Shown here: positions 1-64,000 of the stretch, one piece after another
How positions within the stretch are numbered: position 1 is the first letter of the stretch
Layout of the letters: the number at the start of each line of letters is the position of its first letter
IMG/VR virus record: IMGVR_UViG_2773857866_000003
Reading direction: 5' to 3' (one strand)
DNA: 64,000 nucleotides
From: a virus
Lineage: Duplodnaviria > Heunggongvirae > Uroviricota > Caudoviricetes
Program-made: the position numbers and the translations under genes
The notes under the pieces: model-generated
Seen by the model: the letters and a program-made list of their open reading frames with translations, nothing else
What the model was told of the DNA's origin: nothing
Databases searched by the model: none

Positions 1-165
1 CTATCTGTAATATTTTCCAAATACATATCCCAATCCAAACCAGCCTGCTAAAAGACAAAACACAAGCTCATTTGTGTGTACTGATATTTCAGTTCTACTT
101 ACCTGCTTTTTCATATACAGTAAGTATGCTAAAAATCCAGTTAATAAATGAAGTATAAAAACCAT
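1..165 (-). CDS. small membrane protein (~54 aa), stop overlaps upstream ATG (TAATG)
   Basis: Own translation of the minus strand gives one hydrophobic helix; it is below the ORF track size cutoff; it appears translationally coupled to the 165..449 gene. Confidence 0.25.
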   Translation of the reverse strand: MVFILHLLTGFLAYLLYMKKQVSRTEISVHTNELVFCLLAGWFGLGYVFGKYYR

Positions 166-449
166 TATTCAACTATATCCTTTCCTAATATAAATCTATA
201 AAATTTTTGTCTTACCTCTCTTAGATATCCATGCGTATTAAATTTGTACTTAATAAAAGCTAAAAGACATGGAATACAAACCAATGTAAATGTTATATAG
301 CCTCCTATGGTAAAAAATAAAAAACAGAAGTCAAAATCAGAAGCGTCAAACACTTTCTCATTGTCATATAAAGCATCTTTTCTTATTATCATTCTGAAAC
401 TTAGAATGCCACACAATATCCATGTAAATAAAAAAAGAAATATTTTCAT
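165..449 (-). CDS. hypothetical membrane protein
   Basis: 94 aa ORF with two hydrophobic segments, on the minus strand like all neighbouring genes. Confidence 0.45.
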   Translation of the reverse strand: MKIFLFLFTWILCGILSFRMIIRKDALYDNEKVFDASDFDFCFLFFTIGGYITFTLVCIPCLLAFIKYKFNTHGYLREVRQKFYRFILGKDIVE

Positions 450-715
450 GTCTTTACTTCCTCTTTACTGCCAATAGTGTTCACTTTGTTTGTAAAAATA
501 TTTAAAAAGCGTTCCATTCCATCCCTAGTGACAGCACAATTTTCCTCAGCGAAAATTTTTTGCCAGCCTTTCCGATAGTGTTCTATGAGATTAACTATAT
601 CTTCTCTTTTAATGTAATCATTGTCATCTTTGGATATCTCAATATTATATGTGTTATTCTTTTCATTATAATTTACGGTCAAATTATCACTTTCTGAAAT
701 TGAAATTTTAATCAC
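446..715 (-). CDS. hypothetical protein
   Basis: 89 aa ORF whose start overlaps the downstream gene by 4 nt (ATGA). Confidence 0.45.
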   Translation of the reverse strand: MIKISISESDNLTVNYNEKNNTYNIEISKDDNDYIKREDIVNLIEHYRKGWQKIFAEENCAVTRDGMERFLNIFTNKVNTIGSKEEVKT

Positions 716-736
716 TTCATCACCTACCTATATTAT

Positions 737-889
737 TTAATCATCCCAGTCATCTCGATTGGGATTGTTGTGACAATATGGACAATAACTCTCATATTCT
801 CCCTCATCATTCATAAAATAATCATCACCATATCCTGAACACTCATAACAATAATCATATTTATCTTCTAAATCTTCATCGAACTCCAT
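737..889 (-). CDS. small acidic Cys-rich protein (50 aa; CYECSG...CPYCH zinc-ribbon-like)
   Basis: Own translation of the minus strand: MEFDEDLEDKYDYCYECSGYGDDYFMNDEGEYESYCPYCHNNPNRDDWDD. Confidence 0.3.
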   Translation of the reverse strand: MEFDEDLEDKYDYCYECSGYGDDYFMNDEGEYESYCPYCHNNPNRDDWDD

Positions 890-898
890 AAATCAGTT

Positions 899-1681
899 TT
901 ACCTCTTTCTTAGTAAAATTTTTACATGTGTATTATCTTTAATCTCAATATTAAAATCTTCTTTAACTTTTTGATATGTATAAGGCAGCACATAATCTTC
1001 AAAGTAGATGATTTCGTATTTATCTATAGGAATTTTACTCAACAACTCTTCAGTGGTTATGGGAAAGTAGTTTTCTCGCACTTCTCTCTGCCAATTGTCT
1101 ATGTAGCGGTATTTCATGAGATAATGAATTAACTGTTTATTGTTTCTGACTTTTCCCCAGATACTTTCAAACTCTTTCAAAGCCGTAGGTGTACTTTTAA
1201 TAACTGCTTTCACATAATCATTCATATCTGTTTCTCTATCAGCAGTTTTACTCAAGCATAAATCTCTTATAGAAATGTATTGAAATCCAGAATCAAATAC
1301 TCTTTTCCAAAATTCTTTTATTTCATTTGGTTTGCTATAAGAATAAACTTCGTGGATAACACTGGAAAGATTTAGTAACGCTGTGTCTGTATCAATTTTT
1401 TTACATATAACATTAAAATCTTCATCGAATATGGCAATATCTGAATGACAATCATTTGCTTTTGCTATCATTTCAGAGCTGTTGTCGTAGCCATATAGGT
1501 CAATCTCAGGAGATATGTCATGAATATGTCTCAACATATCTCCCTGAGCACAACCAAAATCTAAGATTGCATCAACATTTTCAATTTTATCAAGGAAAAA
1601 TAATTTATCTAAATAAGATTTGTTCATTCCAGAAATGTAAGAAGAATAATTAGAAATGTTATTATTACTCATTCTCTTCAC
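899..1681 (-). CDS. class I SAM-dependent methyltransferase
   Basis: LDFGCAQGDML matches the glycine-rich SAM-binding motif I, followed by an acidic loop (DLYGYDNS). Confidence 0.55.
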   Translation of the reverse strand: MKRMSNNNISNYSSYISGMNKSYLDKLFFLDKIENVDAILDFGCAQGDMLRHIHDISPEIDLYGYDNSSEMIAKANDCHSDIAIFDEDFNVICKKIDTDTALLNLSSVIHEVYSYSKPNEIKEFWKRVFDSGFQYISIRDLCLSKTADRETDMNDYVKAVIKSTPTALKEFESIWGKVRNNKQLIHYLMKYRYIDNWQREVRENYFPITTEELLSKIPIDKYEIIYFEDYVLPYTYQKVKEDFNIEIKDNTHVKILLRKR

Positions 1682-2372
1682 CTGTAATCAATTCTGAACA
1701 AGGGAGAGTTTTAATCCATTCGCAGAATGTTCGCCATTCATCTAACTTATGTTTCTTTCTCTGATGATACATATTTGCCAGAACTTCATAATTGAGCATG
1801 ACCGTGCGTTTCTGATTGTATGATGATGGAAGAAGCTGAATTAACTGCCACCAATCGGTTTTATTTTTAGTTTCCATAAATGTTTTTCTACAAGCATTCA
1901 AGCACTTAATCATTTCTTTCATTAACATATATGGTTTATATTCTTCACCATCTTCATCTAATCTTGAGATGGTTTCCAAATGTTCACAACTGAAATCTTC
2001 TAATGTGAATTCTTTCGCCGCAATCTTGTGCATTGTACTACAACTGTTCGCAACTGTGCCAACTTTATATGTATCAAATTCCTTCCACCAGTATAAAGGA
2101 GCAGTAATATCAACATATACTGTAATCATCCTCATGAATTTGCGATGTTCTGTTCCTGCTTTATCAAGTCTTTTCATGAGGTCTAAATCATTTGAGCCAA
2201 TAATAAAACCATTTGTATGAGGTAAGCATTCTCCATCACAGTCTCCACAAAATATATTTCTACATTCCTCACTATCACTTTTATCCCAACTGTTTAGGGG
2301 ATTTCTCATACCTCTTATAACAGTTTCCCACTGTTTTTCGTGTGGTAATACAACATTTTCAATTTTAATCAT
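1665..2372 (-). CDS. ThyX-fold protein (divergent flavin-dependent thymidylate synthase-like; RHR motif replaced)
   Basis: The segment LMKRLDKAGTEHRKF...ITAPLYWWKEFDTYK aligns to the ThyX core (LMKHGHETPFEH...KAPIFVARQWFRHR), but RHR is replaced by TYK. Confidence 0.35.
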   Translation of the reverse strand: MIKIENVVLPHEKQWETVIRGMRNPLNSWDKSDSEECRNIFCGDCDGECLPHTNGFIIGSNDLDLMKRLDKAGTEHRKFMRMITVYVDITAPLYWWKEFDTYKVGTVANSCSTMHKIAAKEFTLEDFSCEHLETISRLDEDGEEYKPYMLMKEMIKCLNACRKTFMETKNKTDWWQLIQLLPSSYNQKRTVMLNYEVLANMYHQRKKHKLDEWRTFCEWIKTLPCSELITGEENE

Positions 2373-2613
2373 TTTCTTGAACCTCCCACTCTTTTACATA
2401 TTTATAAAAGTTATCTTTTACATTTTCATTATCAGTTACAATTTCTACTGTTACAGGCTTTGACCAATCTAAGCTGTACATTCCCAAAAGACTTTTAGCA
2501 TTGATAACTTGTCTTCCCTGCTTAACATAAATTTCTTCCTCAAACACTGTTGAACAAGCATTAACAAAAGCATTCATGTCACTAATATAATTTAATTGAA
2601 TTTTAGTTTCCAT
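2365..2613 (-). CDS. HPr/Crh-like phosphocarrier-fold protein lacking His15
   Basis: GRQVINAKSLLGMYSL...VEIVTD aligns to HPr GKTVNLKSIMGVMSLG...AEITI; the Ser46 region is kept, but there is no GxHARP histidine. Confidence 0.55.
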   Translation of the reverse strand: METKIQLNYISDMNAFVNACSTVFEEEIYVKQGRQVINAKSLLGMYSLDWSKPVTVEIVTDNENVKDNFYKYVKEWEVQEND

Positions 2614-2859
2614 CTACTTATCCTCCATCCATAATGAAATTTCTTCTTTGAACTTAGTAATGGTTTCTATATTATCTGTGTGTATTTCAACTTTTGCACT
2701 CTCACCTAAATCTGTAGACATAATACCCATGATAGATTTTGCATCAATAACATATCTTCCATGTATGTAATCTATATCTTCTTCAAATTCACCGCATTTT
2801 TTAACGAATAGAGCAGCATTATTTACGCTATTTAATTTAATTTTAAATATGTTATTCAT
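2614..2859 (-). CDS. HPr/Crh-like phosphocarrier-fold protein lacking His15 (paralogue)
   Basis: FKIKLNSVNNAALFVKKCGEFEEDIDYIHGRYVIDAKSIMGIMSTDLG aligns across the length of B. subtilis HPr; His15 is replaced by Asn; Ser46 (KSIMG) is conserved. Confidence 0.65.
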   Translation of the reverse strand: MNNIFKIKLNSVNNAALFVKKCGEFEEDIDYIHGRYVIDAKSIMGIMSTDLGESAKVEIHTDNIETITKFKEEISLWMEDK

Positions 2860-2874
2860 TACACTTTCTCCCTT

Positions 2875-3261
2875 TTACTTAATCCTATTGTATAATTCTC
2901 TATATTTTTTAAAATCTTCTGCATTTCCACCATTATCAGGATGTGATTTTTTCATTGCATATTTGACCGCCTCGATGATTTCTTGATTGTTTATCTGACT
3001 ATTGCAAGAATTGTATGTATCGTTTTGTCTGTTCATTTGTTCTTTTAATTGTTCTAGTTGTTTTGACAACCTAGCATAATTATCATAATAAAAATTGTAA
3101 CCACTACGAAGACGTGCTGCTTCACGTTCTGCGTCTTCTGCCAACATTTGCCAATCGTCTTTTTGACGTTCTTGCTTTTTTATTTGTCCCGTTAGTGATG
3201 AGAGTCTACAAAAACTTGTCAATAGTAATAAAGCTAATGGAATTATAATTATGTAAGCCAT
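2875..3261 (-). CDS. membrane-anchored coiled-coil protein with C-terminal J-domain-like motif
   Basis: N-terminal TM helix, central coiled coil, and C-terminal AVKYAMKKSHPDNGGNAEDFKKYRELY (HPD tripeptide between two helices, as in a DnaJ J-domain). Confidence 0.45.
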   Translation of the reverse strand: MAYIIIIPLALLLLTSFCRLSSLTGQIKKQERQKDDWQMLAEDAEREAARLRSGYNFYYDNYARLSKQLEQLKEQMNRQNDTYNSCNSQINNQEIIEAVKYAMKKSHPDNGGNAEDFKKYRELYNRIK

Positions 3262-3263
3262 TC

Positions 3264-3812
3264 TTACTCCTTCTTGTCGGTACTTCCAAACCCTCCGTTA
3301 CGCACTCCTGTACAATCATCATCAACTGTCAATCCATAAGGCAAGAAAATGCCTTGTGCAAAACCTTCTCCTCGTTTGATTTTTACTGTTTTGTCACCTC
3401 TATTGACCAACTTCACAAAAATATGTCCTTCGTTGTCACTGTAAGCGTAATCTGCGTCCACTATCCCTGTTCCATTACAAAGATTTACCTGATACTTAAA
3501 TCCTAATCCACTTCTAGGAAAAATCTGCAATACCCAATCATTATTCATTTCACATCTAATTCCTGTAGGAATTTTGATTGTTTCTCCGGGTTTTAATCCA
3601 ACAAAGTCTACCGGACTGAAAAAATCGTATCCGGCACTTCCTGCTGTTGCTCTCTTAGGAAGTTTGATATTATCGTACATGTCTTTTACATATTTCTCTT
3701 TAATATTATCTGGTAATGTAAACGTATCCATCATATCCTTAAAAAACTGTTCATAAGTTACTTTCTCAAATTTTGCTATTCTTCTGTTTACTATATACTC
3801 AGCATTATTCAT
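3264..3812 (-). CDS. dut: dUTP diphosphatase (trimeric dUTPase family)
   Basis: dUTPase motifs are present: AGSAGYDF, PRSGLG, GIVDADYAY, plus a C-terminal glycine-rich arm (RNGGFGSTD). Confidence 0.8.
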   Translation of the reverse strand: MNNAEYIVNRRIAKFEKVTYEQFFKDMMDTFTLPDNIKEKYVKDMYDNIKLPKRATAGSAGYDFFSPVDFVGLKPGETIKIPTGIRCEMNNDWVLQIFPRSGLGFKYQVNLCNGTGIVDADYAYSDNEGHIFVKLVNRGDKTVKIKRGEGFAQGIFLPYGLTVDDDCTGVRNGGFGSTDKKE

Positions 3813-3815
3813 TAT

Positions 3816-4058
3816 TTATTTCTCCTTTTCCATCATTAAATCAATTGCTCTTTTAGTCTTTTCAGCATCTACTAAACTTGGCATATTAAAAATATATCCT
3901 CTAATATCTTCAACTGCTTTTTCAGGTGGTCTACGCCCCTTTGACTCTTCAACACAAGCTTCTCCAATTTTGCATAAACTGCTTTTCATCTGTTCTATTA
4001 AATAGATTAGCTGCTCTTTTGATAGTTCCTGTAATACTTCCTTATCGTGTTTTGTCAT
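3816..4058 (-). CDS. hypothetical protein (81 aa; start at internal Met of the 3816..4244 ORF)
   Basis: Using the ATG at 4058 avoids a 170 nt out-of-frame overlap with the 4075..4371 gene; the protein is helical and charged. Confidence 0.4.
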   Translation of the reverse strand: MTKHDKEVLQELSKEQLIYLIEQMKSSLCKIGEACVEESKGRRPPEKAVEDIRGYIFNMPSLVDAEKTKRAIDLMMEKEK

Positions 4059-4074
4059 GGTAATTTTCCTTACT

Positions 4075-4371
4075 TTACTCGTCTTTATGGCATGTGTTAG
4101 TGAGTTTTTTATAAACATCCTCATAGAGTTCCTGCTTGTCTCCATTAAATGTGTATTCTGCATAAATACCATCTCCTGACACAGCAGTAGATACCAAACA
4201 TTTATAGTTTTGCAATGTCTTACAGCTCCACACAATAAATACATCTCCTAAATCAATCGGTGTTTCCGATCTGTTTTTGTTATACCATTCAACTAATTTC
4301 TTCTGACATACACTTTCAAAATGTTTCATTCCTGTAATAATCATATTATTTTCTCCTTTTCTTATAACCAA
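4075..4371 (-). CDS. hypothetical protein
   Basis: 98 aa ORF on the coding strand. Confidence 0.45.
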   Translation of the reverse strand: MVIRKGENNMIITGMKHFESVCQKKLVEWYNKNRSETPIDLGDVFIVWSCKTLQNYKCLVSTAVSGDGIYAEYTFNGDKQELYEDVYKKLTNTCHKDE

Positions 4372-4547
4372 ATAATCTTTTACGCTCTTTCAAAATATAT
4401 CTACAATGATTGCATCCATTTCTATTTTTACACTTCCAACAATTATCATTGTCCAACCAGAACCAATGTGGCATTTCAGGAGCTTTTCTTTTCTTAGACT
4501 TGCTCATTTATTCAATATTTAATATATTGCCTCCCATCGCTTACGCT

Positions 4548-5213
4548 TTAAATTAAAACCAATTTAGTATAGTCAGGGTTATAGTTTTTTCTAAAAACAA
4601 AATGTGCATATTCAATAGAATCTGTAGAGCCATGTTTAACATTTCCATTTTTATCAAACATAACATATCCATCCTTATCTTTTTTATCACAAAATCCTAT
4701 TCTAACATGATGCACGAAACACCATTCAGGCATATATTTTTCAAAAAATTTCTTTCTATCCTTACTGCCGAAAAAATTTAACCTAAGAAGCATAATTACA
4801 TACCCATTATTCTCAACATCGCTTAATGCTTTTTCAATAATCTTAATCGCAGATGCAAATGGAGGATTTGTTATAATTAAATTAGGTTTATTTTCTAACT
4901 CTGTTTCTAAATAGTCTGCACAGTGCTCTGCTAAGGAATCTTCTCTTATATCCATAGTTGTAATATTACATTTTCCATATATGTTACTAATGGCTGTTGG
5001 ATAACTCATTGCATGATATATTTCTTTTATTCCATGTTCATCTTTTACTTCTTTATTTCCTCCTGCACATGGATCAAGAATGTTTATTTCGTTCCATTCT
5101 ATTTTTACATGTTCATTAAAATTTTTAAGAAATAATTCAACATCAGAAATCGGTGTTACATAATAATCTGAAATATGATTGTCTCTTGCATTACTTCTAT
5201 TTGTACTACTCAA
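4548..5213 (-). CDS. DNA methyltransferase (amino-MTase, NPPF motif IV; N6A or N4C)
   Basis: ILDPCAGGN (motif I) and IITNPPF (motif IV) are both present. Confidence 0.7.
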   Translation of the reverse strand: MSSTNRSNARDNHISDYYVTPISDVELFLKNFNEHVKIEWNEINILDPCAGGNKEVKDEHGIKEIYHAMSYPTAISNIYGKCNITTMDIREDSLAEHCADYLETELENKPNLIITNPPFASAIKIIEKALSDVENNGYVIMLLRLNFFGSKDRKKFFEKYMPEWCFVHHVRIGFCDKKDKDGYVMFDKNGNVKHGSTDSIEYAHFVFRKNYNPDYTKLVLI

Positions 5214-5445
5214 GTCTCTTACCTTATAGCGGTTGCAACCTTATCTCATGAGACTATTTCTATCCTTTCTATATTATTTTTTTATAGTAAACGAGATTAG
5301 TTTTTATCATTTTTTATTGCATAAACAGTTATATTTATATCTACTTTTTCAATTGACACAAAAGTATCACCTTCATTTATTTCAACTCTATATGTACCAT
5401 CTTCATTTTGATAAGCATGAATTTCCTTGTTACAAATATTCTCTT

Positions 5446-5871
5446 TCAATTTTTCTCCTTTACAGGTGCTAACCATAAAACATATTCATAAGGTATAATC
5501 ACCAACTCTTTTGTATTTTTTAATTCAAAATATATATTACTCATAGTCTGATTTACTATTACTCCAGCAAATCCATTTGCTATTTTAGTATTATAATTAT
5601 ATAATTCCTGAACATATTTTTCTTTAAGTTTTACAAAATAGATAGTCTCTGTGAAATCCTTCTTTACAGTTTCTGTTTTAACTGTTGGGTAATTCTTACC
5701 ATTTTCTTCATTCTTAATATAATCTTTGCATTTTTTGTAATTATCTACATTTAACATCTCAGAAAAAATTTTCGTACATTTATACAGACATGATTTACTA
5801 TCATCGCATTCAAAACAACATCTCCTATCCATACATCTTGCACATTCAAACTTGCATGACATTCTATTCAC
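5446..5871 (-). CDS. Cys-rich hypothetical protein (N-terminal CxxC cluster)
   Basis: The first 35 aa (MSCKFECARCMDRRCCFECDDSKSCLYKC) hold 9 cysteines. Confidence 0.4.
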   Translation of the reverse strand: MNRMSCKFECARCMDRRCCFECDDSKSCLYKCTKIFSEMLNVDNYKKCKDYIKNEENGKNYPTVKTETVKKDFTETIYFVKLKEKYVQELYNYNTKIANGFAGVIVNQTMSNIYFELKNTKELVIIPYEYVLWLAPVKEKN

Positions 5872-5959
5872 CTCCTATAAAACGTGAGTTTTATTGTTTT
5901 ATCACACTACGACTCAATGTAATTCCATCTTTTCTTTACTCCTCGCTCGGTTGGCGTGA

Positions 5960-6190
5960 TTAAGTAAATTCAATTTGTACTTCTTGTACCTCAGACAAGC
6001 GAGGAAATATTTCTTTGCATTTGCCTTCTTCATAATGTCGCCTATTTTCTTCATATCCACAGCTCCAACACTTACTTATACTTTGCCCCGGATACGATGT
6101 AAGAACCAAATCCATCATCTTTCCGCCACATTTAGGACAATGTTTTTCGCTTTCAAAATTGTACATACCTATATCTTCCTTTAAATCCAA
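5960..6190 (-). CDS. small zinc-ribbon protein
   Basis: Two cysteine pairs: HCPKCGG...CWSCGYEE. Confidence 0.4.
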   Translation of the reverse strand: MDLKEDIGMYNFESEKHCPKCGGKMMDLVLTSYPGQSISKCWSCGYEENRRHYEEGKCKEIFPRLSEVQEVQIEFT

Positions 6191-6789
6191 CTCAGTGTTG
6201 GCTTTCCATCATAATCCTTATCCCAAACAAACCAAGCGTACATTTTTGTTCCACCATTTTTTGGTTTTTCTTCTCCATAAGGAAACATTGTCACTCTATC
6301 TGAATGTATGTACAGATGTCTTAAATGACTTTCTTCTAATAACTGTTTTCTTTCTTTACTTGACAAAAAGAAAATATTTAAAAGCAGAATAACTTTGTGT
6401 CTTGAAATCCTTAAAAATTCCTTTAACAAACTTCCACCTTTATTTTCTTTTAAGGTCATTAAGTTGTATGGAGGATTAGTAAACACTACATCACAAACAT
6501 TATCTTCAATGTCATAAACATCTACACCTTTATTTCCTTTAATGTATTCTTCTGTTTGGATATCTGAACATTTTAGGTTTTCAAATCCGTATATTTGTAG
6601 TACATCACTGATTGCTCCTGCGCCCACACAAGGTTCATAAATTTCTTCATATTTATTTATCAATCCATCTGTGAGCAATGCTTCAATTACTTTTTCAGTA
6701 GCCCATTTCGGAGTTTCGTAAAAATCAAATTCATCATTACGTTTTCTTCCAGTGATGTTACTGCCGTTTAATGTTTTATTGTCCGACAT
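6181..6789 (-). CDS. DNA N6-adenine methyltransferase (NPPY)
   Basis: EPCVGAGAISD (motif I) and VVFTNPPYN (motif IV) are both present. Confidence 0.75.
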   Translation of the reverse strand: MSDNKTLNGSNITGRKRNDEFDFYETPKWATEKVIEALLTDGLINKYEEIYEPCVGAGAISDVLQIYGFENLKCSDIQTEEYIKGNKGVDVYDIEDNVCDVVFTNPPYNLMTLKENKGGSLLKEFLRISRHKVILLLNIFFLSSKERKQLLEESHLRHLYIHSDRVTMFPYGEEKPKNGGTKMYAWFVWDKDYDGKPTLSWI

Positions 6790-7492
6790 TTACATCACCT
6801 TCTTTCAATCGGTCTTTAGCAATATTAAAATATTCTTCTTCTTTCTCAATTCCGATGAATTTTCGATTGAGATTTTTACAAGCTTCACCAGTCGTTCCTG
6901 ACCCCATCGTAAAGTCTAAAACAGTATCTCCTTCATTTGTCCAAATTGTTACGCAGCGTTCCATAAGCTGCAATGGCTTTTGGGTCGGATGTCCATTTCT
7001 TTCCTTGCTCCAAGGTACAATTGGAGAAATATCATACCAGACATTTGTTAATGCTCTGCATTCTTGTCCATTTTTCTTTCCCATTCCTCCAGTTTTCTTA
7101 GGAATATTGGAATAAATTTTATTAAATGTAGGTTTATCACCTTTGCAATACCAAAGGATGTCTTCTCTCGTAGATACAAAATTCTTCTTGGCTCCACGTC
7201 CCTTAATTCTATCCCACACAATCCAGTTCTGAATTTCAAATTTTTCATCCAACAGTTCTTTGGTTTGCAATACATTAGACCATCCTTGAAATAGAATTAA
7301 ATTACCATTATCTTTTAGTAGGTCATAACATAAGTTAATTGCTAATGGCATATTAAATTCTTTATCCCAATCTGCCTGTTTTATTAGATAAGGCGGATCA
7401 CAGATAATTGCATCTACTTTTACATCCTGTTTAATTAAGTCATTCATGACATCAAAACAGTCAGCTTGATATAATTCAATATCTTTTTTCAT
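6776..7492 (-). CDS. DNA methyltransferase, beta-class (motif IV before motif I; ParB-MTase N4/N6 type)
   Basis: N-terminal DAIICDPPYL (DPPY) and C-terminal VLDFTMGSGTTGEAC (SAM-binding) are both present. Confidence 0.8.
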   Translation of the reverse strand: MKKDIELYQADCFDVMNDLIKQDVKVDAIICDPPYLIKQADWDKEFNMPLAINLCYDLLKDNGNLILFQGWSNVLQTKELLDEKFEIQNWIVWDRIKGRGAKKNFVSTREDILWYCKGDKPTFNKIYSNIPKKTGGMGKKNGQECRALTNVWYDISPIVPWSKERNGHPTQKPLQLMERCVTIWTNEGDTVLDFTMGSGTTGEACKNLNRKFIGIEKEEEYFNIAKDRLKEGDVNVGQ

Positions 7493-7499
7493 CTTTTTA

Positions 7500-7550
7500 C
7501 CAGAAAGCCCACATGGTTTACAGTAGCTACACTTATTGTCCTTTCTGATT
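7500..7550 (-). promoter_or_regulatory. conserved intergenic inverted-repeat element upstream of an MTase start; copy 1
   Basis: Same hairpin-capable repeat as the 8292..8347 copy. Confidence 0.5.
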
Positions 7551-8241
7551 AATTATTGTTTATTCTATCTTTCGCTATTTCAAAATATTTTTCTTCTTTT
7601 TCAATTCCAATAAAACGTCTATTTAAATTCTTACATGATAAACCTGTTGTACCTGACCCCATACAATTATCTAAAACCAAATCACCCTCATTTGTATACG
7701 TTTTAACCATATATTCACATAATGCTAGTGGTTTTTGTGTAGGATGTAAATAACAAGTTTGCTTATCGCTAGGAAATGTTAATACACTTCGAGGATAGCG
7801 TATGGTTTCTCCACCGCCGCTAATCTCTTTATTCATCTTTCCATAAATTTCTGTATTATTTTGTGTTGTTATATATTTTGTATATGAATGTATTGGCTCA
7901 TGACCCTCTGTCATTTGAGGATTATATGTTGGTAATTTTTTATAAAACACTAATAAATTCTCATGGGCTTTCATAGGCATCTTTTTAGCATTTAAATGTC
8001 CAGTGGCTTGTGTTTTTTCCCATATCCATTCGTATCTCAGCATTTTTAAATTTGAAGCTCCTAGTACTTTATCAAACGGTGTTTGAGCAAATAATACAAT
8101 CGCACCATTTTCCTTAATAATACGACAATATTGTTTCCATAGTTCTTCAAGAGATATTATTGAGTCCCATTTACATTTTGTTGTCCCATAAGGTAAATCA
8201 CACAAAATCATGTCAATACTTTCATCAGAAATATTATTCAT
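7549..8241 (-). CDS. DNA methyltransferase, beta-class paralogue. Homology to its neighbour continues 14 codons upstream of the first ATG, back to an ATT at 8283..8281.
   Basis: MILCDLPYG and VLDNCMGSGTTGLSC are present. The upstream in-frame stretch IKDIELWHGDCLEL matches MKKDIELYQADCFDV of the paralogue, and the ATG position is occupied by ATT. Confidence 0.7.
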   Translation of the reverse strand: MNNISDESIDMILCDLPYGTTKCKWDSIISLEELWKQYCRIIKENGAIVLFAQTPFDKVLGASNLKMLRYEWIWEKTQATGHLNAKKMPMKAHENLLVFYKKLPTYNPQMTEGHEPIHSYTKYITTQNNTEIYGKMNKEISGGGETIRYPRSVLTFPSDKQTCYLHPTQKPLALCEYMVKTYTNEGDLVLDNCMGSGTTGLSCKNLNRRFIGIEKEEKYFEIAKDRINNN

Positions 8242-8291
8242 TAACTCAAGACAATCTCCATGCCATAATTCAATATCTTTAATTTTCCCTC

Positions 8292-8347
8292 ACCAGAAAG
8301 GTGACATGTCCTTAGTAGCTACCCTAACTTTTATCCTTTCTGATTAA
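8292..8347 (-). promoter_or_regulatory. conserved intergenic inverted-repeat element (CAGAAAGG ... 31 nt ... CCTTTCTG) upstream of an MTase start; copy 2
   Basis: It is near-identical to 7500..7550 (shared 19-mer TCCTTTCTGATTAATTATT and central GTAGCTAC), placed between the stop of one gene and the start of the next. Confidence 0.5.
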
Positions 8348-8554
8348 TTATTTTAAATAAAATTTCTCTTGTTCATTCTTAAATATCAAATAAAAACATC
8401 CTAACAGCACAAAGGAAGTCAACATATCTGCAATTCCTGCTGTAAATATTCCTGTTTCTAATATTTCGATTCCAGCATACATGCCTACATATATAACGTA
8501 GGCAAGCATACTTTTAAATAAGCACATCTTCTTTTCATATTTATTTAATTTCAT
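8348..8554 (-). CDS. small membrane protein
   Basis: 68 aa with two hydrophobic helices. Confidence 0.4.
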   Translation of the reverse strand: MKLNKYEKKMCLFKSMLAYVIYVGMYAGIEILETGIFTAGIADMLTSFVLLGCFYLIFKNEQEKFYLK

Positions 8555-8566
8555 TATTCACCTTCT

Positions 8567-8776
8567 CTATTTACGTTCCAACGCTTCTCCATAAGTGATA
8601 AAGACTATCTTTCCTATATCTGAATAATGAAACAGGAAAGCGTGTTGTTCTTTCTCTTCAATACCAACAAAGTAATCCTCTTCAACAGTTCTCACTGTTA
8701 AACGTAGAACTTCGTTAATATCCTGTTTAGGAAGTTTCCTGAGATAAAAGATTTTATCCTTCTTTTTTAATCGCAT
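8567..8776 (-). CDS. hypothetical protein
   Basis: 69 aa ORF that overlaps the ribonucleotide reductase stop. Confidence 0.4.
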   Translation of the reverse strand: MRLKKKDKIFYLRKLPKQDINEVLRLTVRTVEEDYFVGIEEKEQHAFLFHYSDIGKIVFITYGEALERK

Positions 8777-11058
8777 TTGCTAAATCCACAATTTTTACAG
8801 GAATTGCATCCCCCTTCAAACACTAATGGAGAGCCACATTCAGGGCAAGGAACTATCTGACTCTTGTCAACAGGTTTAATTCCCAATCTTTTTCCACGCT
8901 TAATAGTCTCTTTGTTTTTAATCGGTTTTTCATCTACATCTTCAAATAACTCTCCTTGTAACTCTTTATACATATTAAGGAGCGCATTTCCAACTGCAAC
9001 AGGACAACTGCTTCCAATGCTAGTGTCATGCTTTGTAGCTGTTCTTACTGCATAAGAAGGACAAGTACCTGAAGACTTTAACTGGTCTACAATGGAGTAA
9101 ATATCTACTCCTGCTCTTGCAGAAAGTGAAATCAATCTGGAAAGACCTGTAAGGCTATTTAGGCATCCACCTTTCGAGCCTTTGCTTAAATATGTTTCAA
9201 GTAAATCGCCTGTATCTGGATCAAAAAACGCTTCACAATGCAATGTTCCACATCCTGTTTGTAATGTGCGTTTCTTTCCAATGCAATTATCATCTGCTTT
9301 AATAATCATTCCACGTTGCAATGTAATAGGCACATTGCTGTCTGAGTTATTTTCTTTTGTTTCTTTTTTCTTATTATCTGTCGTTAAAATACCTGTACGT
9401 TTACATCCATCTCTAAAAATAGTGACACCTTTCAATCCCTTTTCCCACGCATAAAGGTATAAGTCTTCAGTATCTTTAACAGTAAAATTATTTGGTACAT
9501 TTACTGTAGAACTAATAGATGCATCAATATGTCTCTGCCAGATAGACTGCATATCTATTCTTTCTTTATAATTAAGCGTTTGCGCTGTTACAAAGAAATC
9601 TGGTAATTCAGAATCATCTTTTAATCCATATTCATCAATATATTTTTTAACAATAGGCGTATATACTTTGTAATATTCATCATGCCCATGCAGAGACTCT
9701 GTTTTTCTTGTATAGTAATTTGCATAAACAGGCTCAATTCCTCCTGATACACCTAACATACTTGACAAGCTTCCTGTAGGAGCAATGGTTAAAAGTTGGG
9801 AATTACAAAGTCCTATTTCAGAAATATTTTCACGATATAATTCGTCAATGTGTTCGGTGAAAAATGGGGACTGTTTTACTGCATCTGGTTTATACTTTGG
9901 GTAAGAACCAACTTCAATTGCGATTGAATTTGAAGTCATAATAGCTTGATATGCCATTGCATGACCAATCATATCGCATAAATCAATTGACTCAGGTGAG
10001 CCGTATTTAATTCCTATTTTAATTAATAAGTCTGCTAGTCCAAAAATCCCTAAACCTATCTGTCTCCAATCTCTAACTGACTCTCTTTGTTCTTTCAATG
10101 GATGCAATGGTAATCCTTCATCTAAAACAATATTTAATGCTCGGACAGCAATATCAACTGTCTTTTTGAAATCTGTAAAATTAAAAGTTTTATTTTCTGT
10201 TACGAATTCGGATAAATTAATACTTCCAAGCAAACACGAACCTCCGGCTGGTAAGGGTTCTTCAGCGCATGGATTCGTGCCCGCATAAGAAAATTCTTTA
10301 TCTGCACTAAGTAAATTCCAATTTTCAATTCTATCCCAGAAAAGCATTCCAGGTTCTGCATAATCCCAGTTCATCTCACATAGTTTATGAAATACTGAAT
10401 ATGCGTCAATTTCTTTCCTAATTGTTTCACCAGTTTCTTCTCTGGTAAAACTTAATACAAAAGGTTTTCTCATTTTTACTGCCAACATAAACTTATCGGT
10501 AATTCGTATTGAGATATTTGCTTTTGTCACTTTATCTAAATCAGACTTAATTTCAATAAATTCTTCTAAATCAGGATGGTCGCAAGCAATTGAAATCATC
10601 AATGCTCCCCTTCTCCCATTCTGACCGATTAAACCAGTAACCAAACTATATAAATCCATAAAACTAACTGAACCACTGGTTTCTTTTGCAGTATTTGTTA
10701 CTCTTGCTCCTTTCGGTGCAAGTTTTGAAATATCCACACCGCAGCCTCCACCATAACTATAGGTACGTGCTAATTTTTTTGCACAGTCAAAGATTGATTC
10801 AATATTATCTTCAGGTGGTTCAACCACATAGCAATTTGAAAGTGTGACTTTTTCACCTAATTTGTCTAACCCTCTATTAGATAAAATCCTTCCACCAAAC
10901 AAAAACTTCTTCTCAAGAATCAACTGTCTTAAATCACTATCTCCACCACTAACTCTATCAAGCCATTCATCGAAGCTTTCATTGTTATAACGATATTTTT
11001 TATTCCATATATCAATACCTAGTGTATTATCTTTTCCTAACCATTGTTCTACTGTCAT
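8767..11058 (-). CDS. ribonucleotide reductase large subunit, probably monomeric class II (B12-dependent) type
   Basis: NPCAEEPL matches the active-site NPCGE-type loop; there is a C-terminal Cys pair plus a zinc ribbon (CPECGS...CNSCKNCG); no adjacent small-subunit gene is seen. Confidence 0.75.
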   Translation of the reverse strand: MTVEQWLGKDNTLGIDIWNKKYRYNNESFDEWLDRVSGGDSDLRQLILEKKFLFGGRILSNRGLDKLGEKVTLSNCYVVEPPEDNIESIFDCAKKLARTYSYGGGCGVDISKLAPKGARVTNTAKETSGSVSFMDLYSLVTGLIGQNGRRGALMISIACDHPDLEEFIEIKSDLDKVTKANISIRITDKFMLAVKMRKPFVLSFTREETGETIRKEIDAYSVFHKLCEMNWDYAEPGMLFWDRIENWNLLSADKEFSYAGTNPCAEEPLPAGGSCLLGSINLSEFVTENKTFNFTDFKKTVDIAVRALNIVLDEGLPLHPLKEQRESVRDWRQIGLGIFGLADLLIKIGIKYGSPESIDLCDMIGHAMAYQAIMTSNSIAIEVGSYPKYKPDAVKQSPFFTEHIDELYRENISEIGLCNSQLLTIAPTGSLSSMLGVSGGIEPVYANYYTRKTESLHGHDEYYKVYTPIVKKYIDEYGLKDDSELPDFFVTAQTLNYKERIDMQSIWQRHIDASISSTVNVPNNFTVKDTEDLYLYAWEKGLKGVTIFRDGCKRTGILTTDNKKKETKENNSDSNVPITLQRGMIIKADDNCIGKKRTLQTGCGTLHCEAFFDPDTGDLLETYLSKGSKGGCLNSLTGLSRLISLSARAGVDIYSIVDQLKSSGTCPSYAVRTATKHDTSIGSSCPVAVGNALLNMYKELQGELFEDVDEKPIKNKETIKRGKRLGIKPVDKSQIVPCPECGSPLVFEGGCNSCKNCGFSKCD

Positions 11059-11072
11059 TTCTTATCTCCTTT

Positions 11073-13367
11073 TTAAAATACTGGTTTTTCTACTTTTTCT
11101 ATTGCTTCAACTAAATATGTTTGTTTACTGCTTATGGCATTTTGTCCCACTGCATATCTCAAAGCATTGGTTTGACATTCTAATTTACAATGCTTACTAG
11201 CTCTTGTAATTGCAGTATATATTAGCTCTTTTGTGAGCATAGAATATGAACCAAAATCTAACCCAACTAAAACATAAGGATATTGACTGCCCTGTGACTT
11301 GTGTACTGTAATTGCATAACTTAACTCCACACTAGAAAGCTGCTTCGATAATATCAAAATTTTACCTATGTATTGGAAATTCACTACTATCTCATTTCGC
11401 TCAAAATTTATTGCCTCAATTATCCCAATACTGCCATTAAAAACTCCAGTTATATTACTTATCTCTTCATACTCTTTCTGGTCATATTCCCACTGATTGT
11501 CGTACAATAAGGCTTTATATGTATTAGCAGTATACATTACTTTATCTCCCACTCTTAAATTTGCAGAATAGCTCGGAGAATATCTTACAATGATTTCTTC
11601 TTCATCATCTCTAGGATTATATAATTCCTGAAATGCTGCATTTAATTGATGTATCCCAGACTGACGCTCTCTAATTGGAACAATTACCTGTAAATCTAAT
11701 ATAGAGTCCACTTTATTTATCCATTCTGCAAAATCTCTACATAAATTAAAATATGTGTTATTTGCATCGCTGTAACAGTTGTATTCTAAGTCTTGTAAAT
11801 CACCTTTCGTTAAATGTCCTACAAAGTCTTTATCAATTACCTGTATGTTTTTTCTTATTTTTAAACTATCTGTAATAATTGCGGAGGCTTCTGCCTGCCT
11901 ATGAATTTTAGTCAAGTTTATAGAAGGAATATATTGACTTTCAATTAAATCATGAGCAATATTTCCGCTACCAATACATTCCAACTGACCTGTATCACCT
12001 AGCATGATTAACTTAGAACCGGGCTTAATTGCATCTATCAATCTATAGAATAACTTAGAGTCAACCATTGAAATTTCATCACAAATTATAATGTCGTATG
12101 GAAGATAATTACCTTCGTAAAAAGCAAACCCTCCATGCTCTTTATCGCCAAGTGGAAATCCCAGTAATCTGTGAATTGTAAATCCTTCTTCTCCTGTGAC
12201 TTCAGCTAATCGTGCAGCCGCCCTTCCAGCTAAAGCACATTGAGCAAATCTCTTTCTCCATAGAACTCTTAATACACCTCTCACAAAAGAAGTTTTTCCT
12301 GTTCCACCGCCACCTGTAACGATGAAGACGTTTTCTATTAAAGCAGTTCTTATACATTCATATTGTTGGTCTGTATATTCCCAGCCTTGTTCTTTTTCAA
12401 CTTCTGAAATGATTTCTTCCCAACCATCAAAGTTAAATGTATTCTCTGCCTTTTTTAATTGAATAAGCTTTTGAGCAATTTTCTCTTCTAGCTCAATATT
12501 CTTTTTAAATGCTACCTTACTCCTATCTTCATTCCACCATAGAAATTTATCTAAATCTTTCATGGCTTCTAAAATAGGTTCGTCAGGAATATCTTCTCCA
12601 AGCATAGTAACAATAGCATCCATAAGCTGTTCATTTGCATATACATAAGTACAACCTTTCTCAGCCATCTCATATAAATATCTTTTTACAAATGCTGTTA
12701 CTCTTTCTTTAGAGTATATTCCCATCCCACCTTTTAGAGCTAACTCGTCACATTTTTTCCAACCAATTCCATGAATGTCAATTAAGGTATATGGATTTTG
12801 TTTTACATTCTTAATAATCACATCCGCAGATTTATAGTGCTCATATAGCTTTTCTACCATATTTGCTGTAAGGTTGTACTCTTTTAATTCTACAAAAACT
12901 CTACTTTTATCAATATTTTCATGGAAACGTTCCAGCCATTTATTTGCAGTTTTTAGCCCAACACCTTTAACCTTTACTAAGTCAGAAGCCTCTTTATTAT
13001 AAAGTGCCATATAAGGATTTTCTAAAGCTGCATACATTGCATCAATTTGCTTGTCAGTGAATAAAACATGGAGAAATTCTCTTTGTCCTTTTAAGTCTGA
13101 TACGTCTACGCAAAGATTAGTGTACATACTAATTACTTCATATTGATATCCCCATTTAGAGTCTTCTACCAACTTAGCATTGAGTGTGTACTTTACATTA
13201 GATTTTAATTCAGGCATAATTCCTTTCACTATCATTTGCCCGTATTTATCTTTTTGTATTTCATCTGTTGTTTCAACTATGTCAGCACAAATGATGCCAA
13301 AATTGTTACTATTGTTGTAATATCGTATTTTTTTTACTTTTATCAATGCTGATATTCTATCATTCAT
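11073..13367 (-). CDS. RecD/Pif1-like SF1B DNA helicase
   Basis: Walker A FIVTGGGGTGKTS, Walker B IIICDEISMVD, and a C-terminal HKSQGSQYPYVLVGL motif (UvrD_C_2-like). Confidence 0.8.
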   Translation of the reverse strand: MNDRISALIKVKKIRYYNNSNNFGIICADIVETTDEIQKDKYGQMIVKGIMPELKSNVKYTLNAKLVEDSKWGYQYEVISMYTNLCVDVSDLKGQREFLHVLFTDKQIDAMYAALENPYMALYNKEASDLVKVKGVGLKTANKWLERFHENIDKSRVFVELKEYNLTANMVEKLYEHYKSADVIIKNVKQNPYTLIDIHGIGWKKCDELALKGGMGIYSKERVTAFVKRYLYEMAEKGCTYVYANEQLMDAIVTMLGEDIPDEPILEAMKDLDKFLWWNEDRSKVAFKKNIELEEKIAQKLIQLKKAENTFNFDGWEEIISEVEKEQGWEYTDQQYECIRTALIENVFIVTGGGGTGKTSFVRGVLRVLWRKRFAQCALAGRAAARLAEVTGEEGFTIHRLLGFPLGDKEHGGFAFYEGNYLPYDIIICDEISMVDSKLFYRLIDAIKPGSKLIMLGDTGQLECIGSGNIAHDLIESQYIPSINLTKIHRQAEASAIITDSLKIRKNIQVIDKDFVGHLTKGDLQDLEYNCYSDANNTYFNLCRDFAEWINKVDSILDLQVIVPIRERQSGIHQLNAAFQELYNPRDDEEEIIVRYSPSYSANLRVGDKVMYTANTYKALLYDNQWEYDQKEYEEISNITGVFNGSIGIIEAINFERNEIVVNFQYIGKILILSKQLSSVELSYAITVHKSQGSQYPYVLVGLDFGSYSMLTKELIYTAITRASKHCKLECQTNALRYAVGQNAISSKQTYLVEAIEKVEKPVF

Positions 13368-14831
13368 TTATATTTAACCTTTCAACTGAAGCTAGAATAG
13401 AACCATCATCATTTACTTTTTTAATTAACATACAGGAGTGCTTATAAGCACTATCAGCATATTTATAAGCTCTAAATATATCATTTTGCCTATATCCGCA
13501 TACGGCTATTTTATTACCTCTTTTGAACCATGATTTTTCCAGTACCTTTTTATTCCCATTCTCATCTATGCTGCTTATTTGCTGGTCATAATGAACAAAC
13601 TGTCCTTTGCTAAATTTCACCATAACAACTCCTGTTTTAGTAAGCAGTGTTACAAGATGTTTGTCTTTGTTTTTATCTAATACTGTACCGGAAATTCTTT
13701 TTATCCTGTATTTAGGGAATTTTTTTACTTCAGTTCTCCAAGTGTCACCTTCTTTAATTTTTATACGTTTTGTATATGTGTCATATATTTCAGGCTCTTC
13801 CGGCATTTCATAAAAATCTTCAATTCCATACATGTTATCTTTCATATTTTTCAACTCATGCTCAGTTGTTGCATAAATTGAAAGTGAGTCCATTTCCCAT
13901 TTAGATAGAGTTCCACTCGCATTTTCTTCCAATGCTTCTTGAACTAAGTAATAATTGTATTGTTCTAATGTAGTCTCTAAAGTCAACCATTCTTTAAGTG
14001 GTGCTATATGGGTTTTGTTCTCTTTTATGAATCTCTTCTCAGATATCACATAGAATTCATCAATTACTGCCTCGACACTATCTTCGCTATAATATTGAAT
14101 AAAAAACCTCATAGAGGTTTCATCCAATTTGAACAATCTATCATGATAACCAGCTTTAGGAACTTTCTTTCCATCAATAATGACGTTCTTGTAAAAGAAA
14201 TAATCATCCAAAACATATTTCTTAAAATTTACATGTCTGATTGCTAATTGAAGTTTTTCTGGTATGAAGTTATATTTTTCATTTAAAACAAGTAATTTGT
14301 TAAATTGCTGCATGCCCAGCGCATTACATTTGCTTACTAAAAATTCTGAAATATATTCTTTCATAAGTTCTATTCTGTCTGTGTTACTTATTTCATCAAA
14401 AACTCCTGCTTTGATAAGTTGCATCATTTGAGAGTTTTTAACTAACTTTGTTTTGATCATTCTTTCATAAAAATCCTGCATATCTCTATAAGGTCTGTTT
14501 TCCAATAAAATTCTTACAACGTCATCGCCTATACCGTTAATTGCTTTTAAGGCATAAATGATACGATTGTTCTCTTCATCTGGATAAAAACCGAAATTGG
14601 CTTGATTGATATATGGAAGCGCAATAGGAATATTCCTTTTCTGCATATTAGATATTGCAGTTGCAATTTTTCCATAATCTGTAGATTTGTTTTCTTCAAC
14701 TTCCTCATCTGCTCCTGCATCAACAATAAGACATGCTGTATTCCAGTAGATGATGGGATAATGATATGCTAGATTTAATTCCTGAACTCCTATACAGGAG
14801 TAAGGAAAAGTATGATTTTTCGAAAATGAAT
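13360..14831 (-). CDS. dnaE: DNA polymerase III alpha (DnaE-type), exon 3
   Basis: The frame stays open upstream of the track-called Met as far as 14831. GYSFSKNHTFPYSCIGVQELNLAYHYP aligns to DnaE [27 protein letters not shown]. An HhH motif (LKAINGIGDDVV) lies downstream. Confidence 0.7.
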
Positions 14832-15312
14832 CATTTGTAGACTATCTCTTGAGTGAATGTGTTTATTCAAAATCATCTGAAATTATAAGTATTAAATATT
14901 AATTTTTGTTATACTTAACATCTGATTCCAATTCTAAAAAATTAGCCTTATTGTATTCACATTCAGTTTCAAGACATATATTACAATACTTTGTATTTTT
15001 CTCAGACATGTTATTACATAATCCTAGAAATTTATAATTAATTTTAAAATTTGATATTGTGAACGATAAACAATGCGTCATGCTTAATCTCCTTTCTAAC
15101 TTCAGACCACATTCACCCTATCTCTGCGCTCCCAGATGTGCTAATCTCACCTGTACCCGTACTCATGCTTTCGCCTTTCCGATAGTCGTTACACCCGATT
15201 TAACTTGGCACGGTATTATTTACTGTTTCTACGTAACCTTCACCGTTAGCACTACTTTTGTAGTACACCGCTTTTGCTTGCGTTCACAGAGTTTTACTTG
15301 AGCACTCATTTT
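14832..15312 (-). other. group I intron 2 in dnaE (ORF-less, 481 nt)
   Basis: The segment is GC-enriched and stop-rich. Junctions placed to restore DnaE homology leave the 5' exon ending in U (cttgggt) and the intron ending in G (ctacaaatg), as expected for group I. Confidence 0.6.
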
Positions 15313-15771
15313 ACCCAAGCTGCTTTCCTACTACTTCATTCCAGATGTAGTTCAGCAGATTGTCTGAAGTTCCTATTCCTCTACCTGCTTCAAAAAATGT
15401 ATGTTTCATTTTTTGCTGTAATTCTTTATCTTTTTTGGCTATACTCTTACGTAGCTTATTAGACTCAGCTACGCTAAAATTCGCAATATGCTCATCCATA
15501 GATAATTCCATTACAATTTCCTGAGTATCACCAACACCATATACAGGTAGTAAATACGGTTCGATAATCTTAATTTCTACTTCTGTAAGATGGTACTCTT
15601 CTCTCATGCACTTATACCATTCAGATATATCGTTTTTATATCTGATATAAGTATCAATAGGCTGTTCCCCATCTGTTACCATGAGTCGCATAATGCTATT
15701 TGCTGTAGCCAATTCTACTAAACTGTGAGGTTGAATACGTTTAGCTGCCTGTAACCCAACCTGTGTATCAA
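15313..15771 (-). CDS. dnaE: DNA polymerase III alpha (DnaE-type), exon 2
   Basis: AESNKLRKSIAKKDKELQQKMKHTFFEAGRGIG aligns to E. coli DnaE [33 protein letters not shown]; the ORF ends at a stop immediately after KQLG. Confidence 0.7.
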
Positions 15772-16750
15772 CATTTTGTTCATTTGTAGTCGCTACACTA
15801 CAAACCGTCATCTTTCATGACTGCTTGCGCTCTCACGCAAGTTCAGACTATATCTTTTCCAATCTCCATTTCAGACACCAAACACTTGTATCTTACGCCT
15901 CACTAATGAGGTCTTACTAGTCGTTGAACCTTCTCAAATAACCAAATTTTTGTTCATAAAATATTCTTTTTTGCTTTGCCTCTTCAAGAGTATCGAAATC
16001 TTCATCTATAACATTACCATCGAGGTCAATTATTCTCATTCTGTATGTTTTTCCACTTCTTTTTTTATTGTAGTGAACACCATTAAAAGGGATTTCTTTA
16101 TTTTTTTCTGCTGTAGTTTTATTTCTCGCATTGATTTGAGGTGTAACAATTCTAAGATTTGACTTTATATTGATTAGAGGATTTCTATTTATGTGGTCAA
16201 CAACTGTATTTGTATCCGTTTTATTCATGACAAGATTATATAAATAGATTTTCTCTCCGTGAGTACGAGACATTGGATAACCATTCACATTAAGTTGCCA
16301 ATAATATTTTTTAACTTTTCCTAAATCTTCTGTGTCAATTAAAATATCAATTATCTTGGAATTTTTCTGTTCCCAGTAGTATATATGCGTTTCATTTCCG
16401 TCTATTTTATATGGGTTCCATATTTTTTCATCTTGATTATAACTTTGTTCTACAACAGCTTTTAGAAGTTCACCATATCTTTTTACAGAATAACTTGCTT
16501 TATTATCATCGCTAAATTTTACTATTACTCTTGTATCATATTCATATATTGCTTTCACATATTCACACCTCCTCGTGTGTATTCTAGTTTTGGTTATTTA
16601 AGCTTGGCTGCGGATTGTCTAATTCTGATGCTTTTTACCCTATCTCCGACATTACTCTTTGCCATGTGTTCTTTGCAGAACACATTTGGTACATCAGACT
16701 CTAAAGAGTTTCCCGCAATTAAAAGACTTTTAATTCAGCCTGATATTACA
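15772..16750 (-). mobile_element. group I intron 1 in dnaE carrying an HNH-AP2 homing endonuclease gene (979 nt)
   Basis: It lies between exon 1 (ends ttt cag t) and exon 2 (tt gat aca...) and the intron ends in G (aatg). It contains a free-standing HNH ORF and has structured GC-richer flanks. Confidence 0.6.
15917..16558 (-). CDS. HNH homing endonuclease with AP2 DNA-binding domain (intron-encoded)
   Basis: VVDHINRNPLINIKSNLRIVTPQINARN is an HNH_3 motif; GVHYNKKRSGKTYRMRII is an AP2-like domain. Confidence 0.8.
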   Translation of the reverse strand: MKAIYEYDTRVIVKFSDDNKASYSVKRYGELLKAVVEQSYNQDEKIWNPYKIDGNETHIYYWEQKNSKIIDILIDTEDLGKVKKYYWQLNVNGYPMSRTHGEKIYLYNLVMNKTDTNTVVDHINRNPLINIKSNLRIVTPQINARNKTTAEKNKEIPFNGVHYNKKRSGKTYRMRIIDLDGNVIDEDFDTLEEAKQKRIFYEQKFGYLRRFND

Positions 16751-18776
16751 TCCACTGAAATAAATCCATTACTTTATTCTCGGCTATCCAATCCCACATT
16801 TCTTTTGTTTCGTAATCTAAAACATCAGGATGTAAGTATTTGTTATATGTATCTCTTAACGTTCCTTGCCATTGCATGTGCCCTGCTTCAATAAGTAGCT
16901 CCATACAATGTCTAACGATATCAAGAGATGAGATTGTCAACATATCTTGTTTCAAACCTCCACACCAATCTGAGTCGTGCATGTTGAATTGCGTTATATA
17001 AGTACCGTTTGGTGCTTTCATCCTAGCATTATGTTCTATAAAATCATCATTGAACAGATACACTGCTGACGCATGTATGCTTCGTCCGCTTATAAGACCT
17101 TCTATATTTAATGCAGTTTCTAATAAATTAGGAATTTTTTTAATCTCATTTGCAAATTCGATAACAGGTTTTCTTTCCTCTTCCTCATTCCCATATAAGC
17201 AATCATGTATAGACCATGTAAAACCTCTTGTAATAGGAATAAGATTTGCAATGTGTTGAGCAATGTCATTATCAACTCCTAATCCTCTAGCCGCTGTAAT
17301 AACTGCGGATTTACTTCCTTCTGTTTTAAACGTACAGCTATTGAGAACTCTACGTTCGCCTTTACGTTTTTTAATTGCATTTACAATTTGTTTTCTTCTA
17401 TTCCTTTGTGAATCTAAATCTATATCCGCTAATTCTGGGCGTTCATGAGATATATGTCTCCAATGAGGTAATCCCCATTGTATAGGGTTCATTTGTATCA
17501 ATCCAATTAAATACATGGTATACATACCTGTTACTGAACCTCTGGCTACTCCAACTAAAGAGTCTCCTTCATTCCACATAATCTCAATCAATTCCAATGT
17601 TGATATGTAATAAGAAGAAATGCTGTTTTTAATCTTCTCTGTAACTTTCCACATCTCGGAAAGCTCTATTTCTATCCTATCAATCAAGATTTTAAGTTCT
17701 TCGTCTTTAATTCCAACATAGTATCCTTTTGTTTTAAAACCCTGAGAAATTAAATGAAGTAAATATCTATCATACTTATTGTCGCTGTAAGCAAATTTTC
17801 TAATATATTCATGTGTATCATAGAAATCTTTGAAATAGTGTTCTTCTTGATATTCCGGTATATTTGCTTCTGGAACAATGGTTGAATGAGCAAGTGTATA
17901 ATTACTTACTTTGTCTGCTATAACTTCTGTATTTCTAATTGCTTTATTAACATTCTCTTCTCCAATTTGCCAATCTAAATACTCATGTATCTCTGTCACA
18001 TTCATCATGTAAGTGGTTGCATAAAAATCACCAACTTCTCTTTCTTCTTCATGAGAATTTAAATATGCTTCATGAAATACCCTATCTTCTTTATTTACAT
18101 AGTGTGCATCACAGGTAACGATAAATGGGATATCCAATTGTTCAGAAATGCTTATCAGAGTTTTATTTACTAAGACTTGTTCTTCAGAATTGTTTGGTTG
18201 AAGTTCAAAATAAAAATCTTCTCCAAATAAATCATAACAGTATTGCACAAATTCATTAAATTTTTCTACATCTTTATTTAATATCCAATGTGAACATTCG
18301 CCACCAAGACATGCAGTGCTTGCAATTAAATGTCCGGGGTTTTCTTTTACAATTTTTTCTAAATCTGATTTTAAAGTTGGAGTTCTTTCCATTTTTCCTG
18401 TCTTGAAACTATTATCCCAAGCTAAAGAACTTAAAATTCTTAATTGTTTATGTCCAATTTCATCTTTTGCCAATAGTATGAAATGCCAAAATTTAGTAAT
18501 ACCTGATTTATAATTGTCTCTTACTTCTTCTAAAGAATTTACTAAATATATTTCATTTCCCAATATCAGCTTAAAATCTTCTGGTATAGAACCTTCAGAT
18601 TTTCCTTTTTCTACAATCTGCAAAGCTTGAACATGACCAGAAACACTTTCATGGTCTGTTATTGCTATACCAGAGTTATTCAGATTTACTGCTTTTTGTA
18701 TCAATTTAGATACCTTATTAATAGAGTCAATCAGACGAATATTTGAATAATCACTATGTACATGCAAATGTAACAT
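16751..18776 (-). CDS. dnaE: DNA polymerase III alpha (DnaE-type), exon 1 (PHP and polymerase core N-terminal part)
   Basis: The N-terminus MLHLHVHSDYSNIRLID is a PHP domain start. The C-terminal part LKQDMLTISSLDIV...VMDLFQ aligns to DnaE KMDFLGLRTLTII...TAVFQ. Confidence 0.75.
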
Positions 18777-18791
18777 ATTATCTACCTCTTT

Positions 18792-19784
18792 CTAAAATAT
18801 ACGTCTTGGTTTTGCATCCTCTCCCGGTATCCATTCCTTATTTACTTTAAATACTTTATTGTCTGGCTTCCAGAGAGAATGATATACACACAACCCACCA
18901 TATCTGCTATCAGCATTTGGCGTATGTGACTTGCTTGCAAAATCGCACCAATAACATAATGGTGTTGGACTTGGCTTATAAATATTACTTTTCTCAAATT
19001 CATCAATTAGAGAAAGTAATTTGTCAATTTTTTTCAAACCTCTTTTTAAATATCCTTTTGAACAAACACCATCTTCTGTTGTCTGCTTTTTATCTAAGAG
19101 GATAAAATCATATTCATGATACATTGGAAGCCTTCCATATTTAAAAACACATGCAATATCATAAATTACCATCTGCAAAGGTGTTTTGATATCAGCATCT
19201 CTAAATACTCGTTTTGAAGATTTATAATCAATAACTTTGATTTCTCCGTCTTCGTTTTGATCTAATCTGTCTATAAAACCATGTACTATGCAGCGATTAT
19301 CATAAACAAATTCAAAATGGTCTTCCACGGCGAATACGTTCCATTCCGGATTTTCCATTCTGGATTGAATAACAGAATTTAAATATACTTCCATTTTGTC
19401 GTTGTAATTAAATCCTGTATTCTCATCCTTTGTCATCCAGTCTTCCATATATCTTTTTTTAATGTCATTTGTTCCCGGAAGAAATGCTGTACTTTTATCA
19501 GTCTTTTCTTCACATCCTTCGACTACGGATGTTTTAATGTAATCATAATCTACATCTTGACCTTCAATTTTATTTCTTCCTTTAATTTCTAAACCTTTAT
19601 GAAGAATTGTGCCTAACTCTAATGCTAATGTTTTAGAGTTTGCATAATTACCATCAATATATTTCATTTTATAACGGTAAGCACAATTCTCAAAAAGGCT
19701 TAGTTTTGAATAAGATACCGTAAGCAACTTACCTCTATCAGTATCTTCTACTGGTCGAATTTTTTCTAAGATTGTTTCTAACAA
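18792..19784 (-). CDS. PD-(D/E)XK nuclease, Cas4/RecB-like with C-terminal Cys cluster
   Basis: A VIDYKSSK (D..K) motif, C-terminal CYWCDF...GGLCVYH, and one N-terminal Cys give a four-Cys Fe-S pattern. Confidence 0.55.
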   Translation of the reverse strand: MLETILEKIRPVEDTDRGKLLTVSYSKLSLFENCAYRYKMKYIDGNYANSKTLALELGTILHKGLEIKGRNKIEGQDVDYDYIKTSVVEGCEEKTDKSTAFLPGTNDIKKRYMEDWMTKDENTGFNYNDKMEVYLNSVIQSRMENPEWNVFAVEDHFEFVYDNRCIVHGFIDRLDQNEDGEIKVIDYKSSKRVFRDADIKTPLQMVIYDIACVFKYGRLPMYHEYDFILLDKKQTTEDGVCSKGYLKRGLKKIDKLLSLIDEFEKSNIYKPSPTPLCYWCDFASKSHTPNADSRYGGLCVYHSLWKPDNKVFKVNKEWIPGEDAKPRRIF

Positions 19785-20263
19785 CCTTCGTTTCCTTTAT
19801 TCATTTCTTTCATTGCTCTGATATAAGCTTCTTTTTGAATTTCAATCTCATATTCTTTACGTGCTCGTTCTCTAGCAATACGCTTATCACGATTTTCTTT
19901 TTCTTTCTTAATCTGAGCTTCTTTAGCTGCCTTTTCTTCTGCTAATTTTTTCTCTTTATCATTTTGTAATTTCTCATCTGCTTTAATAAGTGAACGAATG
20001 TATGTATGATAACTTTTATCTCCAAAAAGATATTGCATGATACATTCCTGCACTCCACGTTCTTTATCGAATACATCTCCTTCTTGAGTAACAGAAACAA
20101 ATTCACTACCATCTTTCAAAATAAGTTTTGTTGCCGGAGGATAGAATTCTACTCTTTCAATTGCATCTAAATTAATTGATTTGATATCAAATGCTTGAAA
20201 CTTAAACGGGGGGTTCCAAAAGAAGTCAGTTATATTATCTAATTCTGATGTCATAATTCTCAC
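19778..20263 (-). CDS. hypothetical protein with K/E-rich C-terminal tail
   Basis: 161 aa ORF in the replication operon. Confidence 0.4.
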   Translation of the reverse strand: MRIMTSELDNITDFFWNPPFKFQAFDIKSINLDAIERVEFYPPATKLILKDGSEFVSVTQEGDVFDKERGVQECIMQYLFGDKSYHTYIRSLIKADEKLQNDKEKKLAEEKAAKEAQIKKEKENRDKRIARERARKEYEIEIQKEAYIRAMKEMNKGNEGC

Positions 20264-30708: not shown

Positions 30709-31599
30709 TTATTCCTCCTTAACTACTGCATTTGCACCCTGAACAGTTACCCAACCATGCTGTAATCTTGCCTCTGCCTCTTTCATCTGAATGAGTTCTG
30801 GTGTAATGGAGTTAGATTTCAAATTATTTGCATCTGCCTCCGCCTGAGCTTCGATACGCATTTTTTCTGCTTTTGCTTGAGCCTGTGTTACTGCAATCTG
30901 AGCATCTGCTTCCGCTTGCATTTTTTCGGTTTCTTTTTGAACTTTAATTTTTTCCTGCTCTGCTTCCGCTTGCTGTTTTTCCTGCAAAGCTTTCACTCTA
31001 TCATCAATTGCTGCCTTTAACTTATCGTCAGGATGAACGTCAATAATGGATGCATCCAAAACTTCAATGCCATACGCTTCGCCAAATTCTTCATTTAAAT
31101 ATTCAGTGATTTTGTCGTTGATTTCTGATCTATTTCCACTATATAACTGCATCATACTGTAATCTGTTGTAATTTCAGAAATCTTTGATTTTAACACTGT
31201 TTTCACACGCTGTTCAACAATATCTTCTCCATCCATACCTTTGAATTTCTTATATGTATCTACTACTGTTTCAGGAATATATCTATAGGACATCTGAAAA
31301 CTAATAGAAATACTTGCATCATCAGAAGTAGCAACTTTGAAAGAGTCGTCCCCTTCACTTCCTTCTCTCTTATCTTTTGATAGAATTAACTGTTCATTTC
31401 CAATTGTAAATTCTTTTACGTGAATACCAGGAAGAACAAAATGTACTCCCATGTCCAATACTTCATCTTTTACTCCACCATTCAATGAATATTGAACTCC
31501 TACTCTTCCTGTTGGAATTTTTTCCATCTGGCTCACTGTAAAAACTCCGCCTGCCAATGCAACTACTAAAACAATACTAGCTATAACTTTTTTCTTCAT
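30709..31599 (-). CDS. SPFH/band-7 (stomatin/HflKC-like) membrane protein
   Basis: An N-terminal TM helix followed by an SPFH core (GVQYSLNGGVKDEVLDMGVHFVLPGIHVKEF...), then a coiled-coil tail. Confidence 0.6.
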   Translation of the reverse strand: MKKKVIASIVLVVALAGGVFTVSQMEKIPTGRVGVQYSLNGGVKDEVLDMGVHFVLPGIHVKEFTIGNEQLILSKDKREGSEGDDSFKVATSDDASISISFQMSYRYIPETVVDTYKKFKGMDGEDIVEQRVKTVLKSKISEITTDYSMMQLYSGNRSEINDKITEYLNEEFGEAYGIEVLDASIIDVHPDDKLKAAIDDRVKALQEKQQAEAEQEKIKVQKETEKMQAEADAQIAVTQAQAKAEKMRIEAQAEADANNLKSNSITPELIQMKEAEARLQHGWVTVQGANAVVKEE

Positions 31600-31740
31600 G
31601 GCTTATGGTCTTCCTCCAATTCTTTTTCTATCTTTTTGTCATCTTTTTTGATTGAATTGATAACTTTATTTCCAATCCATACAATTATCAATCCCAACAC
31701 TGCATATCCTAAAACCGCTAAAAGAAATAGAACCCACATA

Positions 31741-32484
31741 TTATTTCATTCCTTTCTTTGCTTTCAGTTCAGCTAACTTCTTATTGATTTCTTCGTCTTT
31801 CATTTTTTTATCCAGACGTTTTTTCTGCACGCTAGCAGAATTTTCATAAGCTATTCTGTTTCCTTCAGACTCTTCTCTTGCTTTTCTGACTCCATCTCTG
31901 ACTTTTTCTAACATTTTATCTTCTTCATTTGAAGACACTGTGGTATCAGCTTTCAAAGATTTTGTAGCTTCTACTGTTTCCAAAGTGAATACGGTTTTTT
32001 CTTTTTCAGCTTTTAACTGTGCCAAATCATCATAGAGCTTATCAACTGTCTCTTTCTGCAACCTTTCGTTCTCTTTCAAATCCTTAATACCTTCTTTGAG
32101 AACTTCCATCTTATCTGTAATTTCTTGCTGCATTTTCAAATATGTTTTAGCCCCTTCATCATCACCACGAGATACGCAAGAGTCAATATCCATATTAACT
32201 TTCATTTCATCTTTTTGGAGTGTTCTTAAATCTTTTTCAAATGCAGATAATTTTCCAAGAATTTGACTATAGTTAGCACTTGCTTTAGAATAATCTTCTT
32301 CTTTCTTTTCAATAGCAGCATTAAAATATGCTTTTGCACCTTCAGGAGTAGATGCATCTTCACTTAATTTTTCATTGATTGTTCCTGTTGCTCTAAGGCG
32401 AATTCTTTTGCCTATTTTTGTAAACAAAAGAATTCCTCCAACAATACCAACAGTTAATAAAAGTAATACCGTTGCGAAAGTCAT
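31741..32484 (-). CDS. PspA/IM30-like coiled-coil protein with N-terminal TM anchor
   Basis: Helical repeats throughout; the N-terminal EDASTPEGAKAY and C-terminal KLAELKAKKG resemble PspA (EDPQKLVRL...LAQLKAKMK). Confidence 0.4.
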   Translation of the reverse strand: MTFATVLLLLTVGIVGGILLFTKIGKRIRLRATGTINEKLSEDASTPEGAKAYFNAAIEKKEEDYSKASANYSQILGKLSAFEKDLRTLQKDEMKVNMDIDSCVSRGDDEGAKTYLKMQQEITDKMEVLKEGIKDLKENERLQKETVDKLYDDLAQLKAEKEKTVFTLETVEATKSLKADTTVSSNEEDKMLEKVRDGVRKAREESEGNRIAYENSASVQKKRLDKKMKDEEINKKLAELKAKKGMK

Positions 32485-33125
32485 TAAGCATCCCTACCTT
32501 CATCAATGTCTAAATCAAATGTTTTAAATAATTCAACCATACCGCCTGTATAACCAGAACCAATTGCCTGAAATTTAAATCCACCGTTATGCTTGTATAA
32601 TCTTCCAAGCTCCACAGCATTTAATTTTTCAAACTTTTCATCTTCTGATAAATCAAAGTTTGCTTCAAAACCTGACGGATTGTCATAGTCATATACTGTA
32701 ACCATTGCATTATTTACCATGCCAAAATTCTGCAATCGTTGAATTGCTCTGAAAATTGTTAAGCAAATTGTAAAGTCTGTTTTGTTTGCTGGAAACTTAT
32801 CAGCGTGAACAATAAAATACTCATCAAAATGTCTCCCATTAAATTCAATACCCTGTGAGTCATCGCCTGTTCTGTTATCTCCAGAGTATTCAACCCACGG
32901 ATAATTTTTTCCATCTCCGTATGTACTAAAATTCACGATATCTGAAGGATATTGAACTTTTTTATCGCTGTTTGTTAAGAACCCATGTATATCAAAATCA
33001 ATATCTCCTTCGCCGGAAAATCTATTCATATCCCAACGCACACCAATGAAAATATTTTTAATGTTGCTTCCATCTTCTTTTGTCATGTTAATTTTTTGAT
33101 TTTTACTCATATCAATTACTGGCAT
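32484..33125 (-). CDS. TerD-domain protein
   Basis: N-terminus IDMSKNQKINMTKE...GVRWDMN...GDIDFDIHGFL matches the TerD pattern (SLSKGgnVsLtK ... GLGWD ... DlDasafll). Confidence 0.6.
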   Translation of the reverse strand: MPVIDMSKNQKINMTKEDGSNIKNIFIGVRWDMNRFSGEGDIDFDIHGFLTNSDKKVQYPSDIVNFSTYGDGKNYPWVEYSGDNRTGDDSQGIEFNGRHFDEYFIVHADKFPANKTDFTICLTIFRAIQRLQNFGMVNNAMVTVYDYDNPSGFEANFDLSEDEKFEKLNAVELGRLYKHNGGFKFQAIGSGYTGGMVELFKTFDLDIDEGRDA

Positions 33126-33137
33126 TTTTTCTTCCTC

Positions 33138-33884
33138 CTATTTATTCGCTAACCAATCTTTATATTGTCTCAAAAGCTCTGTATATAGCTGCTCATCATC
33201 TAATTTTGCAATATCTTTTACAGAGATAAACCCTGTATTATCATTCTCTCTGCCTTTCATGTCGTCCAAAGATTTCAGATATTTAAAATTATCATTTCCA
33301 ATTCCTACAAACTGGACAAATATGTTGTATGCGGATAATTCCCTGATAATGTCATTTGTTTTTTCTTTATCCCAGTTATCTCCATCTGTAATAAACATGA
33401 TAAATGCAGGAATTGTGCTAGGCTCAATATCTTTATAGTGATGAACCATACTTGTTAATACAGGTGCATATTCCGTACCTCCCATGCCCATACGTGCTTT
33501 CAACATTACTTTATCTACATAGTTTTCATAATTCTTTTCAGTAATAACTTCAAGTCTTTCTTCTCCATTTGAAAATAGCCAACATTCCAGTTCTTTATTA
33601 TCATCAAACCTCAAGGCAATAGGAAGAAGTCTTGTAATTACATCCTGTACTTTTCCTTCTCTAAATTCATCGCTCATACTTCCACTATAATCCATTGCAA
33701 CTGCAACTCTTGCCGTATGTTTTGTCATATCAATCTTGTTATCTTTTGACATGTTAATTAAAACTTTATTCAAATTCTCTTTTGACATATCAATACATAC
33801 TTTTTTAGTTTCCTGAGCTGGTGCACTATTGTGCCCAGACTCAGTTTCATTTTTATTTCCATTTAAAAAACTGAAAAATCCCAT
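33138..33884 (-). CDS. vWA-domain protein (TerY-like) with TerD-like N-terminal repeats
   Basis: MIDAS motif VAMDYSGSM, downstream FITDGD, and N-terminal IDMSKENLNKVLINMSKDNKIDMTK repeats. Confidence 0.6.
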   Translation of the reverse strand: MGFFSFLNGNKNETESGHNSAPAQETKKVCIDMSKENLNKVLINMSKDNKIDMTKHTARVAVAMDYSGSMSDEFREGKVQDVITRLLPIALRFDDNKELECWLFSNGEERLEVITEKNYENYVDKVMLKARMGMGGTEYAPVLTSMVHHYKDIEPSTIPAFIMFITDGDNWDKEKTNDIIRELSAYNIFVQFVGIGNDNFKYLKSLDDMKGRENDNTGFISVKDIAKLDDEQLYTELLRQYKDWLANK

Positions 33885-36502
33885 TATTTATTTCTCCTTT
33901 TCTTCATTGTTTTTCTAATAAAATCTGCTAACAGAACGATTGTGGATAATGCTGTTACTGCTAACCACTGAGTTAAGTTCAATGAAGCTGTATGTAATAC
34001 GCTTCCCCCAAACTGTACAAGAGCAATAGTTCCTACGAAAATCCCAATAGCAATTCGATAGAATAATTTATTCTTGCTTAATCCTTTAAACAGGTTTCTA
34101 CTATCTGTTCTAAGAGTAAAGCCATTTAATACCGCCATAAAGCAAAGTAAAGCAAATCTCGCTGATAATCCAGCGGCTTCAGTTGCAAATAAATGCTTAA
34201 TTGGACTAAAAATCATTAAACCAAACGCTAAAGAGAAGATACATGCGTTAATAGCAATATGTTTTTTACTTCCATTTACAAATAATCCTTCACCTTTCTT
34301 TAAAGGTTGTTCTTTCATATATTCATCTTTTGGAGGTTCACCACCAAATGATAAGGAGTTCAAAGAGTCCATAATAATGTTGATAATAAGAATAAGAGCT
34401 GATGTTAAGAAAGAGCCTGTTAAAAAGACTGGATATAAGAAGTTCATAGCAAGAAGTGAATAATTGATTGGCAACTGGAAATTCAAGAACATAAGAATAT
34501 TGTGCATAAATGTTCTTCCAAGTTTTACTCCTTTTACAATAGAAGCAAAGTTATCGTCTACAAGGATAATATCACCAGCTTCTTTTGCCACATCAGTGCC
34601 ACTATTCATGGCGAAACCAACGTCAGATTTTGTTAATGCTGGTGCATCATTTGTACCGTCACCTGTCATTGCTGTGGAATATCCAAGCTCCTGAGCTAAT
34701 GTAATAAGTCTCAATTTTGTTGTAGGAGAACATCTAGCAATAACTCTTAAACGTGGAATAATGTCTTTAATTTCTTCATCTGTCATTCCAGAAAACTCTG
34801 CATCAGTTAAAGCCATATCACCTTTTTCATAAATACCAGCTTCTTGAGCTACTGCAACTGCTGTTTCAATACAGTCTCCTGTAATTTCTACTACTGTAAT
34901 TCCAGCCTCTTTTGCTGTCTTAACAGCATCAGGAACTTCTTTACGAACTGGATCTTGTACTCCAATTACTGCTGTGAATACTAAATCTTCTGGTATTACA
35001 TTTTCCTCTAAAGCTTCCATATTGTATGCAAATGCAATACATCTCATTGCTTTCGTGGTAAGGTCATAGATTTCACTCAAGATATTTATTCTATCCTCAT
35101 CTGTCATTTCGACAATTTTCCCATTTTCTAGTCTGTATTTACAATTGGATAAAATCTTTTCAGGAGCACCCTTATAATAGGAAGTATCTCCAAACTCACA
35201 GCTTGTAGAAAACGCTGAATACTTAAATTGACTATTGAAAGGCTGTTTTTTAGATTTTGGGTTTTGAGTCAAAATAGAATTGAATTCAGATTGATTAAGA
35301 AGACTAAGCATTGCTCTATCTATTGAATTGCCACCAGTAATTTTTCCTTTTTCATCAAATAAGCTTCCGCTTGTTAAAGCTATATTTTCTTTAAGAATTT
35401 CTGGTAGATTATCTTTATTTATTTTTTGAGATTTCATGTCACCAGTAATAATTTCTTTTGGTGTCATAACACCTGTTGTCAATGTTCCTGTTTTATCTGT
35501 ACATACGTAATTCACATAAGCCAATTCTGGTATCTTTGAAGGATTTTTTGTAAGAATATTTGCCTTTTCCATTGTCTTAACATTCATTTTAGTAACAAAT
35601 TTTACAATCATTGGTAATCCTTCTGGTACAGCAGCTACAATAATTGTCAGGGCTACTGAAATGTTTTCAGCGATTGTTCTTATTATCTGTAACACATCTC
35701 CTGAAAAGTATTCTCTAAATCCAACTTCTAAGATACCTGTTGCTGTTGCGATTAAAAATCCTCCAAAGGCTGCCACTGTTCCCCATTTAGAAATAAAATC
35801 AGCTAACTTATCTAATGCAATATCTAAAGCAGTTTTAGTAGGCTCTAATGTTTGCATTTTTACCAGTGTGTCTCCATTGACAGTGTTAATACCAACTGTC
35901 TGTACTAACATTTTTGCTTCACCAGACATAACAGTTGTTCCGGCAAATACGCACGTTTCATCTGTATAATGGTCTGTAGTTATTTCTTCTGGATATTTAA
36001 ATCCTGAAATGTAATGTTTTTTACATTCTTTTGTTTCACCATTAATTGCAGCGTTACTTACAGCAATTTCACCTTCAACAATGTAACCATCTGCAAAGAT
36101 TTCCTGTCCCATTTCAAGACATATAATATCGCCAACTACAATATCATCTTTATTGATTTTTACAACAGAACCATTTCTAATTACATTACAATATCTAACC
36201 GCCGTTTTTGCTCTTAGACTATTATTTGATTTCTGTATTGATAGATTTGTTCTAACATTAATTCCACTCACAATTGCTAACACTGCTAAAATAATAACAG
36301 GCTCACTAAAACTTTCTACTCCTAGAAATGCAAGAGCAAAGAAAACTCCAGCCATCATGATTAGAATAATTGTGATTTTATCCTTTAATCCGTCTGTAAA
36401 AAAATTAAACCACGTCTTTTGCTTTGGTTCTGGCAGCTTATTGCTACCATATTTTTGTCTGCTTTTTTCTACTTGCTGGTCATTTAAACCATTCAAATTC
36501 AT
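33884..36502 (-). CDS. P-type cation-transporting ATPase (type II, Ca2+/Mg2+-like)
   Basis: Phosphorylation motif CTDKTGTLT, hinge motif TGDGTNDAPAL, and ~10 TM helices. Confidence 0.85.
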   Translation of the reverse strand: MNLNGLNDQQVEKSRQKYGSNKLPEPKQKTWFNFFTDGLKDKITIILIMMAGVFFALAFLGVESFSEPVIILAVLAIVSGINVRTNLSIQKSNNSLRAKTAVRYCNVIRNGSVVKINKDDIVVGDIICLEMGQEIFADGYIVEGEIAVSNAAINGETKECKKHYISGFKYPEEITTDHYTDETCVFAGTTVMSGEAKMLVQTVGINTVNGDTLVKMQTLEPTKTALDIALDKLADFISKWGTVAAFGGFLIATATGILEVGFREYFSGDVLQIIRTIAENISVALTIIVAAVPEGLPMIVKFVTKMNVKTMEKANILTKNPSKIPELAYVNYVCTDKTGTLTTGVMTPKEIITGDMKSQKINKDNLPEILKENIALTSGSLFDEKGKITGGNSIDRAMLSLLNQSEFNSILTQNPKSKKQPFNSQFKYSAFSTSCEFGDTSYYKGAPEKILSNCKYRLENGKIVEMTDEDRINILSEIYDLTTKAMRCIAFAYNMEALEENVIPEDLVFTAVIGVQDPVRKEVPDAVKTAKEAGITVVEITGDCIETAVAVAQEAGIYEKGDMALTDAEFSGMTDEEIKDIIPRLRVIARCSPTTKLRLITLAQELGYSTAMTGDGTNDAPALTKSDVGFAMNSGTDVAKEAGDIILVDDNFASIVKGVKLGRTFMHNILMFLNFQLPINYSLLAMNFLYPVFLTGSFLTSALILIINIIMDSLNSLSFGGEPPKDEYMKEQPLKKGEGLFVNGSKKHIAINACIFSLAFGLMIFSPIKHLFATEAAGLSARFALLCFMAVLNGFTLRTDSRNLFKGLSKNKLFYRIAIGIFVGTIALVQFGGSVLHTASLNLTQWLAVTALSTIVLLADFIRKTMKKRRNK

Positions 36503-38118
36503 TTGCTTTTTCCCTCCAGTTCTTTAAATCTATCTTCAATAATCTGATACCTTTCTGTATTAAGCTGTTTTAATAGGCATTTGTACGGGTCTAATTCATT
36601 ACTTAATACCATATTCATTATGTTTACAGAATATCCTGATACAAGTGCTACTCCATTCGCATTTTCTCTAACAGGGATTGTTCCTGTTCTTGAACAAATA
36701 TTCCAAAACACCAGTCTTGGTAATTTATATCCGTATCGTTCATATTCTTTAGCAAATTCATCAAACATTGCTTTATCTGTTCTTCCTGAAGTCATACAGT
36801 CAAATTCCATATCCGAAATCATCAATAGCGTGTTTGGCAAATCAGATTGTTTCATGTTGTTTTTTACAGCCGTGTCTAATAATAACTGGAATACTCTTTC
36901 AATATTCGTATTACTGCAATCTGTATTTTTTAAAGTAATCTGAATTTTTTCTTTAAGATTTTGACAGTTGCTAATATCAACAAACCTTGGTCTATTTCCA
37001 AATGTCATAAACTTATTATTGAATTGACCAGAACATCTCTCAGCAAAGTAAATAGAAAGTGCTGTTGCAACTTCTTCTGCTTGCACTGAAGAATTTCTAT
37101 CTATTGGTTGATACATACTTCCAGAACCATCTTGAATAACCATAATATTTTCTGCTGACTGAATAGTATCTTTTTGATTTTTCCAAAGTTGTTCTAATGT
37201 CTCATCATATTTTTTTAATTTATAACTCCAACCATATCCATCTACAGTAACATACTGATGCACAATATCGTGAGGAAAGTTAGTAGAAGCATTGATTTTT
37301 ACTCCTTCTTTTCCGTTAGCCAAATCTTCAAGATACTGTTGTCTTCTTTCTGGATCGTGTTTAAGAAAAGCGTTTCGATATAATAGATTTGCTTTAGAAG
37401 GTACTGAATTGTAGTCAATTGCTGACCATTGATTTGCACACATAAAAGTTTCTACCAAATTGAGTTTCTTACGCAATTTCACCAACATACGATTGTATGT
37501 CTTATCATCGAGTTCTAACCCTTCAATAATAAGTCTTGCATAATGTCTTGATATATGACTTTCTGCATTACGTTTTGGTAGCCACTTCGCAAGCAATGAT
37601 ATTGGTTTATCTTCAGTATAATTTTTAATATCTTCTTGAAGCTGTGCGTTTATCATTTTAATTACTATACTGTTAAGTTGTGTATCAAGCAATACCCATG
37701 TATCATCATATCGTCCATATTCTGCTATATATGGAATAAATAGTGTCATCTCATGTGGTCTAAAGTCAGCCATATACTTGATAATTCTGTGAAAAGTATC
37801 TCTTTCACCCATCCCACCTCTAATATCACGTAAGAAGAATAGCCATTTCCATGCATACATTGGGTTTTCATAATAAGCAGCTTGGAACAAGTTGATTAAT
37901 TCTTTGTCTGTTTTCTTTCGTAGCGAACTTGTCATATAGTTAATATCTACCAAAACATGACCTGAAGACTTATATCCAATTGCACCGTTTTCACTTATGG
38001 ACACATTATATGGCAATTCATTTAGTGTTTCTTTTACAGCTTCTGCAAAATTTAATCCTTTTGGTTTCAAATATAATTCGCCATCTGCTACAAAATCTTT
38101 TATAAAATTGTTTTGCAT
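36499..38118 (-). CDS. Ro60/Rsr-like TROVE plus vWA protein
   Basis: 539 aa (human Ro60 is 538 aa). NFPHDIVHQYVTVDGYGWSYKLKKYDETLEQLWKN...IMVIQDGSGSM aligns to recalled Ro60 [34 protein letters not shown]...LLAVDVSASM. The downstream vWA motifs NTDCS and LLMISDMEFD correspond to Ro60 GGTDCS and VFIVFTDNETF. Confidence 0.55.
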   Translation of the reverse strand: MQNNFIKDFVADGELYLKPKGLNFAEAVKETLNELPYNVSISENGAIGYKSSGHVLVDINYMTSSLRKKTDKELINLFQAAYYENPMYAWKWLFFLRDIRGGMGERDTFHRIIKYMADFRPHEMTLFIPYIAEYGRYDDTWVLLDTQLNSIVIKMINAQLQEDIKNYTEDKPISLLAKWLPKRNAESHISRHYARLIIEGLELDDKTYNRMLVKLRKKLNLVETFMCANQWSAIDYNSVPSKANLLYRNAFLKHDPERRQQYLEDLANGKEGVKINASTNFPHDIVHQYVTVDGYGWSYKLKKYDETLEQLWKNQKDTIQSAENIMVIQDGSGSMYQPIDRNSSVQAEEVATALSIYFAERCSGQFNNKFMTFGNRPRFVDISNCQNLKEKIQITLKNTDCSNTNIERVFQLLLDTAVKNNMKQSDLPNTLLMISDMEFDCMTSGRTDKAMFDEFAKEYERYGYKLPRLVFWNICSRTGTIPVRENANGVALVSGYSVNIMNMVLSNELDPYKCLLKQLNTERYQIIEDRFKELEGKSK

Positions 38119-38158
38119 TTTTAATTTCCCTTTCTTTGTATTTTAGATTTTACACCTA

Positions 38159-38232
38159 TCAGAACACTAGGACTCGAACCTAGAACGAAAGCTTCCAACA
38201 CTAACCGAGTTACCCATTACTCTCATATTCTG
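38159..38232 (-). ncRNA. tRNA-like element, 74 nt (possible degenerate tRNA with UGG anticodon loop GTTGGAA; weak anticodon stem)
   Basis: Acceptor CAGAATA/TGTTCTG with one GU pair, a T arm CTAGG-TTCGAGT-CCTAG, and a D loop containing GGG. Confidence 0.35.
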
Positions 38233-38235
38233 TTG

Positions 38236-38362
38236 TGCGGAGAAGCAAGACTCGAACCTGCGACATCTGGCTCCCTAAGCAATATGTATGTTGCTGCATG
38301 TAACGAATATTTTACATCGCTACAATTTTAACAGTGCTCTATCCATCTGAGCTATTCTCCGC
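38236..38362 (-). ncRNA. tRNA-like RNA with ~55 nt insertion in the anticodon-arm position (Y-RNA/YrlA-like candidate), 127 nt
   Basis: 8 bp acceptor GCGGAGAA/TTCTCCGC, D arm GCTCAGATGGATAGAGC, T arm GCAGG-TTCGAGT-CTTGC, and an insert carrying TTGTAG and TTACATGCAGCAA. Confidence 0.5.
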
Positions 38363-38368
38363 ATATTT

Positions 38369-38496
38369 TGCAGGACAACCGGACTCGAACCGATAACCAC
38401 GGCGTTAAAAGCGCATTAGAAATAATTGCTGTATGTAACATATTTATAACAATACTACAAAGTTTACGTGCTCTAGCCAATTGAGCTATGTCCTGC
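38369..38496 (-). ncRNA. tRNA-like RNA with ~55 nt insertion (paralogue of 38236..38362), 128 nt
   Basis: 8 bp acceptor GCAGGACA/TGTCCTGC, D arm GCTCAATTGGCTAGAGC, T arm ATCGG-TTCGAGT-CCGGT, and an insert carrying TTGTAG and TTACATACAGCAA. Confidence 0.5.
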
Positions 38497-38519
38497 ATAT
38501 TAAATTTTCTCAGCTACAT

Positions 38520-38623
38520 TTAATTGTGATGGATTTGAACCATCTCGAAATATTTTGTCATAATACTTTCTTTAACCATTTGTTTTATATTTTGCTGTAT
38601 GTAACTGATTTGAATTTTTCATT
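38520..38623 (-). ncRNA. degenerate tRNA-like/structured RNA carrying the same TTACATACAGCAA motif
   Basis: The 3' T arm GATGG-TTCAAAT-CCATC and a 9 bp imperfect terminal helix are present, but there is no canonical D arm. Confidence 0.25.
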
Positions 38624-38836
38624 CACAATAAATCGTTACTTTATTGCAGTTCTCTTATGAACTTCTGCATTTCACAATGCAGTTTTACCCTATTCTCTTT
38701 ACCTCTACTTAGAGTGCTACGAATTAGAAATATTGTTTCCTTTTACGATTGGGGCATGTCCTTGAGTAAATTTATTTGGAAGTGATTTATATGTTTGAAA
38801 ATATATTTCAAAATTTTAAAGTTATAGCTCAAGGAA

Positions 38837-38910
38837 TTGCGGAGAGTGGATTTGAACCACTGATCTTTAGCTGATGAGGCTAACGAGCTTCCAGACTGCT
38901 CTACTCCGCA
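38837..38910 (-). tRNA. tRNA-Met (anticodon CAT), 74 nt
   Basis: The hand-folded cloverleaf is complete: acceptor TGCGGAG/CTCCGCA, D GAGC-AGTCTGGAA-GCTC, anticodon stem TTAGC/GCTAA with loop CTCATCA, T AGTGG-TTCAAAT-CCACT. Confidence 0.65.
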
Positions 38911-38981
38911 TCAGAATTGCAGTTATTCCTGCAACTCATTTAAAAGTAAATAAAAAAGATAACCTCTCCAACAAAGGAGCT

Positions 38982-39091
38982 TGCAATGAGCAAGAGTCGA
39001 ACTTGCGACCTGCTGGTTTGTTTTGCTGTCTACAATGTATTTTTAACAACATTGTTTTTGCCAGCCGTTCTCCCAACTGAACTATCATTGC
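38982..39091 (-). ncRNA. tRNA-like RNA with intact anticodon stem but a 44 nt loop, 110 nt
   Basis: Acceptor GCAATGA/TCATTGC, D GTTC-AGTTGGGA-GAAC, anticodon stem GCTGG/CCAGC enclosing CAAAAACAATGTTGTTAAAAATACATTGTAGACAGCAAAACAAA, and T GCAAG-TTCGACT-CTTGC. Confidence 0.5.
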
Positions 39092-39174
39092 ATTTATTTT
39101 TACCTTTACCCTGTAGAGTATTGCATTTTTGGGGGTGTGTTAGGGGTGTTTAAAAATACAGAGTAAAGATAAAA

Positions 39175-39246
39175 CTGGGATAGCTGGATTCGAACCAGCG
39201 AATACAGGAGTCAAAGTCCTGTGCCTTACCGCTTGGCGATACCCCA
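39175..39246 (-). tRNA. tRNA-Gln (anticodon TTG), 72 nt
   Basis: Acceptor TGGGGTA/TATCCCA, D GCC-AAGCGGTAA-GGC, anticodon stem CAGGA/TCCTG with loop CTTTGAC, T GCTGG-TTCGAAT-CCAGC. Confidence 0.8.
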
Positions 39247-39293
39247 AGAAAGGAGTCTACTATTTGAAAAAAATCATAAAGCAAATAGTAGAG

Positions 39294-39441
39294 AGATAAG
39301 CAATGGATTTGAACCATCTCTATAATGTAAAGTCTGTTTCATGTGCACATTCCACATTCATCGCATCATATTTTACTCGTTCCATATCATACTTTCCTTA
39401 GTTCGTGCACGTTCCAAAGATTTCTGTTGAGTATGCTTATC
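39294..39441 (-). ncRNA. 148 nt structured RNA with tRNA-like acceptor and T arm enclosing a ~130 nt insert that has two GTGCAC-centred palindromes
   Basis: The termini GATAAGC/GCTTATC pair, and there is a T arm GATGG-TTCAAAT-CCATT. The interior holds ACGTGCACGAAC and ATGTGCACATG palindromes and a TTTACAT motif; there is no D arm. Confidence 0.35.
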
Positions 39442-39585
39442 AAAATTAGTAGACTCAAAGGCTCATTACCTCTCATGAGTAAGGGATAAAACCTTAGTAA
39501 AAACTGTTACTTGTACAGGTACGCATTACAGTAAAAACTATATCTACTCTGTTTTTATGGCAATTGATTTAATCTATCAGCCTAA

Positions 39586-39659
39586 TGGGGCTTATAGGAC
39601 TCGAACCTATGACTTCTCGGTTATGAGCCGAGCGTTCTAACCAACTGAACTAAAGCCCC
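39586..39659 (-). tRNA. tRNA with CAT anticodon (Met or lysidine-Ile2), 74 nt
   Basis: Acceptor GGGGCTT/AAGCCCC, D GTTC-AGTTGGTTA-GAAC, anticodon stem CTCGG/CCGAG with loop CTCATAA, T ATAGG-TTCGAGT-CCTAT. Confidence 0.8.
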
Positions 39660-39692
39660 TTACATCGCAGCTTATGCTACGATGGTTTTATT

Positions 39693-41627
39693 TTACAAAA
39701 GTGTTAGAAATTCTTCTTCGCTTATAATTGGAATACCAAGCTCTTTTGCTTTTTTATTTTTAGAAGAATTTGACGTTGTATCATTGTTAATCAGATAATG
39801 TGTCTTTGAAGTCACACTCCCTGTTACTTTGCCTCCGTGAGTTTCAATTGTAGATTTTAAATCATTTCTATTTGAGAACTTATTCAAACTTCCTGTAATC
39901 ACAAATGTTTTGTTGGTTAATGAAAGGAGTTCCTCCGTTTTTATTTTTTCTTCAAACACAAGAATTTTAACAAGTTGCTCAATTTCTTCTGATTTATAAT
40001 CTTCTTTAAACCAATCGTATATAGATTTATTTAATACATCTCCAAAACCGTCTAATTTACTAAAATCAAATTTCTCTTTCATGGATTTTATCAAATCATC
40101 CCATGTATCAAAATGATTAAATATCTCTCTTGATTGACTTCTTCCAATTTTAGGTATTCCTAATGCATACAACAATCTTTCAGGACTTACTTGTTTACTT
40201 TTCTCTATTGACAGGAATAATTTTTCAACAGATTTTTTACCAAATCCCGGTATTGACATCCAAGTTGCCTTATACTGAGATAAATTGTAAAAATCTTTAA
40301 ATGTCTTTAACCATCCTTTTTTCACGAGAAAATCAACAGTAGCCTCTGACATTCCCTCAATATTCATTGCGTCTCTTTCACAAAAATGTACAAATTTTCC
40401 AATAAGCTTTTCTGGACAGTGTGTATTCATGCACATTAGAACCTCTGTATCATTAGAGCAAATTATATTAGTGTCTCCTCCACATATAGGACATTGTTTT
40501 GGGATATCTAAATTGTTGCTCTTTGTGCTGTTTTCAACAATTTGGGGGATTATCATATTAGACTTGATAACTTTGATTGTATCTCCTATGCCGAGTTTCA
40601 ATTCTTTAATAATACTGATATTATGCACACTGGCACGACTTACCGTAGTCCCTTCCAGCTCTACCGGCTCAAAAATTGCTACCGGATTAAGTAAGCCTGT
40701 TCGTGAAGGACTCCATTCAATCTTTTTTAAAGTAGTTTCCGCAACTTCATCTTTCCATTTGAAAGCAAACGAATGTCTTTCAAATTTCGAAGTATTGCCA
40801 AGAGAATTGCCATAATCAGTATTGTTATATGAAACTACAAGACCGTCTGTCGGAATGTCATTATTTTCGATTTTTCTTTTAAAAAATTTTACACATTCTT
40901 CTATATTGTCTTTATTTACAGGATAATGTTCTACAACATTAAATCCTATTTCAGAAAGCCAATTAAATTGTTTGTCCATTGTCTTAAATTTACTACCAGA
41001 GATTAGTCTAAATATAATGACTTGGACATTTCTTTTTTGACTTTCGGATGCATCAAGTAAGCGAATACTTCCTGAAGCAAGATTTCTTGGGTTTTTATAT
41101 CTTGCTCCAACATCTTCTATCTGAGAATTAATTCTGTCAAAATCAGTATATGAAATAACTGCTTCACCTCTAAGAATTAGTTTCTCTTTATATGGAATTT
41201 TCAATGGTACTCCTTTACATCTTGATACATTTTGAGTGATAATTTCACCTGTTGTACCGTTTCCTCTTGTCACGGCTTTTTGCAGCTCGCCATTGTCGTA
41301 AGTAAGAACAACAGTTAGTCCATCTAATTTCCATGACAAAATTCCATCTTTATCGCTTATCCAGCTTTTTAAAGTTTCAACACTTTTTGTTTTGTCTAAA
41401 GAAAGCATCTTCTTTTCATGCTTTTCTTTTGGCAAGAAGTCTAAAAAATCGTTTGCTACAGATTGTGTTGGAGAATCGGAATAAATAACTCCTGTTTCTT
41501 TCTCCATATCTACCAGCTTATCGTAGAGTTTGTCATAATCATAGTTAGACATGATTTCTCTACTTTCCTGATAGTAAGCAACGTTAGCTGCTTTTAATTG
41601 TTCTATGATAGCTCTCATTTCATTCAT
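39693..41627 (-). CDS. ligA: NAD-dependent DNA ligase
   Basis: Adenylation motif WKLDGLTV (KxDG), a Cys4 zinc finger (CPICGGD...C..C), HhH repeats and a C-terminal BRCT-like region. Confidence 0.85.
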   Translation of the reverse strand: MNEMRAIIEQLKAANVAYYQESREIMSNYDYDKLYDKLVDMEKETGVIYSDSPTQSVANDFLDFLPKEKHEKKMLSLDKTKSVETLKSWISDKDGILSWKLDGLTVVLTYDNGELQKAVTRGNGTTGEIITQNVSRCKGVPLKIPYKEKLILRGEAVISYTDFDRINSQIEDVGARYKNPRNLASGSIRLLDASESQKRNVQVIIFRLISGSKFKTMDKQFNWLSEIGFNVVEHYPVNKDNIEECVKFFKRKIENNDIPTDGLVVSYNNTDYGNSLGNTSKFERHSFAFKWKDEVAETTLKKIEWSPSRTGLLNPVAIFEPVELEGTTVSRASVHNISIIKELKLGIGDTIKVIKSNMIIPQIVENSTKSNNLDIPKQCPICGGDTNIICSNDTEVLMCMNTHCPEKLIGKFVHFCERDAMNIEGMSEATVDFLVKKGWLKTFKDFYNLSQYKATWMSIPGFGKKSVEKLFLSIEKSKQVSPERLLYALGIPKIGRSQSREIFNHFDTWDDLIKSMKEKFDFSKLDGFGDVLNKSIYDWFKEDYKSEEIEQLVKILVFEEKIKTEELLSLTNKTFVITGSLNKFSNRNDLKSTIETHGGKVTGSVTSKTHYLINNDTTSNSSKNKKAKELGIPIISEEEFLTLL

Positions 41628-41681
41628 TTTCTAATGTCCTCCGTTGCTATGGGTATAATTTATCACACTCTCGCCGAAATG

Positions 41682-41936
41682 TCAACACTTTTTTAAAATT
41701 ATTTTTTCATTTGTATTTGATACTATGTTTATACAGTCGTTCTCATAAGTAACATCCTCGATTTTCTCTTTATCCAATATCACGCCTGCTCCTGAAATTA
41801 CTAGTGCAATATTAGTTTCATTGTCAAATACATCAATCAAGCAACTATCTTTACAATATTTTATCCAATTTCCAATAAATTCTACATTTACGCAAGACAT
41901 TTTGTGTTCTTTTAATAAAGTTATCAATTTAAACAT
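41682..41936 (-). CDS. hypothetical protein
   Basis: 84 aa ORF. Confidence 0.35.
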   Translation of the reverse strand: MFKLITLLKEHKMSCVNVEFIGNWIKYCKDSCLIDVFDNETNIALVISGAGVILDKEKIEDVTYENDCINIVSNTNEKIILKKC

Positions 41937-42054
41937 GGTTATCTCCTTTAATCGAATATATGTTCTGTTTAATTATTGTACCATAACACTTTTAGAATAT
42001 CAACCTGATATATAACCTTTTTGTCAAACTTGTGATATGGTAAAAAAATATAGC

Positions 42055-43053
42055 CTATTGGCTATATTTTAAAATATGTGTACTAATTATACTACGCATA
42101 TAAGTCATGTCAATATTAAATTTGTCCAGTATCGGTTTGATAACAAAATTACTATCATCTTCTTCAAGTTTGCTTAACGGAACGCCTAAAGCGTTTGCTA
42201 CATCTATTGTTACAGAAGCTATACCGGAACGCCTTATGCTTTCAAAATTAAGGTTTGGAAAATAAAAATCATCACTATTTCTCAACCTCATCAATCTATC
42301 TTGGATATTTTTTCTTCTTCTTTCGATAAATAATCTCAAATCTTTAGTTTCGCTGGTATCTAAATTTCTGCTTGTAATCCTTGTTTTAATAACATATTCG
42401 CTATTTTCGTATATACCTATTGCTCTACCAATATTATCTATGTACTCTATCTCTTTATCAGCCAACTCAGCTACTTTAATAAATAAGTCAGAGACTACTG
42501 TCGTTCTGGTAAAAATGATTTTATCGCTCACGGGGTCGTATTCGTATATTTTCAACTTTTTATTGCTAAAATCTATATTAGACAATTTGACAAGAGTAAT
42601 TTCCGAAAGTCCATAGCCAGACAATCCAGACCATGCAGCTACGAGCGCAAATGCTCCTTGAGCATTGTTATTTTTAAGCATTTTATCTACAAGCATTTCA
42701 AACATTTCCTTACTAATTACTGCCAATTTGCTATTTCCGCTATTTGCTATTTCTCTTATTTTATCTTGGCTTATGGTCGTTTTTTTGATTGATTTGTCAT
42801 ATTCTTCTGAACAATATACAACATAACGGTTTATTCTTCTTTGGATTTCCCTCACCCTATAAATAGATGTAAAGTTGAACATTTTTATCAACTCTATTAA
42901 CTGTTCTCTATTAAAGTACGCTAAATCACAATTGTATTTTTCTTCCAATATAGAAGATTTTTGGAACAATGTAAGTACATCCATCATTTCTTTCGTATCG
43001 ACCTTATATTTTAATTTTTTTACATAGCTATTTTTCACATCCTCATTATACAT
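42055..43053 (-). CDS. hypothetical protein, possibly a degenerate tyrosine-recombinase-like partner of the adjacent integrase
   Basis: 332 aa with a basic helical C-terminal half (IERRRKNIQDRLMRLR...ESIRRSGIA...MTYMRSI), but no clear R-H-R-Y catalytic set. Confidence 0.25.
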   Translation of the reverse strand: MYNEDVKNSYVKKLKYKVDTKEMMDVLTLFQKSSILEEKYNCDLAYFNREQLIELIKMFNFTSIYRVREIQRRINRYVVYCSEEYDKSIKKTTISQDKIREIANSGNSKLAVISKEMFEMLVDKMLKNNNAQGAFALVAAWSGLSGYGLSEITLVKLSNIDFSNKKLKIYEYDPVSDKIIFTRTTVVSDLFIKVAELADKEIEYIDNIGRAIGIYENSEYVIKTRITSRNLDTSETKDLRLFIERRRKNIQDRLMRLRNSDDFYFPNLNFESIRRSGIASVTIDVANALGVPLSKLEEDDSNFVIKPILDKFNIDMTYMRSIISTHILKYSQ

Positions 43054-43132
43054 AGGCTTTCCTCAACTTTCTGTTATGTACAGTAGTATATTATCATCTT
43101 TTGGAAATTTTTTCCAGTAAATGTAAATAAAC

Positions 43133-44146
43133 TTATTTTAGCAGGTTATTGATTATCGCTCCTCTTACTTCTTTCATTTCTTGTTTGTTTACCGATGCGT
43201 ACCTTTTCGTGGTTGTAGGACTACTGTGTCCGAGCAATTCTGATGTCAAATATATATCTCCCTTCATTCGATATACATTTGTACCAAATGTTCTACGCAA
43301 CTCATGTGGGCTTATTTTTCTATCTATCCCCTCAGAATATTTTGCAATAATTTTTTGAATTGCGCCAACTCCGAGCCTTTTACATCCATCAGATTTTTTA
43401 GAAACAAATAAAGCATCTGTTGCTTCTATTCCCGGAATTAGTTTCCTCCTATCGCACCATCTACGAATGATATCCATAAGTTCTTTTGTGACCTCGTACT
43501 CAAATTCTTTATCTCTCTTATCAATTGTATGTATTAAACAATTTTCGAAATCAATATCACTCACATTGATTTCACTCAATGCTGATACTCTACATCCAGT
43601 TGATAGAGGAATAAGGAACAGCAACCTATCTCTATCCTGATATTTCTTTTGAGACGTTCTGGCGTGTTTTGACCCAACTCCCTCATTGAGATTTTTTATA
43701 ATAATCGAAATCTCATCTTCTGTCAAATATGAAATTTCGTCTTTAAGCTTTACAGAAGGTCTTTTAATCGCTTTTTCCATTGGATTTTCTGATATATACT
43801 CAAATCTATAAAGAAAATCAAAGAAATTATGTAAGCTGCTGATTTGAGTTGCGATTGTTGCGTTAGATATTGGTTTTCCAGAAATTAACTCCTGATTTCT
43901 TTTAGTAAAATAGCGGTTAATTACAGATGTAGTGATGTTTTCTAATTTAAGCTCTGCAATTTCAACTCCCATTCCATCAGCAATACTATTCAAAAACATT
44001 TCTACATCTCCAAGGTATTTCCTTTTTGTCGCAGCAGTGTTATTCGCCATACTATAATAATAATCTCTTAACCATATCGGTTTCTCTTTTATATGGTTTT
44101 CAAGCTTTTCTTCTATGGCAAGCTTATGCTCAAATCTTCCGGTCAT
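43133..44146 (-). CDS. tyrosine recombinase / phage integrase
   Basis: Box I TGCRVSALSEINVSD and C-terminal HELRRTFGTNVY...LLGHSSPTTTKRYASV (H-x-x-R ... H ... Y). Confidence 0.8.
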   Translation of the reverse strand: MTGRFEHKLAIEEKLENHIKEKPIWLRDYYYSMANNTAATKRKYLGDVEMFLNSIADGMGVEIAELKLENITTSVINRYFTKRNQELISGKPISNATIATQISSLHNFFDFLYRFEYISENPMEKAIKRPSVKLKDEISYLTEDEISIIIKNLNEGVGSKHARTSQKKYQDRDRLLFLIPLSTGCRVSALSEINVSDIDFENCLIHTIDKRDKEFEYEVTKELMDIIRRWCDRRKLIPGIEATDALFVSKKSDGCKRLGVGAIQKIIAKYSEGIDRKISPHELRRTFGTNVYRMKGDIYLTSELLGHSSPTTTKRYASVNKQEMKEVRGAIINNLLK

Positions 44147-44339
44147 TCAAATCAACTCCTTTGTTCTTTAAATATTCCAAAAGTATTTCATTTTCTTTTT
44201 GAAGCTGGTCAATTTTTTCTGCGCCAGCAGTGCAATATATATGAATTGCATTTGATATTTTATCAGTCTCATCTAACGGAACATTGGTAAGCGGAAACAT
44301 ATTTGCTAACCACCTAAGACTTTTTGCTTCTTTACTCAT
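44130..44339 (-). CDS. hypothetical small protein
   Basis: 69 aa ORF that overlaps the integrase start. Confidence 0.35.
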   Translation of the reverse strand: MSKEAKSLRWLANMFPLTNVPLDETDKISNAIHIYCTAGAEKIDQLQKENEILLEYLKNKGVDLNDRKI

Positions 44340-44480
44340 ATTATATCACCATCCTCTACTCATGAAAACTGATAGCTCCAGCAATTGCAAATAATCCAGC
44401 AGCCACTAAAGCAACATCACTTGTTCCTCTGCTGAATACCCAACCGATTAAAAGAAATAGCATTATTACATACCCCATAT

Positions 44481-44696
44481 CTATTCAACCTCCTCTGCGT
44501 TATTTAAATAGCTGAGGATTGTAAGAAAATTATCAATCCTTCCCATTGCCTTATATAAATTTTTATCTTCAATCCTATTACATGCTTGACTGATATCAGC
44601 TCTTACATCTTTCAAGCACTCTATAAGCATATCTTTTGGCTCTTTTTTCGGTTCAGAAATTCCCTGATAACTTATATGCATGTTTTTATTCCTCAT
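44481..44696 (-). CDS. hypothetical small protein
   Basis: 71 aa ORF. Confidence 0.35.
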   Translation of the reverse strand: MRNKNMHISYQGISEPKKEPKDMLIECLKDVRADISQACNRIEDKNLYKAMGRIDNFLTILSYLNNAEEVE

Positions 44697-44970
44697 CTTT
44701 CTTCATCTGCTCTAGTGCTTTTTCTGCTTCTTCTTTTGTTGTGTAAAATCTATCACACTTCAACAAATCAGGTCTAATCCATGTTTCTGACACTGCACTT
44801 CGCGAATGTCCACATTCTGAACATAAAACTGTAGTTTCGATGGTAAAAGCGTGTATCAGCAATTCTTCTCGTTCATCGTAGTCTTCATAAAATCTCAGTC
44901 TATCTAGCACTTCTTTAATCGTAACATCTGTTCTTGCTTCACCAGTTCCACTAATTGTCAGTCTTTTCAT
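44686..44970 (-). CDS. hypothetical protein with CxxC...C motif
   Basis: 94 aa ORF containing LCSECGHS. Confidence 0.35.
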   Translation of the reverse strand: MKRLTISGTGEARTDVTIKEVLDRLRFYEDYDEREELLIHAFTIETTVLCSECGHSRSAVSETWIRPDLLKCDRFYTTKEEAEKALEQMKKDEE

Positions 44971-45275
44971 TTCTCAATACCACCCTTTCGTACAATTTCA
45001 ATTGCTTCATCAATACTTATTCTATCGTCTGCAATATTGTTTAACCGATAACACGACATTCTGGTTTTTGCTTTCTGTAACTGCTCTATAACCTTATCTA
45101 CATCATAAGCAGTCGGCTCTTTTTGTACTTCGTCAATCATTTCCATGAGAGAATATTGTCCAAATTGTGTATCATATTCTTTAACAATTGATCGAATTAA
45201 CGCCTGTCTACTAATTAAATCACTACTCATAATCTTATTTTCCTTTATATCTTTTTGGAAGCGGCTGCCATGCAA
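44967..45275 (-). CDS. hypothetical protein
   Basis: 102 aa ORF. Confidence 0.35.
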   Translation of the reverse strand: MHGSRFQKDIKENKIMSSDLISRQALIRSIVKEYDTQFGQYSLMEMIDEVQKEPTAYDVDKVIEQLQKAKTRMSCYRLNNIADDRISIDEAIEIVRKGGIEK

Positions 45276-45672
45276 TTACCCCTTTTACTTTGTCATCACT
45301 TACATCTGTCCATTCTTCTCCATCCCAAAAAGCAGAGAATGGGGTTATTATATTATTTGTTTGAACAATATACGAATCTTCTCCAAATACAGGTTTTTCA
45401 GGCAACCTCTCACTGCATGGTATCCAATCACTTTTGCTACCATCATCCATGTGAGAACGAATGATCTCTTCTATCCTGCTTGCTCGCACATATCCATCCA
45501 CTTCCATATCACCCATATAAATAGGCGCATCTTCTTGAAATGTTGCTTCTTTTATCTCTTCCAAAATCTTCTCTAGTACGTTCATGTTATCCCTCTTTTC
45601 TTGATATCCTGTTAAATTCCTCTCTAAATCTTTCAACAACCCACGTTTTTTCATAGTCATGTTCATCTGCAA
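45235..45672 (-). CDS. hypothetical protein
   Basis: 145 aa ORF. Confidence 0.4.
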   Translation of the reverse strand: MQMNMTMKKRGLLKDLERNLTGYQEKRDNMNVLEKILEEIKEATFQEDAPIYMGDMEVDGYVRASRIEEIIRSHMDDGSKSDWIPCSERLPEKPVFGEDSYIVQTNNIITPFSAFWDGEEWTDVSDDKVKGVIAWQPLPKRYKGK

Positions 45673-45750
45673 ATTCTTGAATATCTTGCATCACATGTTC
45701 TGCAAGGCTTCTCATTTCCTTTACAGCTTGGTTATAAATTGCATCACCCA

Positions 45751-45987
45751 TCACTCTACCTCCATGAACTCAAAATACTCTACTAAATGCTCTTTTGTGA
45801 TTTCTAACCATGAGCCATCATCTACAGCGTCAAGATGAACATGGTCTTTCCCACCAATTATCATGTACTCACTTTCATTTAATTCGTAAATTTTCCCTTC
45901 TTCAATTACCATTCCATCGTTTATCAAAAATCCATCATTGTCGTATTTATCTACATAAAAAGACTTCTTGCATTTATATTTTTTCAT
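45751..45987 (-). CDS. hypothetical small protein
   Basis: 78 aa ORF. Confidence 0.35.
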   Translation of the reverse strand: MKKYKCKKSFYVDKYDNDGFLINDGMVIEEGKIYELNESEYMIIGGKDHVHLDAVDDGSWLEITKEHLVEYFEFMEVE

Positions 45988-46313
45988 TTACTCAACCGTT
46001 TCCTTTCTTCTTCCCAGTCAAAAGCAGCGCACGCAATACAGTGTTTGCATTGTTCACCAATCCCCAAGCAAGCACCGTTCTTGTCTTTTTCTACGCATCC
46101 ATACCTCTTTTGTAGATTGCATTTTTCTATACGTTTCTTTATTCGACACTGTTTGCACACTACCTTTTTTCCTACTGTGCAACCCATTAATCTTGCATAA
46201 TATCCCGCCCATATTTTACTCACTCCATCATTTCTTGTGCTATTCCATCCTATAACTTTTTCTCCGCATACATCACAGTAAACTTCTGTTATTACTTCTC
46301 TATAAATAGACAT
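45984..46313 (-). CDS. Cys-rich zinc-binding protein
   Basis: CDVCGEK...CKQCRIKK...CKHCIACAA gives three Cys pairs. Confidence 0.4.
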   Translation of the reverse strand: MSIYREVITEVYCDVCGEKVIGWNSTRNDGVSKIWAGYYARLMGCTVGKKVVCKQCRIKKRIEKCNLQKRYGCVEKDKNGACLGIGEQCKHCIACAAFDWEEERKRLSK

Positions 46314-46516
46314 TTATTTCACTCTCCTATTCCATACTTCGATTGCTTCTTCTGATTTGTTGTAATTTGGTGAACACATCTCGCATTTTGCACATTACAC
46401 TCTGTATTTGCTAATGTAATTAAACGATTTGTATATTTTAGCTTCCCCACCGCAAAACGGGTATTTCTTTGGTTCGTCTATATTTCTTTCACCTTTCTAA
46501 GTCTAATTCAACTCAT

Positions 46517-46804
46517 TTATTCCGACCAATCAAGTTTCTGTCCGCACTGCGGGCAATAAACGTAATCATCATAGTCAACTTCATAGTATCCCTCACAACT
46601 CGGACATATCCACGTGTCATACACAAATGTTCCATTAGGAGCGTATCCATCTCCTTCAAAGTTAGGTTTCCTCGGCAACTGCTTTTCAAGTGCTTCGATT
46701 ATTAAATCACACTGTCCAGAAGTAATATCAAATCCCATTGCAGAAGACATTAAAACTATTTCCTTAAAATCTTCTATCACTTCTCTAACTTTCTTTTCGT
46801 CCAT
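46517..46804 (-). CDS. zinc-ribbon protein
   Basis: CPSCEGYYEV...CPQCGQ. Confidence 0.4.
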   Translation of the reverse strand: MDEKKVREVIEDFKEIVLMSSAMGFDITSGQCDLIIEALEKQLPRKPNFEGDGYAPNGTFVYDTWICPSCEGYYEVDYDDYVYCPQCGQKLDWSE

Positions 46805-47549
46805 CTTCCATCACCTTCTCATACGCTTTCTTTACTTCGTCTTTGCTATAGTTAGCAAAATTACAACTCATTCCACTTGGTATAACACACGTATTGCATT
46901 TAGCTTTTCTACAATATTTGCAAATAACTCCAATCATTTCTTCCACACTCGGCTCAAACTCAACCCTCTCTCCAGTCAGCTCTTCCAACTTCTTTTGCAT
47001 TTCATCAACAGTCATGTGTTTGACTTCAATACGTTCCCAGATGAGTTTAAGGTTATCATCATCAAGAATATAATTAAATGTCATAGCTTCTTTTATTTTG
47101 AAAATTTTTACAATTGTATGGTCCATAAATTTAATATTTTCTAAATTTTCCCGGAATGAGTCTAACGTTAAAAATCCGTCTTCACCTATCAACATATTTG
47201 CAATAACAAGCCTTCTTTTTCCATTTTTGTATTCAACAACCATACCGTCTTTTAAATCTGCCTTTGTAAATTCTTTATTTCCAACTCCCATGTAATCACT
47301 CCACTCTAAAATTCTATAACCTATTTGTTCATAAAAATCATATCCGCCATACAAACAACTATTGCTGTAGCACGTTTTACCAAGATATTTATTATAGTTT
47401 ATATTTTCCAAATAACTATCACCATCACCCCACTTCATCCCATGCTCATGCATCTGATTACAGAAATCTTTTGCTTCCTCCTCTGTTTTACAATGCACTG
47501 CAATCTTGTTATTTTTATATTTAAATTCTTCCCAGTTAAATTTTTTCAT
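46785..47549 (-). CDS. hypothetical protein
   Basis: 254 aa ORF with a C-terminal Cys cluster (CKYCRKAKCNTC). Confidence 0.4.
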   Translation of the reverse strand: MKKFNWEEFKYKNNKIAVHCKTEEEAKDFCNQMHEHGMKWGDGDSYLENINYNKYLGKTCYSNSCLYGGYDFYEQIGYRILEWSDYMGVGNKEFTKADLKDGMVVEYKNGKRRLVIANMLIGEDGFLTLDSFRENLENIKFMDHTIVKIFKIKEAMTFNYILDDDNLKLIWERIEVKHMTVDEMQKKLEELTGERVEFEPSVEEMIGVICKYCRKAKCNTCVIPSGMSCNFANYSKDEVKKAYEKVMEDGRKES

Positions 47550-47883
47550 TTACATATTCCTCCTTCTCAATCATTGCATCAATACAATCAACCAATTCCT
47601 TCCATGTGTACTTTTTCTCAATGCCAAAATCTGTATCATTGTTGTATCTCAACGTGATTCCTTTAGCATTTGTATCTCCTCTTGTTAGCAAATTTGCTTC
47701 TGTTGAAGAAAAACTAAATCCTCCTACTCCAAATTCATTTTTCAGAAAATCCACCCTATCTTTTTTATTTTTGTTTTCCTGAAAGAATTTTAGAATTCTC
47801 TTTTCTCCGTTTACAAAACCTGTTCCTCTTTTTGCAAATTCTTCCAAAGGATTAAAATTATTCTGACACATATTTTCCTCCAT
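47536..47883 (-). CDS. hypothetical protein
   Basis: 115 aa ORF. Confidence 0.35.
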   Translation of the reverse strand: MEENMCQNNFNPLEEFAKRGTGFVNGEKRILKFFQENKNKKDRVDFLKNEFGVGGFSFSSTEANLLTRGDTNAKGITLRYNNDTDFGIEKKYTWKELVDCIDAMIEKEEYVNEKI

Positions 47884-47910
47884 AAAAAATAGCAGCCTAA
47901 GCTGCGTTAA

Positions 47911-48963
47911 TTACATTTCAATGTTTTCAATTTTGTCGAAAAACTCTTCAAAGTTTTTCTCTAAAGCTCTATGTCTTTTCTGGATATTTTCATTTTTTGC
48001 CGAACCAGCTTGAGATGCAAGATTATATTCATCTGAAATACTAGCTCCGTCAGTTGAAGAAAAGAACTTCATTATCCAATCCGTAAATATGTCTGCATTT
48101 AGATTTTCTTCTACTGCCTTTTTCACAAATGGTATAAGTGATACTAAATGTGTTTCTTTATATATCTTCTTAGCAATCTTTGCACTAGCCTTATCCGTAT
48201 CACTGGCAATAGAATCGTGTACATATTCTATTAAATCAAATACATCTATCAATTTCTTTTTCTCTTCCTCAGTAATTCTAAGCTTTTCAATTACTGGATT
48301 AAAATGTTTTCCTTCAAAAGAAACTTCATCTAATGGCTCGTAAATCATTAAATACATTTTCACGATAATTGGAACATACTTCTTTGCATGATAAGCTTTC
48401 TTATTCATCATTTCATGAAAAATTTCGTGTTCACCAATTTCCATAATATTCTCAATATCTTCACAATTAGCAATATTTCTTTCTTTAGTTGACAATGGTT
48501 TTCCGTTATTTAAACGCTTGAACATTTCTCTCACTTCTTCCGGCGTAATATCATCGAAATAATAAATTGTAAAGTTAAATGTATTTATTATCTCTTGAAT
48601 TTCTTCAGGCAATTCTGAAAATCGAAGACCATTCAATTGATAAGTTTTCATTTCTCCTGTTACTTCATCAATGATAACAATATCATTTAATCCAGTAAGA
48701 GCAAATTCATCATGAAGAAGCTTATTGATAGTCAATAATCTTTGTTGTCCTTCCAGAATATCATAGATTTTTTCATCTCCTCTCTTGGCGTAAATTGGAG
48801 GTACAGGATATCCCGTAATCATAGAGTCGATAAGATAAGACCTCCTTGCTGTTTCCCATACATCTCCTCTTTGCACAACATTGTCAAAAGTAACTTTTTC
48901 ATTATCAATCATCTTTGATATTTGTTTACTGTTCCATGTAATATTTGCTTTTCTTAAACTCAT
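47911..48963 (-). CDS. DUF262 (ParB/Srx-like NTPase fold, GmrSD N-domain-like) protein
   Basis: ILEGQQRLLTI matches the DGQQR signature; the N-terminal arrangement is typical of DUF262. Confidence 0.55.
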   Translation of the reverse strand: MSLRKANITWNSKQISKMIDNEKVTFDNVVQRGDVWETARRSYLIDSMITGYPVPPIYAKRGDEKIYDILEGQQRLLTINKLLHDEFALTGLNDIVIIDEVTGEMKTYQLNGLRFSELPEEIQEIINTFNFTIYYFDDITPEEVREMFKRLNNGKPLSTKERNIANCEDIENIMEIGEHEIFHEMMNKKAYHAKKYVPIIVKMYLMIYEPLDEVSFEGKHFNPVIEKLRITEEEKKKLIDVFDLIEYVHDSIASDTDKASAKIAKKIYKETHLVSLIPFVKKAVEENLNADIFTDWIMKFFSSTDGASISDEYNLASQAGSAKNENIQKRHRALEKNFEEFFDKIENIEM

Positions 48964-49028
48964 AATATATCCTCCTAAATTCTATTTACTATGTATTTTC
49001 ACTCTTTGTTCCACTGTAAGTATTAAAT

Positions 49029-49694
49029 TTAAATATTGTATCCTGCATGTTCTAAAAGAATATTAATTATATTCTCTGCTTCTGTTTGAAGCTGCTGGAA
49101 ATGAGCGACAACATCCATAGGATATCTCGGAGCAGAACCAGTCTCATTGATATATGCCATCACTGCATAATCCCAACTGTATTTTCCTTGTACTTGAGTA
49201 AGGATTAAGTGATATAACTGTTTTCTGCTTGTATCATATATCTCACATAAAGCATCAATACGAAGTTTCATTTTATCGTACCAGTTACCAAGAGGAGGAA
49301 TTTGGGTTACACTACCGACTACAGTTGGAATAATAGTGTTATTTTTATTAGCTTCGTATTTTCCTGTTTTGTGGACTGATGGAAGTACCTCGCTCGTTAC
49401 CCAGTGTTTAAACTCTTTAGCAGATTTTAGCTTGCTGCCGAAGATAAGAGCATATAGACCTGACTCGTTAATAATAGTCATATTTTGTTTTCCACCGGGA
49501 GTCATCATTTCAGTGACACCTTTATCTTCATCATCTACATGATTCGCAATCGCATTGTTAAGGGATTTTCCTTCACCATATCCAAGTGCTCTTGCTACAT
49601 CCTTTCCAACAAACCAAGGTTCTCCATCAATCATCACTATTCTCACTTGTCCAAATTCTTTGTTTTCAAAAATTTTTAATTCACTCATGTTCAT
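49029..49694 (-). CDS. BRO-N / antirepressor-like protein
   Basis: The N-terminus LKIFENKEFGQVRIVMIDGEPWFVGKDVARALGY matches the Bro-N (KilA-N related) consensus. Confidence 0.6.
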   Translation of the reverse strand: MNMSELKIFENKEFGQVRIVMIDGEPWFVGKDVARALGYGEGKSLNNAIANHVDDEDKGVTEMMTPGGKQNMTIINESGLYALIFGSKLKSAKEFKHWVTSEVLPSVHKTGKYEANKNNTIIPTVVGSVTQIPPLGNWYDKMKLRIDALCEIYDTSRKQLYHLILTQVQGKYSWDYAVMAYINETGSAPRYPMDVVAHFQQLQTEAENIINILLEHAGYNI

Positions 49695-49741
49695 TTCTCC
49701 TTTTTAATGTTTTTATTTAAACGCTCACATAGGAACGCTTT

Positions 49742-50677
49742 TTACTGACTTAATAACTTCCTCTCTAAGTTCTGCATTTCGTCAGAAGAATATCCTCTCC
49801 CTTTGAAGTTGTTAAATTTGTTCTTCTTTTCAGCATTTCCCCCTTTAAAATCAAAGCTTTTGTCGTATTTCCCTTCCAGTACCGCACTCATGTTATCTTC
49901 CTGAATGATCCAGTCAAACGTTGGTTTCCATTGACCGTCTTTCAGACTGTTAAAATATTCAGACTCATCAACTCTACGGAAAGCTTTTTCAAAATCTGAT
50001 ATTATAAACCCATTATCTAACAATGTATTGATAAAACGCTTTCTCTTGTTTGTCATCCTCTCTACTGGCTGAAGTTTTATACAAATATTGTTATATAAAT
50101 TTTGTATCTCAACGTATATTCCAGATGGAGGTATATATGTATGCTGTTGTTTAACAGTTTCTATTGTTGCTGTTGCTATAGGTGGAGGCAAAGCCTCACC
50201 CTTATTTTCCTTATTTGGTAACAACAACTCTTTACTACTCTCTACTACACTACACTGTACTGTACTCGACTGTGGAAACATTTTGGAAACATTTTGGTTC
50301 CACTTATTTTCTAATCTAGTAACAGCTTGCTCTGCATCAAAAGTATATGCTCCATTCTTTTTCAAATACAGCATACTTCCTTCTTCCTGATAAGCCGTCT
50401 CTACATATCTATCACCTTTCAATGTATTGTGCATTCTCCAATGTTTTACGACCACAACACCAGAGTCAAATTTAATCAAAAACCCTTTATATATAAGCAA
50501 ATTCAGGTCATCATCCGAAGCACCTACAAATCTCTGTACTCCTTTTGGATTACCAATAAATCCATCATCATCAGCTTCTAAATTCAAATGAAAATATAAA
50601 GCTTGAGTGCTTAATGGCATAGATGTAAACGCATCAGATTTTATCAATTTAATATTGAACATCCTTTTTGCTGCCAT
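49742..50677 (-). CDS. replication initiation / replisome-organizer-like protein
   Basis: The N-terminal domain resembles the phage replisome organizer N-terminus (FNIKLIKSDAFTSMPLSTQALYFHL...DDGFIG); the gene lies next to an iteron-like repeat region. Confidence 0.4.
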   Translation of the reverse strand: MAAKRMFNIKLIKSDAFTSMPLSTQALYFHLNLEADDDGFIGNPKGVQRFVGASDDDLNLLIYKGFLIKFDSGVVVVKHWRMHNTLKGDRYVETAYQEEGSMLYLKKNGAYTFDAEQAVTRLENKWNQNVSKMFPQSSTVQCSVVESSKELLLPNKENKGEALPPPIATATIETVKQQHTYIPPSGIYVEIQNLYNNICIKLQPVERMTNKRKRFINTLLDNGFIISDFEKAFRRVDESEYFNSLKDGQWKPTFDWIIQEDNMSAVLEGKYDKSFDFKGGNAEKKNKFNNFKGRGYSSDEMQNLERKLLSQ

Positions 50678-50905
50678 TATCTTTATCTCCTTATTTTTCT
50701 TATTTCTCTTATTTGAGCAAAATAAAAATAAGCTAATTAGCTTATTTAAGAAATGCTAATTAGCTTATTTAAAATCCTTATTTTTCTTATTTAAGGTCTT
50801 ATTTTCCCTTATCTCTATTTCTTAGTACACTTATAAATTAAATAAATCACCAATATAAATGGAGTCAAAAAACCTAACTCATAAGGTAAGCCTAAAACTA
50901 CCGGA
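50678..50905. repeat. iteron-like repeat region: about eight direct CTTATTT(T) repeats plus two copies of the palindrome AAGCTAATTAGCTTATTTAA
   Basis: Read directly from 50690-50830: ttcttatttctcttatttgag..aagctaattagcttatttaagaaatgctaattagcttatttaaaatccttatttttcttatttaaggtcttattttcccttatc. Confidence 0.5.
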
Positions 50906-50930
50906 TAAAATGACATAACTTTCTCCTCCT

Positions 50931-51206
50931 TTAAAATATAATTTTTTCTTTACTTAAAATAGCGGTAATACCTAATGTACCTAAAATAAATACCCAAAAT
51001 AATAATTCAGGTATTATTTTACTTAACTTCATTATACCATAAGAAATGAACAAAAGCATTATTCCATAGCGTTTTTGCTCTCGCAAATCAATTTTCTTAT
51101 GTTTCCTCATATTCTCTCTTATTTCTAAAAATTCTACATCTTCTATAACACCTCCACTCTTTATATATTCATCTGGATCAAAGATTACATTATTCATTCT
51201 TTTCAC
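50931..51206 (-). CDS. small membrane protein
   Basis: 91 aa with two TM helices. Confidence 0.4.
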   Translation of the reverse strand: MKRMNNVIFDPDEYIKSGGVIEDVEFLEIRENMRKHKKIDLREQKRYGIMLLFISYGIMKLSKIIPELLFWVFILGTLGITAILSKEKIIF

Positions 51207-51510
51207 CTTTTTGACAATTATAACCAGAATCAGAAGTTGTTATATAGGTATCCTCTTCAAATGGATAATTAAATGCAGCATTAGCACACAATCTAAACTT
51301 AGGATAATCCCTACTTTGTATATATTCACAGTCGTCTATAACAACAATGTCGTAAACTTCTGTTTGAATAACAACTTCCAACGTATCTTCTGAAATCCAT
51401 TTTTCTCTGACTCTCGCTTCTTTTCCGTTAATGGATATAACTTTAATATCATGACCGTCAACGCCCCACCATAGTCCAACCTGTAATTTATATTTTGCTT
51501 CTTTACACAT
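51190..51510 (-). CDS. hypothetical protein
   Basis: 106 aa ORF. Confidence 0.4.
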   Translation of the reverse strand: MCKEAKYKLQVGLWWGVDGHDIKVISINGKEARVREKWISEDTLEVVIQTEVYDIVVIDDCEYIQSRDYPKFRLCANAAFNYPFEEDTYITTSDSGYNCQKGEKNE

Positions 51511-51592
51511 ATTTAAAACCCCTTTTTCATTTGTAATAAAAAAAGATGATACCTAAGTATCACCTTTCTGTTTCGTTTTATTTTATCATCTT

Positions 51593-51820
51593 TTACATTA
51601 ACCGATCTGCACTAACAATGTACGGAGCATTAAAATATTTCCCTTTAGCAGCTTGTATAAGCACCTTGTCCCTAAGAGACTCTGGAACAATTACTGTACC
51701 GCATTTTCCGCATTTGCACATAATGTCTACTTCCAGACCATCTTTTTCATTTGTGAATAGACTTAATCTATCACCTGTGCCAATAATTTTGTATCTATGC
51801 CGATGAAATATATTCCTCAT
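51593..51820 (-). CDS. small zinc-finger protein
   Basis: CKCGKCG motif. Confidence 0.35.
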   Translation of the reverse strand: MRNIFHRHRYKIIGTGDRLSLFTNEKDGLEVDIMCKCGKCGTVIVPESLRDKVLIQAAKGKYFNAPYIVSADRLM

Positions 51821-51832
51821 AATTGCACACTC

Positions 51833-52162
51833 CTATTCTTTCATACGTGCATTATCAATTTTTTCTTTTATATCTTCGATACTATTGTACCAATCGCCAC
51901 ATTCAAGATATGGTAAATATACACCATATACACAATAGATTTTATTTCCCTTGTATTCCTCTACAAAATATTTATCCTCGTTTCTTTTCTTACATTCTTC
52001 AGAACACACTGGTTTATTTATCAATCTATTAACTATTTGAAATTCTCCATCCACTGTTTTTTTCTTAAAATTTCCAAACAATGTTGTTTTAGGACACTGT
52101 GAAAATTCTTTAAATCCAAAATTCTCAAACTCTTTACCACAAACAGGGCATTTCCATCTCAC
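51833..52162 (-). CDS. zinc-ribbon protein
   Basis: CPVCGKEF...CPK...CSEEC. Confidence 0.4.
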   Translation of the reverse strand: MRWKCPVCGKEFENFGFKEFSQCPKTTLFGNFKKKTVDGEFQIVNRLINKPVCSEECKKRNEDKYFVEEYKGNKIYCVYGVYLPYLECGDWYNSIEDIKEKIDNARMKE

Positions 52163-52399
52163 TTTTTTAAGCCTCCTTATAAACAGTAGTTAGTTTAACC
52201 TGATATCTACAATATTACTATATTAAAATATCCAATTTAATGATTTTTCTTTCACTTCCATTCTTCCCAATATAATACGTTCATCCTTCTTAGGTAAATA
52301 TTCTAACAACGCAAGCTCATTGCTTGTTTCATTGTCTATTACAATAATTTCCCTTGAAATAATTTTGTATCCTAATAAACCTATATTTCTTCAGCATAT

Positions 52400-52921
52400 T
52401 CACATTGCTTTAATATCTTCTGTCACTTTTATCGTATCATCATTCATCTGGTTTATTAAATTTTGTACTTTACTGGATAAGTCCGTTATTCGTTGCAAGG
52501 TATTTCTAGCTTCTTCCAACTCTTCATCTGAACAACTATACCATTTGAAATTCTTATAACTTTCAATTTTATCTTCTATAATTTGTAGTGCATTGTCAAT
52601 TTTTCTGTCATTTATTCGATAAAGGCTTCTATTACATATGACTATCCCATCTTGTTTAAACCTATATAACTGATTATATAAGTTGTTTTTCTCTTTTTTA
52701 TCATCAAAATTAAGCCCATAATCTTCTTTGCATATTTCCTCTAATTCGCTTATTGAATACCATTTTTCTTCTCGTTCTTTAAAAATTTCCATTAATGCTT
52801 TTTTTGTTTCATTATGCTTTGCCATTGCTTGCCTCCCTATAAAATTTACAGCATCAACTTTTGCTTCATCTGGATAAATATCTTTGCAATGTAACATTGC
52901 AGAAATACGTATTGCATCCAA
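52400..52921 (-). CDS. hypothetical protein
   Basis: 173 aa helical ORF. Confidence 0.4.
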   Translation of the reverse strand: MDAIRISAMLHCKDIYPDEAKVDAVNFIGRQAMAKHNETKKALMEIFKEREEKWYSISELEEICKEDYGLNFDDKKEKNNLYNQLYRFKQDGIVICNRSLYRINDRKIDNALQIIEDKIESYKNFKWYSCSDEELEEARNTLQRITDLSSKVQNLINQMNDDTIKVTEDIKAM

Positions 52922-52943
52922 GTATTCTGCTATTTATGCTGGA

Positions 52944-53186
52944 TCAATTCCAGCCTTTCTTCCTATTCTCATAATACCATTTATTATTTTCATGTAGAAT
53001 TTCTTTTCTTGCCACCTTTCTGCACTCATCTGGGCAGTATTTTTCTCTTAAACTTTGAAACTCTTTTCTGCATACCGGACAAGTGTATGTAATAGGAACA
53101 CAAGATAATCCTTTTCGTCTCCTGTAATATATAGTATACCATGTCCCTATGTTTCTTGCCAGATTATTTCCATTTAATATTTTCAA
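52944..53186 (-). CDS. small zinc-ribbon protein
   Basis: CPVCRKEF...CPDEC. Confidence 0.35.
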   Translation of the reverse strand: MKILNGNNLARNIGTWYTIYYRRRKGLSCVPITYTCPVCRKEFQSLREKYCPDECRKVARKEILHENNKWYYENRKKGWN

Positions 53187-53391
53187 TTATTTTATCATAA
53201 TAGTTGTCTGACAATTCTACAAATACTATAACACCATTTTCATCAGGACAATGAACAATGCATTTCACTTTGTATTCTAATCTTTTCCAGCTTCTTGTAA
53301 TAATCATTCTATCTTCTCTTTTAGGAATAAAATCAATATTACCTAAATTTTCTTTTGTATCCTTGTCAATTAAAAAAATATTCTTATTCAT
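53164..53391 (-). CDS. hypothetical small protein
   Basis: 75 aa ORF. Confidence 0.35.
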   Translation of the reverse strand: MNKNIFLIDKDTKENLGNIDFIPKREDRMIITRSWKRLEYKVKCIVHCPDENGVIVFVELSDNYYDKIIENIKWK

Positions 53392-53517
53392 AACTATTAT
53401 TCCTCTCCTTTATAATCTGGTCTATAATGAAGACATTTCCTACAATCGCTGTATTCACATTTTCCTCTGTAATATATCCATATACATTTTCCGTCTGGTT
53501 TCATGGTTTGTTTCCTC

Positions 53518-53850
53518 CTAATTACACTCTATATTAAACGCTTCTTCTAATTCTTCGTATTCCTTAGAAAGATATCTTAATAATTCCTTGTAAATATCAA
53601 GTTGCGCTGCCTGCAAAAATTCACACAGTTCTATTTCTGTTGTAAAAAATTTTTCAAACCCTGTTGAATTAGCCCATCTATCAAAAGCTACTCTTGTCGT
53701 AATTCTAAGCATCCATCTATTATTTGTTCCACTATGCGGCTCTACAATCAAATAATGCACTATATCTGTTCTAGCATCTAAAAACCCATTTCCTTCTGAT
53801 ATTTCATAAGCCTCATTATCATTCTCAAACCACCGTTTAACATTTTTCAT
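53518..53850 (-). CDS. hypothetical protein
   Basis: 110 aa ORF. Confidence 0.4.
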   Translation of the reverse strand: MKNVKRWFENDNEAYEISEGNGFLDARTDIVHYLIVEPHSGTNNRWMLRITTRVAFDRWANSTGFEKFFTTEIELCEFLQAAQLDIYKELLRYLSKEYEELEEAFNIECN

Positions 53851-53864
53851 AATAAATTCCCTTT

Positions 53865-54077
53865 CTATGAAATGTGACTTTCATTATACTCAATAGGTTC
53901 AAGTTTAACTACATACCCTATTTTCTTTTCCTTATCGTAAATTTCCATTTTTGCAGCTTCGCCACCTGTAACCCACTCAAAAGAAAACCTTTCACTATTA
54001 TTTTCTACAATTTTTATTAAGTGGTCTAATAGCTCATTTGTATTTTTAGCTATTTCAATTTTTTCTTTCACTGCCAT
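53865..54077 (-). CDS. hypothetical small protein
   Basis: 70 aa ORF. Confidence 0.35.
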   Translation of the reverse strand: MAVKEKIEIAKNTNELLDHLIKIVENNSERFSFEWVTGGEAAKMEIYDKEKKIGYVVKLEPIEYNESHIS

Positions 54078-54173
54078 AACAACGCCTTTCTTCTATAATT
54101 TTATTTTTTTAATATCAAAAAAGCACTCAGATATATATTCTCTGAATGCTTTTCGTATGTTTTCTATTTTGTT

Positions 54174-54614
54174 TTATACTCTACGTGAAACACCTAAAAC
54201 ACTAATAAGTGCTTCTTGTAATACTCTTGACACATTAATTCCTGCTTTATCTGCTTCATAATTCAACCAACTAGGTAATGAAACATTTTTTCTTACAACT
54301 TTTGTGTCAATCTTTCTTCTATATTCTACTAAATCCACATCAACTATTGAAATTATATTCTTTCCTTCTCCTGCAAAAGTAGACTGTGTAATGTCAATAT
54401 TTTCTAGCAAAGAAGGTTCTTTTATCTCATCTCCTTTATCTTCCTTTTCAATACAAGCAATTCCAATGGCATCTCTTGCCATCATAATTGCATCTGCCAG
54501 TGTACCTTTTGGTTTTCCTTCCTCATTTGCTTCCGTTAATATTTCCAAATCTGGCACTTCAATTAAAATATTCGTATCAACATCTGTAAATATTACTGGA
54601 TATGCTACTTTCAT
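54174..54614 (-). CDS. hicB: HicB-family antitoxin
   Basis: N-terminus MKVAYPVIFTDVDTNILIEVPDLEILTEANEEGKPKGTLADAIMMARDAI matches the HicB/UPF0150 fold, and a C-terminal ribbon-helix-helix-like tail (NVSLPSWL...AGINVSRVLQEAL) is present. Confidence 0.6.
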   Translation of the reverse strand: MKVAYPVIFTDVDTNILIEVPDLEILTEANEEGKPKGTLADAIMMARDAIGIACIEKEDKGDEIKEPSLLENIDITQSTFAGEGKNIISIVDVDLVEYRRKIDTKVVRKNVSLPSWLNYEADKAGINVSRVLQEALISVLGVSRRV

Positions 54615-54650
54615 TTTATTGCCTCCTTATATATAAAGATGGGTAGGGGA

Positions 54651-54836
54651 TTATAATAATCCCCATTTTCTTAATATTGCTTTTGCCAACCGTTCATTGA
54701 CTTCTCGATGACGTGGTATCTTCTCTTCATCATTGCCTCGTTTGTATATATCGTGATTTCCACCATGTCTTTCAAAAACAAACCCACCATCTTCTAATCT
54801 CTTTATCAACTCACGTTGCTTCAAATATAATTGCAC
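54651..54836 (-). CDS. hicA: HicA-family toxin (mRNA interferase)
   Basis: LIKRLEDGGFVFERHGGNHDIYKR...IPRHREVNERLAKAILRKWGL matches the HicA (YcfA-like) consensus, including the GxH motif. Confidence 0.65.
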   Translation of the reverse strand: MQLYLKQRELIKRLEDGGFVFERHGGNHDIYKRGNDEEKIPRHREVNERLAKAILRKWGLL

Positions 54837-54909
54837 CTCCTTACAATTATATTATACACATTTATTGTGTAACGTCAATATGATTTGTACACAATTTTTA
54901 CACAATATT

Positions 54910-55314
54910 TTATTCATTCAAAAACACCTCTCCATCACTATCAATGAATTTCTGAATAATTTCCTCTGCCCTTTTCTCAGTGACAACCCTGCTTCCATAT
55001 TCCCAAGTAATCTTACTTTCAAACTCACATTCCGCAACAAGCCAGTCTAAATCCTCTAATGCTGCTTCATATTTCTGTTCCATGTTTTTAATACTATCAT
55101 AATATCCATAGATGGCACATTCAATATCCTCTGTTGTCATCTTAGATACGTCTATAGTACCTGCAACTACACTATATATACCTTCATCATCTATTGCATC
55201 TAACCAAAGTGCCTGAATGAACATATACTTTCTATCTCCTATATATTTACGACATTGCATACAATCATCGTCAGTACACTCAAAACCATTTTTAACTTCT
55301 ATCATATAGAACAC
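54910..55314 (-). CDS. hypothetical protein
   Basis: 134 aa ORF. Confidence 0.4.
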   Translation of the reverse strand: MFYMIEVKNGFECTDDDCMQCRKYIGDRKYMFIQALWLDAIDDEGIYSVVAGTIDVSKMTTEDIECAIYGYYDSIKNMEQKYEAALEDLDWLVAECEFESKITWEYGSRVVTEKRAEEIIQKFIDSDGEVFLNE

Positions 55315-55353
55315 CTTTCGTTATAAAATTTTAACTCTTCTAATTGTTTTCCT

Positions 55354-55680
55354 TCATACCGCTTCCAACGCATCAGCCAAACCATCAAGCATTTCTTGAA
55401 TAGCTTCTGCGTCCTCAATAAGTTCTCTAATGCTTTCAGGCACTCCGTTTACCTCACCTCTTGCCTCAATCCACATTTCTGCGTGTTCATCCGCATCAAA
55501 ATCATTTGCGTACTTTCTTACCGATTCTGTAAAATCTTCTACTTCTACAATGATAGAAAAATCTTCTCCTGCTGGTGAATACTTTTGAAGCTCAACTCTA
55601 CCATCATCTGTATAAGAAGAAACACTCCAATCATTTTCTTCTAAAATATCTATGTATTTTTGTTTTAATTCCTTCATCAT
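55354..55680 (-). CDS. acidic hypothetical protein
   Basis: 108 aa ORF that is highly acidic (D/E-rich). Confidence 0.4.
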   Translation of the reverse strand: MMKELKQKYIDILEENDWSVSSYTDDGRVELQKYSPAGEDFSIIVEVEDFTESVRKYANDFDADEHAEMWIEARGEVNGVPESIRELIEDAEAIQEMLDGLADALEAV

Positions 55681-55694
55681 GTTCTCTCTTCTTT

Positions 55695-55997
55695 CTATAC
55701 TTCAATAATTTTATAAAAAGCACAGTCTTGTAGCAAATATTCTCTTGTAGATACATTTTTCAAATCAAGAGTATATCCGCTTCCATAAACAAGGGTTACA
55801 TCATCATCTGCAAATCTAAGAACAGAAGGTGCATATTCATTTTCTCTTTTAACTGTTTCGATTTCTTCATTCAACAGTTCATTTAACTTTTCAACTGCTT
55901 CTTCGTATGTCTTACATTTTATTGCAACAAAATCTGTATCAAAATTATATGTAATTACAACAATATATTCTTTCATCCTCGACACTCCCTTACTCAC
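55695..55997 (-). CDS. hypothetical protein
   Basis: 100 aa ORF. Confidence 0.4.
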   Translation of the reverse strand: MSKGVSRMKEYIVVITYNFDTDFVAIKCKTYEEAVEKLNELLNEEIETVKRENEYAPSVLRFADDDVTLVYGSGYTLDLKNVSTREYLLQDCAFYKIIEV

Positions 55998-56172
55998 AAT
56001 CTGCTAAAGCTTCATATAAATCAGAAATCCTTTCTTCAATTTCTCTAATCTGTTCTGCCTCGTCTTCATCTGAGTTTTTCAATTTTTTTAATTCCTTTTC
56101 CCAACTATCAATTTCATTTAAAATTTCAAATCTATCATCTGAGTTCATAGTATTCCTCCTAAAAATCATAAT

Positions 56173-56382
56173 TTAATCTCTGTTACAGTAGTCTAAAAAT
56201 GCTTCTATACTTTCCTCTGCTTCACATCTTGTCAAGCATCTACGACCTTTGCATTTCTTTCTATGTAATGGTAATCCAGCCATTTTGCGTTCATTATTTC
56301 TTAGCAGCATCTTATCTGTTTTTGGGCTCTTTCTTGCACTTGTATTCATATTCACTCTCACCTTATAAAAGCGTTCTTTCAT
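56173..56382 (-). CDS. small basic protein
   Basis: 69 aa, R/K-rich, CKGRRCLTRC. Confidence 0.3.
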   Translation of the reverse strand: MKERFYKVRVNMNTSARKSPKTDKMLLRNNERKMAGLPLHRKKCKGRRCLTRCEAEESIEAFLDYCNRD

Positions 56383-56384
56383 TA

Positions 56385-56681
56385 TTAAATGATTTCAATT
56401 TCCCACACATTATTACCACGAAAAGATTGTTTACAAACACCATTTTCAAACTCCCAATCTGAAGCTTTTCCATACTCAATCCAACTTCCTTTTCCATTAT
56501 TTGCTAATGTCACTTCACTGTCAGGTTTTTCATTTTCAATACTATAGAATCCGTTTGTTAGTACCCAGTTAGGTTTTCTAATCTGCCCTTCATATTCTGG
56601 TTTAATATAATGTTTTCTGATAATAAATTTATGACCTTCTTTGATTGCTTTTTTCAGCTGTGATAAATTTTTAATTTCCAT
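56385..56681 (-). CDS. hypothetical protein
   Basis: 98 aa ORF. Confidence 0.4.
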   Translation of the reverse strand: MEIKNLSQLKKAIKEGHKFIIRKHYIKPEYEGQIRKPNWVLTNGFYSIENEKPDSEVTLANNGKGSWIEYGKASDWEFENGVCKQSFRGNNVWEIEII

Positions 56682-56710
56682 AATTATTTCCTCCGTTTGA
56701 AATTATCTTT

Positions 56711-57148
56711 TTATATCGTTATTTCTTCTATAATTCTCCCATACCACAATGGACAACATCCGTCATATTTTCTACTAAACGAGTAATAACCATCTTTATC
56801 TTCAATTATTACTTGATTATATCCATCTCTTTTCGCAACACTTTTTGCATTATTCCTTATTTCAGTTAAGTCATTTATGTATTTTATTCTCTTAAATTGT
56901 TGATATGATCTATATATTCTTTTTGTTCCAAATTGAATTTCATTTTTTCCAGTAATATCATTATAAAAAGCATGAATAATAAGTTTTGCATTACCATGAA
57001 TCTGCTTTTTACATTCTAAAAACGTAGGATTTTTATTAACCCCAATCCATTCATATCCTGAACTTTTCAAATCTTTTGTAATTGTATTAAAAAACTTTTC
57101 TGTGTTTACAATATAAAAACCATCCATTTTCTTTCTCCTATACTTCAC
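56711..57148 (-). CDS. hypothetical protein
   Basis: 145 aa ORF. Confidence 0.4.
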   Translation of the reverse strand: MKYRRKKMDGFYIVNTEKFFNTITKDLKSSGYEWIGVNKNPTFLECKKQIHGNAKLIIHAFYNDITGKNEIQFGTKRIYRSYQQFKRIKYINDLTEIRNNAKSVAKRDGYNQVIIEDKDGYYSFSRKYDGCCPLWYGRIIEEITI

Positions 57149-57179
57149 GGACTAGCTTGTGCTAGTCCTGTTTATTGGA

Positions 57180-57893
57180 CTAGTTCTCGTTTTCTACAGA
57201 TACAAAGATATCAGATTTCAAAGAGATAAACGGGCGAACAGAGAAGTCAGCCCAGCCGCAACCGCCGCAGCCCACGCAACCATTGCAGCAGACAAACTGA
57301 ACATTGGAAGCATTATGACCTTCATTTGTACTATCTGGTGTATCAAGCCAAAATGGGTTGTTGTTTTTCTCTCTATATAATCCTTGCCTTCTTGCAGCTC
57401 TATAATCGTCAATTCCACCTAATCTTATCGGACATTTACAAACTCCGTATGTTGTAAGTCCATCAAGAGATGTTAAATCAACCTCCTGTATACAAAGATT
57501 TTCTTTTCCGAAACCTTCTTCTACATATTTAATATATTCGGCGTTTAAAAATTTCTGAATTTCACTCCCATAAAAATTATTACTTTCCTTATCAAACCTG
57601 CGAGTTTCTGGTAACAACTCTTTTCTCCACAGCTTTGTTGTTTCATCCTCATCATGCCTTATTACAATCCATTTGACTCCAATATTGTCAGTGACAACTT
57701 CACCGATTTTACAATCTTTTAAAAGCTTTTCAGAGGTATTTAAAATCCCTTTTAAGCTTTCCTTTAATTCATCCGTAATCTTAATTACAATGGTATTTCC
57801 TTCAATTTTTACATTTTCTTTACTGATATTTAAATTCATAATATTACCTGTCCTTTCCCTAACATTACACATATACTTCCACATCAGTACCAT
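57180..57893 (-). CDS. hypothetical protein with C-terminal Cys/Gly cluster (CCNGCVGCGGCGW)
   Basis: 237 aa ORF; the Cys/Gly cluster lies near the C-terminus. Confidence 0.4.
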   Translation of the reverse strand: MVLMWKYMCNVRERTGNIMNLNISKENVKIEGNTIVIKITDELKESLKGILNTSEKLLKDCKIGEVVTDNIGVKWIVIRHDEDETTKLWRKELLPETRRFDKESNNFYGSEIQKFLNAEYIKYVEEGFGKENLCIQEVDLTSLDGLTTYGVCKCPIRLGGIDDYRAARRQGLYREKNNNPFWLDTPDSTNEGHNASNVQFVCCNGCVGCGGCGWADFSVRPFISLKSDIFVSVENEN

Positions 57894-58263
57894 TTATTAA
57901 ACACAGCGTATACCATATCTTTCCTATCTTACAGCCACTAAACCCGTTCTTTATACATGCTTTAACAACATACTCTTTTTCTAAGTCTCGCAAACACTCT
58001 AAAGAGATTTCGTGGTTATTGTAGGTAGTCACTCTTTCAATATTCTGTAATTCTTCAATATCAATATTGAATTCATTTAGCAACAAATCATAAAATTCAC
58101 TTTGTTTCTCAAATTCTCCTGATTGAAGTTCTTCATAATATGCGACAAGAAAATGTTCATTTGAACATGGTGCTTCTTTTAAATGTACTTTTTCTCTCAC
58201 TTCATCATTCATGTATGTAGCAATATTTTCCATTGTTAAATCATCAATTTTGTATTTTTTCAT
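57865..58263 (-). CDS. hypothetical protein
   Basis: 132 aa ORF. Confidence 0.4.
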   Translation of the reverse strand: MKKYKIDDLTMENIATYMNDEVREKVHLKEAPCSNEHFLVAYYEELQSGEFEKQSEFYDLLLNEFNIDIEELQNIERVTTYNNHEISLECLRDLEKEYVVKACIKNGFSGCKIGKIWYTLCLINGTDVEVYV

Positions 58264-58282
58264 AGGTTATTTCCCCTTACTT

Positions 58283-58516
58283 TTACAATCTAATAAATGT
58301 TTCTTCTGTAATTTCGCCTGATAAATTTAACCCAATAGATACAGAGTCAATTATTCTTTCCTTAATACAATCGCTTGTGATAATATTTATTGCATTTTTC
58401 TGTCCTTGTGTCATTTTGTAGTAGGGCAACGTAAATTTGAAGCCTTCATGATAGTTTTTAATTTTTTTAAATATATCTTTATATTCCTTTGATTTTTTAA
58501 ATTCCATTTTATTCAT
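58283..58516 (-). CDS. hypothetical small protein
   Basis: 77 aa ORF. Confidence 0.35.
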   Translation of the reverse strand: MNKMEFKKSKEYKDIFKKIKNYHEGFKFTLPYYKMTQGQKNAINIITSDCIKERIIDSVSIGLNLSGEITEETFIRL

Positions 58517-58717
58517 CTCTATTCTCCTACTAGAACAATTCTTACTACGCTATTTCCTTGTTTCCCCATCTGTTTGGATTATATTTTCCCCAAATTAGTT
58601 TATATTCCTTTTCTGGAACAACTGACACATTCTTGTTTTTTCCCAATTTGTACAGTACAATATTTTTCGCTTCCAATATAAAATTCATTTAATAATTCCA
58701 ACATTTTTCTTCCCTCC

Positions 58718-58900
58718 TTAATATCTACAATAAACATCAATTTCTGTTCCATCATCCAAACCGATTGAATACCAATTAAATCCGATATACATTCCGGAAG
58801 TCCCTAAACATTCCATACTTAAAACGTGCATTGAACATTCAACTTCTTCTAGTGTTTTCAAAGATACTTTCTTTCCATTTAGCTTTTTAAGTTCTTCCAT
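58718..58900 (-). CDS. hypothetical small protein
   Basis: 60 aa; it shares a C-terminal motif (G..D..EIDVY) with the C-terminus of the 57865..58263 ORF. Confidence 0.3.
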   Translation of the reverse strand: MEELKKLNGKKVSLKTLEEVECSMHVLSMECLGTSGMYIGFNWYSIGLDDGTEIDVYCRY

Positions 58901-58912
58901 TTTTGTTTCCTC

Positions 58913-59158
58913 CTAATTACTTTGCTTTGCTTTACCAAGAGCTAAGAGCTTAATATAGAGCTTAAAAGAAACTCTTTGATTTTTATTTACAAATAAACTT
59001 TTGCATATTCTATGAATATTGTCCTTAGATACATTAACGAGCTTGGATAAGAAATTTATATCGTAGCTTTTAATGATAGGTACTAACTCATCCTGTATTT
59101 CCTGTGAAGTTAAATTCTCAAATCTAATAATTTCATCTAAAATCATTTCATAATCCAT
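58913..59158 (-). CDS. hypothetical small protein
   Basis: 81 aa ORF. Confidence 0.35.
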   Translation of the reverse strand: MDYEMILDEIIRFENLTSQEIQDELVPIIKSYDINFLSKLVNVSKDNIHRICKSLFVNKNQRVSFKLYIKLLALGKAKQSN

Positions 59159-59174
59159 TATTTATCATCTCCTA

Positions 59175-59528
59175 TTAATTACTTTTCAATATATTTACAA
59201 ACTTTTTCATCCATTCTTCTGAAACATTACCTGACATAATTGACTCTATAATATCCATGATATAATCAGTTTCGGTTACATCAAACAGGTTCGCTCTTTT
59301 CAAGTCTTCCAAATGTTTTTCTATAACCTCTGAATAATTAACTGTTACACCTGTAGGATGAATAGTAGTTATTGTTAATAATTTAGATAATTCACTTATT
59401 GATTTATCCCACCACTTATCTCTTTCTTCAATGCCGCCATAAAAATACATTTCTACATAATACCCTTTATCCCATACAGTAATTTCATCATTATACTCTA
59501 CTAATGATAAATATTCATATAATGTCAT
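59175..59528 (-). CDS. hypothetical protein
   Basis: 117 aa ORF. Confidence 0.4.
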   Translation of the reverse strand: MTLYEYLSLVEYNDEITVWDKGYYVEMYFYGGIEERDKWWDKSISELSKLLTITTIHPTGVTVNYSEVIEKHLEDLKRANLFDVTETDYIMDIIESIMSGNVSEEWMKKFVNILKSN

Positions 59529-59540
59529 AGCTCTTCCCCC

Positions 59541-59861
59541 TTATTTCCAATTACGTCCACCAGTTGTTTTTGTTTTCCAATCTTTTCCATAGATATTCAT
59601 TTTCTTGTACCTAAAGAAATCTTTTACACCCTCTACATCAAGTCTGTATTTTTCTTCTGGAAAAGGATACATTGGGGAATACTTTAATTCCATATTCCCC
59701 ATTTCTTCCAGTGACTTAATGTATGGTTCTTTCGATTCATCGGAAGTAACACCTAGTTTATGTTCCCAGTATTTAATTTCGGTTTCCCAGAATTTATTTA
59801 ATTCACATATTGTCTCTTCTCTACTAAAACTCATATATTTATCCTTTCTTGCAATCTCCAA
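59541..59861 (-). CDS. hypothetical protein
   Basis: 106 aa ORF. Confidence 0.4.
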   Translation of the reverse strand: MEIARKDKYMSFSREETICELNKFWETEIKYWEHKLGVTSDESKEPYIKSLEEMGNMELKYSPMYPFPEEKYRLDVEGVKDFFRYKKMNIYGKDWKTKTTGGRNWK

Positions 59862-59876
59862 CTATGCAAATACTTA

Positions 59877-60407
59877 TTACCAACTACTGCTATACATAAC
59901 AACTTCGTGTTCAAAATCAGTATCTCTTAAACAGTCTTCAAGAACAGCAATAGTATGTTTAATATCTTCTAAATACCATTGGTCATACTCTGTACTTCCA
60001 AAGAAAAATCCAGAAGCTGTAGGTAATAATTTCCTTGCTATAACATTATTTTCAATAACTTGACCATCTTCATAATTATCTACCCATTCTCCATCAACAT
60101 AGGTTTGACCATTCTTAACTTGTGCATCAATCAATTTTGAATTCTCCAAAACAATCTTACATAATGTAAGTAATTCTTCCAGTTGTTCTTTAGACACTTC
60201 ATAAATTTCACAATCGTCATTTCCATCTTGTACATTTTCAACGAACCATCTGTGAATTTGATTTGCCTTCCTCCAGTCTGCAAGATAAGATATAATACTC
60301 TTTCTACCATATTTTTTCTCATCATCCCATGAATAATACCTTGTATTAAATTCACTTTCATATAAAGGCAGCAAGTCTTTATTTATTTTTTTCTTCTTTA
60401 ACACCAC
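59877..60407 (-). CDS. hypothetical protein
   Basis: 176 aa ORF. Confidence 0.4.
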   Translation of the reverse strand: MVLKKKKINKDLLPLYESEFNTRYYSWDDEKKYGRKSIISYLADWRKANQIHRWFVENVQDGNDDCEIYEVSKEQLEELLTLCKIVLENSKLIDAQVKNGQTYVDGEWVDNYEDGQVIENNVIARKLLPTASGFFFGSTEYDQWYLEDIKHTIAVLEDCLRDTDFEHEVVMYSSSW

Positions 60408-60551
60408 ACCATTCTAATAACGAATATTCGTTATCTTGTTCTTTCCATTGTAAATAACAATTTATACTAATAATTTCTTTAATATTTGCATCATTAAATC
60501 TTTTCGCTTTATTTAAATACATATCTAATCCCATAATATATTCCTCTCTTT

Positions 60552-60740
60552 CTACAATCCCATTAAATCTTCTGCAACACTTAAATCAAACTCTTCTTCA
60601 AACCAATGCCAGATTTCTTCTCTATGTGTTCCCGCCGGAAACCCGTTCCATTCTTCTTCAATACATTCTGTTTCTGGATTCATCGGCACATTTCCAAAAT
60701 CTTTCCATAATTCCTTTGCTTTTGTAATACTTCTTTCCAT
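60552..60740 (-). CDS. hypothetical small protein
   Basis: 62 aa ORF. Confidence 0.3.
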   Translation of the reverse strand: MERSITKAKELWKDFGNVPMNPETECIEEEWNGFPAGTHREEIWHWFEEEFDLSVAEDLMGL

Positions 60741-60751
60741 TTTGTATTCTC

Positions 60752-60961
60752 CTAATAATTGATTCCGATTTCTCTTGTGAAATGATCAAAATCCCATGAG
60801 GTTATATACTCCTCTAAGATTTCTAAAAGCCAATCTTCTTCACAATTTAGTGCATCTTCAATAGTTCCTCTGAATGTACTCTCTTCTGCATCACAATCAA
60901 AGATGCTTATATTAACATTATCTTGCGTTGTACACATTTCTAAAAAATCTCTAATTGACAT
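60752..60961 (-). CDS. hypothetical small acidic protein
   Basis: 69 aa ORF. Confidence 0.3.
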   Translation of the reverse strand: MSIRDFLEMCTTQDNVNISIFDCDAEESTFRGTIEDALNCEEDWLLEILEEYITSWDFDHFTREIGINY

Positions 60962-60969
60962 TTGATTGT

Positions 60970-61275
60970 TTATACCTCCACTTTAAAAATTGTCCATGTC
61001 CATCTATATTCTCCTGCACAGGACTCAACCATTCCAGTCATCTCCTCAATTACCTTGTGACAACTATCTGATTCAATCATGAATTTTTCTGTTCTGTATG
61101 TTTTATTTATATCATGTGTCATGTATTCAACAGCTTCTTTAAGAGAGTCAAACAACTTATGTTCTACAATTTCGTTGTCATGCTCTGAATAACAAATCAT
61201 CATATATTTCATTTTTAACTCTCCTTTCAATGTTGAGTGAACACAACTTGTTCTCCCTTTTTCAATACCCAGCAA
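60970..61275 (-). CDS. hypothetical protein
   Basis: 101 aa ORF. Confidence 0.35.
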   Translation of the reverse strand: MLGIEKGRTSCVHSTLKGELKMKYMMICYSEHDNEIVEHKLFDSLKEAVEYMTHDINKTYRTEKFMIESDSCHKVIEEMTGMVESCAGEYRWTWTIFKVEV

Positions 61276-61829
61276 CCACTATCCGTAATTGCACATTCAG
61301 TACAATCTCCGTCACACTCAATAGCTTCTTCCATTGCTGTTGTAGTACCATCTCTATATCTCACATGAGCTTCTGGAAGATTGTATGGATTTTTCATTTT
61401 TAAATTCTTCCAACCACTATAAATAAGATGTAAATTATTAGGTAGTTCGCCTTTTCTTTCAGATATTTCTTTATTGCACATATCAAACTTCTTAGTGAAA
61501 CATAAGATTTCGCAATGCTGATGTCTGTTTGCAACGTCTATCATTCTGTGGATATAATCTTGATCTGGAATATCACCAGATACATGAAATCTAAAAAATC
61601 GAGACAACATAATCGTTGCCTCGATTTCTCTCCAGTAAGTTTCTCTATCTGATTTATATAAATTCCAATTATGTAAATAAGACTGTCTCACAGAAGGTCG
61701 TAGTTTTTCCAATTTATGAGCATAACAGATTTTATTACAATCACATTTAATACAAGTCAATAAAGATGGAAAAGATACGCTTGGTATTTTTCCCATCTTT
61801 GAATTCCCATTACTAATCTTTACATTCAT
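61227..61829 (-). CDS. Cys-rich hypothetical protein
   Basis: CIKCDCNKICYAH...CDGDCTEC motifs. Confidence 0.4.
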   Translation of the reverse strand: MNVKISNGNSKMGKIPSVSFPSLLTCIKCDCNKICYAHKLEKLRPSVRQSYLHNWNLYKSDRETYWREIEATIMLSRFFRFHVSGDIPDQDYIHRMIDVANRHQHCEILCFTKKFDMCNKEISERKGELPNNLHLIYSGWKNLKMKNPYNLPEAHVRYRDGTTTAMEEAIECDGDCTECAITDSGCWVLKKGEQVVFTQH

Positions 61830-63184
61830 TATGCAGCCTCCATATTTAACTTTGCTTCCGGATTTTCTTTAAACAAAAAGGCGTGTTTAAATTTGCTATA
61901 ATAACCACCTAATTCTTTCATCCAGTGATTGACATTGACATATTCTTCCTTAGACAGTTTCTCTTTCACTTTTACCAACCAGATTTTACTTCCATCTCTT
62001 GTATCCACATCTTCGGAAATATCATATGTATATCTTCTTTTATTATTTGACTCCTCATTATTTTTAGCGTTACTAATCTTTGTTTTCACTACCTTTTTCA
62101 CCTCGTAAGGGGTTTTAACTTCTCTTATTTCGCACCAAGAAATAAATCCTTCTTCAATCCATTTAAAGAATTTTTCATTAAAACAATTCCAAGAGTTAGA
62201 AGAATTTGCTCTACCTGTGCATTCTTTTGTGCATTTACCATTTAGCTTATATGCATGATAGTTTTTCTGTCCATTGTATTCTGTCTCATGTATCCTGAAT
62301 ACTTGTCCCTTGTTATGACCATAGTTAAATCTAGTTTTCAGAATAAAACATTGTCCTTCTTTTAAAACTCCTGTTTCTGTTTCAAAAGGTTTCATTTCCT
62401 TTTTGTACTCGGTTACAGTTTTTTCTTCATAAATATAACCATCTCCACTTCCAAGCAGTCCACCGCAAGTGGTATCAAATTTATTTATAAGAGCATCAAA
62501 CTGTTGGCAAAGCTTTGCCTTTTCTGAGATTTCTTTATAGTGATATTCAAAAGCATCGTTAAGTCTTTCAGGCTTATAAGAATCTCTATGTTCAAACATA
62601 AATTTTTCTTTATATTTTTCTTTACTCAGCTTTCTATAGTCTGATAAATCTTCCATATATTGACGATATTTATAATAACTATCAATTCCATGAAATTTTA
62701 ATAATCCATTTCCTTTTGCAATATATACGCCATCTTTTTCAATATGCCAGTTCATTCTAGGTGGATGTGCCATGTGTCCCGGCATCATACCAACAACTGT
62801 ATATTTTTCCGTTTCAGTTTCTTTTGCAGCCTTTTGGCGAAGATTTTCAATCATTTTCTTAGCAGATTCTTCTTCCTGTTCACTCGCTCCTCTTTCAACA
62901 GTCATTTGTTCTAGTTTTTCAATTTTAGCTTGGATAGACATATTAATTGCAGTACCATTATAATTATATTCTCTGATTTCCTTTGCTTCAGAAGCACCGA
63001 ATACATCTACACAAAGAACATACCCATTCTTTTCTGCAATTCCATCCCAATAAGCTGGATCAAAGTAATCTATCATAGCATCACTATTGTCTGGATGATA
63101 ACCATATACTTTCCATCCGTCCATTGTCATGAGTCTTTCTGCAATTAATACTTTTACATCTCTATATTCCCAATAATTGCTCAT
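61829..63184 (-). CDS. hypothetical protein (451 aa)
   Basis: A long ORF whose start is coupled to the downstream gene (ATGA overlap). Confidence 0.45.
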   Translation of the reverse strand: MSNYWEYRDVKVLIAERLMTMDGWKVYGYHPDNSDAMIDYFDPAYWDGIAEKNGYVLCVDVFGASEAKEIREYNYNGTAINMSIQAKIEKLEQMTVERGASEQEEESAKKMIENLRQKAAKETETEKYTVVGMMPGHMAHPPRMNWHIEKDGVYIAKGNGLLKFHGIDSYYKYRQYMEDLSDYRKLSKEKYKEKFMFEHRDSYKPERLNDAFEYHYKEISEKAKLCQQFDALINKFDTTCGGLLGSGDGYIYEEKTVTEYKKEMKPFETETGVLKEGQCFILKTRFNYGHNKGQVFRIHETEYNGQKNYHAYKLNGKCTKECTGRANSSNSWNCFNEKFFKWIEEGFISWCEIREVKTPYEVKKVVKTKISNAKNNEESNNKRRYTYDISEDVDTRDGSKIWLVKVKEKLSKEEYVNVNHWMKELGGYYSKFKHAFLFKENPEAKLNMEAA

Positions 63185-63188
63185 ATTC

Positions 63189-64000
63189 TTACCTCCACAT
63201 ATTCCTTACAACAGTTTCAAATACTGGTTGAGCCAGCTTTACGTCTTTAGCTAAACATCCAACAGATATATATTTTTCAATATAACCTGTTTTTGCCTTA
63301 TTGCTTTTTACATTTCTTCCTGTACCTCTAAGAATTGTTTTATCAGGAAGATTAGTTACACTTCCTAATCCGCCAATTTTCTTTTTCCCTGTTTCGCAAG
63401 CTCGAATACAATCCATAATAAAACCATTTAATTCATTGATATCTTTTTCTACATTTATAATACTTAAACATGATGTAGCCCAGTTAAATTCTCCTTCGTA
63501 AAGGAATTTTGTAATTGCATTTTTTGCTTGTTTGCTAGAACATTTTCGTCTTTTAATGCTTCTTTTTTCAACTTCCTTTTGAAATTTTTTCACTCTTGTT
63601 CCACTTAGAGTTATTTGATTTCCCTTAATCAAAAATCCTAAGAATTTAAACCATTTATCAGAATACAAAGGTTCTACTTTCTTAGGATTTAAAGTGACTC
63701 CATATTTACTTATAATGTTGTTCATGTCTGTAATAACATTTTCAACATGATTATCAATGACAACTGTATCATCACTATATCTATAATAAATTTCATATTT
63801 ATTTGCCATATATTCATCAAGTTCATATAAGCAAGCGTTAGCTAAAAAAGATGCTACAGCACATCCTTGCTTCAACCCTTGATACCTTGCTTCAAGTTTA
63901 CCTTGCAGGTTGAAATATAAATCTTGATGATAATATCTTCTAAGAAGATTAATAACAGGTTCTGTATCTTTTTTAAATCCTAATCTTTTTTCCAATACGT
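63189..64000 (-). CDS. reverse transcriptase domain protein (class undetermined; likely continues beyond the window edge)
   Basis: RT motif 4 GLKQGCAVASFLANACL, motif 5 YYRYSDDTVVI (YxDD), motif 7 FKFLGFLI. RT motifs 1-2 are not seen in the in-window part, so the gene is probably cut by the window end. Confidence 0.6.
   Translation of the reverse strand, partial: VLEKRLGFKKDTEPVINLLRRYYHQDLYFNLQGKLEARYQGLKQGCAVASFLANACLYELDEYMANKYEIYYRYSDDTVVIDNHVENVITDMNNIISKYGVTLNPKKVEPLYSDKWFKFLGFLIKGNQITLSGTRVKKFQKEVEKRSIKRRKCSSKQAKNAITKFLYEGEFNWATSCLSIINVEKDINELNGFIMDCIRACETGKKKIGGLGSVTNLPDKTILRGTGRNVKSNKAKTGYIEKYISVGCLAKDVKLAQPVFETVVRNMWR

Follow-up and report, generated by a model that had tools for sequence, protein, structure and literature searches.

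Is the DNA polymerase of this phage encoded by three separate genes, by the remains of a single one, or by a single gene whose pieces are rejoined after transcription? In the stretch of 64,000 nucleotides analysed here (the window), three ORF pieces on the minus strand, which is also the strand of every other feature given below, are collinear and together form one open frame of 1317 amino acids for a YorL/SPbeta-type DnaE polymerase. It is very probable that they belong to one replicative DnaE-type (YorL-like) polymerase gene of an SPbeta-like phage or prophage, and that two group I introns, unrelated to each other, interrupt this gene.

Exon 1 (16754..18776) comprises codons 1-674 and the first base of codon 675, ends in …UUUCAGU, and encodes the PHP and pol III alpha core domains recognized by Pfam. 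Exon 2 (15313..15771) starts mid-codon and is 459 nt long, exactly 153 codons; it encodes part of the fingers domain and is a stand-alone ORF in many relatives. Exon 3 (13360..14831) starts in phase 1 and encodes the remainder of the fingers (YSFSKNH motif), HHH_6 and the C-terminal region, stop codon included. In its frame the ATG at 14646 is preceded by 62 open codons, as a preliminary description of this DNA had stated. That description had also recognized three collinear DnaE pieces, and the joined frame indeed has the full DnaE domain set, with PHP, DNA_pol3_alpha, fingers and HHH_6 in one collinear chain (Pfam E-values of 9e-24, 8e-40, 1e-20 and 8e-15 for PHP, the Pol III alpha core, fingers and HHH). 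The alignment to DnaE that it proposed as a check is continuous through both junctions with Taq Pol III alpha (2HPI, E=1.5e-63), and 25 uninterrupted homologs likewise align over both. The joined product is 47% identical to SPbeta YorL over 100% of its length and at most 72% identical to uninterrupted metagenomic homologs. Both breaks are inside the fingers domain, and intron 2 is inserted at YorL codon 827/828. In relatives the neighboring genes encode a primase, a DnaB-like helicase, a PD-(D/E)XK nuclease, a RecD-like helicase and RNR, the same set as at SPbeta YorL. Deposited phage records list dnaE_1 and dnaE_2 as separate proteins.

The exact junctions follow from uninterrupted homologs and from alleles in which one intron or the other is missing. 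The end of exon 1 at 16754 is fixed by the 25 uninterrupted homologs, all of which read LFQ|F(D/Q/N/S)T at the exon 1/exon 2 boundary, and by the empty-site alleles of L001 and L362; the uninterrupted L001 DNA is identical to the predicted intron 1 ligation over 29 nt. The end had been placed at 16751, which makes the final base A instead of U and adds a W-I found in no homolog. With this correction intron 1 measures 982 nt instead of 979, and the product loses one of the 1318 residues first assigned to it. The limits first given for exon 2, for the 481-nt intron 2 (14832..15312) and for exon 3 are exact, and the intron 2 junction is confirmed by the empty-site allele of L371. The predicted exon ligations are CAGU|UUGAUAC at the intron 1 site and GGGU|AUUCAUU at the intron 2 site, with predicted junction-spanning peptides …VMDLFQFDTQVG… and …GKQLGYSFSK…. 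The exon-terminal U and intron-terminal G that had been put forward as group I hallmarks are present at both introns when exon 1 ends at 16754; at 16751 exon 1 lacks the U.

Intron 1 (15772..16753) has an extended P5 of the P5abc type and holds an ORF in the loop of P6a. Its internal guide, GCUGAA (16734..16739), is read from the sequence and pairs with exon UUCAGU (16754..16759) to give a 6-bp P1 that closes with U•G at the splice site, a pairing that needs the corrected junction. The P10 strand UAUCA (16741..16745), also read from the sequence, pairs with UGAUA of exon 2, and the 3' boundary is …AACAAAAUG|UUGAUAC, with the terminal (omega) G at 15772. The 5' ribozyme half (16559..16733) contains the 5' strand of P3 (16723..16727), P4 (16712..16717 with 16609..16614), P5/P5a/P5b/P5c, the 5' strand of P6 (16606..16608), the 5' strand of a 14-bp P6a stem (16589..16602) and a Shine-Dalgarno GGAGG (16568..16572). 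The 3' half (15772..15916) contains a P7.1-like hairpin (15898..15911), the P3 3' strand AAGAU (15890..15894), J8/7 with the P7 3' strand (AAGAUAUAGUC, 15846..15856), P9 (15824..15841), P9.1 (15808..15820) and P9.2 (15784..15803), and shows compensatory changes in L374. In the window copy P7 (GACUA/UAGUC) is present and 39 of 42 consensus pairs are formed; a convincing P8 stem was sought in this copy and none could be defined. Across the family, RNAalifold recovers P3-P6a, 93.2% of cells are paired (35-45% when the partners are slid), and 37 of 46 pairs have changes on both sides, values that none of 500 shuffles reached. An 18-mer of the intron, GACAATCCGCAGCCAAGC, is found again in more than 119 viral contigs. 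By sequence and structural criteria, the assignment of intron 1 to group I is supported.

The ORF within intron 1 (15917..16558; 213 aa, 642 nt, GTG start) is complete and encodes a putative HNH homing endonuclease. Its last 11 or so codons double as ribozyme elements, namely the 3' strands of P6a (15933..15946) and P6 (15928..15930), J6/7 and the P7 5' strand GACUA (15918..15922), and its UAG stop codon overlaps P7. The product matches phrog_99 (E=4.4e-17). Its match to Pfam HNH_3 is E=0.0011 at 19 bits, below the 24.8-bit cut-off, but HNH_3 is matched in 14 of 14 homologs (best 1.6e-9), the DH…N…N residues are invariant, and the family profile matches I-HmuI (1U3E) at E=0.003. The preliminary description had labeled the ORF HNH_3/AP2. 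The HNH identity is solid as judged by homology; the AP2 label is tentative, since AP2 (PF00847) gives no match at E<=10 in the window protein and is matched in 3 of 14 homologs (best E=2.5e-5), while the family profile reaches the PDB AP2/ERF entry 7ET4 at E=0.8.

Intron 2 belongs to a different family. The sequence and structure support its assignment to group I, type IA, within the family of the SPbeta RNR and 0305phi8-36 recA introns. Its internal guide GCUCAAG (15297..15303), read from the sequence, pairs with exon CUUGGGU (15313..15319) in a 7-bp P1 whose closing pair at the splice site is U•G. In P10, intron AAUGA (15306..15310) pairs with UCAUU of exon 3 (14825..14829), and the 3' boundary is …ACAAAUG|AUUCAUU, where the terminal G is at 14832. 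The exon end CTTGGGT is kept in all the close-relative intron 2 copies seen (L001, L002, L362, L364 and L374) and differs in the more distant L014 and L366. The core (15122..15291) consists of P3 (15285..15291 with 15122..15128), hairpins A (15269..15282) and B (15249..15266), P4 (15241..15246 with 15210..15215), P5 (15218..15238), P6 (15193..15209), the 5' strand of P7 (15181..15187), and P7.1 (15159..15180) and P7.2 (15133..15153), the last two being hairpins read by eye only. P8 (14853..15116) is a 9-bp stem read from the sequence, GUGAAUGUG (15108..15116) with CACAUUCAC (14853..14861), whose loop holds a 225-nt AT-rich insert with a 60-aa ORF (14899..15081); a search for homologs of this ORF found none. 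J8/7 and the P7 3' strand (CAAGAGAUAGUC, 14840..14851) are followed by a short 3' tail (UACAAAUG, within 14832..14851) ending in the terminal G.

The helices of intron 2 are maintained among its relatives, and their strong covariation supports the fold. P3 is paired at 7 of 7 positions in all 24 copies, in about 14 sequence variants, and P8 has compensatory changes among L001, L364, L374 and the window, with both sides changed relative to L001 and L374. RNAalifold recovers P3, the two hairpins, P4 and P5 from a structure-blind alignment. Over the 22 family members used for covariation statistics, 95% of cells are paired (29-45% when slid), and there are 104 double-change cells versus 33 in shuffles, with 0 of 500 shuffles reaching the observed value. 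P7 (GACUA/UAGUC) is complementary in 22 of 22 sequences and matches the universal consensus; it never varies, so the pseudoknot is without covariation support. The order of elements departs from the canonical P1-P2-P3-J3/4-P4, in that P2 is absent and the P3 5' strand is separated from UAA-P4 by two covarying hairpins. This layout recurs in the annotated recA intron of 0305phi8-36, which makes this order a family trait and not a defect of the copy. The inserts had been described as GC-enriched. This holds for the ribozyme segments of intron 1 (38-41%) and the core of intron 2 (44%) against a window mean of 32%; the whole introns are at 32-33%, and the intron ORF and loop inserts are AT-rich (23-29% GC).

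The Infernal scan with Rfam RF00028 (Intron_gpI; gathering threshold 50 bits) that had been suggested as a check falls short for both introns, neither of which reaches the gathering score. Intron 1 gives two sub-threshold pieces that flank its ORF, of 25.1 bits (E=0.001) and 21.4 bits (E=0.013). ORF-less relatives do pass, with 18 matches of 50.8-100.3 bits at 11 relative loci, and the low scores in the window are therefore attributed to the splitting of the ribozyme by the 642-nt ORF. Intron 2 gives no match even at E<=10, nor does an ORF-less 244-nt copy in L002 at E<=1, and L001, L002, L362, L364 and L366 have no gathering-level match. RF00028 is known to miss whole group I subgroups (PMC6125680), so this failure weakens the claim that intron 2 is a member of RF00028 and not the claim that it is a group I intron. 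With independent profiles built without the window, each intron is the sole significant match in the 64 kb (E=3e-22 for intron 1 and E=1.2e-21 for intron 2). The group I reading of both inserts in the preliminary description is upheld by P1 with its U•G pair, the terminal G, P10 and the group I core.

Close relatives, 72-99% identical, differ in which introns they have. P0001 has neither, L001, L002 and L362 have intron 2 only, L371-L373 have intron 1 only, and the window and L374 have both. One protein cluster at 90% identity mixes split and intact forms of the polymerase. Such presence/absence polymorphism among relatives 88-99% identical shows, as far as genome comparison goes, that both introns are mobile. 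Intron 1 is present at the same polymerase site in L371-L376, where homologs of its ORF (53-91% identity) occupy the same YorL site, and the same split arrangement recurs across many independent contigs. Relatives of intron 2 hold a NUMOD4/HNH endonuclease gene in the P8 loop; the window copy has lost this gene and by now is probably a splice-only element. Some YorL homologs hold inteins (P0077 and P0078, with Intein_splicing and LAGLIDADG_3 domains).

The polymerase could instead be a pseudogene in a defective prophage, with one or both introns decayed and unable to splice. The poorly defined P8 region of intron 1, the loss of the endonuclease gene from intron 2, the unrelated AT-rich insert in its P8 loop, and the failure of both to reach the Rfam threshold all fit such decay. 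The state of the exons does not, as all three are open and collinear without a frameshift and their products are 97.5-98.9% identical to those of L371. Nor does the state of the ribozymes: both halves of the intron 1 ribozyme match those of L371 at 100%, against 91% for the ORF embedded between them, the ribozyme segments are better conserved relative to L374 than exon 1 or the ORF, and helices stay paired through compensatory changes even among close relatives. The repetition of the arrangement in many independent contigs also argues against decay, which is accordingly considered unlikely.

Two further readings do without group I splicing. The gene could be truly fragmented by selfish DNA, the three polypeptides assembling into a working polymerase without RNA splicing. 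There is a described precedent in a phage ribonucleotide reductase that a homing endonuclease gene splits (PMC3045599), and assembly of this kind would suit both the separate ORFs that gene callers give in many relatives and the paired dnaE entries of deposited records. It is nevertheless very improbable here, given that exons 2 and 3 have no ribosome-binding site or start codon of their own at the junctions, that the breaks are inside the fingers domain, and that complete ribozyme cores with flank-matched guides would be needless for protein assembly. That the inserts are group II introns or inteins, which the preliminary description had already thought unlikely, is scarcely credible in spite of the intein-bearing YorL homologs. 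The exon frame meets a stop 2 and 0 codons past the 5' junctions (UGG AUG UAA and GGG UAA), so the inserts are untranslatable in frame with the host protein. There is no group II family match at E<=10 in 14700..16900 and no reverse-transcriptase ORF, the only ORFs being the HNH gene and the 60-aa orphan, and both RNAs fit a group I structure. The sequence itself refutes this reading.

If the polymerase gene is interrupted by two group I introns, each would fold into a group I core after transcription, and its internal guide would pair with the end of the upstream exon in P1, placing U•G at the cleavage site. Free guanosine would then attack the 5' splice site, the guide would align the downstream exon through P10, and the exons would be ligated after the terminal G of the intron, giving an mRNA for the full-length polymerase. 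The 225-nt P8 insert might slow the folding of intron 2. By analogy with I-HmuI-type enzymes, the HNH protein of intron 1 probably makes nicks or cuts, in co-infected cells, in polymerase alleles that lack the intron, and repair of such an allele would copy the intron in (homing).

As mobile elements, the group I introns of phage replication genes are classic textbook examples. The DnaE-type polymerase as their host, with at least six interrupted sites across relatives, seems to be unreported. The finding matters mostly for correct annotation. The SPbeta yorL gene itself is uninterrupted, unlike that of the window, and a review of SPbeta places introns only in bnrdE and bnrdF (PMC8270828). The nearest parallels to intron 1 and its ORF are I-HmuI and I-HmuII of SPO1/SP82 and I-BasI of Bastille, in which a phage replicative polymerase gene also carries a group I intron with an HNH ORF in a peripheral loop. 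However, those hosts are family A (Pol I-like) polymerases and not family C enzymes of the DnaE/YorL type, two introns of different families are present here, and I-HmuI is only a distant relative of the endonuclease. As an RNA, intron 1 resembles the P5abc-bearing RF00028 introns, widespread in phage and giant-virus contigs, in its core (AAUUGCGGGAAA…GACAAUCCGCAGCCAAGC…GGUUCAACGACUA…AAGAUAUAGUC) and extended P5, and is unlike them in its 642-nt ORF in P6a and its extra P7.1-like hairpin.

Intron 2 compares with the introns of SPbeta-type RNR genes (bnrdE/bnrdF) and of recA in 0305phi8-36 and the B. cereus group, which are IA-type and have been termed an IA1/IA3 mix (PMC2504315). It differs from these in host gene and site, and in having no endonuclease gene, a 3' tail that is very short and lacks P9, and an unrelated AT-rich P8 insert; the known introns have endonuclease ORFs in peripheral loops, and in most of the copies examined the loop is that of P8. 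For the recA intron of B. anthracis, splicing has been reported both in vitro and in vivo (PMC2504315), and the family link of intron 2 to it rests on a published partial match between that intron and the one in 0305phi8-36. The same conserved core, the two P3-P4 hairpins and P7.1/P7.2 are shared, in a layout common to the annotated 0305phi8-36 recA mobile intron and the RNR introns of phiNIT1 and SPbetaL3, and the genomic setting is shared as well, a DNA-metabolism gene of an SPbeta-like phage.

The analysis supports the preliminary description of a DnaE-type polymerase gene interrupted by two group I introns, after a 3-nt correction of one exon end and with a softer claim about an AP2 domain. 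The three polymerase ORF pieces are encoded on the minus strand, flanked by genes for a PD-(D/E)XK nuclease (18792..19784) and a RecD-like helicase (11073..13367). When joined they form a single open frame with the complete domain set of a bacterial-type Pol III alpha: PHP, Pol III alpha core, fingers and HHH_6. Over its entire length the joined product shares 47% identity with YorL, the DnaE-type polymerase of Bacillus phage SPbeta; its identity to intact metagenomic homologs of 1301-1342 aa reaches 72%. The proposed alignment to DnaE bears out the order of the pieces, being continuous with Thermus aquaticus Pol III alpha across both junctions (2HPI, E=1.5e-63).

The genes near the polymerase are a primase, a nuclease, a helicase and a ribonucleotide reductase (RNR), and these neighbors, together with the 0.4-2 Mb contigs of its relatives, suggest an SPbeta-like phage or prophage whose host is low in GC. 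A megablast search of the region and its downstream flank against phage genomes returned no useful match. The RNR large-subunit ORF is intact (763 aa, 8767..11058). Downstream of it, ORFs of 238 and 230 aa for N6/N4 DNA methylases stand side by side (6776..8241, minus strand), and a dUTPase is also encoded there (3264..3812, minus strand). In L362, a close relative with a polymerase 87-90% identical and no intron 1, the RNR large-subunit gene (L362:11610-14085) is two ORFs with a gap of ~320 nt, which is probably another intron. Four tRNA genes are clustered at 38159..39659 (minus strand), scoring 36-76 bits against Rfam tRNA.

The coordinates first proposed for exon 2 (15313..15771), intron 2 (14832..15312) and exon 3 (13360..14831) are exact. 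The end proposed for exon 1, 16751, is not, as the exon would finish in A and gain the residues WI, which are absent from every homolog. The sequence LFQ|F(D/Q/N/S)T is found at junction 1 in 25 of 25 aligned uninterrupted homologs, and because only one junction yields it, exon 1 is taken to end at 16754 (…UUUCAGU) and to be joined to 15771 (UUGAUAC…). A 5' exon ending in U and an intron ending in G, described earlier for both introns, are found at both with this correction; at 16751 the pattern fails. The corrected sizes are 982 nt for intron 1 (15772..16753), 481 nt for intron 2 and 1317 aa for the product. The predicted spliced junctions are …TTTCAGT|TTGATACACAG… and …CTTGGGT|ATTCATTTTCG…, and the predicted junction-spanning peptides are VMDLFQFDTQVGLQAAK and QLGYSFSK. 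Relatives lacking one intron or the other confirm both predicted junctions in DNA as natural empty sites. L001, whose protein is 83% identical and which lacks intron 1, has 29 nt identical to the predicted exon 1-exon 2 ligation, and the intron-less sequence of this type is GATTTATTTCAGTTTGATACACAGGTTGG. L371, whose protein is 97.5-98.9% identical, lacks intron 2, and its empty site reads …CAGCTGGGGT|ATTCATTTTCT…, compared with …CAGCTTGGGT|ATTCATTTTCG… for the predicted ligation in the window.

Exon 2 spans 459 nt, a whole number of codons (153), and each intron splits a codon in phase 1, so skipping of exon 2 would keep the frame (…FQ-Y-SFSK…). The intron-plus and intron-less alleles adjoining junction 2 (window 14815..15320, minus strand, versus L371:6230-6270) differ synonymously, with CTT versus CTG upstream and TCG AAA versus TCT AAG downstream. 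These differences could result from a P1 pairing requirement, from co-conversion or from protection of an endonuclease target.

P1 of intron 1 is formed by exon UUCAGU and GCUGAA (16734..16739), with a U•G pair at the splice site, and UAUCA (16741..16745) is able to pair with the start of exon 2 as P10. At the curated threshold intron 1 has no Rfam match. The suggested scan with Intron_gpI (RF00028) was partly successful, since permissive filters recover two sub-threshold pieces flanking the intron 1 ORF, of 21.4 bits (P4-P6) and 25.1 bits (P7-P9); intron 2 gave none. An 18-mer from the P4'/P6 region of intron 1, GACAATCCGCAGCCAAGC, is present in >119 viral contigs. At least ~70 of its sites align to the ORF-deleted intron, and among those sites are 18 Intron_gpI matches, in eleven loci, of 50.8-100.3 bits. 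A structure-blind alignment of the ORF-deleted intron 1 with 15 relatives' RNAs folds into P3, P4, P5, a P5abc-type extension, P6 and P6a. In this family 93.2% of cells are paired, versus 35-45% with partners slid, both sides change in 37 of 46 pairs, and 0 of 500 shuffles reached the observed values. The window's copy forms 39 of 42 consensus pairs and is the sole match in the 64 kb to a profile made without it (E=3e-22). No convincing P8 stem is definable in the window's copy of intron 1, and no further intron copies were found elsewhere in the window.

Intron 2 belongs to the IA-type family of the SPbeta RNR and 0305phi8-36 recA introns. Its P1 pairs exon CUUGGGU with GCUCAAG (15297..15303), again with U•G at the splice site, its P10 pairs AAUGA with exon 3 UCAUU, and it ends in …ACAAAUG. 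RF00028 matches neither this intron nor the compact, ORF-less 244-nt copy in the relative L002, and at the curated threshold it matches none of the relatives L001, L002, L362, L364 and L366. The model is documented to miss whole subgroups (PMC6125680), and its failure here is thus weak evidence. By eye, the core comprises AAUACCGUGCCAAG (P4'/P6), GGUGUAACGACUAUC (J6/7-P7), AAGAGAUAGUC (J8/7-P7') and the P7.1 and P7.2 hairpins. We take these motifs to match classic group I consensus elements, GGUGUAACGACUAUC presumably being as in T4 td and Azoarcus.

Comparison of intron 2 was based on at least ~28 relatives in viral contigs and on the copies in YorL relatives. The matches listed by 14-mer scans of viral contigs (AATACCGTGCCAAG) and of genome contigs (GGTGAGATTAGCAC) were mostly chance, and the viral relatives were sorted out by nhmmer. 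P3 is a long-range helix with 7 of 7 positions paired in 24 of 24 copies, which have ~14 different sequences. RNAalifold recovers P3, two hairpins, P4 and P5 from a structure-blind alignment. The full structure has 95% of cells paired, versus 29-45% when slid, and 104 double-change cells versus 33±5 in shuffled alignments; the observed covariation was reached by 0 of 500 shuffles. P7 (GACUA/UAGUC) is invariant in the family, so that its pairing is consistent and without covariation signal. When a profile is made solely from copies in other genes, its unique match in the window is intron 2 (E=1.2e-21). The family lacks P2 and has instead two covarying hairpins between the 5' strand of P3 and UAA-P4 (window 15249..15282, minus strand; in relatives, L369:1510-1545, L370:2010-2045 and L377:2510-2545).

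Other explanations of these segments and other pairing registers were weighed against this structure. Inteins occur in some YorL-type polymerases (P0077 and P0078); here a stop interrupts the exon frame two codons inside intron 1 (UGG AUG UAA) and at once in intron 2 (GGG UAA), which excludes them. In intron 1, the 3' strand of P3 could be drawn as AAGAC directly after P7, with CCUCA…UGAGG as P8. Comparison with the relative L374 places it instead downstream, at AAGAU (15890..15894), since the changes in L374 (5' strand G>A, 3' strand AAGAU>AGGAU) stay paired only in that register. CCUCA…UGAGG is then a P7.1-like hairpin, CCUU…AAGG in L374, and P3' is likewise downstream in L375. An alternative P3 for intron 2, in which GCUA before P4 would pair with UAGC of the P7.2 loop, was discarded, since that loop is not conserved in the family, whereas GCUAACGG is invariant. 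A second AGAGAUAGG…AAUG at ~15125 resembles an alternative 3' splice signal and is actually the 3' strand of P3 and the start of P8.

The ORF of intron 1 (15917..16558, 213 aa) occupies the loop of a 14-bp P6a stem. Its final codons also form the 3' strands of P6a and P6, J6/7 and the 5' strand of P7, and its stop UAG overlaps P7. Other group I introns of phages and of Bacillus are known to use an ORF end as ribozyme core in this way (PMC2248736). The HNH part of the earlier HNH-AP2 assignment is upheld. The protein matches the phage HNH endonuclease family phrog_99 (E=4.4e-17), and HNH_3 of Pfam, under the cut-off in the window's protein (E=0.0011), is matched by 14 of 14 family members. The family profile also matches I-HmuI (1U3E, E=0.003), an HNH nicking endonuclease from the SPO1 polymerase intron. 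AP2 was not detected in the window's protein, and among 14 homologs just 3 have it (best E=2.5e-5), leaving the AP2 label plausible but weak. The ORF homologs, 53-91% identical, are all at the same polymerase site, and in the relatives L375 and L376 the polymerase that carries intron 1 shares only 40% identity with that of the window. Identity of the window to L371 (15772..17353) is 100% in the final 600 nt of exon 1 and in the two ribozyme halves of intron 1, compared with 91.3% within the HNH ORF and 95.9% for exon 2. Such a mosaic suggests that recombination took place in the endonuclease gene or around it.

In the intron 2 family the P8 loop houses the endonuclease ORF of most ORF-bearing copies examined; others have it after the 3' strand of P7 (L101), upstream of P3 (0305phi8-36) or in P6a (SPbetaL3). 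Among the YorL relatives the P8 loop holds a NUMOD4/HNH gene (L374, L364), a decayed one (L001) or none (L002, L362). In the window it holds a 225-nt insert of 23% GC (~14862..15107, minus strand) unrelated to the relatives' genes. Within it is an orphan 60-aa ORF (14899..15081, minus strand), preceded by the Shine-Dalgarno sequence AGGAG (15089..15093), that has no Pfam or PHROG match. It was ruled out as a remnant of the NUMOD4/HNH gene, having no DNA or protein similarity to it. The 9-bp P8 stem is intact and, compared with L001 and L374, has a change in each strand.

Among polymerases 72-99% identical all four states of intron presence and absence are found: neither (P0001), intron 2 only (L001, L002, L362), intron 1 only (L371-L373) and both (the window and L374). 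A single 90%-identity protein cluster contains intact (1322 aa) and split (830 + 474 aa) polymerases. In YorL-type relatives introns are inserted at six or more positions (about aa 440, 483, 605, 615, 674 and 827), and inteins occur as well. Four of these are further sites (L104, ~aa 440; L368:2935-3396, ~aa 483; L366 and L367, ~aa 603-606; L362, L364 and L365, ~aa 613-618), whose elements carry GIY-YIG ORFs, LAGLIDADG-like ORFs or no ORF. Polymerases that share only ~40% identity have an insertion at the aa-827 site, which lies in the conserved G-YSFSxxH motif of the fingers. In the published Staphylococcus phage SPbeta-like (NC_029119), dnaE_2 and dnaE_1 are separated by a gap that has no intron annotation and matches the intron 2 family profile (E=3e-11). 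It is possible, although we lean slightly against it, that the DnaE/YorL-type replicative polymerase of SPbeta-like phages is a previously unrecognized major hotspot for homing elements.

The main value of the locus is in annotation. Gene callers and deposited records give the polymerase as two or three unrelated fragments, labeled merely dnaE_1/dnaE_2 in deposited genomes such as that of the Staphylococcus phage. An essential replication gene looks broken because the standard RNA-family scan flags neither intron in the window, and since the aa-827 family is unseen by Rfam's only group I model, its polymerases may routinely be mis-annotated as fragments. The SPbeta-RNR/recA-type IA introns need a subgroup-specific covariance model. 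In the locus and its relatives, alleles with and without each intron make up a natural series in which HNH, NUMOD4-HNH, GIY-YIG and LAGLIDADG-like endonucleases compete, and which is therefore useful for studying homing and co-conversion and how endonucleases are gained and lost.

In the literature examined, nothing was found on introns in phage polymerases of the YorL/DnaE type. A review of SPbeta names introns in bnrdE and bnrdF only (PMC8270828), and reviews list only family A polymerases as intron-bearing (PMC3984707). At the window's polymerase gene we infer splicing, endonuclease activity and homing. The locus is a new instance of a well-known element type and leaves the known working of group I introns unchanged. 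The layout of intron 2, with two hairpins and no P2, is unusual, yet it is not new to this locus: the introns in 0305phi8-36 recA, phiNIT1 RNR and SPbetaL3 RNR have the same layout, and the B. anthracis recA intron is reported to splice in vitro and in vivo (PMC2504315).

What the first reader, a model, noticed from the sequence alone, without database searches (positions are those of the whole stretch)
36499..39692. Phage-encoded Ro60/Rsr-like protein next to an array of tRNA-like RNAs with anticodon-arm insertions (candidate Y-RNA / YrlA-type module)
The 539 aa protein at 36499..38118 carries a C-terminal vWA domain with a MIDAS motif (DGSGSM, NTDCS, ISDMEFD). Its 330 aa N-terminal helical region aligns in several blocks to the human Ro60 sequence as I recall it (HPFHIL...KTGHG...[14 protein letters not shown]...AVDVSASM versus FPHDIV...VDGYG...KLKKYDETLEQLWK...VIQDGSGSM). 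Within 30 nt of its start begins a 1.5 kb non-coding region holding three canonical tRNAs and at least four elements that keep tRNA acceptor, D and T arms (GG in the D loop, TTCGAGT/TTCAAAT T loops) but have 40-130 nt replacing or filling the anticodon loop. This is the architecture described for bacterial YrlA-type Y RNAs, which are Ro60 ligands, and those are typically encoded beside rsr. A phage-borne Rsr plus Y-RNA set next to an RNA ligase and Pnkp would be an RNA surveillance or repair module not described for this kind of phage.
Basis: partly seen in the sequence, partly recalled or inferred. Interest (0 to 1): 0.85.

Follow-up and report, generated by a model that had tools for sequence, protein, structure and literature searches.

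The report
Phage Ro60-like protein with tRNA-derived partner RNAs
A phage gene for a ring-shaped RNA-binding protein of the Ro60 type sits beside a cluster of small tRNA-derived RNAs that share a short signature (a helix followed by ACAGCAA), and this protein-RNA pairing recurs in many phages, including ones that can be grown in the lab, but I found no description of it in the papers I could search.

Summary

The 1.57 kb upstream holds three ordinary tRNAs plus six unusual elements. In two of them (Lys-UUU-like and Pro-AGG-like) a ~50-nt insert splits the 5' strand of the anticodon stem, and an intact 7-nt anticodon loop follows it. The insert does not replace that loop.

- In 80 distantly related phage loci this 7-mer piles up just upstream of the Ro-like gene: 203 copies in the last 500 nt, none on the opposite strand, 76 of 80 loci.
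- It also flanks the gene in the six isolate phages examined (one as the variant ACAGCYA), among them EFDG1, Tsamsa, a P100-like Listeria phage and LeBron.
- It comes in four layouts: inside tRNAs, as free ~60-nt units often displaying an anticodon-like hairpin, enclosing whole tRNA-like sequences, and in YrlA-like permuted tRNA-like units.

Best reading: a Ro60/Y-RNA-type ribonucleoprotein module with its own RNA signature. It is not a member of Rfam YrlA. Function is inferred, not shown. This is a new variant of a known kind.

The parts
36499..38118 (-). Ro60-like protein, 539 aa: helical-repeat ring (about residues 50-290) plus a C-terminal vWA domain with a MIDAS site. Its stop overlaps the start of the downstream P-type ATPase gene by 4 nt.
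38159..38232 (-). E7: 74-nt tRNA-like element without an insert. Its loop is GTTGGAA (Pro-UGG-like) and only 3 of 5 anticodon-stem pairs form.
   Evidence: Rfam tRNA 36.2 bits. The anticodon position reads TGG, CGG, AGG or TGT in the orthologues.
38236..38362 (-). E6: tRNA body with an 8-bp acceptor stem, D arm and T arm. A ~51-nt insert sits after CTG (nt 27-29) of the anticodon stem. The insert is the hairpin GTAGCG/CGTTAC, then AT, then GCAGCAA (38297-38291). It is followed by GC[TTAGGGA]GCCAG, a Pro-AGG anticodon loop with G37.
   Evidence: Sequence. Orthologues keep Pro anticodons AGG or GGG. Cloverleaf with split anticodon stem: 99% of cells paired across 20 diverse members.
38370..38495 (-). 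E5: tRNA body with a ~52-nt insert after CG (nt 27-28) of the anticodon stem. The insert is the hairpin TGTAGTAT/ATGTTACA, then T, then ACAGCAA (38432-38426). It is followed by GCG[CTTTTAA]CGCCG, a Lys-UUU anticodon loop with A37.
   Evidence: Rfam tRNA 37.3 bits with a 65-nt gap.. The orthologue in L004 reads ATGATAA (Ile-GAU), and L005 shows a compensatory GCA/TGC stem.
38510..38608 (-). E6': free-standing unit. The outer stem TCAGTTACA/TGTAGCTGA closes T-ACAGCAA (38598-38592), a spacer, an anticodon-like stem-loop GTATT[ATGACAA]AATAT (Val-GAC-like) and a T-arm hairpin. There is no D arm.
   Evidence: The minimum-free-energy fold gives exactly this structure. The outer stem covaries in L005: TCAGATACAT/ATGTATCTGA. 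The L005 loop reads GAA.
38837..38910 (-). Canonical tRNA-Met (CAT).
   Evidence: ARAGORN and Rfam, 60.5 bits.
38982..39091 (-). E4: tRNA-like body (acceptor, D and T arms) whose anticodon loop is replaced by the hairpin ACAATGT/ACATTGT, then AG, then ACAGCAA (39029-39023). It has no anticodon loop, so it is the most Y-RNA-like element in the window.
   Evidence: Rfam tRNA 52.3 bits with a 43-nt gap. Fold. The hairpin sequence differs but still pairs in L001 (GTAACG/CGTTAC) and L004.
39174..39247 (-). Canonical tRNA-Gln (TTG).
39295..39441 (-). E2b: an acceptor-like stem GATAAGC/GCTTATC encloses the variant ACAGAAA (39427-39421), ~115 nt of unassigned sequence and a T arm (39318-39302). Membership of the family is tentative.
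   Evidence: Sequence and MFE fold. Conserved in L001 and L003, absent in L004 and L005.
39586..39659 (-). Canonical tRNA-Met (CAT), the first gene of the array after the DNA ligase gene.
   Evidence: 76.4 bits.
25854..28207 (-). RNA ligase (25854-27140) and a polynucleotide-kinase-like P-loop protein (27317-28207), 8-10 kb downstream on the same strand. These are possible functional partners, not part of the locus proper.
   Evidence: Pfam RNA_ligase 2e-08; AAA_33 6.8e-19 and KTI12.

Best explanation
The locus is a phage version of the Ro60/Y-RNA ribonucleoprotein module. The protein is a divergent Ro60 homologue (DUF2828/DUF7788 family), a helical ring plus a vWA domain. The RNAs upstream on the same strand are its cognate small RNAs.

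The RNAs are built from tRNA parts plus one conserved module: a short helix whose 3' strand runs, after 1-2 nt, into single-stranded ACAGCAA. I infer that this helix-plus-tail is what the protein binds.

The rest of each RNA is a tRNA-like 'cargo'. In the window there are three kinds:
- a whole tRNA body with the module in place of the anticodon loop (E4);
- a tRNA body with the module inserted 5' of a preserved anticodon loop (E5 Lys-like, E6 Pro-like);
- an acceptor-like stem holding the module, an anticodon-like hairpin and a T arm (E6').

I infer that the RNAs are cut out of a long transcript by tRNA-processing enzymes. I also infer that the complex uses its tRNA or anticodon-loop mimicry to engage factors that recognise tRNAs, such as anticodon nucleases, modification or repair enzymes, or exonucleases. 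This would place it in tRNA damage control or counter-defence, alongside the phage RNA ligase and kinase.

Shown here: the fold, the RNA architecture, the motif, and the motif's linkage to the gene. Inferred: binding, processing and biological role.
For: Protein:

Linkage of the RNA motif to the gene:
- In 80 IMG/VR loci with 45-52% identical proteins, ACAGCAA on the gene strand occurs 203 times in the 500 nt upstream. I estimate ~2-3 by chance. There are none on the other strand, and 76 of 80 loci have a copy within 600 nt.
- This holds where ordinary tRNA arrays lie downstream of the gene and largely lack the motif (L040, L042, L046, L047).
- Motif units flank the gene in six isolate phages from six hosts: Enterococcus EFDG1, Bacillus Tsamsa, Listeria LMTA-34, mycobacteriophage LeBron, coliphage JH2 and Staphylococcus Alsa_2, the last with the variant ACAGCYA.

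Structure of the RNAs:
- 54% of motif sites have a flanking stem of at least 7 bp, against 13% of random sites in the same regions.
- Among 136 distinct free-standing units (137 before a minor filter) there are 88 distinct stem sequences.
- 55 of the 136 units carry a hairpin of at least 4 bp with a 7-nt Y-U-NNN-R-N loop, against 6.5 expected from shuffled loops.
- Among 100 T-arm-linked elements, position 37 follows the tRNA rule. G36 goes with G37 in 9 of 10 cases, and A or U at position 36 goes with A37 in 83 of 84.
- The cloverleaf with a split anticodon stem is 99% paired in 20 diverse members, and 15 of 21 pairs show changes on both sides. Slid controls reach at most 45%. RNAalifold independently finds the acceptor, D, T and 3-bp anticodon stems.

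Bridge to Y RNAs:
- In EFDG1 and LeBron the units have the YrlA order: closing stem, T arm, closed acceptor hairpin, D arm. They give sub-threshold but non-random YrlA hits of 43.2, 34.2 and 39.8 bits, with E 7e-7 to 3e-4.

Context:
- An RNA ligase and a kinase lie in the window. RtcB lies 1.3 kb from the gene in the Listeria phage. LeBron has an RNA ligase and a PNK (PMC13148394).
- Ro60 genes with adjacent Y-like RNAs are established in bacteria and phages (PMC4201824, PMC12135203).
Against: - No binding, expression or processing data exist for any member.
- Pfam TROVE does not hit the protein, and sequence similarity to Ro60 is limited to the MIDAS region.
- The known Ro-binding motif GNCGAAG is absent. 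The Rfam YrlA alignments in EFDG1 start 3' of ACAGCAA, so positional equivalence of the two motifs is not shown.
- The reverse association is incomplete. Of 30 structured copies found with one specific stem sequence, 16 had no DUF2828 gene in the few kb of DNA held. Most of those lie in tRNA arrays of phage contigs over 100 kb, where the gene may be elsewhere.
- The bare 7-mer is only about 2-fold enriched across the whole 64-kb window.
- Several of the sets used for pair counts were chosen for pairing, so those percentages are partly circular.
- The preserved, tRNA-like anticodon loops would equally fit real tRNAs.
Confidence: 0.6

Rival explanations
1. The insert-bearing elements (E5, E6 and their relatives) are genuine tRNA genes with a new kind of protein-dependent intron. 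The intron lies in the 5' strand of the anticodon stem. The hairpin-ACAGCAA is the splicing signal, an unknown endonuclease cuts, and the phage kinase and RNA ligase reseal. The Ro-like protein is a splicing cofactor or is unrelated.
For: - Removing the insert restores a 5-bp anticodon stem and a 7-nt loop with U33 and the correct nucleotide 37.
- The bodies have well-paired acceptor, D and T stems with strong covariation.
- Anticodons differ between orthologues, as if the coding repertoire were evolving.
- An RNA ligase and a kinase are present.
- The 5' junction CG|UA is conserved.
Against: - The same module occurs in units that cannot be tRNAs: free ~60-nt units with no D or T arm, and permuted YrlA-like units.
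- It also occurs in E4, where no anticodon loop remains.
- About 20 of 100 elements carry Ser, Leu or Tyr anticodons on bodies with 4-5-nt variable loops. From general knowledge, bacterial Ser, Leu and Tyr tRNAs normally have a long variable arm.
- The insert position varies (26/27, 28/29, 29/30), and so does the motif-to-junction spacing.
- By inspection there is no bulge-helix-bulge geometry. Rfam finds no group I intron.
- The motif tracks the Ro-like gene rather than tRNA arrays in general.
Confidence: 0.1
2. The repeated helix-ACAGCAA units are cis-acting leader elements of the Ro-like gene's mRNA, for example autoregulatory binding sites or processing and stability signals. On this view they are not independent small RNAs.
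For: - In 76 of 80 loci the units sit directly upstream of the gene on the same strand.
- In L042, L046 and Tsamsa a sigma-70-type promoter precedes the units, and I saw no terminator before the gene on reading the sequence.
- The window shows no terminator between the array and the gene.
Against: - In LeBron, JH2 and Staphylococcus phage Alsa_2 the units lie downstream of the gene.
- Structured copies occur kilobases from any DUF2828 gene, inside tRNA arrays.
- The units carry tRNA-like cargo with conserved T and D arms and anticodon-type loops, which a leader has no need for.
- The two readings are compatible. Salmonella YrlA/YrlB are also encoded in the rsr operon (PMC4201824, PMC7790460).
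Confidence: 0.1
3. The elements are functional tRNAs that keep the extra arm, or decaying tRNA pseudogenes invaded by a small mobile hairpin repeat. Either way they have no specific relation to the neighbouring protein.
For: - The elements sit in a tRNA array with normal tRNAs.
- E7 has a degenerate anticodon stem.
- Homing endonuclease genes and group I introns occur in related arrays (L005; L066), so the region is prone to invasion.
Against: - The module is strand-specific and is conserved with covarying stems across phages of Firmicutes, Actinobacteria and Proteobacteria.
- Pseudogenes would not keep 99% paired stems with compensatory changes.
- The motif clusters at the Ro-like gene even where tRNA arrays lie elsewhere.
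- A ~50-nt arm protruding from the anticodon stem should clash with the ribosomal decoding sites. This is an inference from ribosome-tRNA structures, not something tested here.
Confidence: 0.08

Closest known systems
Bacterial and phage Ro60 (Rsr) with YrlA-type Y RNAs (Chen et al. 2014, PMC4201824; Rfam RF02553)
   Same: - A ring-plus-vWA protein is encoded next to one or more small RNAs built from tRNA T and D arms.
- A closing helix carries a short conserved motif on its 5' side.
- RNA repair genes lie nearby (rtcB in Salmonella; Rnl, PNK or RtcB here and in relatives).
- In the EFDG1 and LeBron relatives the RNA even has the YrlA domain order.
   Different: - The protein is DUF2828/DUF7788, not Pfam TROVE.
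- The motif is ACAGCAA, not GNCGAAN0-1G.
- Rfam scores stay below the gathering score: 32-43 bits against 69.
- The window RNAs are in normal tRNA order, with their ends at the acceptor stem.
- Many members display a genuine-looking anticodon stem-loop, which YrlA lacks.
Thermus phage phiLo Ro60 with Yrl1/Yrl2 (PMC12135203; PDB 9KOP, 9L5Y)
   Same: - It is the best structural match to the window protein.
- It is phage-encoded.
- Two Y-like RNA genes lie directly upstream of the gene.
- The paper proposes that the complex hijacks host PNPase as an anti-defence strategy.
   Different: - phiLo Ro60 is a recognised TROVE protein, about 16% identical to the window protein.
- Its RNAs are stem-bulge-stem Y RNAs defined by a CGAA motif, with no tRNA body or anticodon loop.
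Mycobacteriophage 'Ro-like RNA binding protein' (e.g. LeBron gp53; PMC13148394)
   Same: - It belongs to the same protein family (31% identity over 94% of the window protein).
- ACAGCAA units lie beside the gene.
- The genome also encodes an RNA ligase and a polynucleotide kinase.
   Different: - In LeBron the units lie downstream of the gene and include a permuted tRNA-like unit.
- The papers I found treat the protein only as an annotation or as a cytotoxic gene, and do not describe its RNAs.
tRNA introns: archaeal or eukaryal bulge-helix-bulge introns at non-canonical positions, and bacterial group I introns in tRNA genes (PMC4090602, PMC3984707)
   Same: An insertion interrupts the anticodon arm of an otherwise complete tRNA gene. 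Removing it would restore a normal anticodon stem-loop.
   Different: - There is no bulge-helix-bulge geometry by inspection.
- At ~50 nt the inserts look too short for a group I intron (general knowledge), and there is no Rfam group I hit.
- The insert carries a conserved sequence motif that is also found outside tRNAs.

Membership tests
Ro60 / TROVE proteins (Pfam PF05731) | Match to the Pfam TROVE profile | tested here: not met
   hmmscan at E<=1 lists only DUF7788, DUF2828 and one spurious hit. A profile of 31 homologues against PDB sequences reaches only E 0.24 on a phage Ro60.
Ro60 / TROVE proteins (Pfam PF05731) | Fold: alpha-helical repeat ring followed by a vWA domain | tested here: met
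Ro60 / TROVE proteins (Pfam PF05731) | MIDAS motif (DxSxS ... T ... D) in the vWA domain | tested here: met
Ro60 / TROVE proteins (Pfam PF05731) | Binds Y RNA on the ring surface and single-stranded RNA ends in the central hole | not testable with these tools
   Needs biochemistry or a structure of the complex.
DUF2828 + DUF7788 (PF11443, PF25043; PHROG 850) | Profile matches above the curated cut-offs | tested here: met
   112.5 and 140.2 bits against cut-offs of 29 and 27.1. PHROG 850 at 7.8e-121. 6612 cluster representatives at E<=1e-3.
YrlA Y RNA (Rfam RF02553) | Covariance-model score at or above the gathering score (69 bits) | tested here: not met
   The best hit in the window is 32.5 bits at 38313-38423, and it joins the T arm of E5 to the D arm of E6. 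Relatives score 43.2 and 34.2 (EFDG1) and 39.8 (LeBron).
YrlA Y RNA (Rfam RF02553) | Permuted tRNA-like domain: closing stem, T arm, closed acceptor-like hairpin, D arm | tested here: not met
   The window elements have 5'/3' acceptor stems and the order D arm, anticodon arm, T arm. The sequence between the E5 T arm and the E6 D arm cannot form a hairpin. The permuted order is seen in the EFDG1 and LeBron relatives.
YrlA Y RNA (Rfam RF02553) | GNCGAAN0-1G motif near the 5' end (PMC4201824) | tested here: not met
   There is no match on the minus strand of 38119-39692. The conserved motif there is ACAGCAA.
YrlA Y RNA (Rfam RF02553) | Encoded next to the Ro60-type gene | tested here: met
   The array ends 40 nt from the start codon. 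The same linkage holds in 76 of 80 distant loci and in six isolate phages.
Canonical tRNA (Rfam RF00005) | Cloverleaf with a contiguous 5-bp anticodon stem and a 7-nt loop | tested here: not met
   E4, E5 and E7 pass the tRNA gathering score (52.3, 37.3 and 36.2 bits). However, E4 and E5 do so with 43- and 65-nt gaps in the anticodon arm, and E7 has 2 of 5 mismatches there. E6 is not reported by Rfam. ARAGORN's intron mode gives forced, inconsistent models.
Group I intron in a tRNA gene | Group I catalytic core (Rfam RF00028) | tested here: not met
   No hit at E<=10 in 38000-39800.
Bulge-helix-bulge (archaeal-type) tRNA intron | Two 3-nt bulges separated by a 4-bp helix formed between the 5' end of the intron and the 3' exon | tested here: not met
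   By inspection of E5 and E6, the first intron bases (UAAAC / UUAAA) cannot pair with the first bases of the 3' exon (GCGC / GCUU). No dedicated search tool was available.

The most novel reading that the evidence does not exclude
The helix-ACAGCAA insert is a new class of protein-dependent tRNA intron or processing handle in bacteriophages. On this reading the Ro-like ring holds the insert and the adjoining anticodon stem-loop, the RNA is cut at the junctions, and the phage kinase and RNA ligase reseal it. The system would yield mature tRNAs, or swap or repair anticodon loops; the free ~60-nt units would then be spare anticodon stem-loops. This would be tRNA splicing or anticodon-loop replacement of a kind unknown in bacteria and their viruses.
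Probability: 0.08. Interest if true: 0.92.

Novelty: new variant of a known kind. Interest (0 to 1): 0.68.

Why it matters
Ro60/Y-RNA particles are conserved from bacteria to humans, and Ro60 is a major autoantigen, yet their function in bacteria and phages is still poorly defined.

This locus points to a large second branch of the system. The protein search found 6612 cluster representatives, and 709 isolate phage genomes carry a homologue. The branch has its own RNA signature.

The partner RNAs range from whole tRNAs to bare anticodon-like hairpins. That suggests the particle works on, or imitates, the anticodon arm, which is the part of tRNA that many anti-phage nucleases attack. This last point is inference.

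Because the same module is present in phages that are easy to grow (Enterococcus EFDG1, Listeria P100-like, Bacillus Tsamsa, Felix O1-like coliphages, mycobacteriophage LeBron), the idea can be tested directly. There is also a practical consequence: standard tRNA finders miss or miscall these elements in phage tRNA arrays.

Tried and rejected
- **ARAGORN intron mode.** It called E4, E5 and E6 as Phe, Arg and Cys with forced long variable arms. These calls conflict with the comparative data, so I rejected them in favour of the split-stem model.
- **Reading the window's YrlA hit as a true permuted Y RNA.** I rejected this. The segment between the E5 T arm and the E6 D arm (TGTCCTG...GCGGAGA) cannot pair, and each strand pairs perfectly with its own tRNA partner.
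- **A short covariance model of 'motif + anticodon-like hairpin' (A4/R1).** It had too little information for this AT-rich genome (32% GC). The best window hits were AT-rich hairpins in genes, and E6' reached only E 0.4. This was a dead end, and the 100% pairing comes from how the sequences were selected.
- **MAFFT on whole free-standing units (A3).** It cannot align the covarying 3' strands, so no full-unit model was built.
- **Close-relative scan of 185,579 species genomes.** It found nothing, so the host remains unknown.
- **Nucleotide search of isolate phages.** It matched only the tRNAs.
- **Literature.** A search for 'DUF2828' found only unrelated plant and tardigrade papers. AcrIIIA1, a protein-RNA anti-CRISPR that binds tRNA fragments, is an unrelated 10-kDa protein. 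The supplements of Chen et al. 2014, which list the phages they examined, are not held. I therefore cannot exclude that some DUF2828-type phage loci were already in their YrlA set.
- **IS200/IS605-type ends (hairpin + TTAC) and small self-cleaving ribozymes.** I considered these for the insert. Nothing in Rfam at E<=10 supports them, and the TTAC is not conserved in distant members.
- **Promoter or terminator explanations for the units.** A 7-10-bp stem with a ~40-nt loop is not terminator-like, and the window array has no sigma-70-type site on the minus strand.

Full report
**1. What is at the coordinates**

All genes in the window are on the minus strand. The ORF 36499-38118 encodes 539 aa. 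Between it and an NAD-dependent DNA ligase gene (39693-41627) lie 1574 nt without a credible ORF.

ARAGORN and Rfam at gathering threshold find tRNA-Met (39586-39659), tRNA-Gln (39174-39247) and tRNA-Met (38837-38910). Rfam adds a weak tRNA at 38159-38232. With permissive thresholds Rfam's tRNA model also hits 38982-39091 (52.3 bits, with a 43-nt gap in the anticodon arm) and 38370-38495 (37.3 bits, with a 65-nt gap). YrlA gives a 32.5-bit hit (gathering score 69) at 38313-38423.

**2. The protein**

Pfam gives DUF2828 (2.9e-32) and DUF7788 (7.5e-41), and no TROVE hit even at E<=1. PHROGs gives family 850, 'RNA-binding protein'.

Sequence searches of the PDB touch only the MIDAS region of a phage Ro60 (E 0.004 for the single sequence, 0.24 for the profile).

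An AlphaFold2 model built on 31 homologues is confident from residue ~50 onward (pLDDT 82.4, pTM 0.77).
- Foldseek against the PDB returns Ro60 structures as the nine best hits, each aligned over 515-574 columns. They are the Thermus phage phiLo crystal and cryo-EM structures, human, Xenopus and D. radiodurans Ro60, with E from 1.7e-11 to 6.4e-6. After them come only isolated vWA domains.

The MIDAS residues are invariant or nearly so in the family.

The family is large: 6612 representatives at E<=1e-3. It is present in 709 isolate phage genomes, where some members are already annotated 'Ro-like RNA binding protein'.

**3. Anatomy of the RNAs in the window**

Reading the minus strand, the elements are as follows.

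- **E4 (39091-38982).** It has acceptor, D and T arms and an intact anticodon stem GCTGG/CCAGC. The loop is replaced by CAAAA, the hairpin ACAATGT/ACATTGT, AG, ACAGCAA and AACAAA.
- **E5 (38495-38370).** It is a complete tRNA body. After C27-G28 comes an insert of ~52 nt: the hairpin TGTAGTAT/ATGTTACA, T, ACAGCAA and an 11-nt spacer. Then the anticodon stem-loop resumes as GCG[CTTTTAA]CGC-CG.
- **E6 (38362-38236).** It is built the same way, with the insert after CTG and the variant GCAGCAA, followed by GC[TTAGGGA]GC-CAG.
- **E6' (38608-38510).** It has no D arm. A 9-bp outer stem (TCAGTTACA/TGTAGCTGA) encloses T-ACAGCAA, a spacer, GTATT[ATGACAA]AATAT and a T-arm hairpin. The minimum-free-energy fold reproduces this.
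- **E7 (38232-38159).** It is a 74-nt tRNA-like element with a poor anticodon stem.
- **E2b (39441-39295).** It has an acceptor-like stem, a T arm and the variant ACAGAAA, but is otherwise unassigned.

So in E5 and E6 the insert does not replace the anticodon loop. It splits the 5' strand of the anticodon stem. What the elements share is a helix followed by 1-2 nt and ACAGCAA.

**4. Close relatives**

Contigs encoding 92-52% identical proteins keep the order ligase, RNA array, Ro-like gene, P-type ATPase, vWA-TerF, TerD.

The orthologous elements show compensatory changes:
- the E5 anticodon stem is GCG/CGC in the window and GCA/TGC in L005;
- the E6' outer stem is T.G in the window and A-T in L005;
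- the E4 hairpin has entirely different sequences that still pair.

Anticodon positions also change while the 7-nt loop format is kept. E5 reads Lys-TTT in the window and Ile-GAT in L004. E6 reads AGG or GGG. E6' reads GAC in the window and GAA in L005. E7 reads TGG, CGG, AGG or TGT.

**5. Distant relatives: the motif follows the gene**

In 80 IMG/VR loci (45-52% identity; phage contigs mostly 65-200 kb), ACAGCAA on the gene's strand occurs 203 times in the 500 nt upstream of the gene. It never occurs there on the opposite strand. 76 of 80 loci have a copy within 600 nt. My estimate for chance in that amount of sequence is 2-3 copies.

In several loci the ordinary tRNA array lies downstream of the gene and carries few or no motifs, while the motif units still sit directly upstream (L040, L042, L046, L047).

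Rfam has no family for these units.

Motif sites have a flanking stem of at least 7 bp in 54% of cases, against 13% for random sites in the same regions.

Four topologies appear:
- **(a)** hairpin, N1-2, ACAGCAA, ~10 nt, then an anticodon stem-loop inside a tRNA;
- **(b)** a free ~55-75-nt unit in which the strand 5' of the motif pairs with a strand 40-50 nt downstream (88 distinct stem sequences);
- **(c)** the same outer stem enclosing a complete tRNA-like sequence;
- **(d)** in Enterococcus phage EFDG1 and mycobacteriophage LeBron, the outer stem enclosing T arm, closed acceptor hairpin and D arm.

Topology (d) is the YrlA order, and it gives sub-threshold YrlA hits of 43.2, 34.2 and 39.8 bits with E 7e-7 to 3e-4.

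**6. Anticodon-like loops**

Of 136 distinct type-(b) units, 55 contain a hairpin of at least 4 bp with a 7-nt Y-U-NNN-R-N loop, against 6.5 expected from shuffled loops. The spacer after the motif peaks at 9-12 nt. CTTTTAA (Lys-UUU) is the commonest loop.

Of 218 motif-plus-T-arm elements, 100 have such a loop at the canonical distance from the T arm. By my estimate about 4 would by chance. Position 37 obeys the tRNA rule: G after G36 in 9 of 10 cases, and A after A36 or U36 in 83 of 84.

On 20 diverse insert-bearing tRNAs, RNAalifold independently predicts the acceptor, D and T stems and the 3-bp stem next to the loop. The full cloverleaf with a split anticodon stem is 99% paired, with changes on both sides at 15 of 21 pairs. 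Slid controls reach at most 45%.

Caveat: these 20 sequences were pre-selected for acceptor, T-stem and partial anticodon-stem pairing. The percentage paired is therefore inflated. The variety of pair types is the informative part.

About 20 of the 100 elements carry Ser, Leu or Tyr anticodons on bodies with 4-5-nt variable loops. From general knowledge of tRNA classes, that argues against ordinary decoding.

**7. Isolate phages**

The units flank the gene in:
- EFDG1, upstream and after a TTGACA...TATTAT promoter;
- Tsamsa, upstream;
- Listeria LMTA-34, with three units upstream and RtcB 1.3 kb downstream;
- LeBron, downstream;
- JH2, downstream and within a tRNA array;
- Staphylococcus Alsa_2, downstream, with the variant ACAGCYA.

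LeBron also encodes an RNA ligase and a polynucleotide kinase (PMC13148394). The window encodes an RNA ligase and a kinase 8-10 kb downstream.

**8. The reverse test**

I scanned IMG/VR for AAGACACNNACAGCAA. This gave 123 copies in 120 loci.
- 86 copies have neither a partner strand nor a DUF2828 gene in the held stretch. That looks like chance for a pattern of 14 specified bases in a collection that large, though I did not calculate the expectation.
- 7 copies lie in loci with the gene but without an exact partner strand.
- 30 copies have the exact partner strand. Of these, 14 lie in a held stretch that also encodes the gene, and all 21 copies in gene-bearing loci are on the gene's strand.
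- The other 16 structured copies do not have the gene in the held stretch. Most sit in tRNA arrays of contigs over 100 kb, and at least one such contig carries the gene elsewhere (L124 and L018 share a contig).

The association is therefore strong from gene to motif and incomplete from motif to gene, as expected if the RNAs act in trans. Only a whole-genome census can settle it.

**9. Interpretation**

The simplest account is a Ro60/Y-RNA-type module. A Ro-like ring is paired with cognate RNAs, and each RNA has a protein-binding element (helix plus single-stranded ACAGCAA) fused to tRNA-derived cargo.

This matches the published logic of Rsr with YrlA (PMC4201824) and of phiLo Ro60 with Yrl1/2 (PMC12135203). 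The YrlA-order units in EFDG1 and LeBron bridge the two systems.

Binding, processing and function are inferred. The displayed anticodon loops and the nearby RNA repair enzymes suggest a role in tRNA-centred conflict, such as a decoy for anticodon nucleases or a platform for repair or decay. Nothing here tests that.

The intron reading, the cis-leader reading and the pseudogene or extra-arm reading are weighed in the rivals section. None explains why the same module occurs in tRNAs, in free hairpin units and in permuted units, always tied to this gene family.

**10. Novelty**

Known already: phage Ro60 with Y-like RNAs; TROVE proteins alongside RNA ligases in jumbo phages (PMC7824862); the 'Ro-like' annotation of DUF2828 proteins.

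Not found in the searchable literature or in Rfam:
- the ACAGCAA-helix signature;
- its four topologies;
- the split-anticodon-stem tRNAs;
- the free anticodon-loop units;
- their systematic linkage to DUF2828 genes.

I could not read the supplementary phage list of Chen et al. 2014, so partial overlap with their YrlA set cannot be excluded.

Verdict: real, more than chance, and a new variant of a known kind. Interest is moderate to high because it can be tested directly in culturable phages.

Noticed in passing
window 39295-39575 (-): A ~280-nt conserved non-coding stretch lies between tRNA-Met and tRNA-Gln. Its 5' part folds into a long hairpin domain. Its 3' part has an acceptor-like stem (GATAAGC/GCTTATC), a T arm and ACAGAAA. 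There is no Rfam hit, including group I intron and tmRNA. It is present in L001 and L003 and absent in L004 and L005.
   Followed up: partly
window 38611-38836 (-): A 226-nt spacer between tRNA-Met and E6' contains several conserved hairpins (e.g. CTGCATT/AATGCAG and GTAACGATTT/AAATCAGTTAC). The second hairpin competes with the outer stem of E6', so two alternative structures are possible.
   Followed up: no
window 30709-36502 (-); also L001-L011: Directly downstream of the Ro-like gene, with a 4-nt stop/start overlap, lies a conserved block: P-type cation ATPase, vWA-TerF-like protein, TerD, PspA/IM30-like protein and an SPFH/Band 7 protein. This is a tellurite-resistance/membrane-stress-type module. 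Its synteny with the Ro-like gene holds down to 52% protein identity.
   Followed up: partly
L005 108-761; L004 ~430-700; L066 1741-1968 and 2278-2514: The related RNA arrays have been invaded by mobile elements. L005 has a GIY-YIG endonuclease ORF in place of part of the array. L004 has an extra ~250-nt insertion that ends in a T arm plus acceptor strand. L066 has two group I introns (Rfam 83.4 and 49.9 bits) upstream of the Ro-like gene.
   Followed up: no
L010 4511-4816, L011 915-1220; L032 3403-3524: ARAGORN predicts a phage-encoded tmRNA (tag AMYKRPMAMAA*) inside the RNA array upstream of the Ro-like gene. L032 has a weak Rfam tmRNA hit (28 bits) in the same position.
   Followed up: no
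window E5, E6', E7 against L001, L004, L005 (alignment A1): Orthologous elements change anticodon while keeping the loop format. E5 goes from Lys-TTT to Ile-GAT. E6' goes from Val-GAC to Phe-GAA. E7 reads TGG, CGG, AGG or TGT. This turnover is fast compared with the rest of each element.
   Followed up: partly
L170, L219, L149 (free units in tRNA arrays): Some free-standing units have a long pyrimidine-rich loop (ccatctcctttctttctacctccctttctct) instead of an anticodon-like hairpin. It resembles the pyrimidine-rich internal loop that, as I recall, animal Y RNAs have. No Ro-like gene lies in the held stretch.
   Followed up: no
L096 1893-2105 (Listeria LMTA-34) and L097 2154-2366 (Staphylococcus Alsa_2): In two Herelleviridae phages a small gene annotated 'ribosome associated inhibitor A; zinc finger' lies 100-400 nt upstream of the Ro-like gene. 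In the Listeria phage it immediately precedes the RNA units, and an RtcB 'tRNA splicing ligase' lies 1.3 kb downstream of the gene.
   Followed up: no
window 13360-14646 and 16746-18776 (-); 28274-29515 (-): The DNA polymerase III alpha subunit appears split into two genes about 2 kb apart: PHP plus polymerase core in one, and an HHH_6 C-terminal part in the other. A NUMOD1/zinc-finger homing-endonuclease-like ORF sits next to the kinase gene.
   Followed up: no
L098 (ena:ERZ27273428 contig_528_polypolish): The closest relative of the window (99% identical protein, same flanking genes) lies on a polished 637-kb contig. The element may therefore be a megaphage or a prophage in a chromosome fragment. 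No relative was found in 185,579 species-representative genomes, and a Lak megaphage protein is only 24.5% identical.
   Followed up: partly

Follow-up and report, generated by a model that had tools for sequence, protein, structure and literature searches.

The closest described systems to the locus reported here are the Ro60 proteins with their Y RNAs, the oversized tRNA genes of Lak megaphages, and the b7a-tRNA. Known Y RNAs are encoded several per locus, upstream of Ro60 and on the same strand, and have a conserved 5'-strand motif; some have only a T arm (PMC4201824, PMC12135203). The published Lak introns were placed in the anticodon loop, with no protein partner proposed; they are 79–114 nt long and consist of a hairpin, AAAUUAAAC and a nested acceptor/T-arm minihelix (PMC6784885). 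The b7a-tRNA is a tRNA-like RNA, described as resembling an authentic tRNA, whose gene neighbourhood links it to Ro60 and a Band-7/SPFH protein.

We analysed a 64,000-nt stretch of viral DNA (the window), in which an array of tRNA-like elements with internal insertions precedes the gene of a Ro60-like protein. The locus resembles the Ro60/Y-RNA systems (YrlA and YrlB; Yrl1 and Yrl2 of Thermus phage phiLo) in its Ro60-fold protein, a HEAT ring with a vWA domain (PMC4201824; 10.1101/312249; PMC12135203), in the several small RNAs that adjoin the protein gene on the same strand, and in the make-up of these RNAs, which combine a tRNA-like part with a helix whose 5' strand is flanked by a conserved motif. 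It differs from them in that the phage protein is DUF2828/DUF7788 and not TROVE, the motif is NA-CAGCAA and not the GNCGAA(N)G of YrlA, the arrays reach about 9 copies, and the phage RNAs keep a real anticodon stem-loop, which YrlA is without. The oversized genes are like those of Lak phages (Devoto et al. 2019, PMC6784885) in becoming canonical once the internal segment is removed and in having no Rfam match, and in Lak-B7 a CAGCAA module closely precedes the gene of a DUF2828 homolog; they differ from the published introns in the build described above and in being found also in the anticodon stem, and CAGCAA was not found in the accessible text of the supplementary tables of that paper, including Table S6. 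The likeness to b7a-tRNA lies in the gene neighbourhood; the description of b7a-tRNA mentions no CAGCAA module, and no RtcB was seen here. From these likenesses and from the sequence evidence below we favour, with moderate confidence, the reading that the inserts are copies of one structured module that binds the Ro60-like protein and has been grafted into tRNAs, a variant of Ro60/Y RNA.

Oversized tRNA-like elements upstream of a Ro60-like gene

The elements E1 to E5 all lie on the minus strand, as do the genes around them:

36499..38118, minus strand: gene of the Ro60-like protein, 539 aa (Pfam DUF2828 + DUF7788, Foldseek)
38159..38232, minus strand: weak tRNA-like gene between E1 and the Ro60-like gene (Rfam tRNA, 36 bits)
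38237..38362, minus strand: E1, complete tRNA shell with a 51-nt insert (sequence, composite anticodon stem-loop search, orthologs)
38281..38331, minus strand: E1 insert, between tRNA positions 29/30 in the 5' strand of the anticodon stem
38370..38496, minus strand: E2, complete tRNA shell with an 8-bp acceptor and a 52-nt insert (Rfam tRNA, 37 bits)
38415..38466, minus strand: E2 insert, between positions 28/29 in the 5' strand of the anticodon stem
38511..38607, minus strand: E4, stand-alone module copy, originally described as a degenerate element (sequence, covariation with L002, model R1 13.0 bits)
38837..38910, minus strand: canonical tRNA-Met (ARAGORN and Rfam)
38982..39091, minus strand: E3, tRNA shell with a 44-nt anticodon loop (Rfam tRNA, 52 bits)
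39017..39060, minus strand: E3 loop carrying the module (sequence, R1 alignment)
39174..39247, minus strand: canonical tRNA-Gln (UUG) (ARAGORN and Rfam)
39295..39441, minus strand: E5, possible diverged member (sequence reading and fold; weak)
39586..39659, minus strand: canonical tRNA-Met, first of the array (ARAGORN and Rfam)

E1, which has orthologs in the related loci L001, L002, L291, L293 and L294, consists of an 8-bp acceptor (G-1:C73), a D arm and a T arm, and removal of its insert leaves the perfect anticodon arm CUGGC-UUAGGGA-GCCAG (Pro, AGG). Removal of the E2 insert likewise leaves CGGCG-CUUUUAA-CGCCG (Lys, UUU), and pairs of E2 covary in the acceptor, the D and T arms and the local anticodon stem. 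The original prediction had noted an unusual 8-bp acceptor in two of the shells, and E1 and E2 indeed have it: the -1:73 pair is kept in relatives, as G:C in five sequences and as A:U in L008 (4298-4411, read by eye), and a permuted copy in L161 also has 8 bp. The 5-bp anticodon stem of E3 (GCUGG/CCAGC) is intact and covaries (GCAGC/GCUGC in L004, GCACG/CGUGC in L006), and a composite stem-loop search found no way to restore a canonical U33 loop in it. In the alignments of the Rfam tRNA model to E3 and to E2 (38370-38495), 43 and 65 nt, respectively, replace the anticodon region. The weak tRNA-like gene at 38159..38232 is kept at the same place in L001, L002 and L004. E5 has a helix (GAUAAGC/GCUUAUC), a T arm, and AUACUCAACAGAAAU at the expected place of AUACAGCAA, features with which it may be a diverged member of the family.

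The Ro60-like gene, on the same strand, follows the array immediately and begins about 120 nt after E1. Its product comprises a HEAT-repeat ring and a vWA domain, in which the DGSGS MIDAS motif is invariant, and the top 8 PDB matches in Foldseek are all Ro60, over the full length (E 4e-10 to 6e-5). At the sequence level the window protein does not match TROVE (PF05731), Pfam giving only DUF2828 and DUF7788, and a phmmer comparison with the phiLo Ro60 in the PDB reaches only E 0.004, in the MIDAS stretch. Homologs in mycobacteriophages are annotated 'Ro-like RNA binding protein', and the 710 phage records of DUF2828 include some labelled only 'RNA-binding protein'. A 99%-identical protein is encoded on a 637-kb contig, and the window probably comes from a megaphage of about that size (~637 kb).

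A covarying helix and a single-stranded CAGCAA form one module

Two of the three motifs first reported as shared by the inserts are parts of one structure: TTGTAG (UGUAGC) pairs with the TTACA within TTACATRCAGCAA (GUUACA) to form a helix, and a single-stranded CAGCAA comes after it. In general terms the module is a 6-9-bp helix followed by 2-3 nt (usually UA or UAA), an invariant CAGCAA and then A or U, with rare CAGCGA(A) variants in EFDG1 and Tsamsa. The E1 insert reads UUAAAAU-UGUAGCG-loop-CGUUACA-UG-CAGCAA-linker, and its helix UGUAGC(G)/(C)GUUACA is backed by changes in orthologs and by the alignment to covariance model R1 (14.0 bits); the order in E2, the top R1 match in the window (15.7 bits), is UAAACUU-UGUAGU-loop-GUUACA-UA-CAGCAA-UUAUUUCUAAU. 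The E3 loop reads CAAAA-ACAAUGU-loop-ACAUUGU-AGA-CAGCAA-AACAAA, and R1 aligns the full 7-bp helix (13.8 bits). E4 is closed by a long-range helix, CAGUUACAU/AUGUAGCUG, whose 5' strand leads into ACAGCAA and which covaries with the L002 helix CAGAUACAU/AUGUAUCUG; within it lie an anticodon-like hairpin (AGUAUU-AUGACAA-AAUAUU) and a T arm (GAUGGUUCAAAUCCAUC). E2, E1, E3 and E4 fall within the top six R1 matches of the window, each with an E of 0.09-0.5 that is individually non-significant.

As sequence strings the motifs fared unevenly. TTACATRCAGCAA occurs three times in the 64 kb and nowhere outside the elements, at 38291-38303 (E1), 38426-38438 (E2) and 38592-38604 (E4), so the element once called degenerate does carry the shared motif. 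ACA(T)RCAGCAA, said to be in all inserts, is present in E1 and E2; E3 has only TAGACAGCAA, which is not a strict fit. TTGTAG is present in three inserts as described, but it is a common hexamer, with 64 occurrences in the window vs 36 expected. The claim of a conserved TGTTA(A/T)AAAT does not hold: its 2 matches (E2, E3) compare with 1.9 expected by chance, and in E1 no more than the 9-mer TGTTAAAAT is present, at a non-homologous site, the 5' junction of the insert and not the hairpin loop. Bare CAGCAAW is likewise at chance (28 vs 23.7 in the window), while TTACATRCAGCAA is confined to the array; the distinctive feature is the helix with CAGCAA in the array, not CAGCAAW alone.

The helix is under covariation. 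L293 has a compensatory change from GUAGCG/CGUUAC to GCAGCG/CGUUGC, and every one of the 7 pairs shows changes in both partners across 65 independent hairpin copies, with 109 doubly changed cells vs 34 in shuffles and a covariation score reached by 0 of 500 shuffles. In 217 long-range versions the strands match at 7.8 of 8 bp, vs 4.8 with shuffled partners. G-U pairs occur in both orientations, which indicates pairing at the RNA level. Recent tandem duplication of a single locus, which would have made the similarity uninformative, is not what we see, since E1/E2 ortholog pairs exist in relatives whose neighbour protein is 52-84% identical. With helix and CAGCAA kept through compensatory changes, tRNA halves intact and the module tracking a Ro60-fold gene, the sequences support the proposal that the insert is a selected protein-binding or processing site and not a product of pseudogene decay.

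The module takes four forms: it is inserted into tRNAs, part of a permuted tRNA layout, flanking to tRNAs, or stand-alone, with 178 strict elements of the last kind. A low-stringency deletion scan with ARAGORN proved too permissive, and we used an explicit composite stem-loop test instead: at 93 of 175 module sites between D and T arms, deletion of 36-59 nt yields a perfect 5-bp stem with U33 and R37, the insertion lying after stem nucleotide 2 in 57 cases and after nucleotide 3 in 14. The commonest restored anticodons, GUU, UUU, GAU and UGU, correspond to codons that AT-rich genomes use often. Nearly identical shells in the window and L001 carry different anticodon loops (CUUUUAA and AUGAUAA), a swap more in keeping with a stem-loop on display than with a tRNA identity that co-evolves.

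The module accompanies the Ro60-like gene across phages

A search of other phage genomes found the module in hundreds of them, adjoining the Ro60-like gene; viral-contig relatives were found with a protein alignment, a scan with the single protein having given none. ACAGCAAW lies on the gene strand no more than 2 kb upstream in 134 of 150 protein-seeded loci, and 68 of the 134 have no canonical tRNA in those 2 kb. For protein-seeded loci from IMG/VR the counts are 78/80 within 2 kb and 70/80 within 300 nt, and for genome loci from GTDB 61/76 within 2 kb. Its density at the 80 viral-contig loci is 2.2 per kb on the gene strand vs 0.026 per kb on the other (~85x), and other gene synteny is lost across the 80 IMG/VR loci. 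Typically, 30-150 nt separate the last copy from the gene. Cultured phages with the module include EFDG1, Tsamsa, BPS15Q2 and LeBron, a Felix-O1-like phage among them, and it is also present in Lak-B7; in BPS15Q2 and LeBron it is downstream of the gene, and the LeBron and Lak-B7 loci have no tRNAs. Conversely, among 80 motif-seeded loci that either had at least 3.5 kb of downstream sequence or showed the gene, 31 have no nearby Ro60-like gene, most of them in large tRNA arrays, so the module is also a feature of tRNA arrays. Homing-endonuclease genes are present in some arrays.

Some relatives show the exact YrlA topology, in the order terminal helix, motif, T arm, closed acceptor hairpin, D arm and helix: L161 (7790-7933, minus strand), EFDG1 and LeBron. 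The Rfam YrlA model (RF02553) scores 43.2 bits (E 6.5e-7) and 34.2 bits on EFDG1 copies, against a gathering score of 69. The window differs in having the module inside non-permuted tRNAs with open acceptor ends, and its RF02553 score is 32.5 bits vs the same gathering score of 69; we rejected that match (38313-38423) as an artefact of adjacency, since it runs across two neighbouring genes, from the 3' half of E2 into the 5' half of E1, whose acceptor strands do not pair. We found no Rfam family and no publication describing the module.

A proposed partner module grafted into tRNAs, and its alternatives

The elements look like hybrids of tRNA and Y RNA and not like decaying pseudogenes. Ro60 contacts the Y-RNA stem mainly through the conserved 5'-strand motif, and by analogy the ring-shaped phage protein would bind the helix and the CAGCAA strand. 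The module would have been grafted into the 5' strand of the anticodon stem (29/30 in E1, 28/29 in E2) and into the anticodon loop (E3), with E4 as a stand-alone RNA, and may be retained in the mature RNA; the attached tRNA body, including its real anticodon stem-loop, may be a tRNA-mimicking effector part. Such a complex would most likely serve tRNA-related tasks during infection: quality control, repair or acting as a decoy. Against this reading stand the perfect composite anticodon stems and the fixed insertion site, which are also expected of an excised intron, a motif that is CAGCAA and not the GNCGAA of known bacterial Y RNAs, the missing TROVE match, the low RF02553 and R1 scores of the window elements, and the 31 motif-seeded loci with no Ro60-like gene nearby.

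That the inserts are genuine tRNA introns seems to us unlikely; the module would then be a splicing signal, a phage or host endonuclease and RNA ligase would rejoin the halves into functional tRNA-Pro, tRNA-Lys and others, and the Ro60-like protein would possibly be the splicing platform. The two readings are not exclusive. Splicing would account for the perfect stem, U33 and R37 restored at 93 of 175 sites and for restored anticodons (GUU, UUU, GAU, UGU) that suit AT-rich codon usage, and permuted copies could mature via a circular intermediate, as the permuted tRNAs of algae and archaea do. RNA-ligase-like neighbours occur (L054), LeBron has genes for an RNA ligase and a polynucleotide kinase (PMC13148394), and 'enigmatic' tRNA introns are reported from the related Lak megaphages (PMC6784885). 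It fits poorly, however, with module copies that have no tRNA body to splice (the 178 strict stand-alone elements and the LeBron and Lak-B7 loci) and the 68 loci without a canonical tRNA, with E3-type shells that regain no canonical loop (no U33), and with an anticodon loop swapped within an identical shell. The phage inserts (37-52 nt) are too short for group I introns, whose core takes ~200 nt or more, the E1 and E2 inserts sit in the stem, and Rfam gave no intron match, with no group I match in the window at E up to 10. Archaeal and red algal tRNA genes have bulge-helix-bulge introns, insertions outside 37/38 including the anticodon stem, and permuted order, and the phage elements resemble them in anticodon-stem insertion, permuted gene order and paired leader and trailer. 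A bulge-helix-bulge has two 3-nt bulges with a 4-bp helix between them at the exon-intron junctions, but inspection by eye of the junctions CG|UAAA...UAAU|GCG and CUG|UUAA...AUU|GC revealed no such geometry. These phage hosts are not known to have a splicing endonuclease, and neither a conserved sequence motif nor a linked Ro60-like gene is a feature of archaeal and red algal introns.

It is improbable that the module does no more than direct processing or regulation of the transcript (as an RNase site that separates the members of tRNA arrays, a 5'-UTR operator for the downstream gene, or both), with no dedicated RNP function. Its position often right after tRNA 3' ends or in a paired leader and trailer (L161 7982-8092, minus strand; L123 2756-2860), its frequency in large tRNA arrays without an adjacent DUF2828 gene, and the 30-150 nt that usually separate the last copy from the gene would suit such a signal. 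Yet an RNase site needs no invariant CAGCAA and covarying helix kept from phages of Actinobacteria to megaphages of Bacteroidota, the anticodon-stem insertion and YrlA-like permuted architecture would be left unexplained, and binding of the motif by the protein would already be implied if it were an operator in the 5' UTR of that protein's gene. We regard as very improbable an origin as selfish or neutral DNA, in which a small mobile element or recent duplications would have broken up tRNA genes that are now decaying: copies within a genome do have helix sequence in common (GUUACA in the window, AGACAC in L006), hairpin copies resemble the joined ends of stand-alone copies, and some arrays contain the homing-endonuclease genes, but orthologous inserts sit at the same position across lineages at 52-84% protein identity, the flanking halves are perfectly complementary and covary, the module is tightly tied to one protein family, and strand specificity together with G-U tolerance indicates an action at the RNA level.

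Beyond the partner module itself, we entertain tentatively that these loci encode a widespread, undescribed phage RNP, in which a Ro60-like ring is tethered through helix and CAGCAA to genuine anticodon stem-loops, in Felix-O1-like phages, Herelleviridae, mycobacteriophages and megaphages. Such an RNP might be a decoy or repair platform against host anticodon nucleases, which would account for how fast the anticodon loops change and for why Asn and Lys anticodons dominate, or it might be a tRNA 'intron' system that depends on a protein, the first in bacterial viruses, with anticodon-stem insertion and permuted versions. If the partner-module reading is true, at least one class of the oversized megaphage tRNA genes termed 'enigmatic introns' would gain an identity and the large DUF2828 family an RNA partner; the Ro60/Y-RNA principle would reach a second protein family and a second recognition motif, and a Y-RNA-type protein-binding module would be graftable into real tRNAs in four topologies. 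Candidate functions of phage Ro60-like RNPs would be tRNA quality control, repair and counter-defence against anticodon nucleases, and since the module is present in cultured phages of E. coli/Salmonella, Enterococcus, Bacillus and Mycobacterium, their function is directly testable.

Other readings of the motif were rejected. In a tmRNA-like reading, a GCA resume codon after ACA gives short UAA-ended frames in E4 and L002, but the frames are inconsistent in L001, E1 and E2, and stops are frequent in AT-rich sequence; ARAGORN and Rfam found no tmRNA in the window, and a real tmRNA is present in the L006 array. A promoter on either strand would have a poorly spaced -35-like box (TTGCTG), and strand specificity and G-U pairs point to RNA. 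The UGUAG recalling the GTAG heads of REP/RAYT-like elements is lineage-specific and merely one helix strand. An integron attC-like or recombinase site was suggested by TTAGGC ends, and two tyrosine recombinases are encoded at window positions 42055-44146; outside the megaphage lineage, recombinases are unlinked to the module. Finally, an SPFH gene lies at 30709-31599 of the window, and a homolog of it is found near the Ro60-like gene in many unrelated loci.

tRNA Shells Carrying an Inserted Module

The RNA-gene array, whose elements all lie on the minus strand, is flanked by an NAD-dependent DNA ligase gene (39693-41627) and a 539-aa ORF (36499-38118), the Ro60-like gene. Besides three canonical tRNAs found by ARAGORN (Met, Gln, and Met), it contains the following elements, the tRNA matches of E2 and E3 being obtained at a relaxed Rfam threshold.

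38159-38232, minus: weak tRNA (Rfam, 36 bits), the final tRNA-like gene ahead of the Ro60-like gene
38237-38362, minus: E1, tRNA shell with an inserted segment
38370-38495, minus: E2, tRNA by Rfam (37 bits), 65 nt replacing the anticodon region
38511-38607, minus: E4, originally described as degenerate
38982-39091, minus: E3, tRNA by Rfam (52 bits), 43 nt replacing the anticodon region
39295-39441, minus: E5, tentatively a diverged family member

Removing 51 nt from E1 (38281-38331) or 52 nt from E2 (38415-38466) joins 3 and 2 nt, respectively, of the anticodon-stem 5' strand to the remainder and restores perfect arms, CUGGC-UUAGGGA-GCCAG (Pro, AGG) and CGGCG-CUUUUAA-CGCCG (Lys, UUU); the insertions are therefore in the stem (29/30 in E1, 28/29 in E2) and not the loop. 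In E3 the stem is intact, the insert is in the anticodon loop, and a canonical loop cannot be restored. All three inserts carry a helix (UGUAGC(G)/(C)GUUACA in E1 and E2, ACAAUGU/ACAUUGU in E3) followed, after 2-3 nt, by CAGCAA, an arrangement that we call the module. Compensatory changes preserve the helix in orthologs, e.g., from GUAGCG/CGUUAC to GCAGCG/CGUUGC (L293) and from UGUAGU/GUUACA to UGUAGC/GCUACG (L002). E4 has the same helix sequences in reversed order: CAGUUACAU leads into ACAGCAA and pairs with AUGUAGCUG ~80 nt downstream, and this long-range helix encloses an anticodon-like hairpin and a T arm; at the same place L002 has the strands CAGAUACAU/AUGUAUCUG. A hairpin-module covariance model built with the window's lineage left out places E2, E1, E3, and E4 among the best six matches in the window (13.0-15.7 bits); the shortness of the model keeps each E value at 0.09-0.5.

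The motifs named in the original prediction differ in standing. The 13-mer TTACATRCAGCAA is indeed confined to the array (three occurrences, all within 38291-38604, and none elsewhere in the 64 kb), and the 8-bp acceptor stem shared by E1 and E2 is real, reflecting a -1:73 pair. TTGTAG and TTACA are the two strands of one helix, UGUAGC(G)/(C)GUUACA, inside the insert. As a hexamer TTGTAG is common (64 matches in the window), and TGTTAWAAAT is at chance level (2 matches vs. 1.9 expected). The window-wide excess of TTGTAG (36 expected; 0/100 shuffles reach 64) might be connected with TAG usage, the phage lineage being known to recode stop codons.

The window and L001 are close relatives whose E2 shell and insert scarcely differ, but over 38400-38414 (L001 ~1135-1150) the 7-nt anticodon loop is replaced, CUUUUAA (Lys) becoming AUGAUAA (Ile); across the family, E2-type shells bear Lys, Ile, Asn, Ser-like, and Cys anticodons. 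When the loops of E3-type shells (window 39017-39060; L004 2956-3070; L006 5575-5700; L001 125-271) are restored as well as they can be, position 34 is A (AAA, AAU, AUG) and two loops lack U33, which recalls the A34 anticodons given for Lak phages. The tRNA-like gene at 38159-38232 has anticodon-stem mismatches, yet its position is kept in L001, L002, and L004, the L004 counterpart having a perfect anticodon stem and the loop AUCGGAA.

Module Structure and Topologies

The long-range form has the consensus (U)AAGRCNC-NNA-CAGCAA ... GNGYCUU(G), with strands that match copy by copy (7.8/8 bp vs. 4.8 with partners shuffled) and G-U pairs in both orientations. In the hairpin form, a 3-4-nt loop closes the same helix, e.g., AAGUCUU-GGCA-AAGACUU-UAA-CAGCAA. 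In 65 copies outside the window's lineage, 7/7 pairs of the hairpin helix covary (doubly changed cells, 109 vs. 34; 0/500 shuffles as high). Because copies in these sets were selected for the helix, the percentage paired follows by construction, and the shuffled controls are the informative part. The module occurs in four topologies (stand-alone, flanking, permuted, and inserted), seen in the following forms.

Form (a): stand-alone, usually enclosing a hairpin with a 7-nt anticodon-like loop (commonest: CUUUUAA, CUGCAAA, CUUGAAA, CUCAUAA)
Form (b): stand-alone plus T arm (E4)
Form (c): whole tRNA between paired leader and trailer (L161 7982-8092, minus; L123 2756-2860)
Form (d): circularly permuted (L161 7790-7933, minus; EFDG1; LeBron)
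Form (e): inserted in a normal tRNA (E1-E3)

Form (d) runs helix, CAGCAA, anticodon arm, T arm, 8-bp closed acceptor, D arm, helix; a circular permutation converts it exactly into form (e). Among all protein-seeded loci (those located through the Ro60-like protein), a D arm and a T arm flank 175 module sites, and removal of 36-59 nt leaves a perfect composite anticodon arm in 93 of them; the insertion comes after the second stem nt in 57 and after the third in 14, and the most frequent composite anticodons are GUU (26), UUU (15), AGG (7), and UGU (6).

Association with a Ro60-Like Gene

Syntenic relatives (L001-L008, L291-L294) contain orthologous E1, E2, and E4 plus many further copies. In 80 IMG/VR loci gathered by protein-alignment search (45-51% identity), the ATPase, Ter, and ligase genes are no longer syntenic; ACAGCAAW nevertheless occurs on the gene strand no more than 2 kb upstream in 78 of the 80, and within 300 nt in 70, at a density of 2.2 per kb vs. 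0.026 on the opposite strand and 0.087 elsewhere. The motif is also upstream in 61 of 76 GTDB genome loci (1.0 vs. 0.06 per kb), mostly from Lachnospiraceae and other Clostridia and probably prophages. No ARAGORN tRNA is present in those 2 kb in 68/134 positive loci. The reverse test, less clean than the protein-seeded one, found the gene in 49 of 120 loci seeded with AAGACACATACAGCAAW, on the same strand every time; 31 loci with enough downstream sequence lack it, most of them within large tRNA arrays.

Several cultured phages combine the gene with modules. In Enterococcus EFDG1 and Bacillus Tsamsa the modules occupy the gap that separates tRNA array and gene. In the Felix-O1-like Salmonella phage BPS15Q2 they are interspersed with tRNAs that follow the gene, in mycobacteriophage LeBron three follow gp53 and nearby tRNAs are absent, and in Prevotella phage Lak-B7 a single module precedes the gene.

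The 36499-38118 product matches Pfam DUF2828 and DUF7788, and a 637-kb contig encodes a protein 99% identical to it, which makes a megaphage of that size the probable source of the window. Its AlphaFold model (18 homologs, mean pLDDT 81.5) matches Ro60 proteins over the full length in Foldseek, the best eight matches all being Thermus phage phiLo, human, or Xenopus Ro60. The family has an invariant MIDAS motif, DGSGS, and in mycobacteriophages its homologs carry the annotation "Ro-like RNA binding protein."

Relation to Known RNAs and Interpretation

Genes for the bacterial Y RNAs YrlA/YrlB are grouped and adjoin a Ro60 ortholog on the same strand; their helix has a conserved 5'-strand motif, GNCGAA, contacted by Ro60, and their tRNA-like domain is permuted or consists of the T arm alone (PMC4201824; 10.1101/312249). 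In Thermus phage phiLo, Ro60 binds a pair of Y-like RNAs whose genes lie upstream of its own (PMC12135203). Form (d) shares the YrlA/YrlB layout, and the two EFDG1 copies score 43.2 (E 6.5e-7) and 34.2 bits against the Rfam YrlA model, both below its gathering score of 69. In contrast to known Y RNAs, the module RNAs have a putative partner from a different protein family by sequence, carry CAGCAA in place of GNCGAA, retain an anticodon stem-loop, form many-copy arrays, and include insertions in non-permuted tRNAs. Lak megaphages have "enigmatic" tRNA introns without an Rfam match (PMC6784885), whose published sequences are unlike the inserts here. We found no Rfam family matching the module and no description of it in the published literature searched.

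We infer, with rather more confidence than doubt, that the Ro60-like protein binds the inserts as its cognate module, with E1-E3 as putative tRNA/Y-RNA chimeras and E4 as a Y-like RNA. An intron, later excised from the tRNA, would account for the perfect composite arms and the constant insertion site; it leaves the many copies without a tRNA body, and the E3 type, unaccounted for, and we consider it unlikely. A purely processing signal fits the data more poorly and is improbable, and selfish or decaying DNA, also a poorer fit, is very improbable indeed. The Lys-to-Ile loop swap in E2 favors a displayed stem-loop.

Neighboring Genes and RNAs

A conserved block downstream of the Ro60-like gene (30709-36502, minus) encodes a P-type cation ATPase and vWA-TerF-like, TerD, PspA-like, and SPFH/Band-7 proteins. 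Homologs of the SPFH/Band-7 gene (30709-31599) recur by the Ro60-like gene in many loci that are otherwise unrelated (e.g., L014 7204-8196), recalling the band-7-associated tRNA that Burroughs and Aravind predicted in Ro/RtcB neighborhoods, as cited in 10.1101/312249. Further recurrent neighbors (L054 6635-9113; L014 8269-9432; L035 7226-8182; L241 4642-6411) are a class-V aminotransferase (cysteine-desulfurase-like), an RNA-ligase-like protein (weak Pfam match), and radical SAM proteins, which suggests a tRNA modification or repair context.

Upstream of the ligase gene, two adjacent tyrosine-recombinase genes (42055-44146, minus), with an MrpR-like N-terminal domain and phage integrase family matches, are kept in the megaphage lineage (L006, L008). 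Between tRNA-Met and E4 lies a conserved non-coding stretch (38630-38830, minus) without an Rfam match, whose core (38646-38665; GAAGUUCAUAAGAGAACUGC) is invariant and present too in L001, L004, and L008. Homologous arrays of related megaphage contigs (L004 1763-2276; L006 4511-4819) contain GOLLD RNA, which at 160 bits exceeds the gathering score, and tmRNA (89 bits). In EFDG1 (L289 2340-2760), a second conserved hairpin, GUUCC...GGAAC then AUAAAGAA, precedes each CAGCAA element, and consensus-like -35/-10 promoter boxes stand ahead of the first element in both EFDG1 and Tsamsa (L290 2395-2428).
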